Shown piece by piece: positions 1 to 64,000 of a stretch of DNA of 64,000 nt (position 1 is the first letter of the stretch; each line of letters opens with the position of its first letter). The DNA lies in contig OY970368.1 of assembly GCA_963718615.1 (NCBI GenBank), positions 1,088,001-1,152,000 of the forward strand, read 5' to 3'. This stretch comes from an uncultured cyanobacterium (GTDB taxonomy: Bacteria; Cyanobacteriota; Cyanobacteriia; PCC-9006; JAAUQQ01). The translations under genes and the position numbers were made by a program. Below the pieces are notes generated by a model that saw only the letters and a list, made by a program, of their open reading frames with translations, ran no database searches and was not told where the DNA came from.

Positions 1-599
1 CGAGATACTTGAGGTCAATTTGTCCCTCGTCCGCTGCTCGATTGAGCAACGCTAAATCGGCTTGTTTGAGTTCCTTCTGCTCCGGGTCTTGCTTGCCTCG
101 GTGCGATTGCCTCGTTCGTTTCCAGTTGACGCCCTTTTTTTTAGCACCCGTCTCAAACGGTCGCTGCTAAGCTGAACCTGACACCCTTGCTCTAACAACC
201 TTGAGAGCTGAACGCTCGTGTAGGTTCTCTCTTCTTTCTCTAAGCAGGTCTCCAGGTACACTAAGTCCGCTTCACTCCATTTGGGCTTGACACTCCCCTA
301 CTCGGAGCATCCCACAGGCCCATCAATCCTGCACTTTGCCAGCACTTTATCGTTTGTCTCACCGTGTTGGGATGGCAGCCAAAACATTCAGCTATTTTCG
401 CCACTCGCCATCCCTGCCCATTCAGCAGCAGCATGTGGGCACGATCCTTCGTCCGCTGAAGCACCTTGGGAGCTACACGTAGCTCCTCCAGCATGGTTTG
501 TTCTGGCTCACTCAAGCTAATTCGTAGAGGGGCTCCCATCGCTCTGCCTCAATCTTCAACTCCTCTCCTGATTCTCTCACTCTTATTTCCACCTACTTA
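1..599 (-). mobile_element. IS630-family element (left end and 5' part of transposase; runs off window edge), frameshifted
   Basis: ORF 261-539 is an IS630-type HTH (RAHMLLLNGQGWRVAKIAECFGCHPNTVRQ). An extra GT at ~289-293 breaks KPKWSEADL-YLETCLE. An A8G run (T8 at 135-142) links LKK to KGVNWKRTRQSH...IDLKYL. End reads TAAGTAGGTGGAAATAAG with TA at 598-599. Confidence 0.8.
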
Positions 600-820
600 C
601 CCGCGTCTGCTGCCGACCCATGCTGTCATTTCGGGGCCGGGAATGAATGTCTGTTAGACGACAATAGCATTGGCGGCTGCTCGACATTTCCTGGCGGGAG
701 TTGTCGCGAAAGCGTGGCTTGGATCGTGAGACAGACGTGAGACTTTGACAGCTCACTGGCGTGGCGATCGACAAAAAAAGACACTCATAGGGTCCCCCTG
801 GAAAGAAAGGACTCTAACGA

Positions 821-2612
821 GTGTCGAGAGTAATAATGTATCAACAGCGAGTGTACATGAATGCAAAGGAGCATGGCCTGTCGCAGCAAGATGCGGCAGC
901 GGTGGCGGAATTTTCGGTGCGAACCGCGCAACGAATGGATGCCAACGAGTGGCAGCAGGGGAGTGGAGAGGGCACCGGGGTGCGGACCCGGCCAGATCCA
1001 CTCAACGGTCTTTGGGAAGCCGAACTAGAGGCGATGCTGCGAGCTGAGCCAAGACTGAAACCGACGACGTTATTTGAGCATTTGCAGGACAAATATCCGG
1101 GTCAATATCCGCAAGTGCTCAGGACGCTTCAGCGGCGAGTGAGAACCTGGAAAGCACTGTATGGTCCAGCTCCCGAGGTGATGTTTGAGCTGCGTCACGA
1201 GCCGGGGGTGCAAGGATTTTCCGACTTCACCGAACTCAAAGGGACGGTGGTGACGATAAATGGAAAGCCCTATGAGCACTTGATTTATCACTACCGCTTG
1301 GGCTACAGCGGCTGGTCCTACGCGGAGTTAATCGAGGGGGGTGAAAGCTTTGTCGCCCTATCCGAAGGATTGCAGAATGCCCTGTTTGCCTGCGGCGGGG
1401 CTCCAAAGCAGCATCGCACCGATAGCCTGAGTGCGGCCTATCGAAATCTGGGTGGGAAGAAGAACCAAACCGCTGACGCGCTTGTATGACGACCTGTGTG
1501 AGCACTATCGGTTGCAACCGACGCGAAACAACCGGGGAATCGCCCACGAGAACGGTTCTATTGAAGGCCCCCACGGTCATCTGAAGAACCGCATTGTCCA
1601 AGCGATGTACCTGCGCGGCAGCACCGACTTCGCTAGCGTCAGCGACTATCAAGACCTGCTCAATGACTGTGTGGCCAAGCTCAATGCCCAGCATCAGGAT
1701 AAGTATGAGCATGAGAAAGCGCATCTCCAGGCGTTGCCCAAATACCGGGCTGCGGACTACGAACTCCTCACCGCCAAGGTGAGCAGCAACAGCACGATTG
1801 ATATCCGCTGCATGCTCTACAGCGTGCCGTCTCGCTTAATTGGCCGGTCCCTGGAAGTGCATCTGCACCACAACCGCCTGATGGGCTACCTCGAAGGCCA
1901 TGAAGTGTTCAGGTTGAAACGGATTCGTTCTACTGACAAGGACAAGCGGCGCGCCCGCTCGGTGGACTATCACCATGTCATCGAAGGGTTGCGCAAAAAG
2001 CCCTTGGCCTTCCTCCACAGCACCTGGCGAGAGGACCTCCTGCCCAATGAGCGCTATCACCAACTCTGGAAACAGCTCCAGGCTGGCTTTGAGCTTGATT
2101 CTGCCGCCGTGCTCATGGTCGAAGCCCTCTATATTGCGGCGACCCAAAACAAGGAAGCGGCGGTCGCTGACTACCTCTTCCCAGAGATTGAGGCCAAAAC
2201 CCTCACCCTCTCAAGGCTCAGACTCCATTTTCAGTTGCTCACCAAACTCGAATTCCCCACCGTGAATGTCCAACAACATGACCTCAACGACTACGATGCC
2301 CTTCTGTTCACCCACAGCAGCGTCATCCCAGATGCAGAACCAGAGCTCGTCTCAACCGGAGCTGAGCCCTTACCAAAGCCTCAGCGCTCAGCTCAAGCAC
2401 CTGCGCTTATCCCATATGCTCAACCACTGGGAGACCTTGGAGCAGCAAGCCATGCGAGAGACCTGGTCCTACGCGCAATTTCTCTTGGCCCTGTGCCAAC
2501 TCGAAACAGACCGCCGCAAGGCTTTGCGCCTCCAAAGAGCCATCACCGAAGCTCAACTGCCCAACGCCAAAACGGTTTCCAATTTCGATTGGACACACCT
2601 GCCCCTGGTTAA
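821..2612 (+). pseudogene. istA: IS21 transposase IstA, split by a 1-bp frameshift near 1450-1460
   Basis: ORFs 821-1489 (RTRPDPL, LRTLQRR, SDFT, HRTDSLSAA) and 1431-2612 (NNRGIAHENGSIE, YSVPSRLIG) join as NLGGRRTKPLTRLY if one G is removed from GGTGGGA. Confidence 0.85.
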
Positions 2613-3180
2613 CCCTCTCCCGATTCAAAAACTCGCCACTGAACCCCAGTGGATTGATGACGCCCAAAACTGTCTCTTCTTCGGACCTTCTGGGGTCGGC
2701 AAAACCCATCTGGCCGCTGGCATCGCTCGTGCCGCCCTGGAAGCGGGCAAGCGCGTCAAATTCTTCTGTGCCACCACCCTGGTGCAGTATCTCCAAAAAG
2801 AAAAGCTTCATCTCCAGCTTCAGCCTGCCCTGAAAAAGCTCGACCGCTTTGACCTCGTGATCATTGATGACCTCGGCTATGTCCAAAAATCCGAGGCAGA
2901 AACCTCCGTTCTCTTTGAACTCATTGCCTATCGCTATGAGCGCAAAAGCATCATGGTCACTGCCAATCAGCCGTTCAGTGAGTGGAACTCCATCTTTGGT
3001 GATTCCATGATGACCGTCGCCGCCGTTGACCGCCTCATTCACCATGCGGTCATTCTCGAAATCAAGGCGGACAGTTTTCGTAAACGCTCCGCTCACCAGC
3101 GCTCTGAGAACTTGAAGGCACTCCCGGCAAAATCCTCTGAATCTGACTCCCAAACATCGACACACCAGAAGCGATCTTAG
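2266..3180 (+). CDS. istB: IS21 helper ATPase IstB (true start may be 2332)
   Basis: Walker A GPSGVGKTH, Walker B LVIIDDLGY, TANQPFSEW, AAVDRLIHHA. Confidence 0.93.
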   Translation: MSNNMTSTTTMPFCSPTAASSQMQNQSSSQPELSPYQSLSAQLKHLRLSHMLNHWETLEQQAMRETWSYAQFLLALCQLETDRRKALRLQRAITEAQLPNAKTVSNFDWTHLPLVNPLPIQKLATEPQWIDDAQNCLFFGPSGVGKTHLAAGIARAALEAGKRVKFFCATTLVQYLQKEKLHLQLQPALKKLDRFDLVIIDDLGYVQKSEAETSVLFELIAYRYERKSIMVTANQPFSEWNSIFGDSMMTVAAVDRLIHHAVILEIKADSFRKRSAHQRSENLKALPAKSSESDSQTSTHQKRS

Positions 3181-3288
3181 ATTGTCGTCTTGACCTGAGA
3201 TTGCCGCTTCTCATTTCCTTTTGCCAATTCAGTGGGCTCCCCGCCTTCTAATTGTCGCGACAGGCAAATGTCTTGACACTTGATAAAT

Positions 3289-3460
3289 GTCATTCAATGC
3301 CGAAGCAACCATCATTCTAGTGCCGAACTTTAGTGCAAATCCATTACCGCAGTACACCTTCATTCCGGTGCCGAAGTTGCTGTCATTTTGCAGTGCCCCT
3401 GATCCCGAACCCGCGACGGCTTTAAAGCGTCAAGCCAAACAATCATTTCAGCGTGAATTC
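3289..3460. repeat. Array of degenerate TCATTC-N2/3-TGCCGAA motifs
   Basis: Copies at ~3290 (tcattcaatgccgaa), 3312 (tcattctagtgccgaa), 3360 (tcattccggtgccgaa), weaker at 3383 and 3443. A related copy lies at ~626, left of the IS21. Confidence 0.55.
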
Positions 3461-3927
3461 ACTGTCCTCAAACACATTCCAGCTTCCTAGTTTTGTCAGT
3501 CAAGCAGGCTTTATATCTTAATGCTGACTATATTGACTTAATCGCTCCTTGAGATCGGAGTTATGCTTGCACGAAAGGATAGAGATGTCAATATTCATTT
3601 TTTACTTTTTTATGTAATAAAAGCCAACTTTAAAGCCTTGGAATGATTGGGAGTAATTGGTGGATTCTAATAATTCTCGGGAAATCTATTTTACATAGTC
3701 TTGCAAACATTTGATTTATCGTGGTGGCATTAAACGATTTGACAAATAACGTTTCTTCAGCGTTATTTAAGAAAAGTCACATGGTATACCCAGTCATTCT
3801 TCTTTTTGAGTGAGCTGAGTTAATTGCCGCATGCCTTCACCTCGATAGTTGTATGTTGTTTGACTTAGGTCAAAGCGATTAATCTATTGTTTTGGCCGAT
3901 AAACTACTCGTCTAACAGGTTTTATCA

Positions 3928-4299
3928 ATGAAAATCAAGAATATCCTGCCCACATTCGCTTTGCTCGGTATGGTTTTGACCACCGTTTCTGTTCAATCTG
4001 CTACAGCAAGGGAATTGCTCCCTGACGTTGAAATTGCTGAGGATATGACTTTTGTGATTGATACAAAGGCATATGAATCTCCTAGAAATCGAAAGCCTCG
4101 GTTCATCATTAACCCTGACAGTACCAATGAATACAAGTTTGTTAAACGTCTAGCTTCTAAGACCTATGAAGGTGAAGATTTAGGTATTAGCAGTGAAGGA
4201 CGTCGTTTAGGAAAGCAGCTCTACTGGCTCGCTGAAGTCGTGGAATTATCTACAGGAAAGACTAAGGTTGTTGCGGTTCCGTTGGAGTTTCGGCGTTAA
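3928..4299 (+). CDS. Hypothetical secreted protein (island cargo)
   Basis: ATG ORF of 123 aa with Sec-type signal (MKIK...VQSATA), AT-rich, followed by a hairpin. Confidence 0.7.
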   Translation: MKIKNILPTFALLGMVLTTVSVQSATARELLPDVEIAEDMTFVIDTKAYESPRNRKPRFIINPDSTNEYKFVKRLASKTYEGEDLGISSEGRRLGKQLYWLAEVVELSTGKTKVVAVPLEFRR

Positions 4300-4309
4300 T
4301 TGAGCCTAG

Positions 4310-4347
4310 TCTTGACGGAAGCAGTATCGCAGATGTTTCCGTCAAGA
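4310..4347 (+). terminator. Stem-loop downstream of 3928-4299
   Basis: TCTTGACGGAA ... TTCCGTCAAGA perfect 11-bp inverted repeat. Confidence 0.55.
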
Positions 4348-4687
4348 ATTGATTTTGAGTATATATTGGGCAACTGACCAAACACTTCTCAATATTGCGT
4401 TTCATGGATTTGAGTGGTATCTGAGTCTAGAACGCTGACCCCAATTCTTTTCTCAAACCCTCAATTCCAACGCTGATATCGGTTTGCACGCATACAGCAC
4501 CAGGATTGGTAGTCCTATTTCTTAAAGGCTAAAGAAAAATAGTCGTTTTCAGAAGGCTTGCTGGATAAAGCTTTCAGGATTTGAATTTTTCTCTTACCTT
4601 TACATAAGGTCACTACCCCAGGATTTTCCTGTCAATGGGCTGCGTCTCTCTTCTCGTTTATATCCATCTTATTTTCTTAACATAGTC

Positions 4688-5257
4688 ATGCTTAGGTCTA
4701 CCCAATTCGTTAGTGTTCTTGGTTTTCTGTTACTATCTCTGCTGTGTGGGTTTGCTGAAACTGCACAGGCCGAAATATTTACTCGAAAGGAGCATGAATT
4801 TGGATGGCAGTTGCCTTGGCAAGCAGACGTCACTGGAGAGATAATTCAAACATGGCATTCTATCAAGAATAGAAATCGCAGTTTTCATGCCATTGATATC
4901 GGCGTACCTGCTGGGACTCCTATCTTAGCGCCTATCGATTCTACTGTTAAATATTTTTGTATCGCAAAAGGTACTAAGAGCCATCACGCAATTATTCTTC
5001 AAGCGTCAGATGGTCAATACTATAACTTAATTCATGTTAGTACATCTGGATTGCGCAAGGGGAAATCTTTTCGACAAGGTGAGAAGATTGGTGTTGTTGC
5101 GTCAGATTTACCAAATGACAAAAAATGCGCATTTTCCTATGGAATTCACTTGCATCTTGGACTACCTAGCAAAAACTTCAGCATCGGTGGTTATCAGTTA
5201 ACACCATTAACTCCGCGAGGTACCACTTTGAAATCAAATAATCGATGGATCAGATAA
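4688..5257 (+). CDS. Secreted M23-family metallopeptidase
   Basis: Signal peptide, HAIDIG (HxxxD), GTPILAP, GEKIGVV, HLHLG (HxH). Confidence 0.85.
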   Translation: MLRSTQFVSVLGFLLLSLLCGFAETAQAEIFTRKEHEFGWQLPWQADVTGEIIQTWHSIKNRNRSFHAIDIGVPAGTPILAPIDSTVKYFCIAKGTKSHHAIILQASDGQYYNLIHVSTSGLRKGKSFRQGEKIGVVASDLPNDKKCAFSYGIHLHLGLPSKNFSIGGYQLTPLTPRGTTLKSNNRWIR

Positions 5258-5293
5258 TCTTGTGAGTGAAGTACGCTAGATAGGCGGCGATCG

Positions 5294-5728
5294 CTCGGCG
5301 TTGTCGCCCAACGTTTAGTCCGTCGCATTTGCCCCCACTGTGCCGAACCCTATACTCCCAGCCTAAAAGAGACAAAGCTTTTGGGGCTGACACTGGAGGA
5401 AGCCATGGAGCAAAACTGGCAAAAAGGCCGAGGCTGCGCCAACTGTTTCAACTCCGGTTATCTCGGACGCGAAGCCGTGATGGAAGTCTTGCACGTGGAT
5501 GACACCATTCGCCAAATCATCTACGAAGGCTCAATCACCGATTTGCGTCACTATTTGCAAGAAAGCGACTTTGCTTCATTCCAAACCGCCGCCATTGACA
5601 AAATTAATCGGGGTCTGACGACCCTCGAAGAAGTCAAACGGGTTTTGCCCATGAGCGCGTTGCGGCCTCGGTTTAGCCCCACAGAGACGATCGCCAACGC
5701 GATCGCCCCCATCCACACCAAAGCTTAA
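5294..5728 (+). pseudogene. 3' fragment of a PilB/GspE (PulE-type) pilus/secretion ATPase gene
   Basis: Frame reads LGVVAQRLVRRICPHC...GRGCANCFNSGYLGREAVMEVL...GLTTLEEVKRV, the PilB C-terminus with its four-Cys Zn motif. An in-frame TGA lies 9 codons upstream and no Walker A/B is present. Confidence 0.85.
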
Positions 5729-5858
5729 GAAATCCGTAATTTCCCCAGAGGGTTTTGTCCCCCTGCGACCTTGACCCACCTCACCCCCTGGGCGATCGCC
5801 TCAAAACCCGCGATAGTCAAAACAACTGAATCGCCTAGATATCGCAAGGAGAACCTCG

Positions 5859-6122
5859 ATGGCACTCGATCGCCTCGCCCCCCAGGAAATTCAAGCCGCC
5901 ATGGATGCGATCGCCCGCATTATCCCGGTTTTAGACACCCCCGACTGTCTCAAAATCGTTCAATGGGCCACCCAGCGCGCCACCCAGATTGAATCGACCG
6001 TTGTGGAATTTCGCCCCATGAATGACCTTTCGTTCAATTTTGGAGACGAAGACGATTTTTTTCTCCCTCCCATGCTCCAGCTCGTCAGCGAACCCCCGGA
6101 CGATCTGCCGATCGCCATTTAA
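5859..6122 (+). CDS. Hypothetical protein
   Basis: AGGAG RBS at ~5847, ATG, 87 aa. Confidence 0.65.
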   Translation: MALDRLAPQEIQAAMDAIARIIPVLDTPDCLKIVQWATQRATQIESTVVEFRPMNDLSFNFGDEDDFFLPPMLQLVSEPPDDLPIAI

Positions 6123-6150
6123 AGGCCCATTTAAAGGCCCATTTAAAGGC
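6115..6150. repeat. 12-bp tandem repeat CCATTTAAAGGC x3
   Basis: Directly visible; contains the stop codon of 5859-6122. Confidence 0.9.
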
Positions 6151-6226
6151 AATGGATTCCAACCCTAGCAATCCCTTCAATCTTGATATCCAATCTTGAT
6201 ATTTCCAATTTCTTAGCCCAGCAGTA

Positions 6227-6249
6227 AGGCCCGTCTATGGGACGGGCCT
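6227..6249. terminator. Hairpin between convergent genes
   Basis: AGGCCCGTC-tatgg-GACGGGCCT. Confidence 0.6.
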
Positions 6250-6289
6250 ATTGGTCAGGAACTAATTGGCAAATTGTGGGGATAGAAAG

Positions 6290-7198
6290 TTAGAGGCGAT
6301 CGCCCGAACGAGAATTGCCCGAACGAGGGTTAATAACCTCGGCATCGCCTTCGACATCGAGTTCTTCCCGACGGACTTGATCGCGCATAACAACCCGATC
6401 CTGTTCAGCTTCCTTGCGAATGCGAACTTCATCACGAACGAAGGTTTGCTTATCAATTTGGGCTGTTTCTTCGTAAAGATCAAGATGCGCCACCTCCTGT
6501 TCTTGGAAGCCAGGAGCCACACTGGTGCTGTTATTGATTTGACCGGATGGACTATATTCCACCACGACTCGCTCTTTTTCTACAGGAACTGATTTCTCCG
6601 CCGTTGCGGTCTCTACCCGTTTCTTGACCGAAACTTCGCCAACTTTGTCCCGACTCTTATTAGCAACAAGACGCTCCTCATGGAGGCGAATAGGATGCTT
6701 GTGATCTTCTGCATCCAAGTCAAAGAGTTCAGGCTCTTGCTCATAGCGATATCCCTGAGCATCATTGGGCTGCATTTGATTGGTGTAGGTTTGTCCTCGG
6801 TATTGTCTAACCTCATTAGCCCGAGAGCGACCTAGAGGACGGTAGACATTTCTGACATTTTCCTCATAGTCATAATCGACAACGAGATCACTGCGATATT
6901 CTGGCAATTGCTCAACTTGTTCACGGGTCAATCCGTTCACATAAACCCGCTGATGGGACATATCAAATTTGGCTAGACCAATGGGGAGGAGGACGTTTTT
7001 GCCAAAAATCCAAAATCCCGTGTCAACGACCAAATAGCGAAATTTGCCGCTTTGCTCATCCACTAAGGCGTCCTTAATGCCGCCAATATTCTCTTCGCCT
7101 TCGGTATAAACATCAAACTGGTCAATATTGAGCAGTTCACTATTTCCTAGAAGGTCTTCATGATGATTGAAATAATCGCGATATTTTACGAGTGTCAT
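6290..7198 (-). CDS. PRC-barrel + DUF2382 (YsnF/AvaK-like) protein
   Basis: FRYLVVDTGFWIFGKNVLLPIG (PRC barrel); LHEERLVANKSRDKVGEV, VRREELDV (DUF2382). Start taken at MTLVKY. Confidence 0.88.
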   Translation of the reverse strand: MTLVKYRDYFNHHEDLLGNSELLNIDQFDVYTEGEENIGGIKDALVDEQSGKFRYLVVDTGFWIFGKNVLLPIGLAKFDMSHQRVYVNGLTREQVEQLPEYRSDLVVDYDYEENVRNVYRPLGRSRANEVRQYRGQTYTNQMQPNDAQGYRYEQEPELFDLDAEDHKHPIRLHEERLVANKSRDKVGEVSVKKRVETATAEKSVPVEKERVVVEYSPSGQINNSTSVAPGFQEQEVAHLDLYEETAQIDKQTFVRDEVRIRKEAEQDRVVMRDQVRREELDVEGDAEVINPRSGNSRSGDRL

Positions 7199-7461
7199 AC
7201 TGTAAATTCTCCTGTGTCTTTTGCTTGTTTTTGAGAGTCTTGTCGTTGAGATTGCTGTACTGATTGGCCAGTATTTTTGAATCTGATCCCAGAATAGGTT
7301 CACGCCTAGGAGATTGCCTCTTTCCCTTGAGTGAGTTATAGATTTCTGGGGTTATAACTAGAGGCTATCTTTGGGGGGAATCTCTAATTTTGAATGGATT
7401 TCTACTCCATGGGATGGGTCTGGTCTAAAATCAAATACCAGATTCCGATTGTCCCTTCCCT

Positions 7462-8751
7462 ATGTCTAATGGTTTTCCTCGCTCCGCCGCTGATCCCGAC
7501 CTGGCCTCTAGTGAGCAACAGGCTTGGGCTGATATTAGCGATCTGCGCCATGCCGCTAATCCTGGCTATCAGGGCAGCCTAACCCGTGCAACCACACCAG
7601 GATTTGGTCTCACCCCCCCGATCGCTCGCAGTGGACCGAATCTGACACCTTTGATTTTGGTGGCGATCGCCCTCACTCTGACTGGCATGATCCTGAGCCT
7701 GCCGTGGCTGGGCTGGCTCGGTGCCGCCTTTTGCTTGGTGCTCTCACTGCGGCTCATTTGGCCGAGTCTCAGTGCCATTTTGCTCGAACTGCTCGTGGAT
7801 CGTTGGGGAGCTCCCTTGGTAGCGTTTATCGGGCTGATGGTGGCCCTGGCTGCGGTGGTAGATTTCACAGGGTTTGGCGATGAAACCCTGCGGCTGTTGC
7901 GCTGGGTAGATTGGGACATTATTGGCGCGTTGGGGGATACTCTGGGTGCCGTGGGGCAAATCTTTATTGCCCTGTTGGCGGTTTATATTGCTTGGCGGCA
8001 GTACATTATCTCGAAGATCCTGACGGAACAGCAGAATCAGCTTACGATTCAGCAAAACATGATCACCCAACAGCAAACGATCGATGCCTATTTCCAGGGA
8101 ATCTCGGATTTGGTGCTGGATGATGAGGGGCTGCTGGAAGACTGGCCCCAGGAACGGGCGATCGCCGAGGGACGCACCGCTGCCATTCTTAGTAGCGTCA
8201 ACGCCGATGGGAAAGCCAAGGTGATTCGCTTCCTAGCCCGGTCGAAGCTGCTGACACCGCTCAAACGCGATGGCCATCTTGGACGGGCAATTTTGGATGG
8301 TCGCGGTGGCTATGAAGAGGATCGGATGGCAGGGGTGCGAGTCATTGATTTGGGTGTGATGCTGGCCAAGGCTAATCTCGCTGGGACGGACTTACGCTGG
8401 ACAGATCTCAGCGAAGCCAATTTGATTTATGCGGATCTGCGCGAGGCGGATTTGGTAAAAGCTAATCTCTCCCGCACGATTCTGTTTGGGGCTGATCTGC
8501 GGGGGGCCGATCTGATGGGGGCTCGGTTGTTCTATGGGGCTGGGGAGCTGGCTTCGCCTCGCAGCCGAGTGGAGCCGCCCAATTATGCAACGGGAGAGCA
8601 TACAGGGTCTGTGGTCGAAGGGGTCAACTTTACGGGGGTTCAGCGATTGTCCGAGGAGCAGCGTCGCTATTGCTGTGCCTGGTGTGGCGAGCAGTCCCGC
8701 GCAACGATGCCAGGGGGCTGTGGGGATGTGGAGAATCGCTTGGGGCGGTAG
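7462..8751 (+). CDS. Membrane-anchored pentapeptide-repeat protein
   Basis: N-terminal TM helices; C-terminal ANLAG/TDLRW/ADLRE pentapeptide repeats. Confidence 0.88.
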   Translation: MSNGFPRSAADPDLASSEQQAWADISDLRHAANPGYQGSLTRATTPGFGLTPPIARSGPNLTPLILVAIALTLTGMILSLPWLGWLGAAFCLVLSLRLIWPSLSAILLELLVDRWGAPLVAFIGLMVALAAVVDFTGFGDETLRLLRWVDWDIIGALGDTLGAVGQIFIALLAVYIAWRQYIISKILTEQQNQLTIQQNMITQQQTIDAYFQGISDLVLDDEGLLEDWPQERAIAEGRTAAILSSVNADGKAKVIRFLARSKLLTPLKRDGHLGRAILDGRGGYEEDRMAGVRVIDLGVMLAKANLAGTDLRWTDLSEANLIYADLREADLVKANLSRTILFGADLRGADLMGARLFYGAGELASPRSRVEPPNYATGEHTGSVVEGVNFTGVQRLSEEQRRYCCAWCGEQSRATMPGGCGDVENRLGR

Positions 8752-8793
8752 GGTGATGGGGTGATGGGGTTGTTGCTGTTTGAGTGGGGGGGT

Positions 8794-9873
8794 ATGGGTA
8801 AGCTTAGGATTTTGTTGGTTTCGACGCCTGTGGGCGCGTTGGGATCGGGTTTGGGGGGCGGGGTGGAGCTGACGCTGGCGAACTTGGCGAAGGCGTTGCA
8901 GCGGCGGGGGCATGAGCTGATTGTGCTTGCGCCTGCTGGTTCGGTTTGTCCGGGGGTGCCGTTGATTTTGGTGCCGGGACAACTGCAAACCACGGCCCAA
9001 ACCCAAGGTCGGGATGCGCCGATTACGATGCCGGGGGATTGTGTCTTGGCCCAGGCTTGGGACATGGCGCGGCAACAGCAGACTCAATTCGATGTCATTC
9101 TCAATTTTGCCTATGATTGGCTACCGTTTTACCTGACGCCGTTTTTTACGACCCCCATTGCCCATTTGGTGAGTATGGGGTCGTTGACGGATGCCATGGA
9201 TCAAATCATTGGCCAGGTGGCGCTGCAACAGCCGGGTAGTATCGGTGTCCATAGCCAAGCCCAGGCGGAGACCTTTACGTTTGCAGCGCACTGCCGAGTT
9301 TTAGGCAATGGATTTGATTTGTCTCAGTACCAATTTCAGCCGGAGCCTCTGCTAGAACCTCAGCCGGAGCTGGGCTGGGTGGGTCGGATTGCGCCGGAGA
9401 AGGGGTTGGAGGATGCGGCGGCGGCGGTTGCTCATACGGGAACGCGGCTGAAGGTGTGGGGAGCGATGCAGTATCCCGACTATTGGGCAGAGGTGCAGGC
9501 GGATTACCCCCAGGCTCAGCTCAGCTATGAGGGCTTTTTATCTACGCAGGATTTGCAGCAACAACTGGGACAATGTCAGGGATTACTGATGACGCCGAAA
9601 TGGGTGGAAGCGTTTGGGAATGTGGCGATCGAAGCGCTGGCTTGTGGGGTGCCAGTGGTGGCCTATCGACGGGGGGGGCCTGCGGAAATTGTGGAGGATG
9701 GCATAACGGGATGGCTGGTTGCACCGGATGATGTGGAAGGGTTGCGGGGGGCGATCGCCAAACTCCCCCAAATCCATCGCCAAACCTGCCGCCACCGAGC
9801 CGAGACCCACTATTCCCTAGCGGCCATGGGAGAACGCGTAGAAGATTGGCTACTGTCGCTGCTGGGGCGCTGA
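8794..9873 (+). CDS. Glycosyltransferase family 4
   Basis: GRIAPEKG, EAFGNVAIEALACGVPVV, GGPAEIV. Confidence 0.9.
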   Translation: MGKLRILLVSTPVGALGSGLGGGVELTLANLAKALQRRGHELIVLAPAGSVCPGVPLILVPGQLQTTAQTQGRDAPITMPGDCVLAQAWDMARQQQTQFDVILNFAYDWLPFYLTPFFTTPIAHLVSMGSLTDAMDQIIGQVALQQPGSIGVHSQAQAETFTFAAHCRVLGNGFDLSQYQFQPEPLLEPQPELGWVGRIAPEKGLEDAAAAVAHTGTRLKVWGAMQYPDYWAEVQADYPQAQLSYEGFLSTQDLQQQLGQCQGLLMTPKWVEAFGNVAIEALACGVPVVAYRRGGPAEIVEDGITGWLVAPDDVEGLRGAIAKLPQIHRQTCRHRAETHYSLAAMGERVEDWLLSLLGR

Positions 9874-10170
9874 AAACTCGCGAGCTTTGTAGGCATGGCA
9901 GCCTTGGCAAGGTCCCAGGGGATTGACAGCACAGCGGACGTGGGGCGATCGCGCATTGAACTCACAGCTCAAATCCCCAATCAAATAGCCAATGCCCTCT
10001 ACATAGCGAAACTCTGGCAGATGGGCATTGGGATGGGATACCGGCGTCAGGGAGCGACTCCAGGATGCCGCAATGCGTCGGCGGGTGCGCTGCTTGAACT
10101 GGTGAAGTTGCCACAGGGACAGCAACGCAGGCAGCAGAGCGAACAATAGGATTAAAATAAGGGCCAGCAT
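9850..10170 (-). CDS. DUF6464-like small membrane protein
   Basis: N-terminal TM; C-terminal IGDLSCEFNARSPHVRCAVNPLGPCQGC. Confidence 0.75.
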   Translation of the reverse strand: MLALILILLFALLPALLSLWQLHQFKQRTRRRIAASWSRSLTPVSHPNAHLPEFRYVEGIGYLIGDLSCEFNARSPHVRCAVNPLGPCQGCHAYKAREFSAPQQRQ

Positions 10171-10178
10171 AGGCAAAG

Positions 10179-10220
10179 ACAGGCAATTCAAAAACAGGCA
10201 ATTCAAAAACAGGCAATTCA
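10179..10220. repeat. 15-bp tandem repeat ACAGGCAATTCAAAA x~3
   Basis: Directly visible just upstream of the DUF6464-like gene. Confidence 0.85.
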
Positions 10221-10358
10221 GCGTCGAGCAGCGTTCGGTCCGCCCTGGGTCGGAGCGTGAGTCAGCGTGGGTAGAGGCCCTAAGCCCTATTATGCGCGAT
10301 GGCTTAGGATGGGAGAAAGCATAACGTCTTTAATTTCTGTAAAGGAGTCGTCCCCCAG

Positions 10359-11009
10359 GTGCTGCTGACCCCTGAACAACGCCGGAAACTCGATGATAGC
10401 AATGATGCTGGGTTCTATGACCAGCCTCGCTTTGTCACCCATGTGGATGAGGGCTTTATCGAACAGCTCACCCAGGTGTATCGCGATCGCCTCTCCGCCG
10501 AGAGCGAGATCCTCGATTTGATGAGTAGTTGGGTTTCCCATTTGCCGTCGGAGCTGCGGTTTCGTCATGTGGAAGGCCACGGTCTCAATGCCGAGGAATT
10601 GGCGCGTAATCCTCGGTTGGACCATTTCTTTGTACAAAATCTCAATGAAACGCCACAGTTGCCCCTGGAGAGCGATCGCTTTGACGCGGTGTTGATTGCG
10701 GTCTCGGTGCAGTATCTCCAGCAGCCGGAAATTGTTTTTGCTGAGATTCAGCGGGTGTTGAAACCCGGCGGGATCGCGATTATCAGTTTTTCCAACCGCA
10801 TGTTTCCCAGCAAGGCGATCCAGGCTTGGCAAACGGCTTCGGAACTGGGGCGAGTGGAGCTGGTGAAGTCCTATTTTCGGGCTACGCCGGGGTTCGCAGA
10901 ACCAGAAACGCTCATCAATCAGCCTGCGGGTGCTGGAATATTGCAGCTTTTCGGCTTTCCGGGAGCGGATCCGTTCTACGCTGTCATGGCTCAAGCTCAA
11001 ATTCTGTAA
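10359..11009 (+). CDS. Class I SAM-dependent methyltransferase-like protein
   Basis: FYDQPRFVTHVD, ILDLMSSWVSHLP, RVLKPGG. Confidence 0.88.
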   Translation: MLLTPEQRRKLDDSNDAGFYDQPRFVTHVDEGFIEQLTQVYRDRLSAESEILDLMSSWVSHLPSELRFRHVEGHGLNAEELARNPRLDHFFVQNLNETPQLPLESDRFDAVLIAVSVQYLQQPEIVFAEIQRVLKPGGIAIISFSNRMFPSKAIQAWQTASELGRVELVKSYFRATPGFAEPETLINQPAGAGILQLFGFPGADPFYAVMAQAQIL

Positions 11010-11139
11010 CGGTTTTATTCCAAAGTAAAATTTAGCATCAGTGTCGGGGCACACTGGTAATTAATCATGCTGGGTGCTTATGCTTGGGTGCTAGCATTCA
11101 TCTCGGTTCGATCAGTTTCTCTATTTACACAGAATTATC

Positions 11140-11430
11140 ATGACTCAGTCTCCATCCACTAACGGGGCCGATAAAAAGATTGTGGCGGGAATTTGTGGCA
11201 TTGTGGTCGGTGCCTTCGGGGTGCATAAGTTTATTCTGGGCTATCAGCAGGAGGGCATCATCATGCTGGTGACGAGTCTGGCGGGTTTGGCGCTGTCCTG
11301 TTTTGTGATCCCGGCGTTGGCCACCACGGCCATGGGGATTATTGGGTTAATCGAAGGAATTCTGTATTTGACTAAAAGTGATGAAGAGTTCGTCTCAACC
11401 TATGTTGAAGGCCGCAAACCCTGGTTTTAG
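11140..11430 (+). CDS. TM2-domain membrane protein
   Basis: KKIVAGICGI..GAFGVHKFILGY; EGILYLTKSDEEF. Confidence 0.88.
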   Translation: MTQSPSTNGADKKIVAGICGIVVGAFGVHKFILGYQQEGIIMLVTSLAGLALSCFVIPALATTAMGIIGLIEGILYLTKSDEEFVSTYVEGRKPWF

Positions 11431-11434
11431 GCCG

Positions 11435-11911
11435 ATGCGATCCCAGCGTTGGGGATACGGGGTGGGCTTGGGAATGGCGATCGCCCCGGTCCTAGGGGCT
11501 GTGCTCTACAACCAAGGCTGGCGTATGCCGGGGATGCACTGTTTGTTCCAGGCGCTGCTGGGATTTCCGGGTCCGGGGTGTGGATTGACGCGATCGCTGA
11601 TGGCGATCGCCCGAGGCGATCTGCTGCAATCCATGCAATATCATTTGTTTGGCCCTCTGCTGTTTGGCCTTTGTTGTGTCAGCATTATTGTCTGCGGAAG
11701 GGCGCTGACCTCAAACCGTCCTGTTCGACTCAGTGAAAGGCTAGGACGAGGAATGCAGCGCTATTCGCTGGGGCTGGGCGCGATCGGCATCGTCTTTGGG
11801 GGATACTATCTGCTGCGGCTTTATGCTTGGTCTGGGGCTGATGGGTTGCCGGGGGCGATCGCCCAGTCGAGCCTTTGGCAGGTCTTCGCCACTGGAGCCC
11901 AGGCGCTATAA
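11435..11911 (+). CDS. DUF2752 membrane protein
   Basis: CLFQALLGFPGPGCGLTRS motif; follows the TM2 gene, a common pairing. Confidence 0.85.
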   Translation: MRSQRWGYGVGLGMAIAPVLGAVLYNQGWRMPGMHCLFQALLGFPGPGCGLTRSLMAIARGDLLQSMQYHLFGPLLFGLCCVSIIVCGRALTSNRPVRLSERLGRGMQRYSLGLGAIGIVFGGYYLLRLYAWSGADGLPGAIAQSSLWQVFATGAQAL

Positions 11912-11965
11912 GGCGCTGTAAGGTGCTGTAACAGATGCCATAAAATCCGAAACCAGGAGAAGTCG

Positions 11966-12154
11966 ATGCTCACCGGAACCCCTAAAAAAGTTGTTTTGTC
12001 GCTCATTTTCGCAGGTTTTGGCCTGGGCTATTTCGCCACGTTTGGTTCCTTAGAAATGAACGCCTTGCTGAAAACTCAGCTAGCACTGTTGCCTTTGCAG
12101 CTCGGTTTGGTGGCCTATTTTCTTTGGTTTCGGCCATCGAAGCCAAAAAACTAA
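11966..12154 (+). CDS. Small hypothetical membrane protein
   Basis: AGGAG RBS, 62 aa with two hydrophobic segments. Confidence 0.55.
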   Translation: MLTGTPKKVVLSLIFAGFGLGYFATFGSLEMNALLKTQLALLPLQLGLVAYFLWFRPSKPKN

Positions 12155-12237
12155 AGGACTTTTCTACGCTTCTTGAAAATCAGCCTAGCCTTTGTCGCGG
12201 TGTGGCATATTGCCCCTAAACTGGCTGAAAACGAAAT

Positions 12238-14061
12238 CTAACCCTCCCGAATTCCAGACTGCACCCGCCACAACTTCGCATAAATTCTCCCTTGTGCCAA
12301 CAACGATTCATGGGTGCCCTGCTCCGCCAACCGCCCCTGATCCAACACATAAATCTGATGGGCATGGCGAATCGTCGAAAGACGGTGGGCGATCGCAATG
12401 GTCGTCCGATCCCGCGTAATCACCTCCAAAGACTTCTGAATCGCCGCTTCCGTTTCGTTATCCACCGCCGACGTTGCTTCGTCTAGGATTAAAATCGGTG
12501 GATTTTTGAGAATGGCGCGGGCGATCGCCAACCGCTGCCGCTGCCCCCCCGAGAGCTTTTGTCCCCGCTCTCCCACTACCGTATCGTAGCCCTGAGGCAG
12601 TTGCATGATGAACTCGTGAGCTTCCGCCTGCTTCGCCGCCTGGGCGATTTCTGCGGGGATTGCCTCAAACGTGCCATAGGCAATATTCTCCGCCACGGTG
12701 CCATGGAACAAAAACACATCCTGACTCACCCAGCCAAGACAACGCCGTAGCTCCCGCAGTTGCAGATCGCGGATGTCGATGCCGTCGAGCAAAATGCGTC
12801 CCTGTTGGACTTCGTAAAACCGTAGGAGCAACTTCACCAGCGTACTTTTCCCCGACCCCGTTGCGCCTACAACGCCGATAGTTTCCCCTGCCGGTACGGT
12901 TAGGCTCAAATCAATCAAGGCCGGTTGACGATCTTTGTAGGCAAAGGTGATGTGATCAAACTGGACTTGACCCGCAACTCGCTGGCCGGTGAGGGTGCGA
13001 TCGCCCGTCCGAATCGCGATCGGCGTATCCAACAAATGCATCACCCGACTGACCGAAGCCATGGCCCGCTGGTACTGATCCAAGGTGACTCCCAAACGGG
13101 TAAAGGGCCAGAGCAACCGCTGAATGATAAACACCATGAAGCTATAGACACCGACCGAGAGGCTACCGGCAGCGGCCTGAAGTCCGCCAAAGAAGAGCAC
13201 AGCGGTGAAGCCAATCAGGATAATAAAGCGGATTAAAGGCACGAAGGCCGAACTGAGGACGATCGCCCGACTATTGCTGCGGCGGTAGGCTTCGCTTTCG
13301 AGGGAGACGCGATCGCGTTCGTAAGGCTCGGCGGTATAGCTTTTGATCGTAGCGATGCCGGTCAAATTGTTGGCTAGGCGACTATTGACGAGGCTGGCCT
13401 GTTCGCGCACTACGGCATAGCGGGGGGCAAGGCGTTTTTGGAACCAGAGGGACCCGAGCAAAATAAAGGGAATCGGCAGCATTCCCATCCAGGAGACCTG
13501 GGGCGCAACGATCAGCATCGAGCCACCAATTACCAAAACCGTTGTGATAAATTGCAAAATCTCATTGGCCCCATCGTCCAGAAACCGCTCCAGTTGATTG
13601 ATGTCGTCGTTGACAATGGAAAGGAGTTGGCCGGTGCTGCGCTCTTCAAAAAAGCCCATCTCTAGCTCTTGCAAATGCTGGTAGGCATCGAGGCGCAGGT
13701 CATGTTGAAGCGTTTGGGCCAGGTCGCGCCAGCGGGTGTCGTAGGCGTATTGAAACATCGACTCACCGCCCCAGGTCACCAGCGTGAGCAACGCCAAAAT
13801 GCCCATCTGACCGACGATGCTGGTAATTCCCAACTGCGCGATGAGCGAATTGTCCTGCTGGACGACGGTATCGACGGCAATGCCAATCAGATAGGGCGGA
13901 GCTAGGTCAAAAATGCGGTTGAGGACGGAATAAATACTGGCCAGCCAGATTTGGGCGCGGTAGGTGCGGCTATAGCGCAGGAGGCGGGAGAGGGGGTGGG
14001 AGTCGGCTGAGGGAGCGGCGGATGAGGGGAGAGACGATGCGGTCATGGCTGGCTTTGGCAA
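12238..14061 (-). CDS. ABC exporter, fused permease/ATPase
   Basis: TM domain, GATGSGKST, LSGGQRQR, ILDEATS. Confidence 0.93.
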   Translation of the reverse strand: MPKPAMTASSLPSSAAPSADSHPLSRLLRYSRTYRAQIWLASIYSVLNRIFDLAPPYLIGIAVDTVVQQDNSLIAQLGITSIVGQMGILALLTLVTWGGESMFQYAYDTRWRDLAQTLQHDLRLDAYQHLQELEMGFFEERSTGQLLSIVNDDINQLERFLDDGANEILQFITTVLVIGGSMLIVAPQVSWMGMLPIPFILLGSLWFQKRLAPRYAVVREQASLVNSRLANNLTGIATIKSYTAEPYERDRVSLESEAYRRSNSRAIVLSSAFVPLIRFIILIGFTAVLFFGGLQAAAGSLSVGVYSFMVFIIQRLLWPFTRLGVTLDQYQRAMASVSRVMHLLDTPIAIRTGDRTLTGQRVAGQVQFDHITFAYKDRQPALIDLSLTVPAGETIGVVGATGSGKSTLVKLLLRFYEVQQGRILLDGIDIRDLQLRELRRCLGWVSQDVFLFHGTVAENIAYGTFEAIPAEIAQAAKQAEAHEFIMQLPQGYDTVVGERGQKLSGGQRQRLAIARAILKNPPILILDEATSAVDNETEAAIQKSLEVITRDRTTIAIAHRLSTIRHAHQIYVLDQGRLAEQGTHESLLAQGRIYAKLWRVQSGIREG

Positions 14062-14111
14062 GATGCCCTCCCATTATGGCAGTAGGGGTCGGTATTCCCG
14101 ACCCCACCCCA

Positions 14112-14984
14112 TTAATCGATCGAGATTTTCTGAGGACTACCATCCATGGGGGGCGGCTGGGTTTCGTCAATTTTGCGATAGTCGAGGTAGAGCTGATCGC
14201 GCCAGTTGAAAAACGCCGCGTAGGCCGGATCATCGGCGAGGCCAGGTATGCCCCGATCCTTCAGCGGCAGGGGAATATTCAACGCCGGACTGGAGGGGAA
14301 CTTGATGTACATGCTCAACCCCGCCACGGCAAAGTCCGCCAGCGTGGGATGGTGGGTCACCAAATAGGGCTTTTCAGACAGCAGAATGCTGAGCGCTTCC
14401 AGGTTTTGGGCGAGGTCGCGCTTCGCTGATTTGACTGCATTCGACCCAAACCCCGCCACCGTGCCGCCAATGCTGAGCAATTCGCCAGGAACGGCACCGA
14501 CCATATTTTTCACCACCGTGGGCACCCCATTGGCAACCATGCTGCCCAAGCTCCGGACGGAATCCGGCATGCCGTTGACGAGGCTTTGGATCGCGTCTGG
14601 GGTTTGTGTGGGGAAGAACGCCTTGCGGAACTCGGCATCCTGGTTAAAGGCTCCGATCATTGCGGCTCTGCCATTGAGGGCGATGGAAGCATCGGCCCAT
14701 TCTTCTAGCATGAGCGTCAGGGCGCGGGCCTGGGCATCAAGGGGGAGGATCGGTTTCTCGGGGTACTTTTTGTCGAGGTAGAAGGCGATCGCCGTCGAAT
14801 CCGCAATCACATCATTTCCATCCTTCAACACCGGCACCTGCCGCTGCCCCGACATCCGAAACAGGTCGATTTGCCCTAACCCTGGTGTCACTTCGATTTT
14901 GCGATAGGGCAGGCCCTTGTAGTCTAAGATCAACCGCACCTTTTCGGAGAAGTGGGATAGCTCGAATTGGTATAGCTCTAGCAC
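14112..14984 (-). CDS. Glutathione S-transferase family protein
   Basis: LYQFELSHFSEKVR, QVPVL, IADSTAIA, PTLADFAVA. Confidence 0.9.
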   Translation of the reverse strand: MLELYQFELSHFSEKVRLILDYKGLPYRKIEVTPGLGQIDLFRMSGQRQVPVLKDGNDVIADSTAIAFYLDKKYPEKPILPLDAQARALTLMLEEWADASIALNGRAAMIGAFNQDAEFRKAFFPTQTPDAIQSLVNGMPDSVRSLGSMVANGVPTVVKNMVGAVPGELLSIGGTVAGFGSNAVKSAKRDLAQNLEALSILLSEKPYLVTHHPTLADFAVAGLSMYIKFPSSPALNIPLPLKDRGIPGLADDPAYAAFFNWRDQLYLDYRKIDETQPPPMDGSPQKISID

Positions 14985-15109
14985 TGTTTTTCTGCCCTTG
15001 CGTCTATAGCTTTATTCAAGAAGAAGAACTCCTCTTTGTTTTCCATCCTAGGGGAGATAGCCAAAGAGCAGGACAAATCTCGGCAAAAGCGCCCAATTTG
15101 GGCCATGGC

Positions 15110-15964
15110 CTAGGGCTGGATGCGCCGTTCCTGGACGAGGGTTACGCTTTCGCAGTCGCCGCTGCTGCTGTAGCGCCGGATCAGCCGCTGCCGCTGATTG
15201 GGCTCCACCATCCAGCCTACTTCCAACCCAAAGGACTGACCGGCGCGCACTTCCAAGGGACCATGGGCGGAAGCACCGCCGGGGAGCATCAACACCTGTA
15301 TGGGCAGCGGACCTTCGTCAAAGAGCAGGCGTGGGCCGTCGATTTTGGCACTGGAGGTGAGGGTGAGGGTGCGATCGCCAAAGGAAAGGGTTTGCTGGAG
15401 GCGATCGCCCTGGTGTTGTAGAACTAACTGGCTGGCGATCGCCTCAGAAATCCGCCCATCCGGATCGATCGAAAGACTTTGCCCCTCCCAGGTCCCGAGC
15501 AATTGTTCCAGGGTGAGGGGCGGACTGGCAGTTGCCCCAGAACCGGCCTGGGTCTCGCGGATCAGCGTCATGCCCTTGAGACTGCTGGTCCCGTTACCTA
15601 AGCCTTCGTAGAGCAGCACCAATCGCACCCGGCGATCGGGCGTAGTCAGCGCCAGCTCCGCCCCACTCTGGGAAAAATGGCTCCAATAGGGAGACCCCTG
15701 GGCAAATGCGCCGGTCTCAAAGAACGGAACCGCAGCGCCGGGACCCGGAGGACGAAACTCTAGGACCATTTCCTGGGGCAGTTCACCCAGCGGGGTGCGG
15801 GTGAGGGCGAGTTTGACGCTCTGATCGGGTTGCTCTGTCAGCCGCAAGACGCTAGGCGTATCGCTGAGCGGCCTTCCATCCGGAGAAAATTGGGTAAAGG
15901 AGCCGCGCCATTCGCCGAGATTGGCTTTGAAGCAGTCCCACTGAGATTTCATAACGGATTCCAA
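15110..15964 (-). CDS. DUF3598 family protein
   Basis: MKSQWDCFKANLGEWRGSFTQFSP; RQRLIRRY. Confidence 0.85.
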   Translation of the reverse strand: MESVMKSQWDCFKANLGEWRGSFTQFSPDGRPLSDTPSVLRLTEQPDQSVKLALTRTPLGELPQEMVLEFRPPGPGAAVPFFETGAFAQGSPYWSHFSQSGAELALTTPDRRVRLVLLYEGLGNGTSSLKGMTLIRETQAGSGATASPPLTLEQLLGTWEGQSLSIDPDGRISEAIASQLVLQHQGDRLQQTLSFGDRTLTLTSSAKIDGPRLLFDEGPLPIQVLMLPGGASAHGPLEVRAGQSFGLEVGWMVEPNQRQRLIRRYSSSGDCESVTLVQERRIQP

Positions 15965-16015
15965 ACGCTGGAGGTCAGCTTTGATGATATCGCTGAGCCG
16001 GGGCCGATGCGGGAC

Positions 16016-16375
16016 TCAATCCCCCGAACAGCCCGTCGCCCGCCCCAAATAGGCTTGATAAACCCAACCCCGAGCACCACTGTTCGTCGAAACCTGGGAC
16101 CATTGGCCGGAGCGGTCGGACTGTTCGACCCAGACAGCGGTTCCAGCGGGCAGATCGCCAATGATTTCGCCGTTGGGTTGCGATCGCACATTCAAAACCG
16201 AATCTCGAGACACTTGAACGGTGTGGAAATTGGGGGGACAGTTGCTGGCGATCGCCTGCTGGGCACCGCCCAATCCCTGCACCCGTCCGGGTCGATTGGG
16301 GGATAACAACAGACAAGTCAAGCCAACAACCATAAGGGCGGTTTGAAAGTACTGAGAAACTTTGTCTTGTGGCAT
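16016..16375 (-). CDS. SH3b-domain secreted protein
   Basis: Hydrophobic N-terminus; LNVRSQPNGEIIG...GWVYQAYL. Confidence 0.75.
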   Translation of the reverse strand: MPQDKVSQYFQTALMVVGLTCLLLSPNRPGRVQGLGGAQQAIASNCPPNFHTVQVSRDSVLNVRSQPNGEIIGDLPAGTAVWVEQSDRSGQWSQVSTNSGARGWVYQAYLGRATGCSGD

Positions 16376-16620
16376 GGGTCTAGGCTCTGGTCTAGGTTAA
16401 GCATTGTCTCAGGGAAGACGGCAGCCAGAGAATTGCCGGGCAGATGGGAGGGATGCAGAGGATATGATGCTGACACTCAAACGGCACATCGAGTTTTGGG
16501 GCGCTCCCTAGCCTCTACAAAGCGCCTCTAGATGATTCCAAAAACTTTGCCTGTACCTTAAATTACGCCTTCAATAACGCCTCAAAATACACCTTAAATT
16601 TCCTCAGTACCGTCCCGAGC

Positions 16621-17460
16621 CTAGGCGGAACCAATCACCCCCACCAGGGGAGAACTCGCGCTGGCATAGGCTTTCACGGGGATCCGACCCGCTTGGTAGG
16701 CGAGGCGACCGGCGATGGTGGCGAGACCCATGGCCTGGGCCATGGCGGCGGGGTTGGTGGCTTGGGCGATCGCCGTATTAATCAACAGCGCATCCGCTCC
16801 CATCTCCATGGCCTGGGCCGCCTCACTGGGGGCACCCAACCCCGCATCGACCACCACCGGGATCGCAGCATTCTCAATGATGATGCTGATATTGGCCGCG
16901 TTCTTAATGCCCTGGCCCGAACCAATGGGTGATCCCAGGGGCATAACAGTCGCGCAGCCAACTTCCTCTAGGCGCTTAGCCAAAAGGGGATCGGCGTTGA
17001 TGTACGGCAGAACGGCAAAGCCTTCTTTCACCAGTTGTTCTGCCGCTTGCAAGGTCCCAATGGGGTCGGGCAGGAGATATTTTGTGTCGGGAATGACCTC
17101 TAGCTTGACAAAGTTGTTGTCCTCTTGGCCGAGGAGTTTCGCCATTTCCCGGCCTAGCCGCGCCACGCGGATGGCATCTTCGGCGGTCTGACAACCGGCG
17201 GTATTGGGCAGCATCCAAATTTTGCTCCAGTCTAGGGCTTCCGCCAACCCCTCGTGGCCTGCCGCATTGGTTTGCACCCGCCGCACGGCAACGGTGACTA
17301 TTTCACAGCCGCTGGCCGCAATGCTCTGGCGCATCTCATCAAAATTGCGGTACTTGCCGGTGCCGGTCATGAGGCGAGACCGGAAGCTACGACCGGCGAT
17401 GACGAGGAGATCGTCGGTGGCTTGGGCAGGACTTGGAGTGGGGCGATCGAGCGTTTGCAT
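16621..17460 (-). CDS. thiG: Thiazole synthase
   Basis: [42 protein letters not shown]. Confidence 0.97.
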
Positions 17461-17555
17461 GATGCGTCTAGAGTCGTCAATGAATCAAGGCTCTCTTTCA
17501 TCCTGTCACTTAAAGGGTCCCTTTGGCAGATCCGCCCTCAGCGATCGCCTGGGAT

Positions 17556-18188
17556 TTAGCCGATTTCTCCAATGGCCTTAACGGCGATCCCCCGATAGAG
17601 ATAGCCCCCCCATTGCGGTACCTCTTCCATGTAAAACTGGTCGATCGCCACATCTGGAAAAACCCGCCGAACGATCGCCCCCATATCCCGATCGAGATGA
17701 CAGCCATCGCCAAGGACTTTTTGCAGCGGTGTTAGGCGATGTTGCCAACGCTGGAGCTGGGGATCATCGGCAGCAAGACCATGTTCAAGAAAGAAGAACC
17801 GTCCCCCTGGCTTCAGCACCCGCCGAATTTCCTGGAGCGCCTGCTCGACGTTGGGGATGCTGCACAGGGTCCAGGTGCTCACGACGTTGTCGAAACTGGC
17901 GTTGGCCATGGGGAGAGATTCGCCGCTGAGGGTGCGTTGATCAACGGCGATCGCACTGGCCTCCACCCGCTTCCGGGCCAAGGTATTCATGCCCACATTG
18001 GGATCCACCGTTGTAATCTTTTGAACGCGATCGGGATAGCAAGCCAAATTCAGCCCTGTGCCAAAGCCAATTTCCAGAACTTCACCACTGACATCAGCCA
18101 AGAGCTCCCGCCGATAATGCTCGAAGGGCTCCCCTTGCATCACTCGATCGATTAGACGCGGAAAAAGAAACTGAGTATAGAGATTCAC
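17556..18188 (-). CDS. Class I SAM-dependent methyltransferase
   Basis: VLEIGFGTGLN, TWTLCSI, RVLKPGG. Confidence 0.92.
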   Translation of the reverse strand: MNLYTQFLFPRLIDRVMQGEPFEHYRRELLADVSGEVLEIGFGTGLNLACYPDRVQKITTVDPNVGMNTLARKRVEASAIAVDQRTLSGESLPMANASFDNVVSTWTLCSIPNVEQALQEIRRVLKPGGRFFFLEHGLAADDPQLQRWQHRLTPLQKVLGDGCHLDRDMGAIVRRVFPDVAIDQFYMEEVPQWGGYLYRGIAVKAIGEIG

Positions 18189-18273
18189 TGCGGCCCCTAA
18201 AAATTCACCCTACAATAATTAACCTAACAGCTCGCCAGACCAGGCCGTTTGAGGGAATAGCATCGTAGCCTAT

Positions 18274-18942
18274 ATGAATTCTCAGCCGATGGATCTAGAT
18301 CAAATCAAAGCCGAGCTTAATAGCCCTGACTCCCAGGCTCGCCTACGGGCGCTGACGGCGCTTCGTTTCTATGAAGCCGATACCGCAGTGCCACTCTTGT
18401 GCAGTCGTCTGGAGGATCCAGAGTTTTGGGTTCGGTCGTTTGTGGCGATGGGGTTAGGTCGGAAGCGATCGCCCGCTGGGTTCACAGCGCTGCAAACCTT
18501 GCTGGACGATACTGATGCCAATGTGCGGGCGGAGGCGGCCAGTGCCTTGGGGCTCTATGGCAAAATGGCGATCGCCCCCATGATGGTGGCCTTTAAGCAG
18601 GATCAGCATTGGCTCGTTCGCCGCAGTATTCTCGCGGCGCTGTCGGAGATGGATGCACCGGTTGAGCTGTTTAATGCCTGTACGTTGGCCCTGGAGGATG
18701 CGGACATTACGGTGCGGGAAACGGGGGCGCTGACGTTTAGCCGGTTTGCCCACACGGACATGCAAACGGCGGCCCTAGAGCGGTTATTGCCTCTGGCCCA
18801 GGCCGAATATCCGGTGGTGCGGGCGGCATTGGCGCGATCGCTGCGTCAATTTGACAGTTATCGCGCCCGAGAGATGTTAGTGCAACTTCGCCAGGATGAG
18901 GACCATCGGGTTGTGGCTGCGGTTTTAGAAGGCTTAATTTAA
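18274..18942 (+). CDS. HEAT-repeat (PBS lyase/NblB-like) protein
   Basis: Repeats such as DPEFWVRSFVAMGLG, DANVRAEAASALG, DEDHRVVAAVLE. Confidence 0.85.
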   Translation: MNSQPMDLDQIKAELNSPDSQARLRALTALRFYEADTAVPLLCSRLEDPEFWVRSFVAMGLGRKRSPAGFTALQTLLDDTDANVRAEAASALGLYGKMAIAPMMVAFKQDQHWLVRRSILAALSEMDAPVELFNACTLALEDADITVRETGALTFSRFAHTDMQTAALERLLPLAQAEYPVVRAALARSLRQFDSYRAREMLVQLRQDEDHRVVAAVLEGLI

Positions 18943-18955
18943 TGACCAACTCATC

Positions 18956-19495
18956 CTACAAACTAATATGCGTAATCCTCGTGACAAGCGATGTCAGCGC
19001 TGACCAGGTGTCAGGACCCACAAGGCCATCTACCGTCGCGAGGGGCTGACGCACGGGGAGGGGCAACTGTTGGAAGGCTTTGACCGCTTGTTCCGTCAAT
19101 GGGCCAAATTCGCCGTCGATCGCGCCGAAGTAAAAGCCCCGATGGCCTAGAACTTGCTGGATTTCGCTGGCGGCACCGGTTTTGGGGCCAAAGGAGAGGA
19201 TCTGCTGAAGCCGTTTGACGAGTTCGCCTTGGCTGCCCCGACGCAGCAGGGGCAAATGTCCAACGCCGCCTTGGTGCAAAACCTGCCAGGTTTTTGGACC
19301 GACGATGCCATCATCTTCGAGAAAGGAGCGGGTCTGAAAAACGCGAACGGCGAGCTCGGTGGTCGGGCCAAAGAGACCATCGGCGGTGAGGCCAAAGATG
19401 GAGACGCGATCGAGCAATAATAATTGCAGTTCCTTGACGGCTGCACCGCGATCGCCTGGTTGTAGAACGGGATGGGTTACGGTTGTGGTTTGCAT
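18956..19495 (-). CDS. Peptidoglycan-binding domain protein (two PG_binding_1 units)
   Basis: LQPGDRGAAVKELQ, DGLFGPTTELAVRVFQ, DGIVGPKTW, repeated. Confidence 0.9.
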   Translation of the reverse strand: MQTTTVTHPVLQPGDRGAAVKELQLLLLDRVSIFGLTADGLFGPTTELAVRVFQTRSFLEDDGIVGPKTWQVLHQGGVGHLPLLRRGSQGELVKRLQQILSFGPKTGAASEIQQVLGHRGFYFGAIDGEFGPLTEQAVKAFQQLPLPVRQPLATVDGLVGPDTWSALTSLVTRITHISL

Positions 19496-19624
19496 GGGAA
19501 TGTCCTGGGTTAACGATGAGATTTCCTAGCTCTTACTCTAGGGGAATCACAGGTTGAATACAGATACCCCCACGGGTGATTTATAGCGTAGAATTTCTAC
19601 AAGCTACTCCTGATTGTTCATCGG

Positions 19625-20251
19625 TCATTCATCGGTTTCCGCTGCTTCGAATAGGGTATTGATACTCAGATTTAAGTTGGGTAAGGTTGGGCTGATGAGG
19701 CGATCGCCGCGATGAAAACGCTGAAGTTCGTAAACTCCATCCACTAAATGACAGACCGTGAACGTGGGCTGCTTGGGTCCTCCGATGGCTCGGACTGCGG
19801 CCAGGGCACGGTAATCAACTAGCCAATATTCCCCAATTCCCATTTCTTCGTAGTCTGAGAGTTTGCGATCGTAATCATCTCGCCAGTTTGTGCTGACAAT
19901 TTCTATGATCAGCGGGATGGTTGCGCCATGAATAATGCTACTGCGACTCTTCCAAAGAGGTTCGTGGATGAGTTGAGTGCGATCGAGCAGGATTAAGTCA
20001 GGTTTATAGGCGTTCCCTTGCCGTTGCGGTTTGACAGTCGCGGAGAGGGGCAGGAAATAGTGGGGATGAAATTGTCGGCAGTGGAGACCGAGTTCTAGGC
20101 TCAAAAATCCACCGAGGGCTTCGTGGGGACCGGTGGGGTTAGTCATTTCTTTGGGAATACCATCGAATAGTTCAAAGTTGCACCCGTCTTCTGGGTGCCA
20201 TTCTAGAAATTCCTCGAAGGTGAGGAGGTTGGAGTGAATGGCGTAGGTCAT
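19625..20251 (-). CDS. Uma2-family (DUF820) endonuclease-like protein
   Basis: LTFEEFLEW, KPDL, IEIVSTNW, KLSDYEEMGIGEYWLVD. Confidence 0.9.
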   Translation of the reverse strand: MTYAIHSNLLTFEEFLEWHPEDGCNFELFDGIPKEMTNPTGPHEALGGFLSLELGLHCRQFHPHYFLPLSATVKPQRQGNAYKPDLILLDRTQLIHEPLWKSRSSIIHGATIPLIIEIVSTNWRDDYDRKLSDYEEMGIGEYWLVDYRALAAVRAIGGPKQPTFTVCHLVDGVYELQRFHRGDRLISPTLPNLNLSINTLFEAAETDE

Positions 20252-20495
20252 GGTGTGAGGCCGTGCAAGAAGTCCCTTATCTTAAGACAAGGCTACGGAC
20301 TTATCTAGAGTCTCAGATAGTCAAAATCTTGCAAACTCATGTCTAATCTTCTCTGTCGATAGACAATGAACTAAGCCAGTCTACAAACTCCCCCAATCTG
20401 CGATAGTTTATAGAACTATACAATTCCCAACAAGCCCCAGCGATCCCCGTGTCCTTCCCGGCACCGTCCGCAGGCTTTGCGTTCTGGAGGAATCC

Positions 20496-22472
20496 ATGGT
20501 CCATTCCCTCGACACTATCCCGGTTCAGGCTACTGCCGCTGAGTCCCCTAGCCAGACCTTTTCACCTAACCCTCATTCGAGCCAGCGCTGGACCATCGAA
20601 GCGAGCGAAGACCTCTATCGCATTAAGGGCTGGGGGGAGCCCTACTTCTCCATTAATGCCAATGGCCATGTGACCGTTTCTCCGAAGGGCGATCGCGGTG
20701 GCTCCCTCGATTTAGTGGACTTGGTTCAGGGTCTGCAAAAACGTAACTTACAACTGCCCCTGCTGATTCGGTTTTCGGATATTTTGGCCGATCGCATCGA
20801 ACGCCTCAATGCCTGTTTTTCCAAGGCCATTACCCGCTATAGCTACGATGGCGTTTACAAAGGTGTTTTCCCCGTCAAATGCAACCAACAGCGCCACCTT
20901 GTCGAAAAGCTAGTGGAATTTGGCGCGCCCTATCAATTTGGCCTGGAAGCCGGATCTAAACCTGAATTGATGATTGCCTTGGCGTTGCTTAATACTCCCG
21001 GTGCCCTGCTGATTTGCAATGGCTATAAAGACCAGGAATATATTGAAACTGCCGTTTTGGCACGGCGGTTGGGTAAGACGCCGATCATTGTGTTGGAACA
21101 GGCGGAAGAAGTGGATATGGCGATCGCCGCTTATCAAAAACTCGGAGTTAAACCCATTCTCGGGGTTCGGGCTAAGCTCAATAGCCGGGGCATTGGGCGG
21201 TGGGGAACTTCAGCGGGCGATCGCGCCAAATTTGGCCTCACCATGCCCGAAATCGTCACCGCAGTTGATCAGTTACGGGAAGCGGATCTGCTCGACAGTC
21301 TTCAGCTTTTGCACTTTCATATTGGCTCTCAGATTTCCGATATTAGCGTCATTAAAGATGCCATCCAGGAAGCCAGTCAGATTTATGCACAACTGGCGAA
21401 ACTCGGTGCGGCCATGCAGTATCTGGATGTGGGGGGCGGTCTCGGCGTAGATTACGACGGCTCTAAAACCAACTTCCACGCCTCGAAAAACTACAACATG
21501 CAAAACTACGCTAATGATGTGGTTGCAGGGGTAAAGGATGCCTGTGTGCAGCATCAGTTGGCGATGCCGACGCTGGTGAGTGAAAGTGGTCGGGCGATCG
21601 CCTCTCACCAATCGGTTCTAGTCTTTGATGTTTTGGGGACGAGCGAAGTTGTGTCTGCACAGCCTCAGCCTGCTACGGAGGATGAAGATCTGATTATTCG
21701 CAATCTCTGGGAAGCCTACGAATCGATTACGTCGGACAACTGTCAAGAAGCCTATAACGATGCGCTCAAGTTTAAGGACGATGCCATTAGTGCCTTTCGT
21801 TTGGGCTATTTGTCGCTGACGGCACGGGCTAGGGCGGAGCAGATGTATTGGGCCTGTTGTGAGAAAATTCAGGCGATCGCCCGTACTCTAGATCCTGCTC
21901 CAGACGGCTTAGCAGAATTGGAAGCAGCCATGTCGGCAATTTACTATGTCAATCTTTCCATTTTTCAGTCTGCGCCGGATACCTGGGGAATTGATCAGGT
22001 GTTTCCGGTTATGCCAATCCATCGCCTTAATGAAGAGCCCACCCAACGGGCTAGTCTTGCGGATCTGACCTGCGATAGTGATGGCAAGATCGATAAGTTT
22101 ATCGATACCAAGGCTGTAAAGAATTTGCTGGAGCTACATTCGTTTAATGCCGAACAGCCCTATTATCTCGGTATGTTCCTCAACGGAGCTTACCAGGAAA
22201 TCATGGGGAATTTGCATAATCTCTTTGGTGATACCAATGCGGTCCATATTCAGCTGACGCCGAAGGGCTATGAGATTGAATATGTGGTTAAGGGGGACAC
22301 AATGGAAGAGGTTTTGGGCTATGTGCAATATAGCAGTGAGGATTTGGTAGAGCGGATGCGGAAGCAAACGGAAGTGGCTTTGCAAACGCAACAAATGAGT
22401 ATTGAGGAATCGCAGCGGCTGTTGCAAAATTATGAGCGCAGCTTGAGACGCTATACCTACTTGTCGGTTTAG
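20496..22472 (+). CDS. speA: Biosynthetic arginine decarboxylase
   Basis: FPVKCNQ (PLP Lys), GLEAGSKPEL, HFHIGSQI, TCDSDG. Confidence 0.96.
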   Translation: MVHSLDTIPVQATAAESPSQTFSPNPHSSQRWTIEASEDLYRIKGWGEPYFSINANGHVTVSPKGDRGGSLDLVDLVQGLQKRNLQLPLLIRFSDILADRIERLNACFSKAITRYSYDGVYKGVFPVKCNQQRHLVEKLVEFGAPYQFGLEAGSKPELMIALALLNTPGALLICNGYKDQEYIETAVLARRLGKTPIIVLEQAEEVDMAIAAYQKLGVKPILGVRAKLNSRGIGRWGTSAGDRAKFGLTMPEIVTAVDQLREADLLDSLQLLHFHIGSQISDISVIKDAIQEASQIYAQLAKLGAAMQYLDVGGGLGVDYDGSKTNFHASKNYNMQNYANDVVAGVKDACVQHQLAMPTLVSESGRAIASHQSVLVFDVLGTSEVVSAQPQPATEDEDLIIRNLWEAYESITSDNCQEAYNDALKFKDDAISAFRLGYLSLTARARAEQMYWACCEKIQAIARTLDPAPDGLAELEAAMSAIYYVNLSIFQSAPDTWGIDQVFPVMPIHRLNEEPTQRASLADLTCDSDGKIDKFIDTKAVKNLLELHSFNAEQPYYLGMFLNGAYQEIMGNLHNLFGDTNAVHIQLTPKGYEIEYVVKGDTMEEVLGYVQYSSEDLVERMRKQTEVALQTQQMSIEESQRLLQNYERSLRRYTYLSV

Positions 22473-22499
22473 GATTGGTTCGTTGTACATTCTTGATTC

Positions 22500-22532
22500 G
22501 TTGGGTTTCGCTGGGCTCAACACCAACCTACA
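22500..22532. repeat. REP-like palindrome (GTAGG-type end)
   Basis: GTTGGGTTTCGC...GCTCAACACCAACCTACA; near-identical copy at 59401-59433. Confidence 0.65.
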
Positions 22533-23367
22533 AAATCGTTGTATTTTGTCCATTGAGAGGACTCATCCAGGCCCGTAGCAAATCATCGAGTTGAATATCC
22601 CACTCTAGTAAACATGCGTGGCCACTTTTCGGCAGAAATCGCGTTTGCGCATTGGGTAATCGCTGGGCGATGCGCTGGATTTCTTGTGTTGAGGGTAGGA
22701 GGCGATCGCGTTCTCCCGCCACCAACAACACCGGCTGAACCAAACGTTCTAAATCCACCTCAGCAAGGTCAAACTGACGCAATAACCCCAGCCGCCAAGC
22801 GGTGGTTTTCGGTTGAACACCTTGCATCGCATCTAACAATGCTTCTTGATCGGCCCGCTGCACCCGATCCGGTGCAATCAAAAAGGGAACCAGTCCCACC
22901 GATGAAAATCGATAGAGCGGATTAGGAATCCAATCTGCTGCTAAACTTCCCCATTGTAACCAAGGGGATTGGCTAAAGGAAGAGGCCGGATTAATCAAAA
23001 TGATCCGCTCGAAAAGTGACGGCATATAGCTCGCAACTTTCATCGCCAAACAAGCCCCAAAGGACTCTCCACACAGATAGACCGGCTGACGTTTCCCCGT
23101 TCGCTCCTGCTCCTTAGCAATCAAATGAGCAACCTGAACAACCAAACTATTCCAGTTGGAAAGGTCATCTACTGGCAACGCTAAACAGCGAATGTCAAAA
23201 CAATTTTCTAGACCATCGACTTGTCGTCGCAGGAGTTGACCACTGCCATCCATTCCTGGAAAAAAAATAAACAGGGGTTGCTTAGGCTGCGGCGGTTTGG
23301 GCGTCAGCAATGTCATTTGCTGCGGTTGGATGGGTCTGCGGGAGGTAGAAGAACTTAAGCTCACCAT
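22528..23367 (-). CDS. Alpha/beta-fold hydrolase
   Basis: FPGMDGSG, GESFG nucleophile elbow, SGHACL. Confidence 0.9.
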   Translation of the reverse strand: MVSLSSSTSRRPIQPQQMTLLTPKPPQPKQPLFIFFPGMDGSGQLLRRQVDGLENCFDIRCLALPVDDLSNWNSLVVQVAHLIAKEQERTGKRQPVYLCGESFGACLAMKVASYMPSLFERIILINPASSFSQSPWLQWGSLAADWIPNPLYRFSSVGLVPFLIAPDRVQRADQEALLDAMQGVQPKTTAWRLGLLRQFDLAEVDLERLVQPVLLVAGERDRLLPSTQEIQRIAQRLPNAQTRFLPKSGHACLLEWDIQLDDLLRAWMSPLNGQNTTIL

Positions 23368-23407
23368 GGTTAGAAAATGAGACGACAGAAGGCTGGAAGT
23401 AAAAGTT

Positions 23408-24010
23408 TTAAGAAGGGAGCAACGCCGCTAACTCGACCAAGCTGGTGACACAGGCATCGGCATGTTCGGGCCAGGGAAATTGGCCAGTGACATCGATATG
23501 AACGGTAGCGGTGCCTGCATTGCGCCCAGCCAGTAAATCAAAAACGTAATCTCCCACCATGACGCCTTGGTTGGGCAGAGCTTGCCAGCGCTTTAAAAGA
23601 TGACGAATCCCATCGGGTTCGGGCTTAGGAGCGCAGCAGTTGCGGCTAAGGATGAGGTCGGGCTCAAAGAAAGAGAGTAAACCGCAGACGGCGAGGGTTT
23701 CGTGGGCAACCGGTTTGCTGTTGCGGGTGAGGATGCCGATGCATTTGTCTTGCGATCGCAACTGCTCCAACAGTTCCCCTGCCCCCGCCTGCGCCTCGGC
23801 TTTGCGAGCAATGTCTAGCTCAATGCCTTCCAGCTTGAGCCGTCGAGGGGCGGCTTCTTCGGGGGATAAGCGGGAGAGGGATTCGAGGATGGGCTGGTCA
23901 ATAGGTAGGTCGAGGGATGCGCGAATGGCAACGAAGTCGTGGGCCGCAACGGTGAGGGTTCCATCCATGTCAAAGATCCAGCAGGGGCGTTGGGCGAGGG
24001 GGGTCATCAT
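23408..24010 (-). CDS. HAD-superfamily hydrolase
   Basis: IFDMDGTLT, LTRN, PKPEPDG, MVGDYVFD. Confidence 0.92.
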   Translation of the reverse strand: MMTPLAQRPCWIFDMDGTLTVAAHDFVAIRASLDLPIDQPILESLSRLSPEEAAPRRLKLEGIELDIARKAEAQAGAGELLEQLRSQDKCIGILTRNSKPVAHETLAVCGLLSFFEPDLILSRNCCAPKPEPDGIRHLLKRWQALPNQGVMVGDYVFDLLAGRNAGTATVHIDVTGQFPWPEHADACVTSLVELAALLPS

Positions 24011-24141
24011 GGGAATTTGAGAATAGGGCTGAAACTCAACAGACGAAGCCCTAGCGGTGCGCAAGCTACCGTTAGGAACTCAATTCCATCATAACCAGAG
24101 GGTCTCAATCGCGCCTACCAATCGCCGATGACCTTCTTTAA

Positions 24142-25971
24142 CCCGGATTTCTCACCAGGGCGGATAGAGAGTATCAGGCTTGCCCGAAATGAGATGAGCA
24201 GTCTGTTGACTCGAGCAATAGAGGATGCCTGAGGCATCTTTCAGGCTGTCTATGCTGTAAAGGTAGTCATTGTGCTCTAGATATGGGGCTTCAGGCAGAT
24301 TTTGAGCAGGTCAAAGCAAGGGTGTGTAATCTCACCCTTGGAGAGTCGTTGAATTAAAGTCGGAGCGAAAGGCTAGAGTTCTACTCATCGGTCTATCCTG
24401 GCCTAGGGAGTCGTCTGCGCAACTGTTGTGCTGCCGCTTCAAAGAGGGTTTGTATGGGCGAAGCGAAAGTGAATGCGACGAGAATGCGCCTGACAGAGAT
24501 GCGAACCTGTGCGCCAAGCTTGAGCAGCTTGCGTCGAATGGTGCCCAGAGTCGCATCAGCGAGTTCAGTTTTGGCGAGTGCCTTGAGGCGCAGGGCCTGC
24601 ATCAAGACATAGGCGAAGGATGAAAACCAGAGTCTGAGCTGATTGCTTTCAAAGTCATGGGTGGAGGTGCGGTCGCTGAAGAGGTCAAGCTGATGCTCCT
24701 TGATGCGATTTTCCATCTCTCCTCGCGGACAGTAATAATCGCGGTGAAGGTGAGCGGGATGGGCCTGCTGTGCTGTCAAAGAGGTGACAACGAAATGGCG
24801 ACGTGGGCCATTGCCATCGTAGGTGAGCTTGCAAATGACGCGACGCTCACAGCTCCAGGATTTAAGCGTGGCATAGCTCAAGGACTGATGCCAAACCTGG
24901 GGCGGAACCAAGCGGTTGAGTTCAGCCTCTAGTTCACTTGCACTCTGCTCTAACAGAGGTTCTAAGGTGGCAGCAACCGTTTGGCGCTGGGCCTCATAAA
25001 CGGCTTTGGCTCGCTGTTCTAACCCCCAAGTCAATTGGCGCAAGCGCTCATTGCTGCTGTGGGCAAAAACAAAGTCCACCTGGGCTTCACCTTCACACCA
25101 CAGCATGATGTCATCTCGGCTGTAAGCACTATCGCCGCGCACCAGAATCTTCACCTTCGGCCAATGACCTCGAATCTGAGCCACGATGCGTTGGAGTTCT
25201 TCTAACGCTCCCGCTGCGGGGTCCACATTGGCCGGTCGCAGTTTTGCACTCAACAAATGGCGACCACTGAAGATGAGCAACGGGGTGTAGCAGTCATGGC
25301 GGTAATACCCATTGAACGCTGAACCTTCCTGGGTGCCATGGGTGGGGTCATCGGTGACATCCATGTCCAGGATGATTTGTTTCGGTTCACCTTCGAGTTG
25401 TTCGATGAATAGCTCCACCAAGAGCGCCTCGATGGCAGCCGGGTCCAGGCTCAGTTTCACGTAGCGCGAATCTGACAAGTCGCGGGGGACATGCATCGCT
25501 TGCTCCAATCGGTTGAGGGTGCTCTTGCCCGCTAACGGTGCACAGCGCGGATGCTGGCTTTCTAACTGACCCAGAACTACCCCAAATAATCGCTCATGCC
25601 GAAGGTCGTCATGGTCATTCACGTCCTCGTAGCCTTGCACCAATCCATAAAGCCGTTGCCCGAGCAGCGTTTTCAATTCATGTTGCACCCGGCTGCCATC
25701 GCGGTGATCCGTAAAGCACTCGGACAGCCGCTCACTGATTCGATATAGCTGGTCGATTTCTCGAATTAGCAGCAGCCCTCCATCACTGCTGAGCTCACCA
25801 CCGCTAAAGTTCGCTACTATCTTGCGTTGATTCAGGCGTCCAAACTCGTAGCTTGGCAAGTTACACTCTGTTTGGGTCGGGGCCATCTTTGCAAACCGCT
25901 GAATGTCTTGTGGTTATTACATTCTCGCTGGTTGGTGACCCCGATCCCTCGGCACTGGTGAGATATCCGGG
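24142..25971 (-). mobile_element. IS1380-family insertion sequence, apparently complete
   Basis: 17-bp terminal inverted repeats CCCGGAT(T/A)TCTCACCAG (one mismatch) and 5-bp direct repeat TTTAA at 24137-24141 and 25972-25976. Confidence 0.93.
24393..25886 (-). CDS. IS1380-family DDE transposase
   Basis: FSGGELSSDGGLLL, ILDMDVTDD, RGDSAY, YCPRGEMENRIKE. Confidence 0.95.
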   Translation of the reverse strand: MAPTQTECNLPSYEFGRLNQRKIVANFSGGELSSDGGLLLIREIDQLYRISERLSECFTDHRDGSRVQHELKTLLGQRLYGLVQGYEDVNDHDDLRHERLFGVVLGQLESQHPRCAPLAGKSTLNRLEQAMHVPRDLSDSRYVKLSLDPAAIEALLVELFIEQLEGEPKQIILDMDVTDDPTHGTQEGSAFNGYYRHDCYTPLLIFSGRHLLSAKLRPANVDPAAGALEELQRIVAQIRGHWPKVKILVRGDSAYSRDDIMLWCEGEAQVDFVFAHSSNERLRQLTWGLEQRAKAVYEAQRQTVAATLEPLLEQSASELEAELNRLVPPQVWHQSLSYATLKSWSCERRVICKLTYDGNGPRRHFVVTSLTAQQAHPAHLHRDYYCPRGEMENRIKEHQLDLFSDRTSTHDFESNQLRLWFSSFAYVLMQALRLKALAKTELADATLGTIRRKLLKLGAQVRISVRRILVAFTFASPIQTLFEAAAQQLRRRLPRPG

Positions 25972-26015
25972 TTTAAACATAATCCCACAACAAAATACGA
26001 CAAAATACGACAAAA

Positions 26016-26038
26016 CCCATCACAGATCCTGTGATGGG
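26016..26038. terminator. Hairpin downstream of holin-like gene
   Basis: CCCATCACAG-atc-CTGTGATGGG. Confidence 0.6.
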
Positions 26039-26082
26039 CTATTCCTGGCGAGGAATTCAAGCAAGATAACTGACTGAATCAC

Positions 26083-26529
26083 TTACGATTCACGAGTTTC
26101 CAAGGTTGCGGTTTTGGAGGTTACGGCTGGGGTTACAGCTTTCGAGGCGATCGCTTGCTTCACACCGGCCAGTTTTTTATCGATGCCTTTTTCGACGAAG
26201 TAGCCCGTGAGGAACGTCGTTACAGCAGAAAGCACCACCGGGCCGAGGATAAAGGCCAACAATCCATGGACTGCAAATCCGGGAACCAGCAGCGAAGCCA
26301 GCCAGAAACAAACGCCATTGATCACGAGGGAAAAGCTACCCAGCGTCAGCAGATTCACTGGCAAAGACAGCAACGAAATCACCGGCTTTATAGTACCGTT
26401 GACCAGGCCCAGCGATAGAGCCGCAGCCAAGGCGGCTGGAAAGGTTGCGATACCAACACCAGGGACAGCCAAGTCAACAACCAGGAGGCTGAGGGCCGTA
26501 ACGAGGGTGGTCAGAAAAAATCCCAACAT
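26083..26529 (-). CDS. YvlD/4-TM phage-holin-superfamily membrane protein
   Basis: GLVNGTIKPVISLLSLPVNLLTLGSFSLVING. Confidence 0.88.
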   Translation of the reverse strand: MLGFFLTTLVTALSLLVVDLAVPGVGIATFPAALAAALSLGLVNGTIKPVISLLSLPVNLLTLGSFSLVINGVCFWLASLLVPGFAVHGLLAFILGPVVLSAVTTFLTGYFVEKGIDKKLAGVKQAIASKAVTPAVTSKTATLETRES

Positions 26530-26598
26530 GTTTTTACGCTCCTAATTCAAATGCTTATGGGGTCAAAATCAATTCAAAACCTAGAAACTCGCTAGAAA

Positions 26599-26820
26599 CT
26601 AGGCATTCACTTCGGCGATATCCGATTGCTGGTTCAGCTTTTGCTGTTGCAATTTTTCGTCATGCTTGGCGATCGCCCACACCGCATGAATACTCCCCGG
26701 TAACCAACCGAGGATCGTCAAGGGAATATTGATAAACAGGGCGGGGCTAATCCCGTAGGTCAGGAACACACCAACCGGTGGTAGAGCAACTCCTAGGGCG
26801 TAGCGAATCAGTTTGTTCAT
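26599..26820 (-). CDS. YqaE/Pmp3 family membrane protein
   Basis: LPPVGVFL...INIPLTILGWLPGSIHAVW. Confidence 0.92.
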   Translation of the reverse strand: MNKLIRYALGVALPPVGVFLTYGISPALFINIPLTILGWLPGSIHAVWAIAKHDEKLQQQKLNQQSDIAEVNA

Positions 26821-27017
26821 GGTGTTTATCTTTCCGTTTCTCTTTGCCCTTTTAGCATGACAAATCCGTTGCGTTTTTCCGAGGAGAGTTAACCGGAAGA
26901 AATAGGGTGAAAACCTTACCCAGATTAGGGTTTACCCAACAACTGGTTCGGTTAATACGATAAAACTATTTGATGGGGTTACTACTCTTTATCCGATTAG
27001 AGCAGGACGCTAATCCT

Positions 27018-27677
27018 TTACCCTGTCAGCATTCCAACTAAAACCTGAAGGAGATCTTCCACATCCGCAGGAACGCGAAACAAACTCAAATCCTGCCAAA
27101 TCTGCTTCTCCGCCCGGTTCAAAATCCCGAACTGCCACACATTACCAATCGAAACCGCTCCATATAAAACGGGAGTTTCCAACGGGGACCACTGATCTAC
27201 CGCGATCAGCTCCACCGCAAGCTGGGCAAATCCCCGTTGTAAATTCTCATCCTTTGCCTCGATCACAACCAGTGAATTATCCCGCTGCAAATAATAGTCT
27301 AAGGCTCCCTTCAACTGCTCCGTTACAAACAACGAATAGCCAACCTTGAGTTTGGCATGGGTGTAGTGCAGCAAATCCACAAGAACGGGTGCAATTAAGA
27401 ACTGCTGTCGCGCCGATTCATTGTCCAGCGAGATCAGCGGCAGGCTTTCGTTGAGCTGATCAATCAGCCCTTGGGATCGCTCCAATACCCGCCCCGTGCG
27501 AGGCAGTTCCAAAATTTGACGACCGAATCCATAGCCAAAATAGGCCAGCAAATCCTCAATATCAACATTGAGCTTGTAATAGTCCGAAAACGCGTAGGAA
27601 CGCGCCGGGTCAATGACTGCTGCCCGCACCATAGTCAACTGGGCCTCCGGTCTAGAACGCTCGATCCCTTGATTCAC
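27018..27677 (-). CDS. Orphan PD-(D/E)xK-fold (HsdR_N-like) protein
   Basis: GALDYYL...VVIEAK...AQLAVEL, YGAVSIGNVWQF; common cyanobacterial family. Confidence 0.7.
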   Translation of the reverse strand: MNQGIERSRPEAQLTMVRAAVIDPARSYAFSDYYKLNVDIEDLLAYFGYGFGRQILELPRTGRVLERSQGLIDQLNESLPLISLDNESARQQFLIAPVLVDLLHYTHAKLKVGYSLFVTEQLKGALDYYLQRDNSLVVIEAKDENLQRGFAQLAVELIAVDQWSPLETPVLYGAVSIGNVWQFGILNRAEKQIWQDLSLFRVPADVEDLLQVLVGMLTG

Positions 27678-27807
27678 AGATCTATATCATAGGCAATCTG
27701 CGAATTTCGTCGGCAAGATCTACCCACCGGGGAGCTGAGGCATTACCCTAGAGAAGAATCGAAACAATCTGCAATAATTCTTCGCTCACCCTCTCCCCTC
27801 CACGCCT

Positions 27808-29535
27808 ATGCTTCGCCTCGAACACATCAAAATGATCTATCCGACCGGTGAAGTCCTCAAGGACGTGAATTGGGAGGTGAAAGTGGGCGATCGCATCGGT
27901 CTGGTGGGCGTCAACGGCGCGGGCAAATCCACCCAGCTCAAGATCATTGCCGGGGAAGTCGAACCCACCGCAGGCAATATTGTCAAGCCCAGCGGCTTCA
28001 AGATCTCCTACCTCAGCCAAGAATTTGACGTGGATACCAGCCGCACCGTTCGCGAAGAGCTGTTCCGCGCCTTCAAAGAAGCCAACGACGTCCACGAGAA
28101 CCTGCTAGAGATTCATCACAAAATGGAGCAGGCGGATCCCGAGGCGTTGGATAAGCTGCTCAAACAAATGGACCGCTACCAGCGCCAATTTGAGGCGATG
28201 AATGGCTACGAGCTGGAGTCCCTGGTGGAAAAGCTCTTGCCGGAACTGGGGTTTGAGGATGAAGATGGCGATCGCCTGGTCAAAGCCTTTAGCGGCGGCT
28301 GGCAAATGCGCATGGGCCTCGGCAAAATCATGCTCCAGGAACCGGATTTGCTGCTGTTGGACGAACCGACCAACCATCTGGACCTGGAAACCATCGAATG
28401 GCTGGAGGGCTATCTCAAGGGCCTGACGACGCCCATGGTGATTGTCTCCCATGACCGGGAGTTTCTCGATCGCCTCTGCACTCAAATTGTTGAAACCGAG
28501 CGGGGCGTTTCCGCCACCTATTTGGGTAACTATTCCCAATACCTCGAACAAAAAGCCTTCAATCGTCAGTCTCAGCTCTCCGCCTTCGAGCGGCAGCAAA
28601 AGGAGTTGGAAAAACAGCAGGCTTTTGTTGAGAAATTCCGTGCGAGCGCCACCCGCAGCACCCAGGCCAAGAGCCGGGAGAAGCAGCTCGACAAAATTGA
28701 GCGGATTGAAGCACCGGATTCCAATGTGCGAACGCTGAAGTTTCGCTTCCCGCCCGCGCCGCGCAGCGGTCGGGAGGTGGTAATTATCAATGACCTAACC
28801 CATACCTATGGGGATAAGGTGCTGTTTTTGGGTGCGGAAGCGTTGATTGAACGGGGCGATCGCATCGCCATTCTCGGCCCCAACGGCGCGGGTAAATCAA
28901 CCCTATTGCGCTTTATTGCGGGCATCGAAAAGCCAGAAGATGGCCAGGTTGCACTCGGTCAGCACAATGTCATTCCCGGCTACTTTGAACAAAACCAAGC
29001 GGAAGCGCTGGATCTGGAAAAGACGGTGATTGATACGATCCACGACGAAGTCCCCGACTGGGAAAACCGGGAAGTTCGAACGCTTTTGGGCCAGTTTTTG
29101 TTTAGTGGTGATACGGTATTTAAGAAGGTCAAGGCCCTGAGCGGGGGCGAAAAAGCACGACTTGCCCTGGCACGGATGCTTCTGCAACCTGTCAACCTGC
29201 TGATGCTGGACGAGCCGACCAATCACCTGGATATTCCGGCGAAGGAAATGCTGGAAAATGCGCTGAAAAACTACGACGGCACCGCCATCATCATCTCCCA
29301 CGATCGCTACTTTATCTCCCAGGTTGCCACCCAAATTCTCGAAGTCCGTGATGGAGAATTACGGCTCTATCGAGGCGATTATCGTTACTATCTTGATAAG
29401 ATCGAAGAGGAAAAAGAGAAAGCACGGCTGATGAAAATCGAAGCCGAAAAAGCAGCGAAGGCCGAAGCCAATCGTGAAAAGCGGATTACCAAGGAAAAGG
29501 AGCGCAAAACCGGCAAAAAGACCGCAAAGTCATAA
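27808..29535 (+). CDS. ABC-F family ATP-binding protein
   Basis: Two ABC domains (GVNGAGKST, GPNGAGKST, LDEPTNHLD x2), no TM segments. Confidence 0.95.
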   Translation: MLRLEHIKMIYPTGEVLKDVNWEVKVGDRIGLVGVNGAGKSTQLKIIAGEVEPTAGNIVKPSGFKISYLSQEFDVDTSRTVREELFRAFKEANDVHENLLEIHHKMEQADPEALDKLLKQMDRYQRQFEAMNGYELESLVEKLLPELGFEDEDGDRLVKAFSGGWQMRMGLGKIMLQEPDLLLLDEPTNHLDLETIEWLEGYLKGLTTPMVIVSHDREFLDRLCTQIVETERGVSATYLGNYSQYLEQKAFNRQSQLSAFERQQKELEKQQAFVEKFRASATRSTQAKSREKQLDKIERIEAPDSNVRTLKFRFPPAPRSGREVVIINDLTHTYGDKVLFLGAEALIERGDRIAILGPNGAGKSTLLRFIAGIEKPEDGQVALGQHNVIPGYFEQNQAEALDLEKTVIDTIHDEVPDWENREVRTLLGQFLFSGDTVFKKVKALSGGEKARLALARMLLQPVNLLMLDEPTNHLDIPAKEMLENALKNYDGTAIIISHDRYFISQVATQILEVRDGELRLYRGDYRYYLDKIEEEKEKARLMKIEAEKAAKAEANREKRITKEKERKTGKKTAKS

Positions 29536-29607
29536 CAGCGAAGTCATAACAGCAAAGTCATCACTGACCCCCATGGCTGACACAAGGGTTTCAACCCACC
29601 CTTCAGA

Positions 29608-31041
29608 CTAAGGCGATTCCGATAATCTCGTGAATCCGTATTCCTGTTTAGCATTGCGCTGGACCTTGAGCAAAATCGCTTCTCCGGTGCGATCGCCCGT
29701 GGGCAAAAATCGCACATCCTCCCCCGCCCCTCGGGCTACAAAATCCGGACGGCGCAGTTGCTGTTGCAGCGTGCTACGAGTTAGGGGTTGTTCCGGGGGG
29801 ATTTGGCGGAGGGCTGTGGCGATCGCCTGAGTCGCGTCAAAGGACGTCGCAGTCCGCCAAGTCAACGAGGTATCGCCCCACCGTTGCGCAGCCCGCGCCA
29901 AAAAGGAAGTTGTGGAATCCGGATTGGCGTACCAAGGGGCGGTGACGACCAAGTCTTTTATGCTGTCATTTCCCTGCTTTAGAATCGTACTGTTATACAT
30001 CGTGGGGGAACCCAAGAGTGCCAGTTGTCCCTGGGCCGCTTGGGCCAGGCGAATAGCCCGATCCGGATAGTCCACATGGGGCGCAATTAACATTGCATCC
30101 GCCCCCTTGGTTAAGGCAACGTTAACCTTGTCTTCCCCAGGCAATTGAGGTTCAGACAGATCACAGCTAATCGGCAGAATTTGTGCTTGCAGTGCCGTTG
30201 CAGCTTGGACGAATTCTGCTTGAAATGCGACATTGTCCGGTGCTTTGGAGTCAACACAAATCAAAAAAATCTTTTGATTGGCTGACTGAACCGAATAGTA
30301 GGCTAGGCTTTCTGCCAGCGTTTTTATATTAGGAATAGTGCGAAAAATATAGCTACCAAATCCCGAAAGTTTCCCTGAAAATCCCGTGGGTGCAATCATC
30401 ACAACGCCAGCATCCTGATACACTGCTGCTGCCGCGAGGGAAGGACCACTGGCATTCGACCCAATCACAGCTAGAATTTGGGGATCTTGGGCAATGGTCT
30501 GGGCGATGGTTGCAGCGGTATTGGCATCATTGTTGTCATTGGCGATGACAATTTCCAGGGGAATACCATTAATCCCTAAATCTCTACTCTGGTCTTGGGC
30601 CTGGGCAACGCCACGCAACATTTCAGCGGCGATCGCCGGATTATTCCCAATGGGTACACTGACCGCAATGCGTAGGGGATGTGCATCGCCTTTGAGACGC
30701 GATCGCGCATTATTCAAGTAAATATAAGCCTCCGGATCATCCGGTTCTTGCAGCAACGAGGTCTGAAACTTCTCGATTGCGGTCAAATAATCTCCTTGTC
30801 TAAAGGCTTGCACTGCCACCTTTTTCGCCGCAGTAGGAGATTGAAATAAGAGGTCTTCACCGAGGCTGATCTGGGGATTTTGGGCCTGAGCTCCAGGCAG
30901 TTCCGAGAAGAATTTCTGCGGTGAGAAGAGCCATTGCAACATCCCCAGAACCAGCAATACTAAAAGGAGCGATCGCCCCCAACGTTTGTGATAGTCTTGG
31001 GGTGGGCGTGACAGGATCGGTGCGTGAGTCTGAATGGACAT
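29608..31041 (-). CDS. Membrane-anchored LivJ-type (class I) periplasmic ligand-binding protein with TPR-like N-domain
   Basis: One TM, DPEAYIYLNNA, LRGVAQAQ, ILAVIGSNAS, YIFRTIPN, WRTATSFDA. Confidence 0.88.
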   Translation of the reverse strand: MSIQTHAPILSRPPQDYHKRWGRSLLLVLLVLGMLQWLFSPQKFFSELPGAQAQNPQISLGEDLLFQSPTAAKKVAVQAFRQGDYLTAIEKFQTSLLQEPDDPEAYIYLNNARSRLKGDAHPLRIAVSVPIGNNPAIAAEMLRGVAQAQDQSRDLGINGIPLEIVIANDNNDANTAATIAQTIAQDPQILAVIGSNASGPSLAAAAVYQDAGVVMIAPTGFSGKLSGFGSYIFRTIPNIKTLAESLAYYSVQSANQKIFLICVDSKAPDNVAFQAEFVQAATALQAQILPISCDLSEPQLPGEDKVNVALTKGADAMLIAPHVDYPDRAIRLAQAAQGQLALLGSPTMYNSTILKQGNDSIKDLVVTAPWYANPDSTTSFLARAAQRWGDTSLTWRTATSFDATQAIATALRQIPPEQPLTRSTLQQQLRRPDFVARGAGEDVRFLPTGDRTGEAILLKVQRNAKQEYGFTRLSESP

Positions 31042-31064
31042 CTTTGGAGTTTCCTTACTGGAGT

Positions 31065-32525
31065 CTATTGCTGATATTCTCGTAGACGTAGTTGTATCCC
31101 CACAGCCGTCAAACCCATGATGATGATCCCCCCAACAGGCAGTTGCCAGCGTAAGGCTTCCAGGGTTTTGGAGGCGGAACCGATGGATTGGTCAAAGGCC
31201 GCTAGCTGGACCTCTAACAGCTTTTGATGGGCGTCGCGAAACAGCTCGAAGGAACCGTTGAGTTGATCGATCTGGTAGCCCGTGGCGAGGGCGATCGCCT
31301 CTTGTTTTCGTCCCTGCTGATTAAACCTATGAATCGTCTCGTAATGCTGTGAGTAGGTTTTTAAAGCCTTTACGGTTGTCTCAACCATGGCCTGTTCTTC
31401 TTCCGTTTTCAGGCTTTGAGCCACTGAGCCCAATAAATCTGAAAAGATAGGCTCGAAGGAATAGCTAGCGTTACTCACTGCGTCGATGGTCGATAGGGAT
31501 ACAATTTGATTGAGCTTTAGTCGGAACGAAGTATCGTATTGCAGTGTTTTAACCGGATCGAGCAGGGCTCGGCTGACGTCTGCATGGGCACTGTAGGCCA
31601 GGGTGCGGATTGTGCGTAGATCGACCAGGGCGGCAAAGGTGTCGGATTGGGCTTGGGCGATTTGGGTGGCGGCGGTGTCGAGCGATCGCAACGTATGTAC
31701 CCACAGCCCCAAAGCCCCCAGCATGGCGCTGAACAGAAGCGGATGGAGGACCCGGCGGGTGCGCTGGCTCAAAAACCATTGCACCGAAACCAAATAGCCT
31801 AACAAGCCTACACCACTGAGAATGAGGCCGACCCTTGTGGTATGAATTCGAGCTTGCTGAAGTCGTTCAGCTCGGGCAAGCTGCTCGGCTTTCACCTGTC
31901 CCAGGGCACGGGCGGCGGGTAAAAGCTGTTGGTCCAACTGCTGGAGTGAGGCCGCATAGGCTTTAGCGGTTTCAGCCGCGTTATCTTGCCCATGCCAGAC
32001 TCTAGCCCGCTCAATCGCCATCAGATAGTCTCCCAGACCCAGTTGTAGCATCGTCACCGGTCGCAATTCCGGGTTGCCATAGGAGAGTTTGCTAATGATT
32101 TGGATCCAGTAGTTGGCGAGTTTCTTTTGACGAACGTCGGCTTCTTGTCGCGCAGCTTGGTTTTGGCCGGGGGGGAGCAGCAACTCATTGGCTAAGCTCG
32201 CATCTAATGCCGCTAGACTATCCTGAATTCGCAAGGTAGTAAGCATGCTCGGGGCAGAATCCTCGGCCAAAAGGCGCAGAGCGGTCTGCTGTTGCCCCAT
32301 GGCGATCAGTCCCAGGGCAACGGTAAAGAATGTGGTCCCACACACTGTATAAAGACCAAGCTTGAGCCATTGCGGGGTGGAAAGCTGTTGGGCGCTGGTT
32401 GGGATGGGATTGGGCAGCGTGAGGACAGAACGGTCTGCGGTGACAAAGGGAGCAAGTTTACCGAGTTTCTCAAGCAACACGTTCAAGCGGAGATGGCTTT
32501 GGAGGCGAGATCGAATCAGGGTCAT
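31065..32525 (-). CDS. GlnX-like 4-TM protein with two periplasmic helical domains
   Basis: Topology TM-periplasmic-TM-RTRRVLHP-TM-periplasmic-TM ending RLREYQ; resembles recalled actinobacterial GlnX motifs. Confidence 0.7.
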   Translation of the reverse strand: MTLIRSRLQSHLRLNVLLEKLGKLAPFVTADRSVLTLPNPIPTSAQQLSTPQWLKLGLYTVCGTTFFTVALGLIAMGQQQTALRLLAEDSAPSMLTTLRIQDSLAALDASLANELLLPPGQNQAARQEADVRQKKLANYWIQIISKLSYGNPELRPVTMLQLGLGDYLMAIERARVWHGQDNAAETAKAYAASLQQLDQQLLPAARALGQVKAEQLARAERLQQARIHTTRVGLILSGVGLLGYLVSVQWFLSQRTRRVLHPLLFSAMLGALGLWVHTLRSLDTAATQIAQAQSDTFAALVDLRTIRTLAYSAHADVSRALLDPVKTLQYDTSFRLKLNQIVSLSTIDAVSNASYSFEPIFSDLLGSVAQSLKTEEEQAMVETTVKALKTYSQHYETIHRFNQQGRKQEAIALATGYQIDQLNGSFELFRDAHQKLLEVQLAAFDQSIGSASKTLEALRWQLPVGGIIIMGLTAVGIQLRLREYQQ

Positions 32526-33232
32526 GGCGATTCTTGAAGGGTGACGGTAAGACGAGTCCAGTGGCCCAGGGTAAAACTATCGCCGCTGTGGAGGGGATAA
32601 TCTTGGAGTGGGGTTAAGGGTTGTCCCCGCAAGTAAGTGCCGTTTGAAGAGCCTAAATCCCGGAGGACGAGGATTTGCTGAGGGTGAGGCGTCAAGAGGG
32701 CATGGCGCTGGGAAACGGCATTGTCAAAGTCCAAGGCGATGTCTGGATAGATGGCTTTGGTTGGGCTGGTGCGTCCGATGAGTGTGGGACCCGGCTGGAG
32801 GGCAAGGGGCTCGGGATTGCGATCCGGGGGAGCAGGGGAGAGATTTGGGTCCCAGAGGCTGGGGTCGATGCTGAGGGTCAGGGTCCAGTGGGATATGGAT
32901 TGTTGTTGGGGGGCCGTACTGGAAGCGGATTGGGGAGCGGGTTGAGGAGTGGATTGGGGAGCGGATTGAGAAGCCGATTGACTGAGGCTAAAGTTGTAGC
33001 CACAAACTTCACAAAACTGGCCCCAGGTCATTTGATGGAGGCTGGTGCAATCGGGACAGGCGATCGCCTCCTCCATCGGATCCTCCCGCTTCTCTTCAGG
33101 CGGGTCTGCCAGAGGCTCCGCATCGGCGATGGTCTTCAGTTTGAGTCCACATTCTGAGCAAAAGTCAGGCTCAGTGGATGGATGGCCCTGGGGACAGGCG
33201 CGCGCAGGTGTAGAGGCAAGAGGAGAAGACAT
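32522..33232 (-). CDS. Zinc-ribbon + FHA domain protein
   Basis: CPQGH..CSEC and CPDC..CEVC; FHA motifs IGR, VSQRHA, DLGSSNGT. Confidence 0.9.
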   Translation of the reverse strand: MSSPLASTPARACPQGHPSTEPDFCSECGLKLKTIADAEPLADPPEEKREDPMEEAIACPDCTSLHQMTWGQFCEVCGYNFSLSQSASQSAPQSTPQPAPQSASSTAPQQQSISHWTLTLSIDPSLWDPNLSPAPPDRNPEPLALQPGPTLIGRTSPTKAIYPDIALDFDNAVSQRHALLTPHPQQILVLRDLGSSNGTYLRGQPLTPLQDYPLHSGDSFTLGHWTRLTVTLQESP

Positions 33233-33262
33233 AGGAGGCAAGAGCGCAACAACAGGCAGGGG

Positions 33263-34564
33263 TTATGAATGGGCGGCAGGGGTTTGCAGACGGGTGGTTT
33301 TGACCGAGCGAGTTTCCAGGGCCATGGCATCGGCCTTGGCGATATCGCGACGGAGCTTAACCGTGCCCGTGGCGGCGTCTTCGACTTCGACGATTTTGTG
33401 GAGGAGTTTGGCAGTGGCTTCGTTGCCGGAGGTTTGGGCAAGCTGGACAGCCCGACCGAGCTTAGCGGTGGCTTCTTCGAAATGACCGCGATCGCGTGCC
33501 TCCAGTCCCTGCTGAATGGTATCGGCAAGTTCCGCTTGGCCGGTGTAGTGGGCGACGCGACGATCGATTTTAGTGGATCGGGATTCATCATCGGTCCAAA
33601 TGGCGAGCACCTTGGCTTCGGTAATTTTGACTTCGTCGCCCTGGACCAAGCTGATCAAACTGGCCCGACCGGCTAGCATTTCATCCCCCACTTTGCCGGG
33701 CTGGACCTGTAGGCAAAAATGGTAATCGCGGGATTCACTCGTACCCCAGGCACCGGTCGGATAGTCACGCGTTTGGGGGTTAGACAGCGTCGCTTTATCC
33801 GTTAAGTCCATTAATTCGGGACTAACCTGTTTACAATACATCACCTCAGCACCACGGGGGGTCCAAAGCCGCAGCCGAATTTCCCGAATCGATTTTTGAG
33901 CGGCGCTACCCAAAATATCCAGAAAATCCTCAGCCATCTGTTCGGGCTCCGGGATAATGTCGGTGGTGCCGAGCAGTTTCTCCGCGATGGTTTTTAGTTC
34001 TTTGACCCTCCAATCTGTGCCAACGCCTCGACAATGGCACTGAAATTGGCCTTGGCAACGGTCTAACAGGGTTGCCAGGGCCTCCTCATCGGAGGCATCG
34101 TTTTGACCATCCGTGAGCAACAGGGCTTGGCAAATGGCGTGGGGTTGTTTGGCGAACTCTTGCTGGGCAGCGTCGAGCCAAGTGGAAATGCGAGTACTGC
34201 CGCTGGCGCGGATTCTGCGGACTTTGGCGATCGCCTGTACCTTCTCTGTTTCTGAAGCCGCAACCATGGGCACCAAAACTTGACTATGGCCTGATCCCAA
34301 AATCACAAAAAATGACGCGCTGGATGGCAATAATTCGATGGCCTGGGTCAAAGCCTTCCGAGCCGCCGCAATTTTTTCACTCCCCATGGAGCCAGACACA
34401 TCGCAAATCATGCCAAAGAGTAAAGGCGTATCAAAGACATCGCTGTTCGATGCTTCCAAACTTTCCCCCCCGCTGCTGACGGTCATAATCGCATGGACTT
34501 CTTGGCTTTGCTCGGGAAGGTAGGGATTTTGAAAAACTTCAGCGGTAAACGTGGTTTGGGTCAT
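33263..34564 (-). CDS. vWA domain protein
   Basis: MIDAS DVSGS, T in STRIS, LLTDG; C-terminal HYTGQAELA...LETRSVKT. Confidence 0.92.
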   Translation of the reverse strand: MTQTTFTAEVFQNPYLPEQSQEVHAIMTVSSGGESLEASNSDVFDTPLLFGMICDVSGSMGSEKIAAARKALTQAIELLPSSASFFVILGSGHSQVLVPMVAASETEKVQAIAKVRRIRASGSTRISTWLDAAQQEFAKQPHAICQALLLTDGQNDASDEEALATLLDRCQGQFQCHCRGVGTDWRVKELKTIAEKLLGTTDIIPEPEQMAEDFLDILGSAAQKSIREIRLRLWTPRGAEVMYCKQVSPELMDLTDKATLSNPQTRDYPTGAWGTSESRDYHFCLQVQPGKVGDEMLAGRASLISLVQGDEVKITEAKVLAIWTDDESRSTKIDRRVAHYTGQAELADTIQQGLEARDRGHFEEATAKLGRAVQLAQTSGNEATAKLLHKIVEVEDAATGTVKLRRDIAKADAMALETRSVKTTRLQTPAAHS

Positions 34565-34594
34565 GATGGTTTAGGAAGTGGTTTAGGGAATGGT

Positions 34595-35575
34595 CTAGGG
34601 AATAGAAATTTGTAGTAACGCAGCGCTGATATTGTCGTGGCCCCCTTGGCTGCGGGCAAAGTCGATCAGCCGTTGGGTCAGGATCGCTGTGGGGGGAGCG
34701 GCAGTCTCAGCAGCCTCTGGACATTCGGACCGTTGGAGGAACTGCCACAGGTGCTCCGGCTCCGGCGCGTAGTTCCAGAGACCATCGCTACACAGCAGCA
34801 CATAGCCTGACCCTGGCAGTTCAACGGTGGTAAACTGCGGCGGAAATTGGTGAAAATCCGCATCGGCTCCAAGCCAGCGCGTCAGTTGATGGTGTTGCAC
34901 CGAGTCGCTGTGGTCCTGGGTGATTTGATACCCACCCCTTGAGGAAAGCCAATAGGCCCGACTGTCGCCGAGCCAACCAACCGCTAATTGGCGATCGCGC
35001 ACCAAAGCCGCGACGACCGTGGTTGCTGGAACATTGGATTCCCCCCGAGCGAGATCGGTGACGGCGGTCTGGGCTTGAGCCATGGCCGGTTCCAAAAGCT
35101 CAACTAAAGGCCTATCCGTCGCCGTTGCAGAAGTTATCTGATTTTGTAAGACTTGGCTAATCGTAGCGACGGCGACCTGAGCTGCGAGCTCCGCACGGCT
35201 GGCACTGCCGATACCATCACAAAGAATGAGTCCCCAATAGGCAGGCTGGGCGGCTTGGGCCGGTTGGTTGAGCAGGGCAATGGCGTCTTGATTGAGGCGA
35301 CGACGCAAACCGCGATCGCTCAAGGCCGCACAGCGAGATGACAGTTGCAGTTGCAGAGGCGGATCCTCAGGCATTGAGCGCAAACCACAATCTTGACAAA
35401 AGCCCTCAGCATCCAAGGCCAGTGCACCACAATGGTTACAGGGTTGGGAGGGCAGAGCGGGGGCAGAGCAAGGGGTACCGCAGGTTTCACAGAAGCGATC
35501 GCCCGTAAACAAAGGCGCGTTGCACTGGGAACAAAGATGTCTGAGCGCAACTTGTAGAGGAGGAGGAGAGGTCAT
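34595..35575 (-). CDS. Zinc-ribbon + PP2C (PPM) Ser/Thr phosphatase
   Basis: Four CxxC; NQDA, CDGIG, GDSRAY, CSDGLWN, GHDNIS. Confidence 0.92.
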   Translation of the reverse strand: MTSPPPLQVALRHLCSQCNAPLFTGDRFCETCGTPCSAPALPSQPCNHCGALALDAEGFCQDCGLRSMPEDPPLQLQLSSRCAALSDRGLRRRLNQDAIALLNQPAQAAQPAYWGLILCDGIGSASRAELAAQVAVATISQVLQNQITSATATDRPLVELLEPAMAQAQTAVTDLARGESNVPATTVVAALVRDRQLAVGWLGDSRAYWLSSRGGYQITQDHSDSVQHHQLTRWLGADADFHQFPPQFTTVELPGSGYVLLCSDGLWNYAPEPEHLWQFLQRSECPEAAETAAPPTAILTQRLIDFARSQGGHDNISAALLQISIP

Positions 35576-35620
35576 AGACAAGGACGGAATGGCAGAATGG
35601 GATTTAATAACCGAAGCAGG

Positions 35621-36481
35621 CTACACCCAGGTCAACGGACGGATTTGATTGGCTTGATCCACGAGCCAAGTCCGTTCTAAACCGGCACTCAACCGGGCCA
35701 GGGAGCGCAGGGTTTGTTCGAGGGCTTGTCGCAGGTCGAGGATGGTGAGCCGACATTGACTTAGGCGGATGTCAGCCCGTTCCGGGAGGTGCTGGTTTTC
35801 GAGCAGATAGAGGGCAGTATTCAGCAACAGATACCGCTGTCGATGGGCTGCTTGGGGATCAAGGGTGATCTGGGCTAGGTAATCCGCTGCCGCTTGCAAG
35901 TCCTGTAGGGTGGGGAGAGAAGGTTTGAGTTGTAGATGGATCTGGACCATGTCGAGGCGCGATCGCCCATACAACCTTGACGTGGGTGGAATCTGCTGAA
36001 GGACTTGCAGGACCTGAGTGCGAACCTGTGGAAAATTCTTTCCGAATGGTTCTCCAGCGGCAAGGGCACACCGAGCCAAACCACAGGCAGCCGCTTCATA
36101 GCGGACATCGGTTTGCAAGACACGATGATAGAGCCTCAGGGCTCGGCTCCAGTTTTCAGTCAGTTCTGCGACTTGGGCCAAAGCCAGTTGGGGGGCTAAC
36201 TCTCCCGGTAGGTGATTGTAGACCTGCTCTAGCAAGGGTTGAGCTTGTAGGGCACGTCCTTTCAACAGCCGCAGTTGGGCTCGCTGCCAAGCCACTCGCC
36301 AGTCCGCAGGCTGATTAACCGCACACCGGTTCAAAAGCTGTTCAGCGGGGTTGAGATCAGCTTGGATCATGAGCAGTTGACTGCGCAGCAAAAGCGTAGC
36401 CTGGGAAGTGGGAACCTGCTGACTCAATCGCTTGAGCTCCTGGAGTTGCTGGGCGGAATCGGTCAGGCTCAGCAAGGGCAA
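35621..36481 (-). CDS. PknG-type C-terminal TPR domain (separated from kinase by frameshift)
   Basis: DWRVAW, LPGELAPQLALA, LVDQANQIRP, matching the PknG TPR tail. Confidence 0.8.
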   Translation of the reverse strand: MPLLSLTDSAQQLQELKRLSQQVPTSQATLLLRSQLLMIQADLNPAEQLLNRCAVNQPADWRVAWQRAQLRLLKGRALQAQPLLEQVYNHLPGELAPQLALAQVAELTENWSRALRLYHRVLQTDVRYEAAACGLARCALAAGEPFGKNFPQVRTQVLQVLQQIPPTSRLYGRSRLDMVQIHLQLKPSLPTLQDLQAAADYLAQITLDPQAAHRQRYLLLNTALYLLENQHLPERADIRLSQCRLTILDLRQALEQTLRSLARLSAGLERTWLVDQANQIRPLTWV

Positions 36482-36488
36482 GATGGCG

Positions 36489-37781
36489 CTATAGGCGGGG
36501 TCCTTCTGGGTCTAGCAGAAGCGTGGGCAGCCGGTTTGGGGCAGATCGTTGGGCGTCATCGGGCACAAAGTAATGGCTGCGGCTAGGAATGGGCTGTCCC
36601 GTTTCCTGGGCCACGACCTCCCGCAGGACTCCCGCCAGTTGCTCTGCCATGTCTTCAGCGGACTGAAAGCGCTGCGCTGGCTTCTGGGCTGTGGCCCGCT
36701 GCAAAAAGCGATAGAGCGATTCTTGCTGGGCAAACAGCGGTACTTGGTCCGGCGTGGGCAGGCGATCGCGATTCCGCTCACTAAATTCCGGGATGACCGC
36801 TACCAGCACCGCCAGCGTCCGCCCCACGGTAAACAAATCCGAGGCAGGCGTAGGTCCCGCCCCCGCTTCTGGCGCGCTGTACCCCACGGTACCGTAAATA
36901 TCCCCCTGGGGATCATCAATGCGACGCACCGCCCCCATATCAATCAGTTTGATGCTGTTTCCTTCTAGCATCAGGTTGTCGGGCTTAAAATCGCAGTAGA
37001 CCAACCCTTGATTGTGAAGATAGCCAAAGGCTCCGAGGATACCGTGGATGTAGGCGATCGCCTCCGCCACCGGCAGAGGACCGCGCTCCCGCCGCAGTTG
37101 ACGCAGGGTTTGTCCCGCCACATATTCCATCACAATCAAGCCTTCGCCGCCGTGGGTCACAAAGTTGTATACCCCGACAATGTTGGGATGCTTGACCGCT
37201 GCCAGAAACTGCCGCTCCGCTAAGGCCACCGCCGCACTGGAGTCATCTTCGCTATTGAGCAGTCCCTTGAGAACCACGTAGCGAGAGAGGACGCGATCGA
37301 ACCCAAGATAAATCCAGCCGAGTCCCCCGTAGGCGATCGCCCCCTTCACCTCATACTGCTCCGCCACCACATCCCCAGCCCTAAGACTGGGCACAAAGGA
37401 ATAGCGATGGCCGCATTGTCCACAAAAACCGCGATCGCGACGCACCGGATGATCGCAGTGGCCACAGAAGCGTTTGTGAGCCGGTACGCTGGGATCTTGC
37501 AGAAGCAACGCTTCGGGATCGCGAGCGGGCAGAGGGGGCAGGGAAACCAGTCCCAGGCCGAGTCCTCCGCTATTGCGGGTGCTGGTGTTTCGGGTGCTGG
37601 TGTTTCGGGTGCTGCTGAGAGAGATGGAACCTGGATCGCTAGAGACGGTCGCGCCTAGTGTAGAAACCAATCTAGGTTGTTCGGCAAGACCACAGCAGTT
37701 GCAATAGCCCTCTTCGAGAATACCGGTGCATTGGGGGTACTGACAGCGATCGCCATCCATCGTAATTGCTCCTAAATTCAA
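36489..37781 (-). CDS. pknG: PknG-type Ser/Thr kinase (Zn ribbon, rubredoxin-like domain, kinase domain)
   Basis: KRFCGHC..FCGQCG..YSF, IAYGGLGWIYL, VVLKGL, ERQFLA, YCDFKPDN (non-RD), IDMGAV, YGTVGYSAPE. Confidence 0.85.
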   Translation of the reverse strand: MNLGAITMDGDRCQYPQCTGILEEGYCNCCGLAEQPRLVSTLGATVSSDPGSISLSSTRNTSTRNTSTRNSGGLGLGLVSLPPLPARDPEALLLQDPSVPAHKRFCGHCDHPVRRDRGFCGQCGHRYSFVPSLRAGDVVAEQYEVKGAIAYGGLGWIYLGFDRVLSRYVVLKGLLNSEDDSSAAVALAERQFLAAVKHPNIVGVYNFVTHGGEGLIVMEYVAGQTLRQLRRERGPLPVAEAIAYIHGILGAFGYLHNQGLVYCDFKPDNLMLEGNSIKLIDMGAVRRIDDPQGDIYGTVGYSAPEAGAGPTPASDLFTVGRTLAVLVAVIPEFSERNRDRLPTPDQVPLFAQQESLYRFLQRATAQKPAQRFQSAEDMAEQLAGVLREVVAQETGQPIPSRSHYFVPDDAQRSAPNRLPTLLLDPEGPRL

Positions 37782-37857
37782 TCGGTTCTTTGCTGAATGG
37801 GGCTAAAAATTAAAATAAATAGACCGACTAGAGTTCAAGCTCTCTAGAGCTAGAGAG

Positions 37858-38763
37858 CTAGCGATTGAGCTGCTGCTCATACTGCTGCGTCCACAATTCC
37901 ACTTCGTCAAGGGGTGTCGGACGGCTATAAAGACCTTGCTCTGCGCACTTCGCCAATTGGCAAAGCTGAGGAATTTCGATTTTTCCCTTGGCTTGGGCCT
38001 TGGCTTGAAGGGCCTGCAATCGGCCTCGTAATTCTTTCCGTAGGGCAAGGTCCCGTTTATAGCAGGCCAAACTCGATTCGATCGCCTCAACCACTGGGGT
38101 GAAGGCTTGCTGCCAGGTCAATAATGCTTCTCGTGCATGGGGCAACTGACTCAGTTGCTCCAACTGCTGTTGGAGATTCAACAGGGTTTCCTCGGAGGGA
38201 AACAAGGGAGGGCTGTGGCGATGGATTTTAGTTTGATATTCCCGTTGAAGGATAAGGGCATCGGCATAGCGATCGCGACAGCTCAACCACCGCTGGCGAC
38301 AGTCCTCGATCGCCGCTTGCAGTGCTCCCACTTCCTCCCAATAGGTAGTTTCCCACTGGTCCAAGGCTTGCCAAAGCTGTTGATGCCCCTGAATCAGGCG
38401 CGAGAGCAAGGTTTCGGGTAGAATCCGCTCGCCTGAGGGCAGATCAATGGAGGGTTCGGTCAACAGAGCTGCAACTGTTGCCAGAGCTGTTTTTCCCAAT
38501 AGCGGTTGGTGTTGTTGGCGATGGTTCTGGGCGCGATGGAGAAAATTGATCAAGCAATCGAACTGTTCAAACAAAGCCTGAGATTCGCTCAGCAGGGCTT
38601 GGCCAGTGGGGTCAAGGGTGGCAGAGGCCGTTCGACTCAGTGCCACCAAGCGTTGATAGCTGGGCAAATCATCAAAACGCAGCAGCGCTTGGCTCATCAC
38701 ATCCACCCGCTGCTGCCAGTCCATCAGCAGGCGATCGATTTGTTCAACGGTGGCTATCACCAT
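37858..38763 (-). CDS. Helical/coiled-coil hypothetical protein, first gene of the PknG operon
   Basis: Helical composition; C-terminal RKELRGRLQALQAKA...LYSRPTPL resembles, from recall, the protein preceding PknG in actinobacterial clusters. Confidence 0.75.
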   Translation of the reverse strand: MVIATVEQIDRLLMDWQQRVDVMSQALLRFDDLPSYQRLVALSRTASATLDPTGQALLSESQALFEQFDCLINFLHRAQNHRQQHQPLLGKTALATVAALLTEPSIDLPSGERILPETLLSRLIQGHQQLWQALDQWETTYWEEVGALQAAIEDCRQRWLSCRDRYADALILQREYQTKIHRHSPPLFPSEETLLNLQQQLEQLSQLPHAREALLTWQQAFTPVVEAIESSLACYKRDLALRKELRGRLQALQAKAQAKGKIEIPQLCQLAKCAEQGLYSRPTPLDEVELWTQQYEQQLNR

Positions 38764-39126
38764 GGGGATGTCCCTTGGGGCGTGGTCGCCAGATAGGTCA
38801 TTGGTCTATCAGCCCTGGATCAAACTCTTATCTAATTGCCTCGCATACTGCCATGACTGGATTTTTAATTTGTACGATCGCCACCTAGAAATCTATCGCG
38901 AACCGGATAGATGTTGATACAGCCAAGTTTAGGCTGCTCGCCGAGGGCGCGATCGCCCCATACAAAGCCAAAGACAGTCCAAAGCCCTTAAAATATAAGC
39001 ATCAGCCATCGTCCAAGACTCAGACCAAGCACCACAGCCCAAGCAACCTGCCATGCAAATCGTCATTGACAACTCAGCGAGCGGATATGCCATGATAGTG
39101 AGAGAAGACTAGACCAAGGTTAAGTC

Positions 39127-39489
39127 ATGACAACCAAAGAGCTGCTTTTACAAGAGATAGAAGCCCTGCCTGAGTCTGTTTTAGCTCAGTTACTTGTATT
39201 TCTGCATACATTAAAAACAAATCAGACCGACAAAGCCAAATCTATCACCTTGGTTTCAGCATCAGGAGAAATCCAAGTATCGCAGACTGAGCTGATTTGC
39301 CAAGAGCAGAAGTTGACCCTCTCTCCACTCGCAACTCCCGCAACGCCGATGGAGCGAGTTCGGCAGGAACTGAAGCAAGCCTTAGAAAAGGCAGGATATA
39401 CAAACCGAGCATCTATCATCGAACTCGTACAGGACGTGAAACGGGAAATACTACTTGAACGTGAGGTCAGCCGTAGGATCATGGCCTGA
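39127..39489 (+). CDS. Hypothetical protein, DUF2281-like antitoxin-type N-terminus
   Basis: MTTKELLLQEIEALPESVLAQLLVFLHTLK. Confidence 0.6.
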   Translation: MTTKELLLQEIEALPESVLAQLLVFLHTLKTNQTDKAKSITLVSASGEIQVSQTELICQEQKLTLSPLATPATPMERVRQELKQALEKAGYTNRASIIELVQDVKREILLEREVSRRIMA

Positions 39490-39600
39490 TTCATACAATG
39501 GTTGCAGAAACAAAAGAGTTTAATTGTTATACGCCAGATGAGTTTGCTCAGCAATATCTCTCTGATTCGATTTAAAAGAACGGAGAGAGAATTTACAGCC

Positions 39601-40541
39601 ATGATGTACCTTGACTATCATGCAACTACTCCCTGCGATCGCCGCATCGCCGATCGAATCTACCAAACCCTCACCGAAAACTTTGGTAACGCCAACAGCA
39701 CTGACCATGCCGTAGGCGATCGCGCCGCACAGGCAATCAAAGAAGCAACAAATGCGGTTGCCAACCTCCTCAACACCAACACCAAAGCGATCTTCTTCAC
39801 CTCCGGAGCCACAGAGAGCCTAAACCTCGCCATCCAAGGCACCATCAACGCCCAAGCACAAAAACAAGCGCAAAAACCTCAGCTTCAGTTCGACCGACAA
39901 CCTCGAATTGCCATTTCCCCTGTCGAACATAGCGCCGTGCTCGACCTTTGTCACGCCCTCCACAAGCAAGGCCGAATCGAACTCCTTTTTCTGCAAGTCG
40001 ATCGCCAAGCCAACCTCGATATTCCTCATCTCGAACAAACCTGCGCTAGCGGCCTCGACCTCCTCTGTGTCATGGCCGCCAACAACGAAGTCGGAACCCT
40101 TTATCCCATCCAGCAAATCGCCCGAATTGCCCAACGCCACCAAGTTCCCTTCCTCTGCGACGCCACCCAAGCCGTCGGCAAAATTCCCATCAAATTCAAC
40201 GAATGGGGCATCACGATGCTTGCCCTCTCCGCTCACAAACTGTATGGACCCAAGGGCGTCGGAGCCCTGATTGTTTGCTCAGGCCATCCCTTAAAACCGA
40301 TGCTCTACGGCGGCGGTCAACAGTACGGTTTGCGTCCTGGTACGCTTAACGTCCCTGGCATCGTGGGTTTAGGTGAAGCTTGCCGGTTGCGATCGCTCGA
40401 AATGGAAGAAGACGAGCCAGTGATCGCAAAAAACGCGATCGCCTCCAAACCCTCCTCCAGGCCAAAATCTCTGGCCTCATCATCAATGGTAACCCCAACA
40501 ACCGCCTCGCCGGAAACCTCCACATCGCCATCCCCGGCATT
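39601..40541 (+). pseudogene. Cysteine desulfurase (IscS/DndA-like), frameshifted and 3'-truncated
   Basis: YLDYHATTP, FTSGATES, ANNEVG, DATQAVGK, SAHKLYGPKG. One A is missing in the A-run at 40428-40433; the sequence ends before the catalytic SGSAC cysteine. Confidence 0.88.
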
Positions 40542-40628
40542 TATTCCACCAATCAGACGTCGATGAAACGACGCCCAAAATGCAGGTTGCTCCAGATATG
40601 GATCCATTCCCGGAAAAGGCGAGGCCAT
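40542..40628 (-). pseudogene. 5' fragment of a DUF4058-family gene
   Basis: MASPFPGMDPYLEQPAFWASFHRRLI, the characteristic DUF4058 N-terminus, then runs into antisense desulfurase sequence. Confidence 0.75.
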
Positions 40629-40714
40629 GGGGAAATTCCAGACAAACAACTGTCTTCATCATATCAAGGCTCACAATCCTTGGCGGACCCGCCCATCGCC
40701 GCTAGGCTGGAATC

Positions 40715-43465
40715 ATGGATCTGATTCTCTGCCACACCACCGCCGATTTCGACACCCTCGGAGCCGCTGTCGGGATGACCCAGCTCCTGCCTGGCGCTCG
40801 CATTGTTTTGACCGGCGGAGCCCATCCCGCCGTGCGCGATTTTCTGGCGCTCCATCGTGACGAATATCCCCTGATCGAACGCCGCGCCGTCAAGCCAGAA
40901 CAAATCCGCACCCTGGTAATCGTCGATGCCCAACAGCGATCGCGCCTCGGAAAATCCGCCGAATGGCTTGATCTCCCCCAAGTCGATCGCATTCTGGTCT
41001 ATGACCACCACCTGGATAGTGATTGTGATCTAGCCTCCCCCCCCCAACCCGAGACCCATTGCGAATTGCAAATTGAAGCCGTGGGGGCAACGACGACGTT
41101 GATCGTTGAGAAATTGCGATCGCTCAACCTCAACCTCGATCCCTTTGCCGCCACCGTCATGGCCCTAGGGATTCATGTGGATACGGGGTCCCTCACCTTT
41201 GCCCATTCCACCCCTCGGGATGCAGAGGCGATCGCCTGGTTGATGCGCCAAGGTGCCCATGTGGATGCCCTATCAGAATATATCGACCCCGGTTTCTCCA
41301 CCGAGGTACAAGGGGTTCTTAGCCAGGCGTTGGAACATTTGGGGACCGAAACCTACCACGGTCAGGCGATTTCGCGGGTACTGTTACCCGTCCAGGGATA
41401 TATCGGTGGGCTATCGAGTTTAGCGTCGGAACTGCTGGCGCTGACGGCGAGCGATGGGGTGCTCCTGGGGGTCTATTATCCCGTCGGGGAAGACGAGCAG
41501 GAGGTGCGGCTGACGGTGATTGGGCGATCGCAAATTGAAGGTCCCAATCTGGGCCAGATCTTTCAGCGTTGGGGCGGCGGAGGGCACGCCAAGGCGGCGG
41601 CGATGACGCTGCGCGGGGTTGAGGTAGAACCAATTTGGCATGAAATCTGGGAGTTGTTTCATCAACAAATTCCGGAGCCCCTAACCGCCAGGGATTTGAT
41701 GTCTTCGCCGGTACGCACGGTGCGGCCCGATACGCTGATCGAAGAGGCCCAGCGGATTTTACTGCGCTATGGCCATTCGGGGCTGTCGGTGGTGAATGAC
41801 CAAGATGCGTTGGTGGGAATCATTTCACGGCGGGACTTGGACTTGGCGCTGCACCATGGGTTTGGCCATGCGCCGGTCAAGGGCTACATGAGCCGCAATC
41901 TCAAGACGATCGCCCCAGAGGCTGGTTTGCCAGAAATTGAGCAGTTAATGGTGACTTACGATGTGGGGCGGCTGCCGGTGTTGGAGGCAGGACATTTAAT
42001 CGGCATTGTCACCCGTACCGATGTGCTGCGGACCCGCTACCAGGGAACGCTGGCCACCGAAGCCCAATCCACGAGTCCAGAGTTTCCTAGCCCTGAGCCG
42101 ATCAACGCACAACTCAAGGCTCGCCTGCTGCCACAACTCTGGCACCTGCTGGAAACCGCTGCGGCCTATGCCCATCACCGGGGCTGGCATCTTTATTTGG
42201 TGGGTGGCGGCGTGCGCGATCTGCTATTGGCGGATCCCCAGGAGCCATTGTTGCTGAGCGACGTTGACTTGGTGGTTGATGGCTTTCATCACTCGCTCAC
42301 AGAAGCCGCCGGGGTTGAACTGGCCACAGCCCTGCAGCAGACCTATCCGGCGGCTCGTCTGGAGGTGCATGGCAAATTTCAAACCGCAGCGCTGCTTTGG
42401 CACAATGACCCGATGTTTCAGTCCCTTTGGATTGATGTGGCAACGTCCCGCACGGAATTTTATCCCTATCCGGCGGCGAATCCTGAAGTGGAAGCCAGCT
42501 CGATTCGACAGGATCTCTATCGGCGGGATTTCACGATTAATGCCTTGGCGCTACAACTGACGCCGCCGCGAACCGGTGCCCTGCTAGATTTTTTTGGGGG
42601 ATTGTTGGACTTGCGCGATCGCCTCGTGCGAGTCCTCCATGCCAACAGTTTTATCGAAGACCCCACCCGAATTTATCGAGCGGTGCGATTTGCCGTGCGA
42701 CTGGGGTTTGCCATTGAGCCCCAGACCCGTGAATACATCACCTACGCGCTGGATAGTGGGGTGTATGAACGGATTCAGGGGGAAAATGCGATCGCCCCCG
42801 CCCTCCAAACCCGTCTCAGGGCGGAGCTAGAATACATCCTCGAAGCGGGCTACTGGCAAGCTGCCCTAAAGTTGCTAGGAGAACTCGATGCCCTACGCTG
42901 TTTGCACCCGACGCTACACCTGACGCCAGCACTGTGGAAACGAATTCGGTTAGTGAATCGCGGTATTCAGCGGGTGCAGCAGCCCCCAACGGAAACACCG
43001 TTGACCCCTTGGCGAATGCGGCTCGAAGTGTTGCTGGCAGAACTCCAGCCGGACTATCGCGGCATCGTTGCCCACAGGCTGCAGCTTCCCGCTGATAGCA
43101 TTCGGCGGCTAGAGCATCTGGCCACCGCTCACAGGGCTGTCCTCACCTCACTGCAACAGGCGCAACGTCCGAGCCAGATTTATCAAAGCCTGCTGCCCTA
43201 CGATGTGCCCACCCTCATGTTGATTGCAGCCCACTGTGATGCAGAGCCTCGGCGTCAAATTTGGCAGTATCTCACCCGCTGGATGAATGCCAAACCGCCC
43301 CTAGATGGCACGGATCTGAAGGCGATGGGATATAAACCGGGTAAGCAGTTTAAGGTCATGCTGGACTGGGTGATGGCGGTTTATTTGGATGAGGAACTGA
43401 GTCTGTTCCCCACGGAGCTCAAGCAGCACCTGCAACAGCGCCTACAGCAGCACTATCCGCTTTGA
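40715..43465 (+). CDS. DHH/DHHA1-CBS-tRNA nucleotidyltransferase (likely A-adding enzyme)
   Basis: YDHH, GGGGHAKAA, CBS pair, LYLVGGGVRD, DVDLVV, RRDFTINA, SFIEDPTRIYRA. Confidence 0.92.
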   Translation: MDLILCHTTADFDTLGAAVGMTQLLPGARIVLTGGAHPAVRDFLALHRDEYPLIERRAVKPEQIRTLVIVDAQQRSRLGKSAEWLDLPQVDRILVYDHHLDSDCDLASPPQPETHCELQIEAVGATTTLIVEKLRSLNLNLDPFAATVMALGIHVDTGSLTFAHSTPRDAEAIAWLMRQGAHVDALSEYIDPGFSTEVQGVLSQALEHLGTETYHGQAISRVLLPVQGYIGGLSSLASELLALTASDGVLLGVYYPVGEDEQEVRLTVIGRSQIEGPNLGQIFQRWGGGGHAKAAAMTLRGVEVEPIWHEIWELFHQQIPEPLTARDLMSSPVRTVRPDTLIEEAQRILLRYGHSGLSVVNDQDALVGIISRRDLDLALHHGFGHAPVKGYMSRNLKTIAPEAGLPEIEQLMVTYDVGRLPVLEAGHLIGIVTRTDVLRTRYQGTLATEAQSTSPEFPSPEPINAQLKARLLPQLWHLLETAAAYAHHRGWHLYLVGGGVRDLLLADPQEPLLLSDVDLVVDGFHHSLTEAAGVELATALQQTYPAARLEVHGKFQTAALLWHNDPMFQSLWIDVATSRTEFYPYPAANPEVEASSIRQDLYRRDFTINALALQLTPPRTGALLDFFGGLLDLRDRLVRVLHANSFIEDPTRIYRAVRFAVRLGFAIEPQTREYITYALDSGVYERIQGENAIAPALQTRLRAELEYILEAGYWQAALKLLGELDALRCLHPTLHLTPALWKRIRLVNRGIQRVQQPPTETPLTPWRMRLEVLLAELQPDYRGIVAHRLQLPADSIRRLEHLATAHRAVLTSLQQAQRPSQIYQSLLPYDVPTLMLIAAHCDAEPRRQIWQYLTRWMNAKPPLDGTDLKAMGYKPGKQFKVMLDWVMAVYLDEELSLFPTELKQHLQQRLQQHYPL

Positions 43466-43555
43466 CCCAATTGCTGAAAGCCTCACCCTAGTTTTATCTA
43501 ACCCTAGTCCTATCTTAAAATTTTAGGAGAGTTCTAGGGCCGTTCTAGAGCAGTT

Positions 43556-44092
43556 CTATCGTAGCTTTTCAGTGGCATTGACCAACGCTTCGGCAAACTG
43601 GTCCAGCCGCGCCGAAAGCTTGGCATCCTTGAGCTTTCCGTCTGGATCAAACGCCTGCCAAGCTTGGCCGATCGCCACTTGCTCCGGAATCATCCAGGCA
43701 TGGACCCAACGCAGAATCGTCCGTAAATCATTGAGCGCATTATTGTTACTTTGCCCTCCCAACACACTGATCGCCCCAGTGACCTTGCCCTCTAGGTGCT
43801 CAAAACTCATCAAATCCAGGGCATTTTTGAGGACACCGCTCACGCTGCCATGGTATTCCGGTGTGGCCAAGACCAAGGCATCCGCTGCCTTGACCGTTGC
43901 TTGCAGCCGCGCCACATCCGGAAAGGCGCTGTAATCATCCCCACCGTGGCAAAAGGGGAGCGTCATCTCGCGCAAATCTAAAATCTCTGTTTCCGCTCCC
44001 AAGGCCGCAAGCCGCTGCATGACCAATCCTAAGGCCTGATAACTCGAAGAATTGGGCCGTAAACTTCCGCCAATGCCGACAATCTTGACCAT
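43556..44092 (-). CDS. NADPH-dependent FMN reductase
   Basis: GSLRPNS, TPEYHGSVSGVLKNALD. Confidence 0.92.
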   Translation of the reverse strand: MVKIVGIGGSLRPNSSSYQALGLVMQRLAALGAETEILDLREMTLPFCHGGDDYSAFPDVARLQATVKAADALVLATPEYHGSVSGVLKNALDLMSFEHLEGKVTGAISVLGGQSNNNALNDLRTILRWVHAWMIPEQVAIGQAWQAFDPDGKLKDAKLSARLDQFAEALVNATEKLR

Positions 44093-44242
44093 GGTGTTAC
44101 CCTCCTGAGGCTTATTTCTCATAATCATAACGACTTCGTCTAAGCCTGTCGAGCCCGTAGCACCACGGAGAATCGACAACCCTCTAGCAGACAGCGCTAG
44201 ACTAGGGAAAGCTTTTTATTTCGCACCCCAATTCCTTAGGCT

Positions 44243-46411
44243 ATGAAACGTTCTCGGCAACCCCGTTGGTCTCAGCGTCCGAATCATCAGCAATCTGCTT
44301 CGCCTGCTCAGCAAGGGCAGCGTTGGATGAAAGGAGGTTCGGTTCTGGGGATAACCCTGGGCTGGATGCTGTTGCAAGGGTTGGGGGGAGGCGTGATGGC
44401 GCAGTCAGCGCCGAAAACCGGAGCTGGATCCTTAGGGGCTGGATCCTTGGCTCAGAATCAACCCCAGCCTACGGCTGACGTGGCTACGCCTCTGCCGACG
44501 GCAGAGGCCGTTCCCGCTGCGGGTCAGAATGTCCCTGATGCGGCCTCCGAGACGGAGCCCAATGCGGCTCCCAATGCAGTTCCCAATGCAGTCCCCAGCA
44601 GTCCGAATACCTCGGCGCAGCCTTCGTCGGGGCCGACCTACAGCCAATTGCTCAAGGATATTGATGCCCAGAAGGTCAAAGGCCTAGAGTATGACCCAGT
44701 GCAGGATGTGGCGCGGGCCTATTACAAAAGCAATCCGGCCCAGGAGGTTGTGATTTCGTTGCCTCCGCGTCCCACGGAGCTCTACGATGCCGAACGGCTG
44801 CGGGTCTCTGGCGTGGATTTTACGGTTCAGCCCACCGCTGACAATAGCGATAAGCTCGTGCTGTTGGCGAATCTGATGCTGTTTTTGATCTTGATCTTTG
44901 CGGTGATGATGATCATCCGGCGATCGGCAGGGGCAGCCAATCAGGCAATGAGTTTTGGTAAGTCTAAGGCCCGGTTCCAGATGGAAGCCAAAACCGGTGT
45001 GACCTTTGAGGATGTTGCGGGGGTAGAAGAGGCGAAGGAGGAGCTGGCAGAGGTGGTTTCGTTCCTCAAGCAGCCTGAAAAATTTACGGCGATCGGGGCC
45101 AAAATTCCCAAGGGGATGCTGTTGGTGGGGCCGCCGGGAACGGGGAAGACTTTGTTGGCGAAGGCGATCGCCGGAGAAGCGGGTGTGCCCTTCTTCAGCA
45201 TTTCCGGCTCAGAATTTGTCGAAATGTTTGTTGGTGTCGGGGCCTCGCGGGTACGGGATCTGTTTCGTAAGGCGAAGGAAAACCGGCCCTGCTTGATTTT
45301 TATTGATGAAATTGATGCGGTGGGTCGCCAGCGGGGCACGGGCATTGGCGGTGGCAATGACGAGCGTGAACAAACCCTCAACCAACTCCTGACTGAGATG
45401 GATGGCTTTGAGGACAATTCTGGAATTATCATCATCGCGGCGACGAACCGCCCGGATGTTTTGGATGCAGCATTATTGCGGCCCGGTCGATTTGATCGTC
45501 AGGTTGTCGTGGATTTGCCCAGCTACAACGGGCGTCTGGGCATTTTGGAAGTCCATGCCCGCAGCAAGAAAATCGCCAGCGATGTCTCCCTCAAGCAAAT
45601 TGCGCGGCGCACCCCTGGTTTCTCCGGCGCGGATTTGGCAAACCTGCTCAACGAAGCGGCCATTCTCACCGCCCGTCGCCACAAGGAAGCCGCCACCATG
45701 GACGAGGTGAACGATGCCATCGACCGCATCACCATCGGCATGACGCTGACGCCGCTCCTAGACAGCAAGAAAAAGCGGCTGATTGCCTACCACGAGGTCG
45801 GCCATGCCATGCTGATGACGCTCTGCAAGCATTCGGATTTGCTCGACAAAGTGACGATTATTCCGCGCTCCGGCGGGGTTGGCGGTTTTGCCAAATCCGT
45901 GCCCAATGAAGACGTGATCGATAGTGGTCTTTACACGCGGGCCTATATGCTCGATCGCCTAATTGTGGCCATGGGGGGTCGTGCTGCCGAAAAGGTCGTC
46001 TTTGGGGATGATGAAGTCACGTCTGGAGCCTCATCGGACATTCGATTTGTGACGAATCTGGCGCGGGAGATGGTCACCAAGTACGGCATGTCGTCCCTGG
46101 GTCCGGTGGCCCTCGAAAGCTCTGGCAGCGAAATTTTCCTAGGGCGCGACCTGATGAACTCCCGTCCGGAATATTCCGAGGATATGGCCATTCAGATCGA
46201 TCGCCAGATCCGCTCCCTGGCTGCCCAAGCCTATGAAGAAGCCTGCAACACCCTTTCAGAGCACCGTTTAGCCCTCGATCGCCTGGTGGAAGTGCTCGCG
46301 GAACAGGAGAGTATTGATGGGGAAGATTTCCGCCAAATTCTCTCCGAATTTACCGAGGTTCCGAAGAAATCGGGTGCGGTGCCCAAGGATGCAGCACCCG
46401 TGGAGGTCTAA
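44243..46411 (+). CDS. ftsH: ATP-dependent zinc metalloprotease FtsH
   Basis: [39 protein letters not shown]. Confidence 0.96.
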
Positions 46412-46511
46412 TCAATTTTGAAGGGGGATTTAAAACCAAGCCTAACCTCTTTAAAATTGGCACAATCACTATGAAATCGAGGTTTGCTTCGATTTTCAGG
46501 AGTATCGTGCC

Positions 46512-48323
46512 ATGGCTCAGTCCCCCCCGAAGCCTTCCCAGACCTGGGATCTGTCGGATTTGTATCAAGGGTTGGCGGATCAGCGGCTTCAGGCCGATCT
46601 AACGGCGCTGCAAGAGGAAGCGATGGGGTTTCGCGATCGCTACTACCAAACCCTAGCCACCCGCACCCCTGCTGAAATCTTGGCGGGGGTGCAAGCGTTG
46701 GAGGGCATCCTGGAAAAATCGGGCTATCTCTATGCCTATCCCTCGCTGAGGTTTGCGGCGGATACCCGCGATCGCCCCGCCCAACAGGCCCTAGACCAAC
46801 TGCTCGAACAGCTCACCGCCCTGGAAAATCAAGTTTTATTTTTCCTTCTGGAACTCAAAGACCTCTCAGCTCAGCAATTTTCTCAGCTCGAACAGGCCCC
46901 TGAGCTGCGTCCCTATCAGCATTATTTCCATAGCCTAGCCCTGGCGCGTCCCCACAAACTGCCTGAGGCCGTCGAGCAAACCCGTAATCAAATGGCCTTG
47001 ACGGGGCGACAGTCCCTGATTCAGCTACGCGCCGTCCACCAGGGAGAGTTGGAATATGAGCCGGTGAGGTTGCCCGATGGGGCGATCGCCACCACCGAAG
47101 CCGAACTCAATGCCCTGCTCTTTCATGCCGATGCAACCTTGCGGCGCAAAGCCTACGAATCCGTCCGTCGGGTGTTGCAGGAGCATAACTCGCTCTACGG
47201 CTTTATCCTCAATACCCTGGCCCAAGACCATCGCATCGAAAATCAAATGCGGGGGTATCCCTCCACGTTGGCCAAGCAGTTGTTGTTGGATCAGGTGTCG
47301 GAGTCTGTCTTTCACGCCATTATGGACGGCACCGCCCGGCGCTTTGATTTGTTTCAGCGCTACTATCGGCTCAAGGGCAAAGCCCTCGGTCAGCGCACCC
47401 AAATTAGCGATATCTATGCCCCTTGGCCCCAGGCAAACCCGATGACGGTGGACTACGAGACCGGTGTAGAAATGCTGCTAGCGGCCCTCGGTCAGTTTGA
47501 TCCCCATTATGGGGCGCAGGCCGAAGTCTTTTTTCGCAAAAACTGGGTGGATGCTCAAGTGCGTCCGGGAAAACGCAGCGGTGCATTTTGTTCGTTTATC
47601 TATGGAAAACACAGCTATTTGCTGTTGTCTTATACCGAGGACTACGACTCGTTGTTTACCCTAGCCCACGAGATGGGCCATGGTTTACATTTTGCTTGGT
47701 CGGGCGATCGCCAGTCCTATTTCAACAGCCATCCGCCCATGATTCTCGCGGAAATTGCCTCCACGTTTAACGAGCTGTTGCTCTTAGATTATTGGCTCCA
47801 ACAGGCCTCTGAGGATTGGGGCTTGAGGCGATCGCTCCTCACCCGTCAGATCGAAGATCAGCTCAATTTACTCTTTCGCCAAAGCACGATTAGCCGGTTA
47901 GAATTGGCCATCCATGAACGGGCCATGACCGGTAGTTTTGATGCAACCTTTGTCAATCAAACCTGGCAGGAACTCTATGGTCAGCTCTGCGGCGAGGCCA
48001 TCGATCTCCTGCCGGTGCATCAATACGATTGGGCACGCATTGGTCATATCTTCTTTAAGCCCTATTACTGCTACCAATACACGGCCTCCACTATCGTTAG
48101 CCTAGCCTGTTATCAACAGTATCGTGAAGTCGGCAAAGCCTTTATTCCGGGCTATTTAGAATTGCTTGCCGCCGGTGGCAGCCTAGACCAAGTGGGCGCG
48201 TTGAAAAAATTTGTCGGGGTCGATTTGGAAGACCCCCAGACCATTGCCCAGGCCCTCGGCTATGTGGAAGACCTGATTCAATCCCTCGAAGCCCTCTGGG
48301 AAACCGAGCCAGGAGCAGATTAG
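46512..48323 (+). CDS. M3-family oligoendopeptidase F
   Basis: WDLSDLY, GKRSGAF, TLAHEMGHGLH, AEIASTFNE. Confidence 0.92.
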   Translation: MAQSPPKPSQTWDLSDLYQGLADQRLQADLTALQEEAMGFRDRYYQTLATRTPAEILAGVQALEGILEKSGYLYAYPSLRFAADTRDRPAQQALDQLLEQLTALENQVLFFLLELKDLSAQQFSQLEQAPELRPYQHYFHSLALARPHKLPEAVEQTRNQMALTGRQSLIQLRAVHQGELEYEPVRLPDGAIATTEAELNALLFHADATLRRKAYESVRRVLQEHNSLYGFILNTLAQDHRIENQMRGYPSTLAKQLLLDQVSESVFHAIMDGTARRFDLFQRYYRLKGKALGQRTQISDIYAPWPQANPMTVDYETGVEMLLAALGQFDPHYGAQAEVFFRKNWVDAQVRPGKRSGAFCSFIYGKHSYLLLSYTEDYDSLFTLAHEMGHGLHFAWSGDRQSYFNSHPPMILAEIASTFNELLLLDYWLQQASEDWGLRRSLLTRQIEDQLNLLFRQSTISRLELAIHERAMTGSFDATFVNQTWQELYGQLCGEAIDLLPVHQYDWARIGHIFFKPYYCYQYTASTIVSLACYQQYREVGKAFIPGYLELLAAGGSLDQVGALKKFVGVDLEDPQTIAQALGYVEDLIQSLEALWETEPGAD

Positions 48324-48372
48324 GATATAAAGCCTAGCTAGGCACCACCATTTTGGGGATTGATCGCAGACC

Positions 48373-50127
48373 ATGGGCAACCCAGGGCTCTTACTCATTT
48401 GCTTTGTCGTTGGACTGGGGCTGCGGCTGTTGTGCCTGGATGCCAAACCCGTTTGGGCCGATGAATGGACGACATTTGTCTTTAGCCTGGGCCATAGCTT
48501 TCGGGGGTTGCCCTTCAATCAATTGCTGTCGATGGACCAACTCCTCGCACCGGTCAAGCTCGATACCGCCACCCTCGGGGAGGGGATTGGGCATCTCATG
48601 GCCGAAAGTACCCATCCGCCGCTCTATTTTGCCCTCTCTTCTGTCTGGATGCAGCTCTGGCAGCGGCCTGGAGAGCTGGTTTCTCCCTGGGTTGGGCGAT
48701 CGCTCAGTGCGTTGTTTGGGGCGATCGCCATTCCCTTGGCCTACCTTCTGGCCCGCCGTCTGGGCCAGCCACCGCGCGTGGCTCACCTGGCCGCTTGGCT
48801 GATGGCCGTTTCGCCCTTTGGGATTTATTTGGCCCAGGATGCGCGGCACTATACCCTGGCGTTACTCTGGGCAATGGTTTCGCTGGGTTGTTTTGTGCGA
48901 GCCTGGGAAGCCGTTGGGCAACCCTCCCCCCCCGACAAACGGCGGTTTACGCCCCTCGTCTGGCTCTGGATCGGGGTCAATGGCCTCGGGTTTGCCACCC
49001 ATTATGTCTTTGCGCTGTTGATGGCGGCCCAGGGATTAGCCTTGGGGCTGCGCTGGGTCTGGCAAGGGGTGGGGGTGGGACGGGTTGGCAAAAGGGGGCA
49101 GGATGGTTCGCCAATGCTCTGGAATCAAGCCTGGAATCGAGCTTGGAATCGAATCTGCAATCGAGCTTGGCAGCGGGTGGCGATCGCCGCCCTAGGGTCA
49201 TTATTCAGCCTGTTGCCCTGGAGCGGTTTCCTCGCGCGATCCGCCAACAGCGAACTCACCCGTTGGGTCAACCAAAAACTCTCGGGACTGGCGCTGCTGG
49301 AACCCTTGGGACGGTTGCTGAGCTGGCTGATCGCCATGGTAGGGGCTGTGCCGGTGGAACAGGTGCCCTTGGGCCTTGTCATTCCCGGTGTTCTGCTGTT
49401 GTTGGGAAGTTTGGCTTGGTTGCTACCCCAGATCACGCAAGGACTCCGGCAATCCCTCTCGGCCTCCAACCCCGTGACCCAGGCGTTGCTAGCGATCGGT
49501 GCTGCCCAACTGGCCATCCTGCTGGGACTGGCCTGGTTTTTTCATCAAGACCTGACACTTAGCCCTCGCTACGCCTTTCCGCTGTTGCCTATCACTGGAC
49601 TGCTGTTGGCGATCGCCCTTCATACCCTCTGGCCCCAATCGCGGCGGGCGATCGCCCTGCTCCTCCTCCTGGGGCTTTGCGGCAGCCTCAGCGTCAGCTT
49701 CGACTTTGCCTTTCAAAAACCCGATCGCCCGGACCAAGTCGTGCAAGATATCCGGGACTTTTATCGCGAGTGGGAAGCTAAAACCGGCGAACCCTGGACC
49801 TCACGCCCCCTCGTCCTGGCCATTACCCACAAAACCCACTCTGAAACCAGCAAAATGATGGGAATTGCCTGGGAATGGCAGAAACCGTTGAGCGGTATTG
49901 GATCGGGAATTCAGCCCCCTCAATTTCTCCTGATTCAACGCAATCCCTATACTTTTTATGCCACCCGAGGGTTGCGAGAGGCCACGGCTGATTTGCCTCG
50001 TCCGTTTGAGCTTTGGCTGGTGAACTTTTCCGCAACCCCTGGTTTTCGATTGCTCGACTGTACGATGGAAAAAACGGTCAAATACCGGGCTCCCGGCTAT
50101 CACTACAAACGTCATGTTTGCTATTAA
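48373..50127 (+). CDS. GT39/PMT-like integral membrane glycosyltransferase
   Basis: WADE, HPPLYF, AQDARHY, many TM helices. Confidence 0.85.
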   Translation: MGNPGLLLICFVVGLGLRLLCLDAKPVWADEWTTFVFSLGHSFRGLPFNQLLSMDQLLAPVKLDTATLGEGIGHLMAESTHPPLYFALSSVWMQLWQRPGELVSPWVGRSLSALFGAIAIPLAYLLARRLGQPPRVAHLAAWLMAVSPFGIYLAQDARHYTLALLWAMVSLGCFVRAWEAVGQPSPPDKRRFTPLVWLWIGVNGLGFATHYVFALLMAAQGLALGLRWVWQGVGVGRVGKRGQDGSPMLWNQAWNRAWNRICNRAWQRVAIAALGSLFSLLPWSGFLARSANSELTRWVNQKLSGLALLEPLGRLLSWLIAMVGAVPVEQVPLGLVIPGVLLLLGSLAWLLPQITQGLRQSLSASNPVTQALLAIGAAQLAILLGLAWFFHQDLTLSPRYAFPLLPITGLLLAIALHTLWPQSRRAIALLLLLGLCGSLSVSFDFAFQKPDRPDQVVQDIRDFYREWEAKTGEPWTSRPLVLAITHKTHSETSKMMGIAWEWQKPLSGIGSGIQPPQFLLIQRNPYTFYATRGLREATADLPRPFELWLVNFSATPGFRLLDCTMEKTVKYRAPGYHYKRHVCY

Positions 50128-50740
50128 CGAGTCGCTCCGTCTCCCGGAGGCAGACCTTGAGTTGGATTCCCAATTTATTCCCGCAGTAGAAGCGGATGTC
50201 ATTTTGGAGCAGTTGCTCAGCGACATTGACTGGCAGCAGCGATCGATCACCCTCTTTGGCAAAACCATTCCCCAGCCCCGCCTGACGGCCTGGTACGGTG
50301 ACCCAGGGGCAGCCTACCGCTACTCGGGCCTTTACTGGGAACCCCTGCCTTGGACGCCGCTGTTGCGATCGCTCAAAAACCGGATCGAACAACAGACTGG
50401 GCTGACCTTTAACAGCGTGTTGCTCAATTTATATCGCCATGGCCAAGACAGCATGGGATGGCATAGCGATGATGAGCCAGAATTAGGCAAAAATCCGGCG
50501 ATCGCCTCCCTCAGTTTTGGAGCCAGCCGTCGCTTTCTCCTACGCCACCGACAGGATAAAACACTCAAACAGACCCTCCATCTGGGCCACGGCAGCTTAC
50601 TCTTGATGAAAGGCGAGACGCAACACCATTGGCACCATCAGCTTCCGAAAACCCCGCAAATCGACCAACCTCGGGTCAATCTAACCTTTCGTCAAATCGT
50701 CGGCCTGGTTCCAGCCTCGGGAAAGGGATCAACGACCTAG
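50114..50740 (+). CDS. AlkB-family 2OG-Fe(II) dioxygenase
   Basis: QPRLTAWYG, NLYR, WHSDDE, HQLPK, RVNLTFR. Confidence 0.92.
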   Translation: MFAINESLRLPEADLELDSQFIPAVEADVILEQLLSDIDWQQRSITLFGKTIPQPRLTAWYGDPGAAYRYSGLYWEPLPWTPLLRSLKNRIEQQTGLTFNSVLLNLYRHGQDSMGWHSDDEPELGKNPAIASLSFGASRRFLLRHRQDKTLKQTLHLGHGSLLLMKGETQHHWHHQLPKTPQIDQPRVNLTFRQIVGLVPASGKGSTT

Positions 50741-50875
50741 GCGAGAATAACAGCCCTCTTGCAGGTATCGAGATTACTATGGGGACAACTCTAGAGAAAA
50801 ACGTTTCGCAGATATCCGGCATCGCGATCGCTCCGTCTTCAAGGTTTGCACCCCATTCCATAGGCTGAAACCGTC

Positions 50876-52471
50876 ATGAATGTTTTATTGCTCTATCCTC
50901 GCTTTCCCAAAAGCTTTTGGTCCTTTGAAAAAACCTTGGCCTTGCTCGATCGCAAAGCGATGCTGCCGCCCCTGGGGCTGGTGACCGTGGCGGCGATTTT
51001 GCCCCAGACCTGGGAATTTAAGCTGGTCGATCGCAATGTGCGGACGGTGACCGAAGCGGAATGGGCCTGGGCGGATCTGGTGATTCTGTCGGCCATGATT
51101 GTGCAAAAAGAAGACCTGCTTGAGCAAATTCGCGAAGCCAAACGCCGCCACAAGCGCGTTGCAGTGGGTGGACCTTATCCCACCGCGCTCCCCAACGAAG
51201 CGGCTGGGGCCGGGGCCGATTATCTGATTTTGGATGAAGGTGAAATTACGCTGCCGCTGTTTGTGGCGGCGATCGAACGGGGAGAAACTTCAGGGACGTT
51301 TCGGTCCGAGGGGGAGAAGCCGGACGTGAGCCTAACGCCTATTCCTCGCTTTGAGCTGCTAGAGTTCGATGCCTACGCTGAAATGTCCGTGCAGTTCTCG
51401 CGGGGCTGTCCCTTCCAATGCGAATTTTGCGACATCATCGTTCTCTATGGTCGAAAACCGCGCACCAAAACCCCAGGGCAACTTTTAGCTGAACTCGATC
51501 GCCTCTACGAATTGGGCTGGCGACGCAGCATTTTCATGGTTGATGATAATTTCATTGGCAATAAACGCAACGTCAAGCTCTTTCTTCAGGAGCTTTTGCC
51601 CTGGATGGTTGAGCATGAATATCCCTTTTCCTTTGCCACCGAAGCATCTGTTGATTTGGCCCAGGATCCAGAGTTAATGAAACAAATGGTGGCCTGCAAT
51701 TTTGGGGCCGTGTTTCTGGGGATCGAAACCCCCGATGAAGCCAGCTTAACCCTGACCCAAAAACATCAAAACACCCGCGATTCCCTCAGCGAGGCCGTGC
51801 TGTCGATTACGCGGACCGGGCTACGGGTCATGGCTGGTTTTATTATTGGATTTGATGGGGAGGCGAAGGGAGCGGGCGATCGCATCGTCCAGTTTGTCGA
51901 ACAGACCGCCATTCCTACCGCATTGTTCAGCATGTTGCAAGCCCTCCCCGATACCGCGCTGTGGCATCGTCTGATCAAAGAGGAGCGTCTACGCAGCAAA
52001 GGGGCCAATATCAACCAAACCACGCTGATGAACTTTGTGCCCACGCGGCCTTTGGAAGAGATTGCCCGTGAGTATATTGATGCCTTTTGGCAACTCTATG
52101 ATCCTGAAAAGTTTCTCGATCGCACCTACCGTCACTATCGCCTGTTGGGGGAGGCCACCTATCCGAAAAAAGGGAAGCGATCGCGCAAACCCATCAACTG
52201 GATCACCCTTCGCGCACTCCTCACGATCGCTTGGCGACAGGGCGTTTGGCGTAAAACCCGCTGGCAGTTTTGGCGAAATCTTTGGCAAATGTTCCAGCAC
52301 AATCCCGGTGGGGTGAGTAGTTATTTGGCGGTTTGTGCGCAAATCGAGCATTTTTTGGAATATCGCCACATTGTTCGCGATGAAATTGAAGCGCAACTGG
52401 CCGCATTTTTGGCGGAGGAGGCAAGGCTCAAGGCGTTAGCGCCTGTCCCGGAATCCGTTGCGGCTTATTGA
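50876..52471 (+). CDS. B12-binding radical SAM protein (DUF4070-type)
   Basis: PPLGL, VGGPY, SRGCPFQCEFC, DDNFIGN. Confidence 0.93.
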   Translation: MNVLLLYPRFPKSFWSFEKTLALLDRKAMLPPLGLVTVAAILPQTWEFKLVDRNVRTVTEAEWAWADLVILSAMIVQKEDLLEQIREAKRRHKRVAVGGPYPTALPNEAAGAGADYLILDEGEITLPLFVAAIERGETSGTFRSEGEKPDVSLTPIPRFELLEFDAYAEMSVQFSRGCPFQCEFCDIIVLYGRKPRTKTPGQLLAELDRLYELGWRRSIFMVDDNFIGNKRNVKLFLQELLPWMVEHEYPFSFATEASVDLAQDPELMKQMVACNFGAVFLGIETPDEASLTLTQKHQNTRDSLSEAVLSITRTGLRVMAGFIIGFDGEAKGAGDRIVQFVEQTAIPTALFSMLQALPDTALWHRLIKEERLRSKGANINQTTLMNFVPTRPLEEIAREYIDAFWQLYDPEKFLDRTYRHYRLLGEATYPKKGKRSRKPINWITLRALLTIAWRQGVWRKTRWQFWRNLWQMFQHNPGGVSSYLAVCAQIEHFLEYRHIVRDEIEAQLAAFLAEEARLKALAPVPESVAAY

Positions 52472-52510
52472 CACGGCTGATTGACACGGCTGATTGACAC
52501 GGCTGATTGA
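52467..52510. repeat. 13-bp tandem repeat ATTGACACGGCTG x3
   Basis: Directly visible; contains the radical SAM gene stop codon. Confidence 0.9.
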
Positions 52511-52632
52511 AGGGTAAGGCTCCATTCCCTGGGGAGGAACCCTTCCCCCTCACCCTTCGTCAGGGCTTCGCATACCCTTTGGCAAAGCATCCACCGCTGC
52601 TGATTCCGATCCTGTCTTGAAAGGAGTACACC

Positions 52633-53457
52633 ATGCGCTATGTCGCTTTGGCCCTCAGCCTAGCCCTTTGTCTGCCGAGTGGGGCTGCGATCGCCCAAAC
52701 CACGCTCCCGAACTTTGCCTATCGCGAGGGTCGTGTGACGGCGAAGGCGGAGATTAACCCGATTGCAAGCCGGGTTCTGAGCCGATCCCTCAAGAAGGAG
52801 ATTCCCTCTGCCCTGGAATTTTCTGCGACGGACCTCGAAGGTTCGTTTATCCTGCCGCCGGGTTATGCCAAGCTGGCCTCCGGCAAAATTACGGTTAATG
52901 CGGCACCGCTGAAGGCGTTTCTGAGACCGGCGATCAACTTGGCGCTCCAGAGGCTAGCCCAAACCTATGATTTGCCGGACGGGATCACGATGGAAACCCT
53001 GGAAACGTTGCTGAATTATGAGATTCGTGGGACGGGCTCGATTGGGGGCGATCGCACCACGCAGTTTTCCTTTAGTTACAGCGACAACACGGATGTGATT
53101 ACGATTGAGGGGCTGGATCCCCTGGTGTTGGCGAGTTGTCAGGTGCGCCAGTGTCAGACCCAAACGGATGGGAAACTGGAGCTGAATCTGGATATTGCGG
53201 GGTTGCTGAGTACGAGCGATCGCCTCGGTCTCAAACTCCCGACGAGTGTGACTCGGATTTTGCGGAATGCTAGGCTTTTGGGGCTGAAGGAGCTGGAGTT
53301 TGCCCAGGGGACGATCGCCTCGGGCCTAGAAACCCAGCCAAAAGCCTTGGCCCTTTGGCCAAAGCGGCTGCAACCGCCAGTGTTGACCCAGGGGGATTTT
53401 GTGATGAATGCGGAGCGGCTTTCTGCGCCTTGGTCTTTGGTGTTTTCGGTGCCGTAA
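52633..53457 (+). CDS. Hypothetical secreted protein
   Basis: AAGGAG RBS, signal peptide ending AIA-Q. Confidence 0.75.
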   Translation: MRYVALALSLALCLPSGAAIAQTTLPNFAYREGRVTAKAEINPIASRVLSRSLKKEIPSALEFSATDLEGSFILPPGYAKLASGKITVNAAPLKAFLRPAINLALQRLAQTYDLPDGITMETLETLLNYEIRGTGSIGGDRTTQFSFSYSDNTDVITIEGLDPLVLASCQVRQCQTQTDGKLELNLDIAGLLSTSDRLGLKLPTSVTRILRNARLLGLKELEFAQGTIASGLETQPKALALWPKRLQPPVLTQGDFVMNAERLSAPWSLVFSVP

Positions 53458-53498
53458 GAAGGAGGGGCGATCGCAATTCCCCCATCTATCTCTTATGC

Positions 53499-53637
53499 CG
53501 TAGGGGTCGGCATTTCCGACCCTCCCTGGTTTGTGATGCACCGCAGAGGTCCAGGGCGCGGCATTCCCGACCCTCCCTGGCTTCTTGTGCTTGTGATGCA
53601 CTGCAGAGGTCCAGGGCGCGAATGCCGCGCCCCTACG
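53499..53637. repeat. Composite REP/REPIN-like element
   Basis: Ends CGTAGGGG...CCCCTACG; internal direct repeats GGCATT(T/C)CCGACCCTCCCTGG x2 and TTGTGATGCAC(C/T)GCAGAGGTCCAGGGCGCG x2. Confidence 0.75.
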
Positions 53638-53818
53638 AGGGGTTGGTGTCGTTTCTCATCGCCAAAAAATCTCCGGAAACTTTGGACCCATTCAAGAATC
53701 GTCCCCAGCATGGCCATGATCTACTCCCCAAAATTTTAATCCCGACTCTTTTTGTCGGGTATGTTTGACGGTAAAAATCCCCCATGCTAGGATTCGCTCA
53801 ACTTCCAGGGATTTCACC

Positions 53819-55129
53819 ATGACACCAACCCTCCTCACCCCCGCCACCACGGGTCTTGAAACCGCCCTCAAAGGCTTGCGCTGCAAGGAATGTGGCCAAG
53901 ACTACGAGCTCAAAGCCCTCCATGTTTGCGAAGATGTGTGCTTCGGTCCCCTGGAAGTGGTCTACGACTATGAAGTTCTGCGGCGCACCGTCACCCGCGA
54001 AACCATTCAGGCAGGGCCAAACTCCATCTGGCGCTATCGGGCGTTTTTGCCCGTCGAAACCGAAGACTATATTGATGTGGGCACAGGGATGACGCCACTC
54101 CTCGAAGCAAAGCGCTTGGCGCGGCGGTTGGGGTTGAAAAAGCTCTATATCAAAAACGATGCGGTGAATATGCCCACCTTGAGCTTCAAGGATCGGGTGG
54201 TGTCCGTAGCCCTGAGTCGGGCGCGGGAGTTGGGCTTTAGCACGGTGTCCTGTGCCAGCACGGGGAACTTGGCGAACTCTACGGCGGCGATCGCCGCCCA
54301 CGCCGGTCTCGACTGCTGCGTCTTTATTCCCTCCGATCTCGAAGCCGGTAAAGTTCTGGGCACGGTGATCTACTCCCCCACCGTCATGGCCGTTAAAGGC
54401 AACTATGACCAAGTGAACCGCCTCTGCTCTGAAGTCGCCAACACCCACGGTTGGGGCTTTGTCAATATCAACTTGCGGCCTTACTATTCCGAAGGTTCTA
54501 AAACGCTAGGCTACGAAGTCGCAGAACAGTTAGGCTGGCAACTGCCGGATCACATTGTTGCGCCGTTAGCGTCGGGTTCCCTATTCGGCAAGATTCGCAA
54601 GGGCTTTGAGGAATTTGTCAAAGTTGGTCTCGTGGAAGACAAACCGGTGCGCTACAGCGGTGCCCAGGCGGAGGGCTGTTCGCCGATTTCCCAGGCGTTT
54701 AAGGAAGGTCGGGATTTTATCACCCCGGTAAAACCCAATACGATCGCCAAGTCGATCGCCATCGGCAACCCCGCTGATGGTGTTTATGCCCTGGAGCAAG
54801 CTCGTCAAACCGGTGGCCACATCGAAGACGTCACCGATCCAGAAATCATCGAAGGCATCAAGCTCCTCGCCGAAACCGAAGGCATTTTCACCGAAACCGC
54901 CGGAGGCACCACCATCGCCGTCCTCAAGAAACTCGTAGAAGCCGGTAAGATTAGTCCCGACGAAACGACAGTGGTTTACATTACGGGCAACGGCCTCAAA
55001 ACCCAGGAATCGATCCAAAGCGAAGTCAGTTCACCCCTGACCATTGAGCCCAAGCTGGAAAGCTTTGAGCAAGCCCTAGAGCGGGCGCGAACGCTAGAAC
55101 GGTTGGATTGGCAACCGGTTTCGGTCTAG
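53819..55129 (+). CDS. thrC: Threonine synthase-family PLP enzyme with N-terminal Zn ribbon
   Basis: CKECG..CEDVC, PTLSFKDR, CASTGN, EGSKT, ITGNGLKT. Confidence 0.85.
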   Translation: MTPTLLTPATTGLETALKGLRCKECGQDYELKALHVCEDVCFGPLEVVYDYEVLRRTVTRETIQAGPNSIWRYRAFLPVETEDYIDVGTGMTPLLEAKRLARRLGLKKLYIKNDAVNMPTLSFKDRVVSVALSRARELGFSTVSCASTGNLANSTAAIAAHAGLDCCVFIPSDLEAGKVLGTVIYSPTVMAVKGNYDQVNRLCSEVANTHGWGFVNINLRPYYSEGSKTLGYEVAEQLGWQLPDHIVAPLASGSLFGKIRKGFEEFVKVGLVEDKPVRYSGAQAEGCSPISQAFKEGRDFITPVKPNTIAKSIAIGNPADGVYALEQARQTGGHIEDVTDPEIIEGIKLLAETEGIFTETAGGTTIAVLKKLVEAGKISPDETTVVYITGNGLKTQESIQSEVSSPLTIEPKLESFEQALERARTLERLDWQPVSV

Positions 55130-55171
55130 GGCGCTGTTTACTTGTTCACCCTCAACGATTGATTTTTCACC

Positions 55172-55447
55172 ATGGCAGTCAAAGTTCTCATTCCCACTCC
55201 CTTACAAAAGTTTACGAACAACACAGCGACCGTCGAGTGCGAGGCGAGCGATATCGATGGCTTGATTCAGTCCTTGGATAGTTCCTTCCCCGGCATTAAG
55301 AACCGCCTCTGCGATGACGCGGGCAAACTGCGCCGCTTCTTAAATTTCTATGTGAACGAAGAAGACATTCGCTTTCTGGAAAACCAAGCCACGGAACTCA
55401 GCGACGGTGATGAAGTCAGCATCGTGCCAGCGGTGGCTGGGGGCTGA
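55172..55447 (+). CDS. MoaD/ThiS/CysO-type ubiquitin-like sulfur carrier
   Basis: [17 protein letters not shown]-terminal VAGG. Confidence 0.93.
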
Positions 55448-55711
55448 TTGGCTTTGCTGGGGAAGGGGGGATCAATGCCAAGACGGCCCCAACGGTTTAC
55501 AGTAGAAAGGCTCGACCCATCAGTCGGTCAACAACGTTTATCTAGACCCCTGTTTATCTAAACCCCCTGTTTTCCTAGGGTTTTTCTTTTCTTCCCCAGT
55601 GACGATTGCTCAATTGCCCTGACCAATTTCCCTTTGGCGGAATCGCAAGAACGCTTCAGACTGCATGGTCCTTGCTGATCATTCTGCCTCCCTGCATCAG
55701 GGAAATTTTTC

Positions 55712-56263
55712 ATGGAATTTACTGTCCAAGCCATTTCTCGTACCGAGAGTTCTAAGCCCAATACCCTGCGACGCAACGGCATGATCCCCGCTGTCATGTA
55801 TGGCCATGATGGCACCAATGCTGTCTCCATTAGCATTACGGCCAAAGACGCCGAGCAGCTCGTGCAGTCTGCCTCTGTCAACAACAGCATTATTAATGTG
55901 CAGGTTCCCGATCTCTCCCTCGACTGCAAAGCGCTGCTGCGTGACATCCAAACCAATGCCCTTGGGAGCAAGCTCAATCACCTGAGTTTCTTTGCGATCG
56001 CCGCCCAAGCCAGCGTCCATGTCACCGTCCCCATCTACCTCAAGGGACAGGCCATTGGCGTAACGCTCAACAAAGGCAATCTGGACCAAAGCCTCAATGT
56101 GGTTGAGCTGCAATGTGCGCCCGATGTGATTCCCGCCAGTATCGATATTGATATTACCAACTTCGATGTGGGGAGTGCTCTACACGTCAGCGAACTCGAC
56201 CTGCCTAGCGGCGTCACGGTGGTTGGCGAACATGATCGCATCGTCTTTTCGATCACGGAATAA
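55712..56263 (+). CDS. rplY: 50S ribosomal protein L25/Ctc
   Basis: LRRNGMIPAVMYG, LLRDIQ, HLSF, LHVSELDLP. Confidence 0.93.
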   Translation: MEFTVQAISRTESSKPNTLRRNGMIPAVMYGHDGTNAVSISITAKDAEQLVQSASVNNSIINVQVPDLSLDCKALLRDIQTNALGSKLNHLSFFAIAAQASVHVTVPIYLKGQAIGVTLNKGNLDQSLNVVELQCAPDVIPASIDIDITNFDVGSALHVSELDLPSGVTVVGEHDRIVFSITE

Positions 56264-56299
56264 TCCTTCAGGACTAAGCCTTCAGTTCTTAGGACGGGG

Positions 56300-57001
56300 C
56301 TAAGGGGTTGCCAAGGGCGGCATTGGCCCCTTCTGGGAGGCGAGGCGATCGGCGAGGCGTGTGGTTTCGGGCAGACGATATTTGGGCGTGCAGGCGAGAA
56401 CATAGGCGATCGCCCCCACCAAACTCACCCGATGCCCCGTCGAAATATACAGCGGCTTCGTGCCCTGCCGACTGCGCAACACCGCCCCAATTTGCTCTTC
56501 TTTGTCCCACAGGGGGACCCAGGTGCCCTTCTCCGCTGGCACCTCTGCATGGGTGCCCACTAAGCGGGACTTGGCGACGCCAATGGTTGGGTGATCGAGC
56601 AAGAGGCCCAGGTGGGAGGCAATGCCGAGCCGACGGGGATGGGCGATGCCTTGGCCATCGCAAAGGATGAGATCGGGGTGAAGCTGAAGCTGTCCCAGGG
56701 CATCGAGCACCGTGGGGACTTCGCGAAACGAGAGTAGGCCGGGGACGTAGGGAAAGGTGGTGGGGTTGCGGGCGATCGCCATCTCCAATAACTCCAACCC
56801 CGGAAAGCTCAAGACCACGACAGCTGCCCGCGTCACGGTGCCATTTTCCTCAAATCCCACATCAACGCCCGCGACGGTGTTGACTGGGCCAAGTCGGTCG
56901 GTGCAGTTGACCTGGCTGCGGAGGGTTTGCTGGAGGGCGATCGCCTCTGCAGCGGTTTTAGGCCAGTCCTGGAGCGGGGGGATATGCATGATCAAACTCA
57001 A
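56300..57001 (-). CDS. nfi: Endonuclease V
   Basis: [43 protein letters not shown]. Confidence 0.95.
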
Positions 57002-57089
57002 TCCAGAGCCACAGGATGTTGCATCCAGCGACGGTATATCCCCTCGATGGTAAACGCTAACCTGACATCAGGCTGACAGGCTCACAGAC

Positions 57090-58265
57090 TTAGAGGCTCA
57101 CGAGATGGGGATATTCCAAAATCAGCTCATCCTCGCTCAAGCTGCGGCCTTCGCTTTGGGGCGTCCAGAGCAACTCCACCGTCAGCAAATAGTCTGGCGT
57201 GACAGCGGCTAAGGTCGCCAAAACGGTTTTGACATCTTCAATGCTATGGATTTCGCCAAACAGCGGATGGTCATCTTCGGTGCCCACCAGCAGCGTCACC
57301 ACCACATAACGACCAACGTCCGGGCTGGCCGACGCCTCGGGAGCTGCGTTTTGTTGACGGAGGGGGCCACTGCCAACCTTCACTAAGGTTTCCGAGGTAA
57401 AGCGGCTGCGTTCTTCGATGGAAAACTGTTCAAACAGGCGCTGAGCCATTTCCCGCGATGTTGCCCGTTGGGAGGTCCCTTGGGCATAGGCCCAATATTC
57501 AGGATGGCGCATCAGGCTAAGCACGGACTCGCGCAACAGTTCAACGGTGCCTTCAGGAGTCTCAGTCTCGATCTGTTCGGCCAAGTCGTTCAGTTCTGCT
57601 TGAATCGTGCGGGCCTCAGACAGCAAGACGAGCTGCAAACGGCTGACATTGACGATGTCGTTATCGAGTTCGGCGCTGCCCCTGTCTTCCGTATCGGCAC
57701 TCTCACTGGCCCCAGTTTTCTGCTGACTGCACCACCACCACCAAACCACGCCACCCACACAGAGCCCGAAGATTAGGAGCCAAAAGAGTGCCTCCCCATC
57801 GCCCGTGGAATCGCTACTCACGTCTGAGCCGTTCTGATAGGACGACCCCCCGTAGTACACCGAGTTGTTGTTGATAGTGGTGTGGGATGGTGTGCTGTTA
57901 TTGCCGGAGCTGTTGCTACTGGAACTGCTGCTGGAGCTTTTCGAAGGGGAACTACTGGAGCTCTTCGAAGGGGAACTATTGGAGCCGGAACTTTTAGAGC
58001 TAGAGGGTTTACTGAAAGAGCCGCTGCGCACTCGACCACCGGATTTTTTGGCCCAGGCGCGATCGCCCTCCAAAAGCTGCTGCCAATGAAATTGGCCTAG
58101 AGGCTGCCCCATAAACTCGCCGGGACTCCTGTGAATCTGGCTCAAGCTGCCAAGACTCAGCGTATTGACTACAGCAAAGGATGCTAGCGTTGCGCCCAAT
58201 AGGGTCAAGCCCTTTTGATGTAGCAGATTTGGATTCATGGATTTAAAGTCGTGGGTAGAGCTCAC
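57090..58265 (-). CDS. DUF1517 family protein
   Basis: SGGRV.SGSF, Ser-rich linker, TM, SIEERSRFTSET, VELLWTPQ, YPHL. Confidence 0.88.
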   Translation of the reverse strand: MSSTHDFKSMNPNLLHQKGLTLLGATLASFAVVNTLSLGSLSQIHRSPGEFMGQPLGQFHWQQLLEGDRAWAKKSGGRVRSGSFSKPSSSKSSGSNSSPSKSSSSSPSKSSSSSSSSNSSGNNSTPSHTTINNNSVYYGGSSYQNGSDVSSDSTGDGEALFWLLIFGLCVGGVVWWWWCSQQKTGASESADTEDRGSAELDNDIVNVSRLQLVLLSEARTIQAELNDLAEQIETETPEGTVELLRESVLSLMRHPEYWAYAQGTSQRATSREMAQRLFEQFSIEERSRFTSETLVKVGSGPLRQQNAAPEASASPDVGRYVVVTLLVGTEDDHPLFGEIHSIEDVKTVLATLAAVTPDYLLTVELLWTPQSEGRSLSEDELILEYPHLVSL

Positions 58266-58563
58266 AGGGTAGCCGTGAGTTAGGGTGAGACAGTCTAGCT
58301 AAAGTAGTACGAATGCAAAGTACGGATGAAAAGCGCGATCGAGACCTTCTCCGCTTAGTGAGCCCACAGACCAGGACAAACTTGCCGGTGAATTTTCTGA
58401 AGTTGGGAAACTACATCTGGAGAAACCCAAAGAAAATCATAAAAAATCCCAGAACATCACAGAAAAGCGCAGCAAATAGTTAACCTACCTGCCGCGCCGA
58501 TGAAAGTTTTACTCAAGTTTTACTGAAGTCTAACGGAATCACACCACAGGCAATTGAATGTCA

Positions 58564-59082
58564 TTAAAACCGATAAGCAGCTCCGGTTTGAACGCTAATA
58601 GCTTGACCATTTTCATAGCCACTAATCCCCCAGCGAACATCACCAAAGAGAGCCACATTCGGATTGATTGCCCCTTCTACACCAGCGGTGAGCATGAAGG
58701 CCGAGCGATCGCCCAAAGGGGTATCCCCATCACCCACCACAAAGGAACCGCCACCCCCGAGATAAACGTTGGAAACATTGCTGGTGGCAATATCATAGGT
58801 CACCATCGGCTGAATCGCGGCACCATCGCCGGAGAACAATACTGAGCCCCGGAGCGAAACCGGTGCTGCGTTGAGGGCATAACGACCTTGAACCACTCCC
58901 CCAATCTGAATATCACCAAAGCCTTGGTCCGTATTCCCGCCAACGGAAAGACCACCACCGAGATAGTGACCTTCTAGGCCAGTTGGCTTGACTGCGGTTT
59001 GGGCAGAAGCAGGTCCGGCAATTGCAATCAAAGCAGCGGTTGCGGACAGAATAGCAGCGGAAACAACAGTTGAAAATTTCAT
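58564..59082 (-). CDS. Outer-membrane beta-barrel protein
   Basis: Signal peptide, alternating beta strands, C-terminal YRF. Confidence 0.8.
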   Translation of the reverse strand: MKFSTVVSAAILSATAALIAIAGPASAQTAVKPTGLEGHYLGGGLSVGGNTDQGFGDIQIGGVVQGRYALNAAPVSLRGSVLFSGDGAAIQPMVTYDIATSNVSNVYLGGGGSFVVGDGDTPLGDRSAFMLTAGVEGAINPNVALFGDVRWGISGYENGQAISVQTGAAYRF

Positions 59083-59348
59083 GACTCGCTCCTCACTGAG
59101 CTGACAAATCTGGATTTGAATTTGGAAATACTTCGCGGAACGGGTTTAATTTTGGGATGAACCTTTGCCTTTAACCTTTGCCTTGAAGCTTTCGCCTTCT
59201 TGTCTTAGTTGTAATTGATTTGAATAGTGATGTGGGGTAAGCAGGTCCTCTTTTGGAAGTGGCACAGATTTCCTCAAGATAGGATTTTGCTGAGGAACTT
59301 TGGTGTCATTAATCCGTCCTGAGCTTGGGCTAAAATCACACAACAATG

Positions 59349-59433
59349 TGTAGGTTGGGTTGCGTGCCTTAACCCAACTCGCTGAACCAAAGCAAAGTCA
59401 GTTGGGTTTCGCGTTGCTCAACACCAACCTACA
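59349..59433. repeat. REP-like inverted doublet
   Basis: TGTAGGTTGGGTT...AACCCAAC spacer GTTGGGTT...CCAACCTACA. Confidence 0.7.
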
Positions 59434-59739
59434 GTTTCTATGATGGGTCTGTAGCTTTCTAAGCAATACCTAAAGCAATATCTATGCAATATTTTCTAGA
59501 CAATTTTCATGCCGATATTGATCATCGATTTATCTCGCTTCAGATGATCTTAATCTCGCTTTCATTGGGAGAAGAAACTCTGCTTGCGGTCTAGCTTCAA
59601 TCTTTTTCCAGATCGCAAGCAAAGGGGAAACATTCCCGGTGATAGGTTTTGAGACGAGGGGCGATCGCAAAAGTTTCAGCCCTCCTCAAAAATGTTTTAA
59701 ATTAGAAGAAGATCTGCTTTGTTCTGCGGTACCCCCCCT

Positions 59740-59997
59740 ATGTCCAGTGCCACCCTATATAGCGAAGACCATTTCGTCGTCCTCGAACCCGGACAGGCGG
59801 AGCAACTGCTCACGGCGGAGGAAATGGTTGCCAAGCTCAAGGCCTGGATTCAGCACTACCCTGAGGCTCTGCCCCCGGATGTTCAGCAAGTGGCGGGGCT
59901 TGAAGCCCAAGTGCAGCTCCTGCTCGACGAAAGCTGTGCCCTCGACATTGATACCGGCAAAACCGTCCAGTGGTTTGCGATTCGCTTAGAAAAATAG
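59740..59997 (+). CDS. CRR7-like (chlororespiratory reduction 7) protein
   Basis: DHFVVLEPGQAEQLLTAEEM...QWFAIRLE. Confidence 0.85.
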   Translation: MSSATLYSEDHFVVLEPGQAEQLLTAEEMVAKLKAWIQHYPEALPPDVQQVAGLEAQVQLLLDESCALDIDTGKTVQWFAIRLEK

Positions 59998-60019
59998 GGT
60001 CTAGAGCGTCCCACTGGCC

Positions 60020-60553
60020 CTAGGACCGCAAGACCGAAGGAATTGCCGCCAAAATTTTCTCAGCCGTTGCCATCGGGGAGGCTGCCGGGTCCGGGATGAT
60101 GTGTAGGTCTGCCTCTGCGTAGCGTGCGCGCCGTTGTTCCATCAGCTTGCGCAACTGCTCCTTTGGGTCTTCCGTCTGCAAGAGCGGACGCTGCCGATCC
60201 TGCCGTAGGCGTTCGTAGAGCGGTTCCAGGGGAACATCAATCCAAATCACCAACCCCTGCTGCAAATAGCCCCAATTTTCCTGACGCAGAATAATTCCGC
60301 CTCCTGTGGCGATCGCCAACCGCGTATAGGCCGACAGCTCACCCAACACCTGACTTTCCAAATCCCGAAACGCGGCCTCTCCCTGCTGCGAGAAAATCTC
60401 CGGAATGGAGCAACGGGCCGCCTGCTCCACCACCGTATCCGTATCAAAAAACTGATAGCCCAGTTTTTCCGCTACCAGCCGTCCAATCGTGCTTTTGCCG
60501 ACGCCCATCATGCCAACAAAGTATAAATTTATGCCCTTAAGTTGTTCTTCCAC
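60020..60553 (-). CDS. aroK: Shikimate kinase
   Basis: GMMGVGKST, FFDTD, GEAAFRDLE, ATGGG, RPLL. Confidence 0.95.
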   Translation of the reverse strand: MEEQLKGINLYFVGMMGVGKSTIGRLVAEKLGYQFFDTDTVVEQAARCSIPEIFSQQGEAAFRDLESQVLGELSAYTRLAIATGGGIILRQENWGYLQQGLVIWIDVPLEPLYERLRQDRQRPLLQTEDPKEQLRKLMEQRRARYAEADLHIIPDPAASPMATAEKILAAIPSVLRS

Positions 60554-60731
60554 TGTTTCTATACCAACGATTAATAAACGCTAATTGGCCCCCAAAGGAG
60601 TACCGTAGCGTTATTTTAAAGGTCAACGGGGTTGTAAATGTGTCTTTGAAGCATGTACAGAATCCGAGGAGAGCTTTTATGCTAGAGAGAGCAACCTTGA
60701 CGAAACTTAACAATTCACCTGGCGATCGCCC

Positions 60732-61610
60732 ATGAAATGCGTTATCAACCGTCGCGCCCAGTTTTCCGCCAGCCATCGCTATTGGCTACCGGAACTGAGT
60801 GATGCGGACAACCGGCAGCGGTTTGGAGCTTGTTCCCGTGCTCCCGGCCATGGCCACAACTATGAGCTCTTTGTCTCAATGGAGGGGGATCTCGATGAAT
60901 ATGGCATGGTCCTGAATCTTTCGGATGTGAAACGGGTCATCCAGCAGGAAGTAACAGACCCCTTGGACTTTTCTTATCTAAACGAGGCCTGGCCAGAGTT
61001 TCAGCAGACCCTCCCGACCACTGAGAACGTCGCGCGGGTGATCTGGCAGCGGCTGGCTCCTCACCTGCCGTTGGTGCGCATTCAGCTTTTTGAAAATCAA
61101 GAACTTTGGGCGGAGTATACCGGAAACGACATGGAAGCTTATCTCACGATCAAAACCCACTTCAGTGCGGCGCACCGTTTGGCGAATCCCAATCTGAGTA
61201 TGGAAGAAAACACAGAAATCTATGGCAAATGTGCCCGTCCCCATGGCCATGGCCATAACTACCATTTGGAAGTGACGATTAAGGGCCAAATCGATCCGCG
61301 CACGGGCATGATTGCAGATTTGGTGGACGTCCAAAAAATCATTGACGAGCAGGTTGTCGAACCCTTTGACCACACGTTTTTGAATAAGGACATTCCCTAT
61401 TTTGAGCAGGTCGTGCCGACGGCGGAAAACATTGCTGTTTACATTCGCAGTTTGCTGGCCGCGCCGATGCAGGAAACGGGAGCGCAGTTGTACAAAGTGA
61501 AGCTGATCGAAAGCCCGAACAACTCAGCAGAGGTCTATTGCGAAGACCCGATTGAGCCGGTAGATATGGCCCAGACCAGCGAAATACGGACGTTGGCTCA
61601 GGTTGTGTAG
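60732..61610 (+). CDS. queD: Two-domain 6-carboxytetrahydropterin/6-pyruvoyltetrahydropterin synthase
   Basis: Two repeats of FSAxH...CxRxxGHGHNY...PTxEN. Confidence 0.88.
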   Translation: MKCVINRRAQFSASHRYWLPELSDADNRQRFGACSRAPGHGHNYELFVSMEGDLDEYGMVLNLSDVKRVIQQEVTDPLDFSYLNEAWPEFQQTLPTTENVARVIWQRLAPHLPLVRIQLFENQELWAEYTGNDMEAYLTIKTHFSAAHRLANPNLSMEENTEIYGKCARPHGHGHNYHLEVTIKGQIDPRTGMIADLVDVQKIIDEQVVEPFDHTFLNKDIPYFEQVVPTAENIAVYIRSLLAAPMQETGAQLYKVKLIESPNNSAEVYCEDPIEPVDMAQTSEIRTLAQVV

Positions 61611-61647
61611 TGGTCGACGCTTGATATCTCTACGCTAGTTTTTGGAA

Positions 61648-61675
61648 GCAGCGTTGTCTTAAGGGGCAACGCTGT
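61648..61675. terminator. Bidirectional hairpin between convergent genes
   Basis: GCAGCGTTGTC-ttaagg-GGCAACGCTGT followed by T-run. Confidence 0.6.
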
Positions 61676-61692
61676 TTTCCGGGTAGCTCTGT

Positions 61693-62442
61693 TTAGCCCA
61701 AACGGAGTTTGAGCAATAGCTCCTGCAAGACTGATTCCGCTGTGGTCTCGTTGGGCAGAGAGCTGCGATCGCGTTCAGCCTCGAGTTGGTTCATCAATCG
61801 CTGATATTCTTGCTCATGAAAGGGCACATCGGCATCGCTGAGAACAGACTGCTCAGTCCCTAAACCTTTGCGCTCGATTAAGTCGGCAAGATAGGACAGT
61901 TGAAAGTCTTGATTTAAGGCGATTAAATTTGCTTCAATTGCACCGGTTCGCATCAGATGAATGCCGGTGAGCAAGACTCGATAGGTGTAGAGCAAGGGTT
62001 TGACCCGAGGGGGATTTTCCTTGGCGAATAAACGCCACTGGGTTTGGGCAAAACCGAGGTAGTGGTGGGCGTGATGGCGAGTGATGCAATGCTGGGCGAT
62101 CGCCTTCAGTTCCCCATGTTCAGGGGTTGTATGAATGATTAAGGGCGAGTAGAGTTGCTCTAACACATAGCCATTGCGTTTGAGCAGTAGGCCAAAAAAT
62201 TTCTTGACATCGTGGGTGACCAAATCGAGTTCGAGACCGTCGCAATCGTCTGAAACTTCTAGGGTTTCTGGTCCGGTTTTAAGCCCTATGACATCTTGGA
62301 CGGGGAGAACATGCACGCCACGCAAATCGTAGTCGGAATCGGGAGAGGAAAAACCGTAGAGATGGGAACCGCTCAGGGTTGCGAAGAGGAGGGGATAGGG
62401 TTGGGATTGGGCGATCGCTTGCAGTTTAGGACAATCAAACAT
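61693..62442 (-). CDS. YcgL/RlaP-type (pol-beta superfamily) nucleotidyltransferase
   Basis: SGSHLYGFSSPDSDYDLRG, NGYVLEQLYSP, KPLLYTYRVLLTG. Confidence 0.9.
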   Translation of the reverse strand: MFDCPKLQAIAQSQPYPLLFATLSGSHLYGFSSPDSDYDLRGVHVLPVQDVIGLKTGPETLEVSDDCDGLELDLVTHDVKKFFGLLLKRNGYVLEQLYSPLIIHTTPEHGELKAIAQHCITRHHAHHYLGFAQTQWRLFAKENPPRVKPLLYTYRVLLTGIHLMRTGAIEANLIALNQDFQLSYLADLIERKGLGTEQSVLSDADVPFHEQEYQRLMNQLEAERDRSSLPNETTAESVLQELLLKLRLG

Positions 62443-62519
62443 GTTTGAAGAACTCCTCTAAATATAAGGCGAATAAAAACAATTCAAATAAATGCCAAAC
62501 AAGTCAAGCAAAAGCAAAA

Positions 62520-63287
62520 CTATGCTGACTTAAAAAAACGAATGAGCTCCCTTGCATGATTCAAAAATTCACTGTCCTCCGAGAGCTGAGCAATCCCCTG
62601 TCTTGCTTCTCTGGCCAGCCGGTCGTGGTCACTGGCATTATCCGAGCGCAACCGCTCAATCGCTGTCAAGGTCTGTGCAAGTTCGGACCGCGTCGTTTGA
62701 GCAAACTGCTGATAGTGATAGACCCAAGAATCTTCCTGTTCAGGATTAAGTTGTTGCTCTAGCAATTTCACTATTGCCACGAGCTGATCCAGGCGATCTC
62801 GCAATTCAATCACATCTTTCCGAGGATATTGAAACTCCTGGCGAATCCCTCGCAGCCGCTCCGCTAGATATTCATAGCCTCGAATCGTAGGACGTAATCC
62901 CGTCAATAAAAGCGCCGCACCAGAGCTGAGATAACCGATAACGCTGATGTCAGCGATTGCCAGGCTGTAGAGTACAACAGCCGAAAATAAATGGAGAGCG
63001 ATCGCGACCCAGAGCGATCGCCTGACCAAGACCGTAGCATAGGTCAGTTTTTCAGGGTCAATATCGATGCCTTTTTCCTGAGATTGAGCAGCCTCTGCAA
63101 CGACTTCTCGCGCTTGAAAATGGATATTCCAAGGGACCGTTGTAATCAGTACGAGCCACTCAAAGCTAAGCCCACCAGTGACCCAATCTAGGAAGCTGCC
63201 AACGGGAATTTGAAACCATTGCAAGATGGCAAACAGAAGTAGCAAAAATAGGCCGAAGCCAAGGCTGGATGGTAGAAGGTAAACCAT
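62520..63287 (-). CDS. Hypothetical 4-TM membrane protein with C-terminal coiled coil
   Basis: Hydrophobic helices, TVPWNIHF motif, heptad-rich C-terminus. Confidence 0.8.
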   Translation of the reverse strand: MVYLLPSSLGFGLFLLLLFAILQWFQIPVGSFLDWVTGGLSFEWLVLITTVPWNIHFQAREVVAEAAQSQEKGIDIDPEKLTYATVLVRRSLWVAIALHLFSAVVLYSLAIADISVIGYLSSGAALLLTGLRPTIRGYEYLAERLRGIRQEFQYPRKDVIELRDRLDQLVAIVKLLEQQLNPEQEDSWVYHYQQFAQTTRSELAQTLTAIERLRSDNASDHDRLAREARQGIAQLSEDSEFLNHARELIRFFKSA

Positions 63288-63416
63288 AGAAAAAACCTTT
63301 AGTCTTTTGTAGTTCGATCGTGACTAGGGCTTACTAAATTTTGCGATCCGTTGTGCTAGTTTTCCGACTGGCAGGAGTGAGGGTAGACAACAGTAGGATG
63401 ACGGGACCGTATCTTC

Positions 63417-64000
63417 CTAAACCTGCTCCCGCCTGGCCCAGATCAAAAATGCGTTAGCTTTTTCATAATTAGGACGTTCTGGCAAACGAGTTTGAGCAAA
63501 AGCCTGATCAAATTCAGTATGCAAACTCAACCGCCAAGCATTCACCTCCTGCCAAGGAACTTCATCCTGCTTAATTGCCAATAGATCCGCCCGGTAGTGC
63601 TCAATTCGCACCGGCACAAAGCCCTCTTTGAGCACCGTAATACCCGAGAGCAATAACCGGATCAAATGCATCGCATGTTTCCAACGAATGGTCCCCGTGT
63701 TACGCAAATCCTGCTCCATTTTCTTGAACTGAGACAACACATAGCTGTTATAGGTTTGATACACCAACTGGGATAGAAAGATCTCCCGCATCGACAGCAA
63801 TCGTTCCGCGATCGGCGTGCAGGTTTCTACCAGCGGTGAATACAACACTTCCAGCACATTAGGATTAGCCTTCAAGGCCAAGACCAAGTATTTCTGCAAC
63901 TCCCAATAGCATTCTTCATTGTCTTTGTTTTCGAGTTGCTCAGGCACCCCGTACAGCGACCATTGCAACTCCGCACTGGGCAAATAAATACCGCGACGAT
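63417..64000 (-). CDS. Second YcgL/RlaP-type nucleotidyltransferase (5' end beyond window)
   Basis: Frame enters as RRGIYLP; LALKANPNVLEVLYSP, KHAMHLIRLL, LPERP. Confidence 0.88.
   Translation of the reverse strand, partial: RRGIYLPSAELQWSLYGVPEQLENKDNEECYWELQKYLVLALKANPNVLEVLYSPLVETCTPIAERLLSMREIFLSQLVYQTYNSYVLSQFKKMEQDLRNTGTIRWKHAMHLIRLLLSGITVLKEGFVPVRIEHYRADLLAIKQDEVPWQEVNAWRLSLHTEFDQAFAQTRLPERPNYEKANAFLIWARREQV

Follow-up and report, generated by a model that had tools for sequence, protein, structure and literature searches.

The 64,000-nucleotide stretch of cyanobacterial DNA analysed here (the window) carries the genes for an extended version of the GlnH-GlnX-PknG signalling pathway of actinobacteria, organized as one operon-like unit. 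That this unit also works like its namesake, with a mechanism assigned by homology and an output other than GarA and 2-oxoglutarate dehydrogenase (ODH), is a reading to which we give a probability of about 0.6. It would provide a cyanobacterium with a membrane-linked protein-phosphorylation sensor that is kin to the mycobacterial PknG nutrient sensor and has a larger, eight-gene form. According to the ORF coordinates, eight co-oriented minus-strand ORFs fill positions 29608-38763 with intergenic gaps of 76, 7, 39, 30, 21, -4 (an overlap) and 23 nt, and housekeeping genes flank the cluster. This agrees with the tight packing and shared orientation described in the initial annotation, which had counted seven genes; the eighth ORF results from the PknG-like gene being split into a kinase and a TPR ORF. 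The domains named there (Zn/rubredoxin kinase, TPR, PP2C, vWA, FHA, GlnX-type 4-TM protein and binding protein) were all recovered by HMM searches, in Pfam with scores that exceed the respective cut-offs throughout.

The N-terminal part of the PknG-family Ser/Thr kinase (36489..37781, minus strand, 430 aa) was identified by Pfam HMMs (PknG_rubred 53.6 bits, cut-off 28.5; Pkinase 117.6 bits), PDB search and tree. Besides the rubredoxin-like domain of PknG and the non-RD kinase domain, whose motif YCDFKPDN is intact in the translation, it contains an additional Zn ribbon and an S/T-rich linker with three copies of STRNT. The closest solved structures are PknG 2pzi from M. tuberculosis (327 bits, 1.7e-96) and 7mxb; the solved PknGs score 327 and 229 bits, the next kinase type (PknB-type) only 88 bits, and in the tree the kinase falls within the clade formed by TPR-bearing PknG-family kinases. 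Grouping with PknG had been named beforehand as a point on which the reading could fail, and both scores and tree place the kinase there. The second ORF (35621..36511, minus strand) supplies the C-terminal portion of the kinase gene, a PknG TPR domain, with a PknG_TPR score of 145.5 bits (cut-off 27) over profile positions 87-340 of 340, and its sole PDB sequence matches are again PknG 2pzi (7.6e-18) and 7mxb.

Kinase and TPR domain had been taken for a single reading frame, but two frames are found at this locus, split because of one extra base near 36504. Frame comparison and relatives place this base at 36504 in CCAGAAGGACCCC (36495..36511, minus strand). The kinase frame stops four codons past it, at 36489-36491, and the TPR domain lies in a different frame, which is open from 36511 only and has no ATG, the first start-like codon being an internal TTG at 36481. 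The contig of a near-identical strain (a different strain, with 8 other letters in 601) lacks one base at 36504, the relative G003 reads through the region as ...DPEDPAY..., and relatives carry kinase and TPR domain fused in open frames of 728-841 aa. The earlier description of a complete system with intact motifs therefore holds for the translations, but not for the kinase gene, which is frameshifted as assembled. Either the assembly is wrong at this base or the gene mutated recently; in the latter case the kinase would be uncoupled from its TPR domain and signal input blunted in this strain. Rather unlikely, though the strongest of the alternatives, is a locus decaying in this strain, with a real frameshift, a kinase uncoupled from GlnX and a module that is inactive or rewired here and functional in relatives. 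The early stop, the lack of an ATG in the TPR frame and the absence of the extra base from the near-identical strain and G003 speak for it, as does the failure of TPR-less PknG to complement in mycobacteria and C. glutamicum, according to the available text of two reports (PMC6069109, PMC8546545). However, this is a single lesion, every other gene and all catalytic motifs being intact, and the split kinase ORFs in three further loci (L053, L065, L077) all come from metagenome assemblies, which fits an assembly artefact. The genome is itself a single-contig assembly, and single-base indels are common errors in such assemblies.

The GlnX-family 4-TM transducer (31065..32525, minus strand), whose first 4 nt overlap the end of the FHA gene, matches NCBIfam GlnX (NF058618) over positions 2-413 of 413 with E 2e-52 and 178.7 bits, under the 250-bit cut-off of that model. 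An AF2 model (pLDDT 90) predicts tandem periplasmic four-helix bundles, with TM1-H1 and H4'-TM4 as continuous helices. Domain 1 of the model matches LytS-N 5xsd (Z 17.6, rmsd 1.4 over 120 aa) and MCP2201 (Z 16.9), the tandem bundles match the TorS sensor 3o1h/3i9w (Z 12.4-12.6 over 233-237 aa), and 9m08 is matched with Z 11.1. Sensors on which binding proteins dock are among the bundle matches, namely LytS with XylFII, TorS with TorT and QseE with QseG. Similarity to GlnX, likewise named in advance as decisive, is thus seen in an end-to-end profile match as well as in the modelled fold.

The last gene (29608..31041, minus strand) encodes a membrane-anchored type I (LivJ-like) periplasmic binding protein (Peripla_BP_6, 99.9 bits) with a hydrophobic segment at 21-42 and one TPR motif at 79-112. 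An assignment as GlnH-type was rejected, as the family is Peripla_BP_6/LivJ-type instead of SBP_bac_3. Its amino-acid-binding relatives are 4mlc, 3hut, 3td9 and 1usg, and an amino acid as ligand class is a guess. The gene follows glnX only in the window locus and in L006, L007 and L008, which belong to the host's cyanobacterial family, and is absent from the four checked cyanobacterial/acidobacterial clusters outside this family (L038, L044, L058, L060). Because the protein family is not that of GlnH and the gene is missing from these four clusters outside the host family, it may be a late add-on to the cluster.

The phosphatase (34595..35581, minus strand) is a PP2C Ser/Thr phosphatase with an N-terminal double zinc ribbon (PP2C_2 63.6 bits, DZR 26.7 bits), which scores 105.7 bits against the Stp1-type PP2C equivalog, under the cut-off of that model; the motifs NQDA, CDGIG, GDSR, SDGLW and GGHDN are intact in the translation. 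The best-conserved gene of the cluster encodes a vWA protein (33263..34564, minus strand) with a MIDAS, a middle domain and a helical VWA_3_C tail (VWA_3 58.3 bits, VWA_3_C 71.2 bits), which matches the solved structure 4fx5 over its full length (E 8.7e-97). Its MIDAS (DxSGS...T...D) is intact and the same in all 10 aligned sequences, identity is 59-75% to cyanobacterial relatives and 40-44% to the other-class cyanobacterial genome G129 and the actinomycete Nonomuraea, and 6891 homologues match at E<=1e-10. The FHA protein (32522..33241, minus strand) combines two N-terminal zinc ribbons with an S/T/Q/P-rich linker and an FHA domain (FHA 55.9 bits, DZR 22.8 bits; GR, SQRH and SSNGT intact), an architecture kept across phyla, and is the candidate for both phospho-reader and substrate. 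A score of 20 bits with NF041660, whose cut-off is 200, shows that it is not GarA/OdhI. The first gene (37858..38763, minus strand) encodes a coiled-coil/helical-bundle protein of 301 aa for which no Pfam or NCBIfam match was found. The AF2 model is all helical (pLDDT 94.8), and structure searches with it returned generic helical-bundle or EzrA-like matches only. A profile of 37 homologues matches 2705 representative clusters at E<=1e-3, indicating a large unnamed family, and its synteny extends over three phyla, with a position nearly always immediately 5' of the kinase gene.

Coiled-coil, kinase-TPR, PP2C, vWA, FHA and GlnX genes also follow one another in this order in loci of Cyanobacteriota, Acidobacteriota and Actinomycetota; the conserved synteny on which the reading also depended is thus seen in many genomes of three phyla, and the window order is present in 7 other cyanobacterial genomes. 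Counting only vWA loci with enough flank, all six partners occur in 45 of 53 (6/10 in Cyanobacteriota, 2/3 in Acidobacteriota and 37/40 in Actinomycetota). The Streptomyces-type cluster with coiled-coil, PP2C, vWA and FHA genes, which the initial annotation had cited, was found in actinomycete genomes, and a class-level actinomycete sample contains the extended form in 8 genomes and the textbook three-gene operon in 2. Among 401 sampled Cyanobacteriota genomes, six, including the host, have a strong PknG_TPR match. In the tree the Acidobacteriota kinases nest among cyanobacterial ones (support 92), and the canonical three-gene kinases form a clade (100) nested among extended-cluster kinases. 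The glnX gene lies upstream of the coiled-coil gene in 35 of 37 actinobacterial loci and after the FHA gene in cyanobacteria (8/8), Acidobacteriota (3/3) and two actinobacterial loci. The order had been called permuted, but Nonomuraea, Acidimicrobiia and Acidobacteriota have extended clusters arranged in the same way, and the only differences are to the three-gene operon of mycobacteria and to the position of glnX in Streptomyces. The window contains 111 copies of HIP1 (GCGATCGC), where 1.68 would be expected, and 20 of them, counted from the site list, lie inside the cluster; this host-like density supports the proposed long residence in the cyanobacterial lineage. No description of the extended cluster was found in the open literature, in line with the initial annotation, but a Calothrix PknG homologue is in print, with one passing mention that does not give the operon in the available text (PMC8546545).

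By homology to the system of mycobacteria and corynebacteria, the LivJ-type protein, and perhaps also the GlnX bundles, would bind a ligand in the periplasm, most probably an amino acid, and the GlnX-like protein would relay the signal inward to the PknG-like kinase by way of its TPR domain. The PknG TPR domain is required for GlnX-mediated signalling in M. tuberculosis and C. glutamicum, and there the FHA substrate is recruited by autophosphorylated N-terminal threonines of PknG, as far as the available texts describe it (PMC8546545, PMC6069109). In the same way, the non-RD kinase might autophosphorylate threonines in its own S/T-rich N-terminal linker; an S/T/R-rich linker lies between Zn ribbon and rubredoxin domain in every extended-type kinase compared. 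The Zn-ribbon FHA protein would dock on these phosphothreonines and then be phosphorylated, and the Zn-ribbon PP2C would return the switch to its start state. Judging by conservation and adjacency, the MIDAS vWA protein and the helical-bundle protein may serve as scaffold or output. GarA/OdhI was not found in the genome (top OdhI score 43 bits, cut-off 200), and TIGR00239 (ODH E1) has no match in this 100%-complete genome, as had been expected for the host. Therefore the known GarA/ODH output is excluded here, and the FHA and vWA proteins must act on another target.

It is improbable, but conceivable, that the main input is instead intracellular redox or metal status, with zinc modules gating writer, eraser and reader and GlnX serving mainly as membrane tether. 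All three carry CxxC...CxxCG zinc-ribbon or rubredoxin-like modules (DZR or PknG_rubred at 74-133 and 106-126 of the kinase, 17-66 of PP2C and 24-81 of the FHA protein), PP2C and FHA proteins match each other via their N-termini in iterative searches, and the clusters lacking a binding-protein gene would also suit this input. In the available text of PMC8546545, the rubredoxin domain is the sole known modulator of intrinsic PknG activity and reportedly responds to metal-centre perturbation. On the other hand, GlnX appears from its model to have kept two well-folded periplasmic bundles of sensor type, and the host lineage seems to have gained a binding-protein gene directly after glnX. Moreover, zinc ribbons commonly bind proteins or nucleic acids. 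Least probable is a TerY-P-like module for conflict or phage defence, in which the kinase senses infection and the vWA and FHA proteins trigger protection: adjoining vWA, PP2C and kinase genes, many vWA homologues named 'YegL' by JGI, TerY-P-like triads in defence contexts (PMC11090510, available text), the patchy cyanobacterial spread and signs of cross-phylum transfer agree with it, but PADLOC gave generic kinase-domain matches for the kinase, one weak PP2C match (E 5.4e-4, 17 bits) and none for the remaining six cluster proteins, inspection of the flanking genes revealed no nuclease or other effector in or beside the cluster, the kinase has a C-terminal TPR and N-terminal Zn ribbons and not the TerY-P-defining C-terminal Zn ribbon or OB fold, an extracytoplasmic sensor (GlnX, SBP) suits nutrient sensing, and HIP1 density is host-like, so that the suggested defence role found no support.

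With the GlnH-GlnX-PknG-GarA/OdhI pathway of Mycobacterium and Corynebacterium the window cluster shares the PknG-family kinase with rubredoxin, non-RD kinase and TPR domains, the tandem-bundle GlnX-family transducer from the same operon, a periplasmic binding protein, and an FHA protein as likely reader or substrate. It differs in four extra conserved genes (coiled-coil, PP2C, vWA, Zn-FHA), in its Peripla_BP_6 instead of SBP_bac_3 protein, in an FHA protein that is not GarA and in a genome without GarA and ODH E1; the extra N-terminal Zn ribbon of its kinase is missing in the tree's three non-extended-type kinases (two canonical, one solo second copy). Gene families and core order (coiled-coil, kinase-TPR, PP2C, vWA, FHA) agree with those of the extended clusters in actinomycetes and Acidobacteriota, such as Nonomuraea gerenzanensis (NZ_LT559118), Streptomyces, Saccharothrix and Bryobacteraceae. 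In this comparison vWA identity is 45-50% to actinomycetes, whose clusters use an SBP_bac_3 protein, and 54-57% to Acidobacteriota; 4fx5 is the vWA protein of such an extended cluster, and the window coiled-coil protein is about 100 aa shorter than its counterparts there. The TerY-P triad, which includes E. coli YegI/YegK/YegL, has in common with the window an adjacent vWA with perfect MIDAS, PP2C and Hanks kinase, and zinc ribbons on signalling proteins. It is described, in the available text, as a TerY-like vWA, a PP2C and a Ser/Thr kinase with C-terminal Zn ribbon or OB fold (PMC11090510), whereas the window has a PknG-type kinase with N-terminal ribbons and C-terminal TPR tied to a transmembrane sensor, additional FHA and coiled-coil proteins, and no defence-island context. 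The Deinococcus radiodurans DRA0331-DRA0334 operon, by its description in the abstract, unites the same four domain types (vWA, STPK, FHA, PP2C), and a push-pull action of FHA and PP2C on kinases has been proposed for it (bioRxiv 10.64898/2026.01.23.701218). PknG rubredoxin/TPR domains, GlnX and a binding protein do not appear in the abstract, and the Deinococcus PP2C carries a KI-FHA domain where that of the window carries Zn ribbons. Finally, the modelled GlnX bundles superpose on the sensor domains of TorT-TorS, XylFII-LytS and QseG-QseE, and here, too, a binding-protein gene is adjacent. This fold match speaks to architecture, not to partner: TorS, LytS and QseE are histidine kinases, whereas the window transducer lacks a catalytic domain, and a soluble Ser/Thr kinase is proposed to receive its signal.

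The interval 29608-38763 of the window is filled by eight co-oriented open reading frames (ORFs) on the minus strand. In the order of transcription these encode a coiled-coil/helical protein of 301 aa without a Pfam or NCBIfam family (37858-38763), a kinase of 430 aa with PknG_rubred and Pkinase (117.6 bits) matches (36489-37781), a TPR protein of 286 aa (35621-36481; PknG_TPR), a phosphatase combining a double zinc ribbon with PP2C_2 (34595-35581; 63.6 bits, Pfam gathering score 24), a vWA protein with VWA_3 and VWA_3_C domains (33263-34564; 58.3 bits for VWA_3 against 27), an FHA protein, likewise with a double zinc ribbon (32522-33241; 55.9 bits against 20.7), a GlnX-like protein with four transmembrane segments (4-TM; 31065-32525) and a binding protein (29608-31041; Peripla_BP_6, 99.9 bits). 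According to the ORF coordinates, the successive intergenic gaps are 76, 7, 39, 30, 21, -4 and 23 nt. The tight packing and common orientation which the initial annotation described for a seven-gene operon stand, while the number of ORFs has to be corrected to eight; the motifs listed there are readable in the translations. We regard this cluster as an extended PknG-GlnX phospho-signalling module with a probability of roughly 0.6, and what doubt there is concerns almost entirely the inferred steps of its working; gene content, gene order, domain integrity and conservation are direct observations.

The genes bordering the cluster are unrelated to it: a convergent ABC-F ATPase gene on one side, and on the other a divergent class-V aminotransferase gene and a gene of the DHH-CBS-poly(A) polymerase family. 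At 40715-43465 the plus strand encodes a 916-aa fusion of a DHH domain, two CBS domains and a poly(A) polymerase/CCA-adding head domain, and about 3 kb past the 3' end of the cluster lies a small Phage_holin_4_2 ORF on the minus strand (26083-26529; 4-TM, 96.9 bits). The G+C content is 0.46-0.49 at 2001-8000 and 58001-64000 compared to about 0.54-0.58 elsewhere in the window; the GC skew is strongly negative at 2001-4000, and a strong AT skew is seen at 6001-8000. The window contains 111 HIP1 sites where 1.68 are expected, 20 of them in the cluster. With 2.2 sites per kb in the cluster versus 1.7 per kb in the whole window, the cluster bears the sequence signature of its host, which led us to reject a recent horizontal acquisition and agrees with the long residence in a cyanobacterial lineage that had been proposed from these sites. 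The promoter/terminator scan stayed at chance level (7 sites versus 5.2 expected; 13 versus 11.5 expected).

The assignment of the kinase to the PknG group holds. Compared with solved structures it matches M. tuberculosis PknG (2pzi) with 327 bits over residues 73-408, which comprise rubredoxin and kinase domains, and C. glutamicum PknG (7mxb) with 229 bits, while the next kinase, of the PknB type, reaches 88 bits; the kinase tree places it inside the TPR-bearing clade. Its rubredoxin-like domain precedes the kinase domain (PF16919, residues 74-133; 53.6 bits, cut-off 28.5), and the two CxxCG motifs read as CGHC...CGQCG. In kinases of the extended type an additional zinc ribbon at the N-terminus precedes an S/T/R-rich linker, and this additional ribbon is absent from the three kinases in the tree which come from non-extended loci (two canonical ones and a solo second copy). 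In the window kinase the S/T-rich linker contains three STRNT repeats.

The gene had been described as encoding a kinase-TPR protein. Both domains are indeed present, but they do not share one reading frame: the TPR domain (PF16918, 145.5 bits) follows in a different frame after a one-base insertion, and the PknG entries 2pzi and 7mxb are the sole matches of the TPR ORF in the PDB. The kinase frame ends with ...LLLDPEGPRL and a stop, and the TPR frame, open from 36511, reads TQKDPAYSAILPLL.... In the closest relative (G003) the sequence ...LLADPEDPAYGLMLPLL... is read through in a single frame of 742 aa, another genome (G007) has kinase and TPR fused in an open frame of 841 aa, the fusion is also found in the genomes of the cyanobacterial family f31, and the other strong PknG_TPR matches in the Cyanobacteriota sample all lie in open frames (728-803 aa). 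A contig of a near-identical strain, which differs in 8 other letters over 601 bases, has exactly one base fewer, at 36504, and this restores the kinase-TPR fusion. From the fused frames in the relatives and in the near-identical strain it follows that the window carries one additional base, representing either an assembly error or a recent mutation. Separate kinase and TPR ORFs, together with a split vWA gene, were also observed in a Richelia MAG locus (L065) and in two further loci (L053, L077), which makes single-base assembly indels a plausible cause of the split at 36495-36511. The frameshift could also mean that the locus is disabled in the source strain, which we consider possible, if rather unlikely, and which would be compatible with an extended signalling module in the relatives. 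Programmed frameshifting was rejected, because no slippery heptamer exists at the site and the nearest strain simply is without the base. In the locus of G003 the FHA gene is matched in two frames meeting near 9306 (about 9290-9310), which points to another frameshift or a MAG error within the cluster.

The GlnX-like protein matches the NCBI model NF058618 from end to end (positions 2-413 of 413, E = 2e-52), with a score of 178.7 bits that is below the cut-off of 250; proteins at the same cluster position in Dulcicalothrix (285.5 bits), Nonomuraea (280.9 bits) and Streptomyces (515 bits) are over it. This model shows that a wider GlnX family is already recognised by curators. An iterative search starting from the window protein reaches canonical GlnX (in locus L137; NF041460, 839 bits). 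Hydrophobic segments are located at 56-76, 230-252 and 461-479, with a weaker third transmembrane segment at about 262-278 seen by eye alone. The AF2 model (pLDDT 90, pTM 0.83) consists of a disordered N-terminal tail and two bundles, with helices at 50-114, 123-145, 151-179, 183-256, 262-322, 324-349, 364-403 and 422-485. As modelled, the protein has four transmembrane segments and two periplasmic bundles, in which H1-TM1 and H4'-TM4 are predicted to be continuous helices; the same arrangement is described for C. glutamicum GlnX in the accessible part of PMC9769921. Profile match, iterative link and modelled architecture together support the proposed similarity of the 4-TM protein to GlnX, and in the window as well as in the syntenic loci its gene is encoded together with a PknG-family kinase. 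Against four-helix-bundle (4HB) sensors the model gives Z-scores of 13.6-17.6. Bundle 1 superposes on LytS-N of XylFII-LytS (Z 17.6, rmsd 1.4, 120 aa) and also on MCP2201 (Z 16.9), McpS, PcaY, McpN and Tar. For bundle 2 the superposed structures are Vc1313-LBD (Z 13.6) and QseE, and for the two bundles in tandem it is the TorS sensor (Z 12.4-12.6 over 233-237 aa). Several of these sensors dock periplasmic binding proteins. A Foldseek search of the whole model against the PDB gave no match at E ≤ 0.001.

In the binding protein a hydrophobic anchor at the N-terminus (21-42) is followed by a single TPR motif (79-112); the fold is type I, of the LivJ type, and the solved relatives are amino-acid-binding proteins. 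Among the loci mapped, a Peripla_BP_6 gene follows glnX only in the family of the source genome (the window, L006, L007 and L008). The four other loci checked, two of the Nostocales type and two acidobacterial, have unrelated genes at this place, and the clusters of Kibdelosporangium and Nonomuraea include an SBP_bac_3 gene. The binding protein is the variable part of the cluster, and this genome is characterised by a lineage-specific swap at this position in addition to its frameshifted kinase gene.

An alignment of ten sequences shows no variation at the MIDAS residues D55, S57, S59, T124 and D152 of the vWA protein. This protein is a full-length relative of the solved structure 4fx5 (E = 8.7e-97), for which literature searches found no publication or description. 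The coiled-coil protein is modelled by AF2 as stacked three-helix bundles (pLDDT 94.8). With this model neither Foldseek (PDB, E ≤ 0.001) found a match nor VIA-align a specific structural relative, the latter returning generic helical bundles alone; the sole near full-length row, EzrA (Z 10, rmsd 8.2), was discarded, since helical proteins in general can be expected to reach such values. Searching with a profile built from 37 homologues gave 2705 representative clusters at E ≤ 1e-3 and 1199 at E ≤ 1e-30, with a length of about 400 aa in nearly every case, so that we are dealing with a large unnamed family. The protein-atlas search points to unnamed actinomycete clusters (0.94) at low recognition and serves as a lead only. 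In the family of the source genome the coiled-coil protein measures 301-333 aa and is about 70-100 aa shorter than its cyanobacterial and actinomycete homologues of about 400 aa, owing to an internal deletion in the middle part. The complex prediction for kinase (residues 73-430), TPR and coiled-coil protein (score 0.01, mark 0.32) speaks neither way.

Within Cyanobacteriota the module is found in few of the genomes sampled. The GlnX profile matches in three of seven other genomes of the window's family, and one weak match (E = 2e-4) appeared in 33 genomes sampled from other families. Some match to PknG_TPR occurs in 123 of 401 cyanobacterial genomes, and more than 100 bits are reached in six, namely the window, four of 46 f31 genomes and a single genome from a different class; after these six the best score is 36 bits. 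The genome from the different class has a rearranged cluster, and in one locus (L029) no PP2C match was found in the cluster. Three Synechococcales MAG loci (L055, L057, L059) possess vWA and FHA genes, accompanied by GlnX in L057 and L059; kinase, PP2C and coiled-coil genes are missing from the 10.0, 5.2 and 6.7 kb upstream, respectively, and the cluster may be present there in a reduced or divided form. In an Iningainema locus (L044, 14680-16854) a caspase-domain (Peptidase_C14) and DUF4384 protein is encoded two genes downstream of glnX, after an ATP sulfurylase, which is the sole conflict-system-like neighbour among the flanks checked.

Beyond the phylum the vWA protein was used as query. 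Of the 8000 candidates scored, 6891 matched it at E ≤ 1e-10, and within the best 120 those matches that bear a name come from cyanobacteria (Calothrix, Nostocales, Microseira, Phormidesmis, Stigonema). With one genome taken per species, a relative is encoded in at least 506 loci, the best 80 of which comprise, by record title, 21 loci from Cyanobacteriota, 7 from Acidobacteriota and 52 from Actinomycetota. The eight components were mapped onto these best 80 loci by iterative searches; 53 loci with at least 6.5 kb upstream and at least 3.5 kb downstream of the vWA gene were counted and 27 with short flanks excluded. All six partners (coiled-coil, kinase, TPR, PP2C, FHA and GlnX) are present in 45 of these 53 loci, taken from the best 80 of at least 506: 6/10 in Cyanobacteriota, 2/3 in Acidobacteriota and 37/40 in Actinomycetota. 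Together with the eight fetched cyanobacterial loci, in which the window's proteins map in the same order, this substantiates the expected synteny. The eight exceptions include two Synechococcales MAG loci with vWA and FHA genes (GlnX in one), the kinase not being within reach. Within the same best 80 of at least 506 loci, glnX stands after the FHA gene in cyanobacteria (8/8), Acidobacteriota (3/3) and two actinobacterial loci, and it precedes the coiled-coil gene in 35 of 37 actinobacterial loci. Nonomuraea gerenzanensis shows the cyanobacterial gene order, with its GlnX at 280.9 bits over the cut-off and then the SBP_bac_3 gene. A divergent second copy of the PknG_TPR kinase is encoded by variant clusters in two actinomycetes (loci L147 and L148), one cluster consisting of GlnX, vWA and kinase, the other of coiled-coil, kinase, vWA and GlnX without PP2C and FHA; these kinases form long branches in the tree.

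How the extended cluster relates to the canonical operon was studied in the class of a Saccharothrix genome, where 11 of 81 sampled genomes have a PknG_TPR kinase. The context was examined in ten of them, and the eleventh match, at a contig end, was left out. Eight of the ten belong to an extended cluster (one cut by the contig end after PP2C), and in the remaining two only GlnX adjoins the kinase, one such GlnX being the canonical equivalog (NF041460, 839 bits). Of five other actinobacterial genomes, three encode no PknG_TPR kinase besides that of the extended cluster. For the kinase tree, a quick maximum-likelihood search on the rubredoxin-kinase region with SH-aLRT support, one fragment and nine near-duplicate Streptomyces sequences were removed from 79 rows and four generic kinases added as outgroup (73 rows, 440 columns). 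The window kinase is separated from these four and pairs with G003 (98) within its own family (99). All 19 cyanobacterial and all three acidobacterial kinases form one clade (99), with the Acidobacteriota nested among the cyanobacteria (92), and this clade adjoins Acidimicrobiia-type actinobacterial kinases (92, drawn open). The canonical kinases are a clade (100) nested among actinomycete extended-cluster kinases. Because the search was quick, the outgroup branches are long and the base is weakly supported (75), both the direction of transfer and the derived state of the three-gene form are conclusions that we infer.

The published accounts, as far as accessible, state that in the mycobacterial/corynebacterial pathway GlnH binds Asp/Glu and GlnX relays the signal. 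[quoted passage not shown] By analogy, the LivJ-type protein and/or the GlnX bundles would sense a periplasmic ligand, and the signal would arrive at the kinase via the TPR domain. The linker with its STRNT repeats might become a docking site for the Zn-FHA protein of the operon, the Zn-PP2C may reset the switch, and the vWA and helical-bundle proteins could serve as scaffold or output. CxxC...CxxCG ribbons are common to kinase, phosphatase and FHA protein and hint at a common docking or redox-sensing element; that the input is a redox or metal signal received through these ribbons seems improbable to us. No GarA/OdhI was found in this genome (best score 43 bits, cut-off 200) and no 2-oxoglutarate dehydrogenase (ODH) E1 in this complete genome, which excludes the known PknG output. 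The absence of the dehydrogenase target, anticipated for cyanobacteria in general, is thereby confirmed here and extends to GarA/OdhI. A functional definition of PknG based on GarA and ODH cannot apply where both substrate and target are absent.

PknG is among the best-studied bacterial Ser/Thr kinases. A 2026 preprint still treats the pathway as a three-gene operon conserved in Corynebacteriales with GarA as output. The literature, with supplements and most subscription journals outside our reach, yielded no description of the extended cluster or of such a system in cyanobacteria. The initial annotation's statement to this effect stands for the system, not for the kinase, as a PknG homologue with rubredoxin domain in Calothrix sp. 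and Ktedonobacter is mentioned in one sentence in the accessible part of PMC8546545. The picture is changed insofar as in most of the sampled kinase-bearing actinomycetes, and also in cyanobacteria and acidobacteria, the kinase belongs to a conserved eight-gene module. Four of the module genes are without an assigned role in the PknG pathway, and two of these, the helical protein of about 400 aa (about 2700 representative clusters) and the vWA protein (4fx5), also lack a family name and an assigned function. Real and conserved, the feature is an extended PknG-GlnX module in a phylum without its known target, and for this reason cyanobacteria offer a clean background for studying other PknG-regulated processes and the roles of the vWA, FHA, PP2C and coiled-coil proteins. 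It would be the first defined ligand-sensing route via a Hanks-type kinase in cyanobacteria.

Only tentatively do we propose the eight-gene cluster as the ancestral form of the PknG signalosome, from which the three-gene operon of Mycobacterium and Corynebacterium would have been derived by loss of genes. At the core of the cluster would stand a membrane-tethered phospho-switch, whose kinase, phosphatase and FHA reader, all with the same rubredoxin-like zinc ribbon, would come together on the TerY-like vWA protein and on a helical scaffold of spectrin-like type. An Acidimicrobiia-like actinobacterium would have been the donor of the cluster to cyanobacteria, and these in turn the later donor to Acidobacteriota; in cyanobacteria it would control a GarA- and ODH-independent target, which could be a step in carbon-nitrogen balance, and in the window's family the swapped-in LivJ-type protein would redefine the ligand.

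Among known systems the cluster also resembles the TerY-P triad, with vWA (MIDAS), PP2C and Ser/Thr kinase genes adjacent, but a TerY-P-like defence module, for which this resemblance and the patchy distribution might speak, is very improbable given that PADLOC found generic kinase matches, one weak PP2C match and no defence family besides, that housekeeping genes flank the cluster, that an extracytoplasmic sensor is present, and that the TerY-P kinase, in the available part of PMC11090510, has a C-terminal zinc ribbon or OB fold whereas the window kinase has N-terminal ribbons and a C-terminal PknG TPR domain; the defence output considered in the initial annotation is not borne out. The FHA protein differs from GarA/OdhI, reaching 20 bits with NF041660 (cut-off 200) over the FHA domain only, and its N-terminus carries two zinc ribbons where GarA/OdhI, a small FHA protein, has the ETTS phospho-motif. 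GlnH is a type II protein of the SBP_bac_3 family with an Asp/Glu pocket, whereas the binding protein of the window belongs to Peripla_BP_6 and has no SBP_bac_3 match; it is not a member of GlnH, but it may work in a GlnH-like manner.
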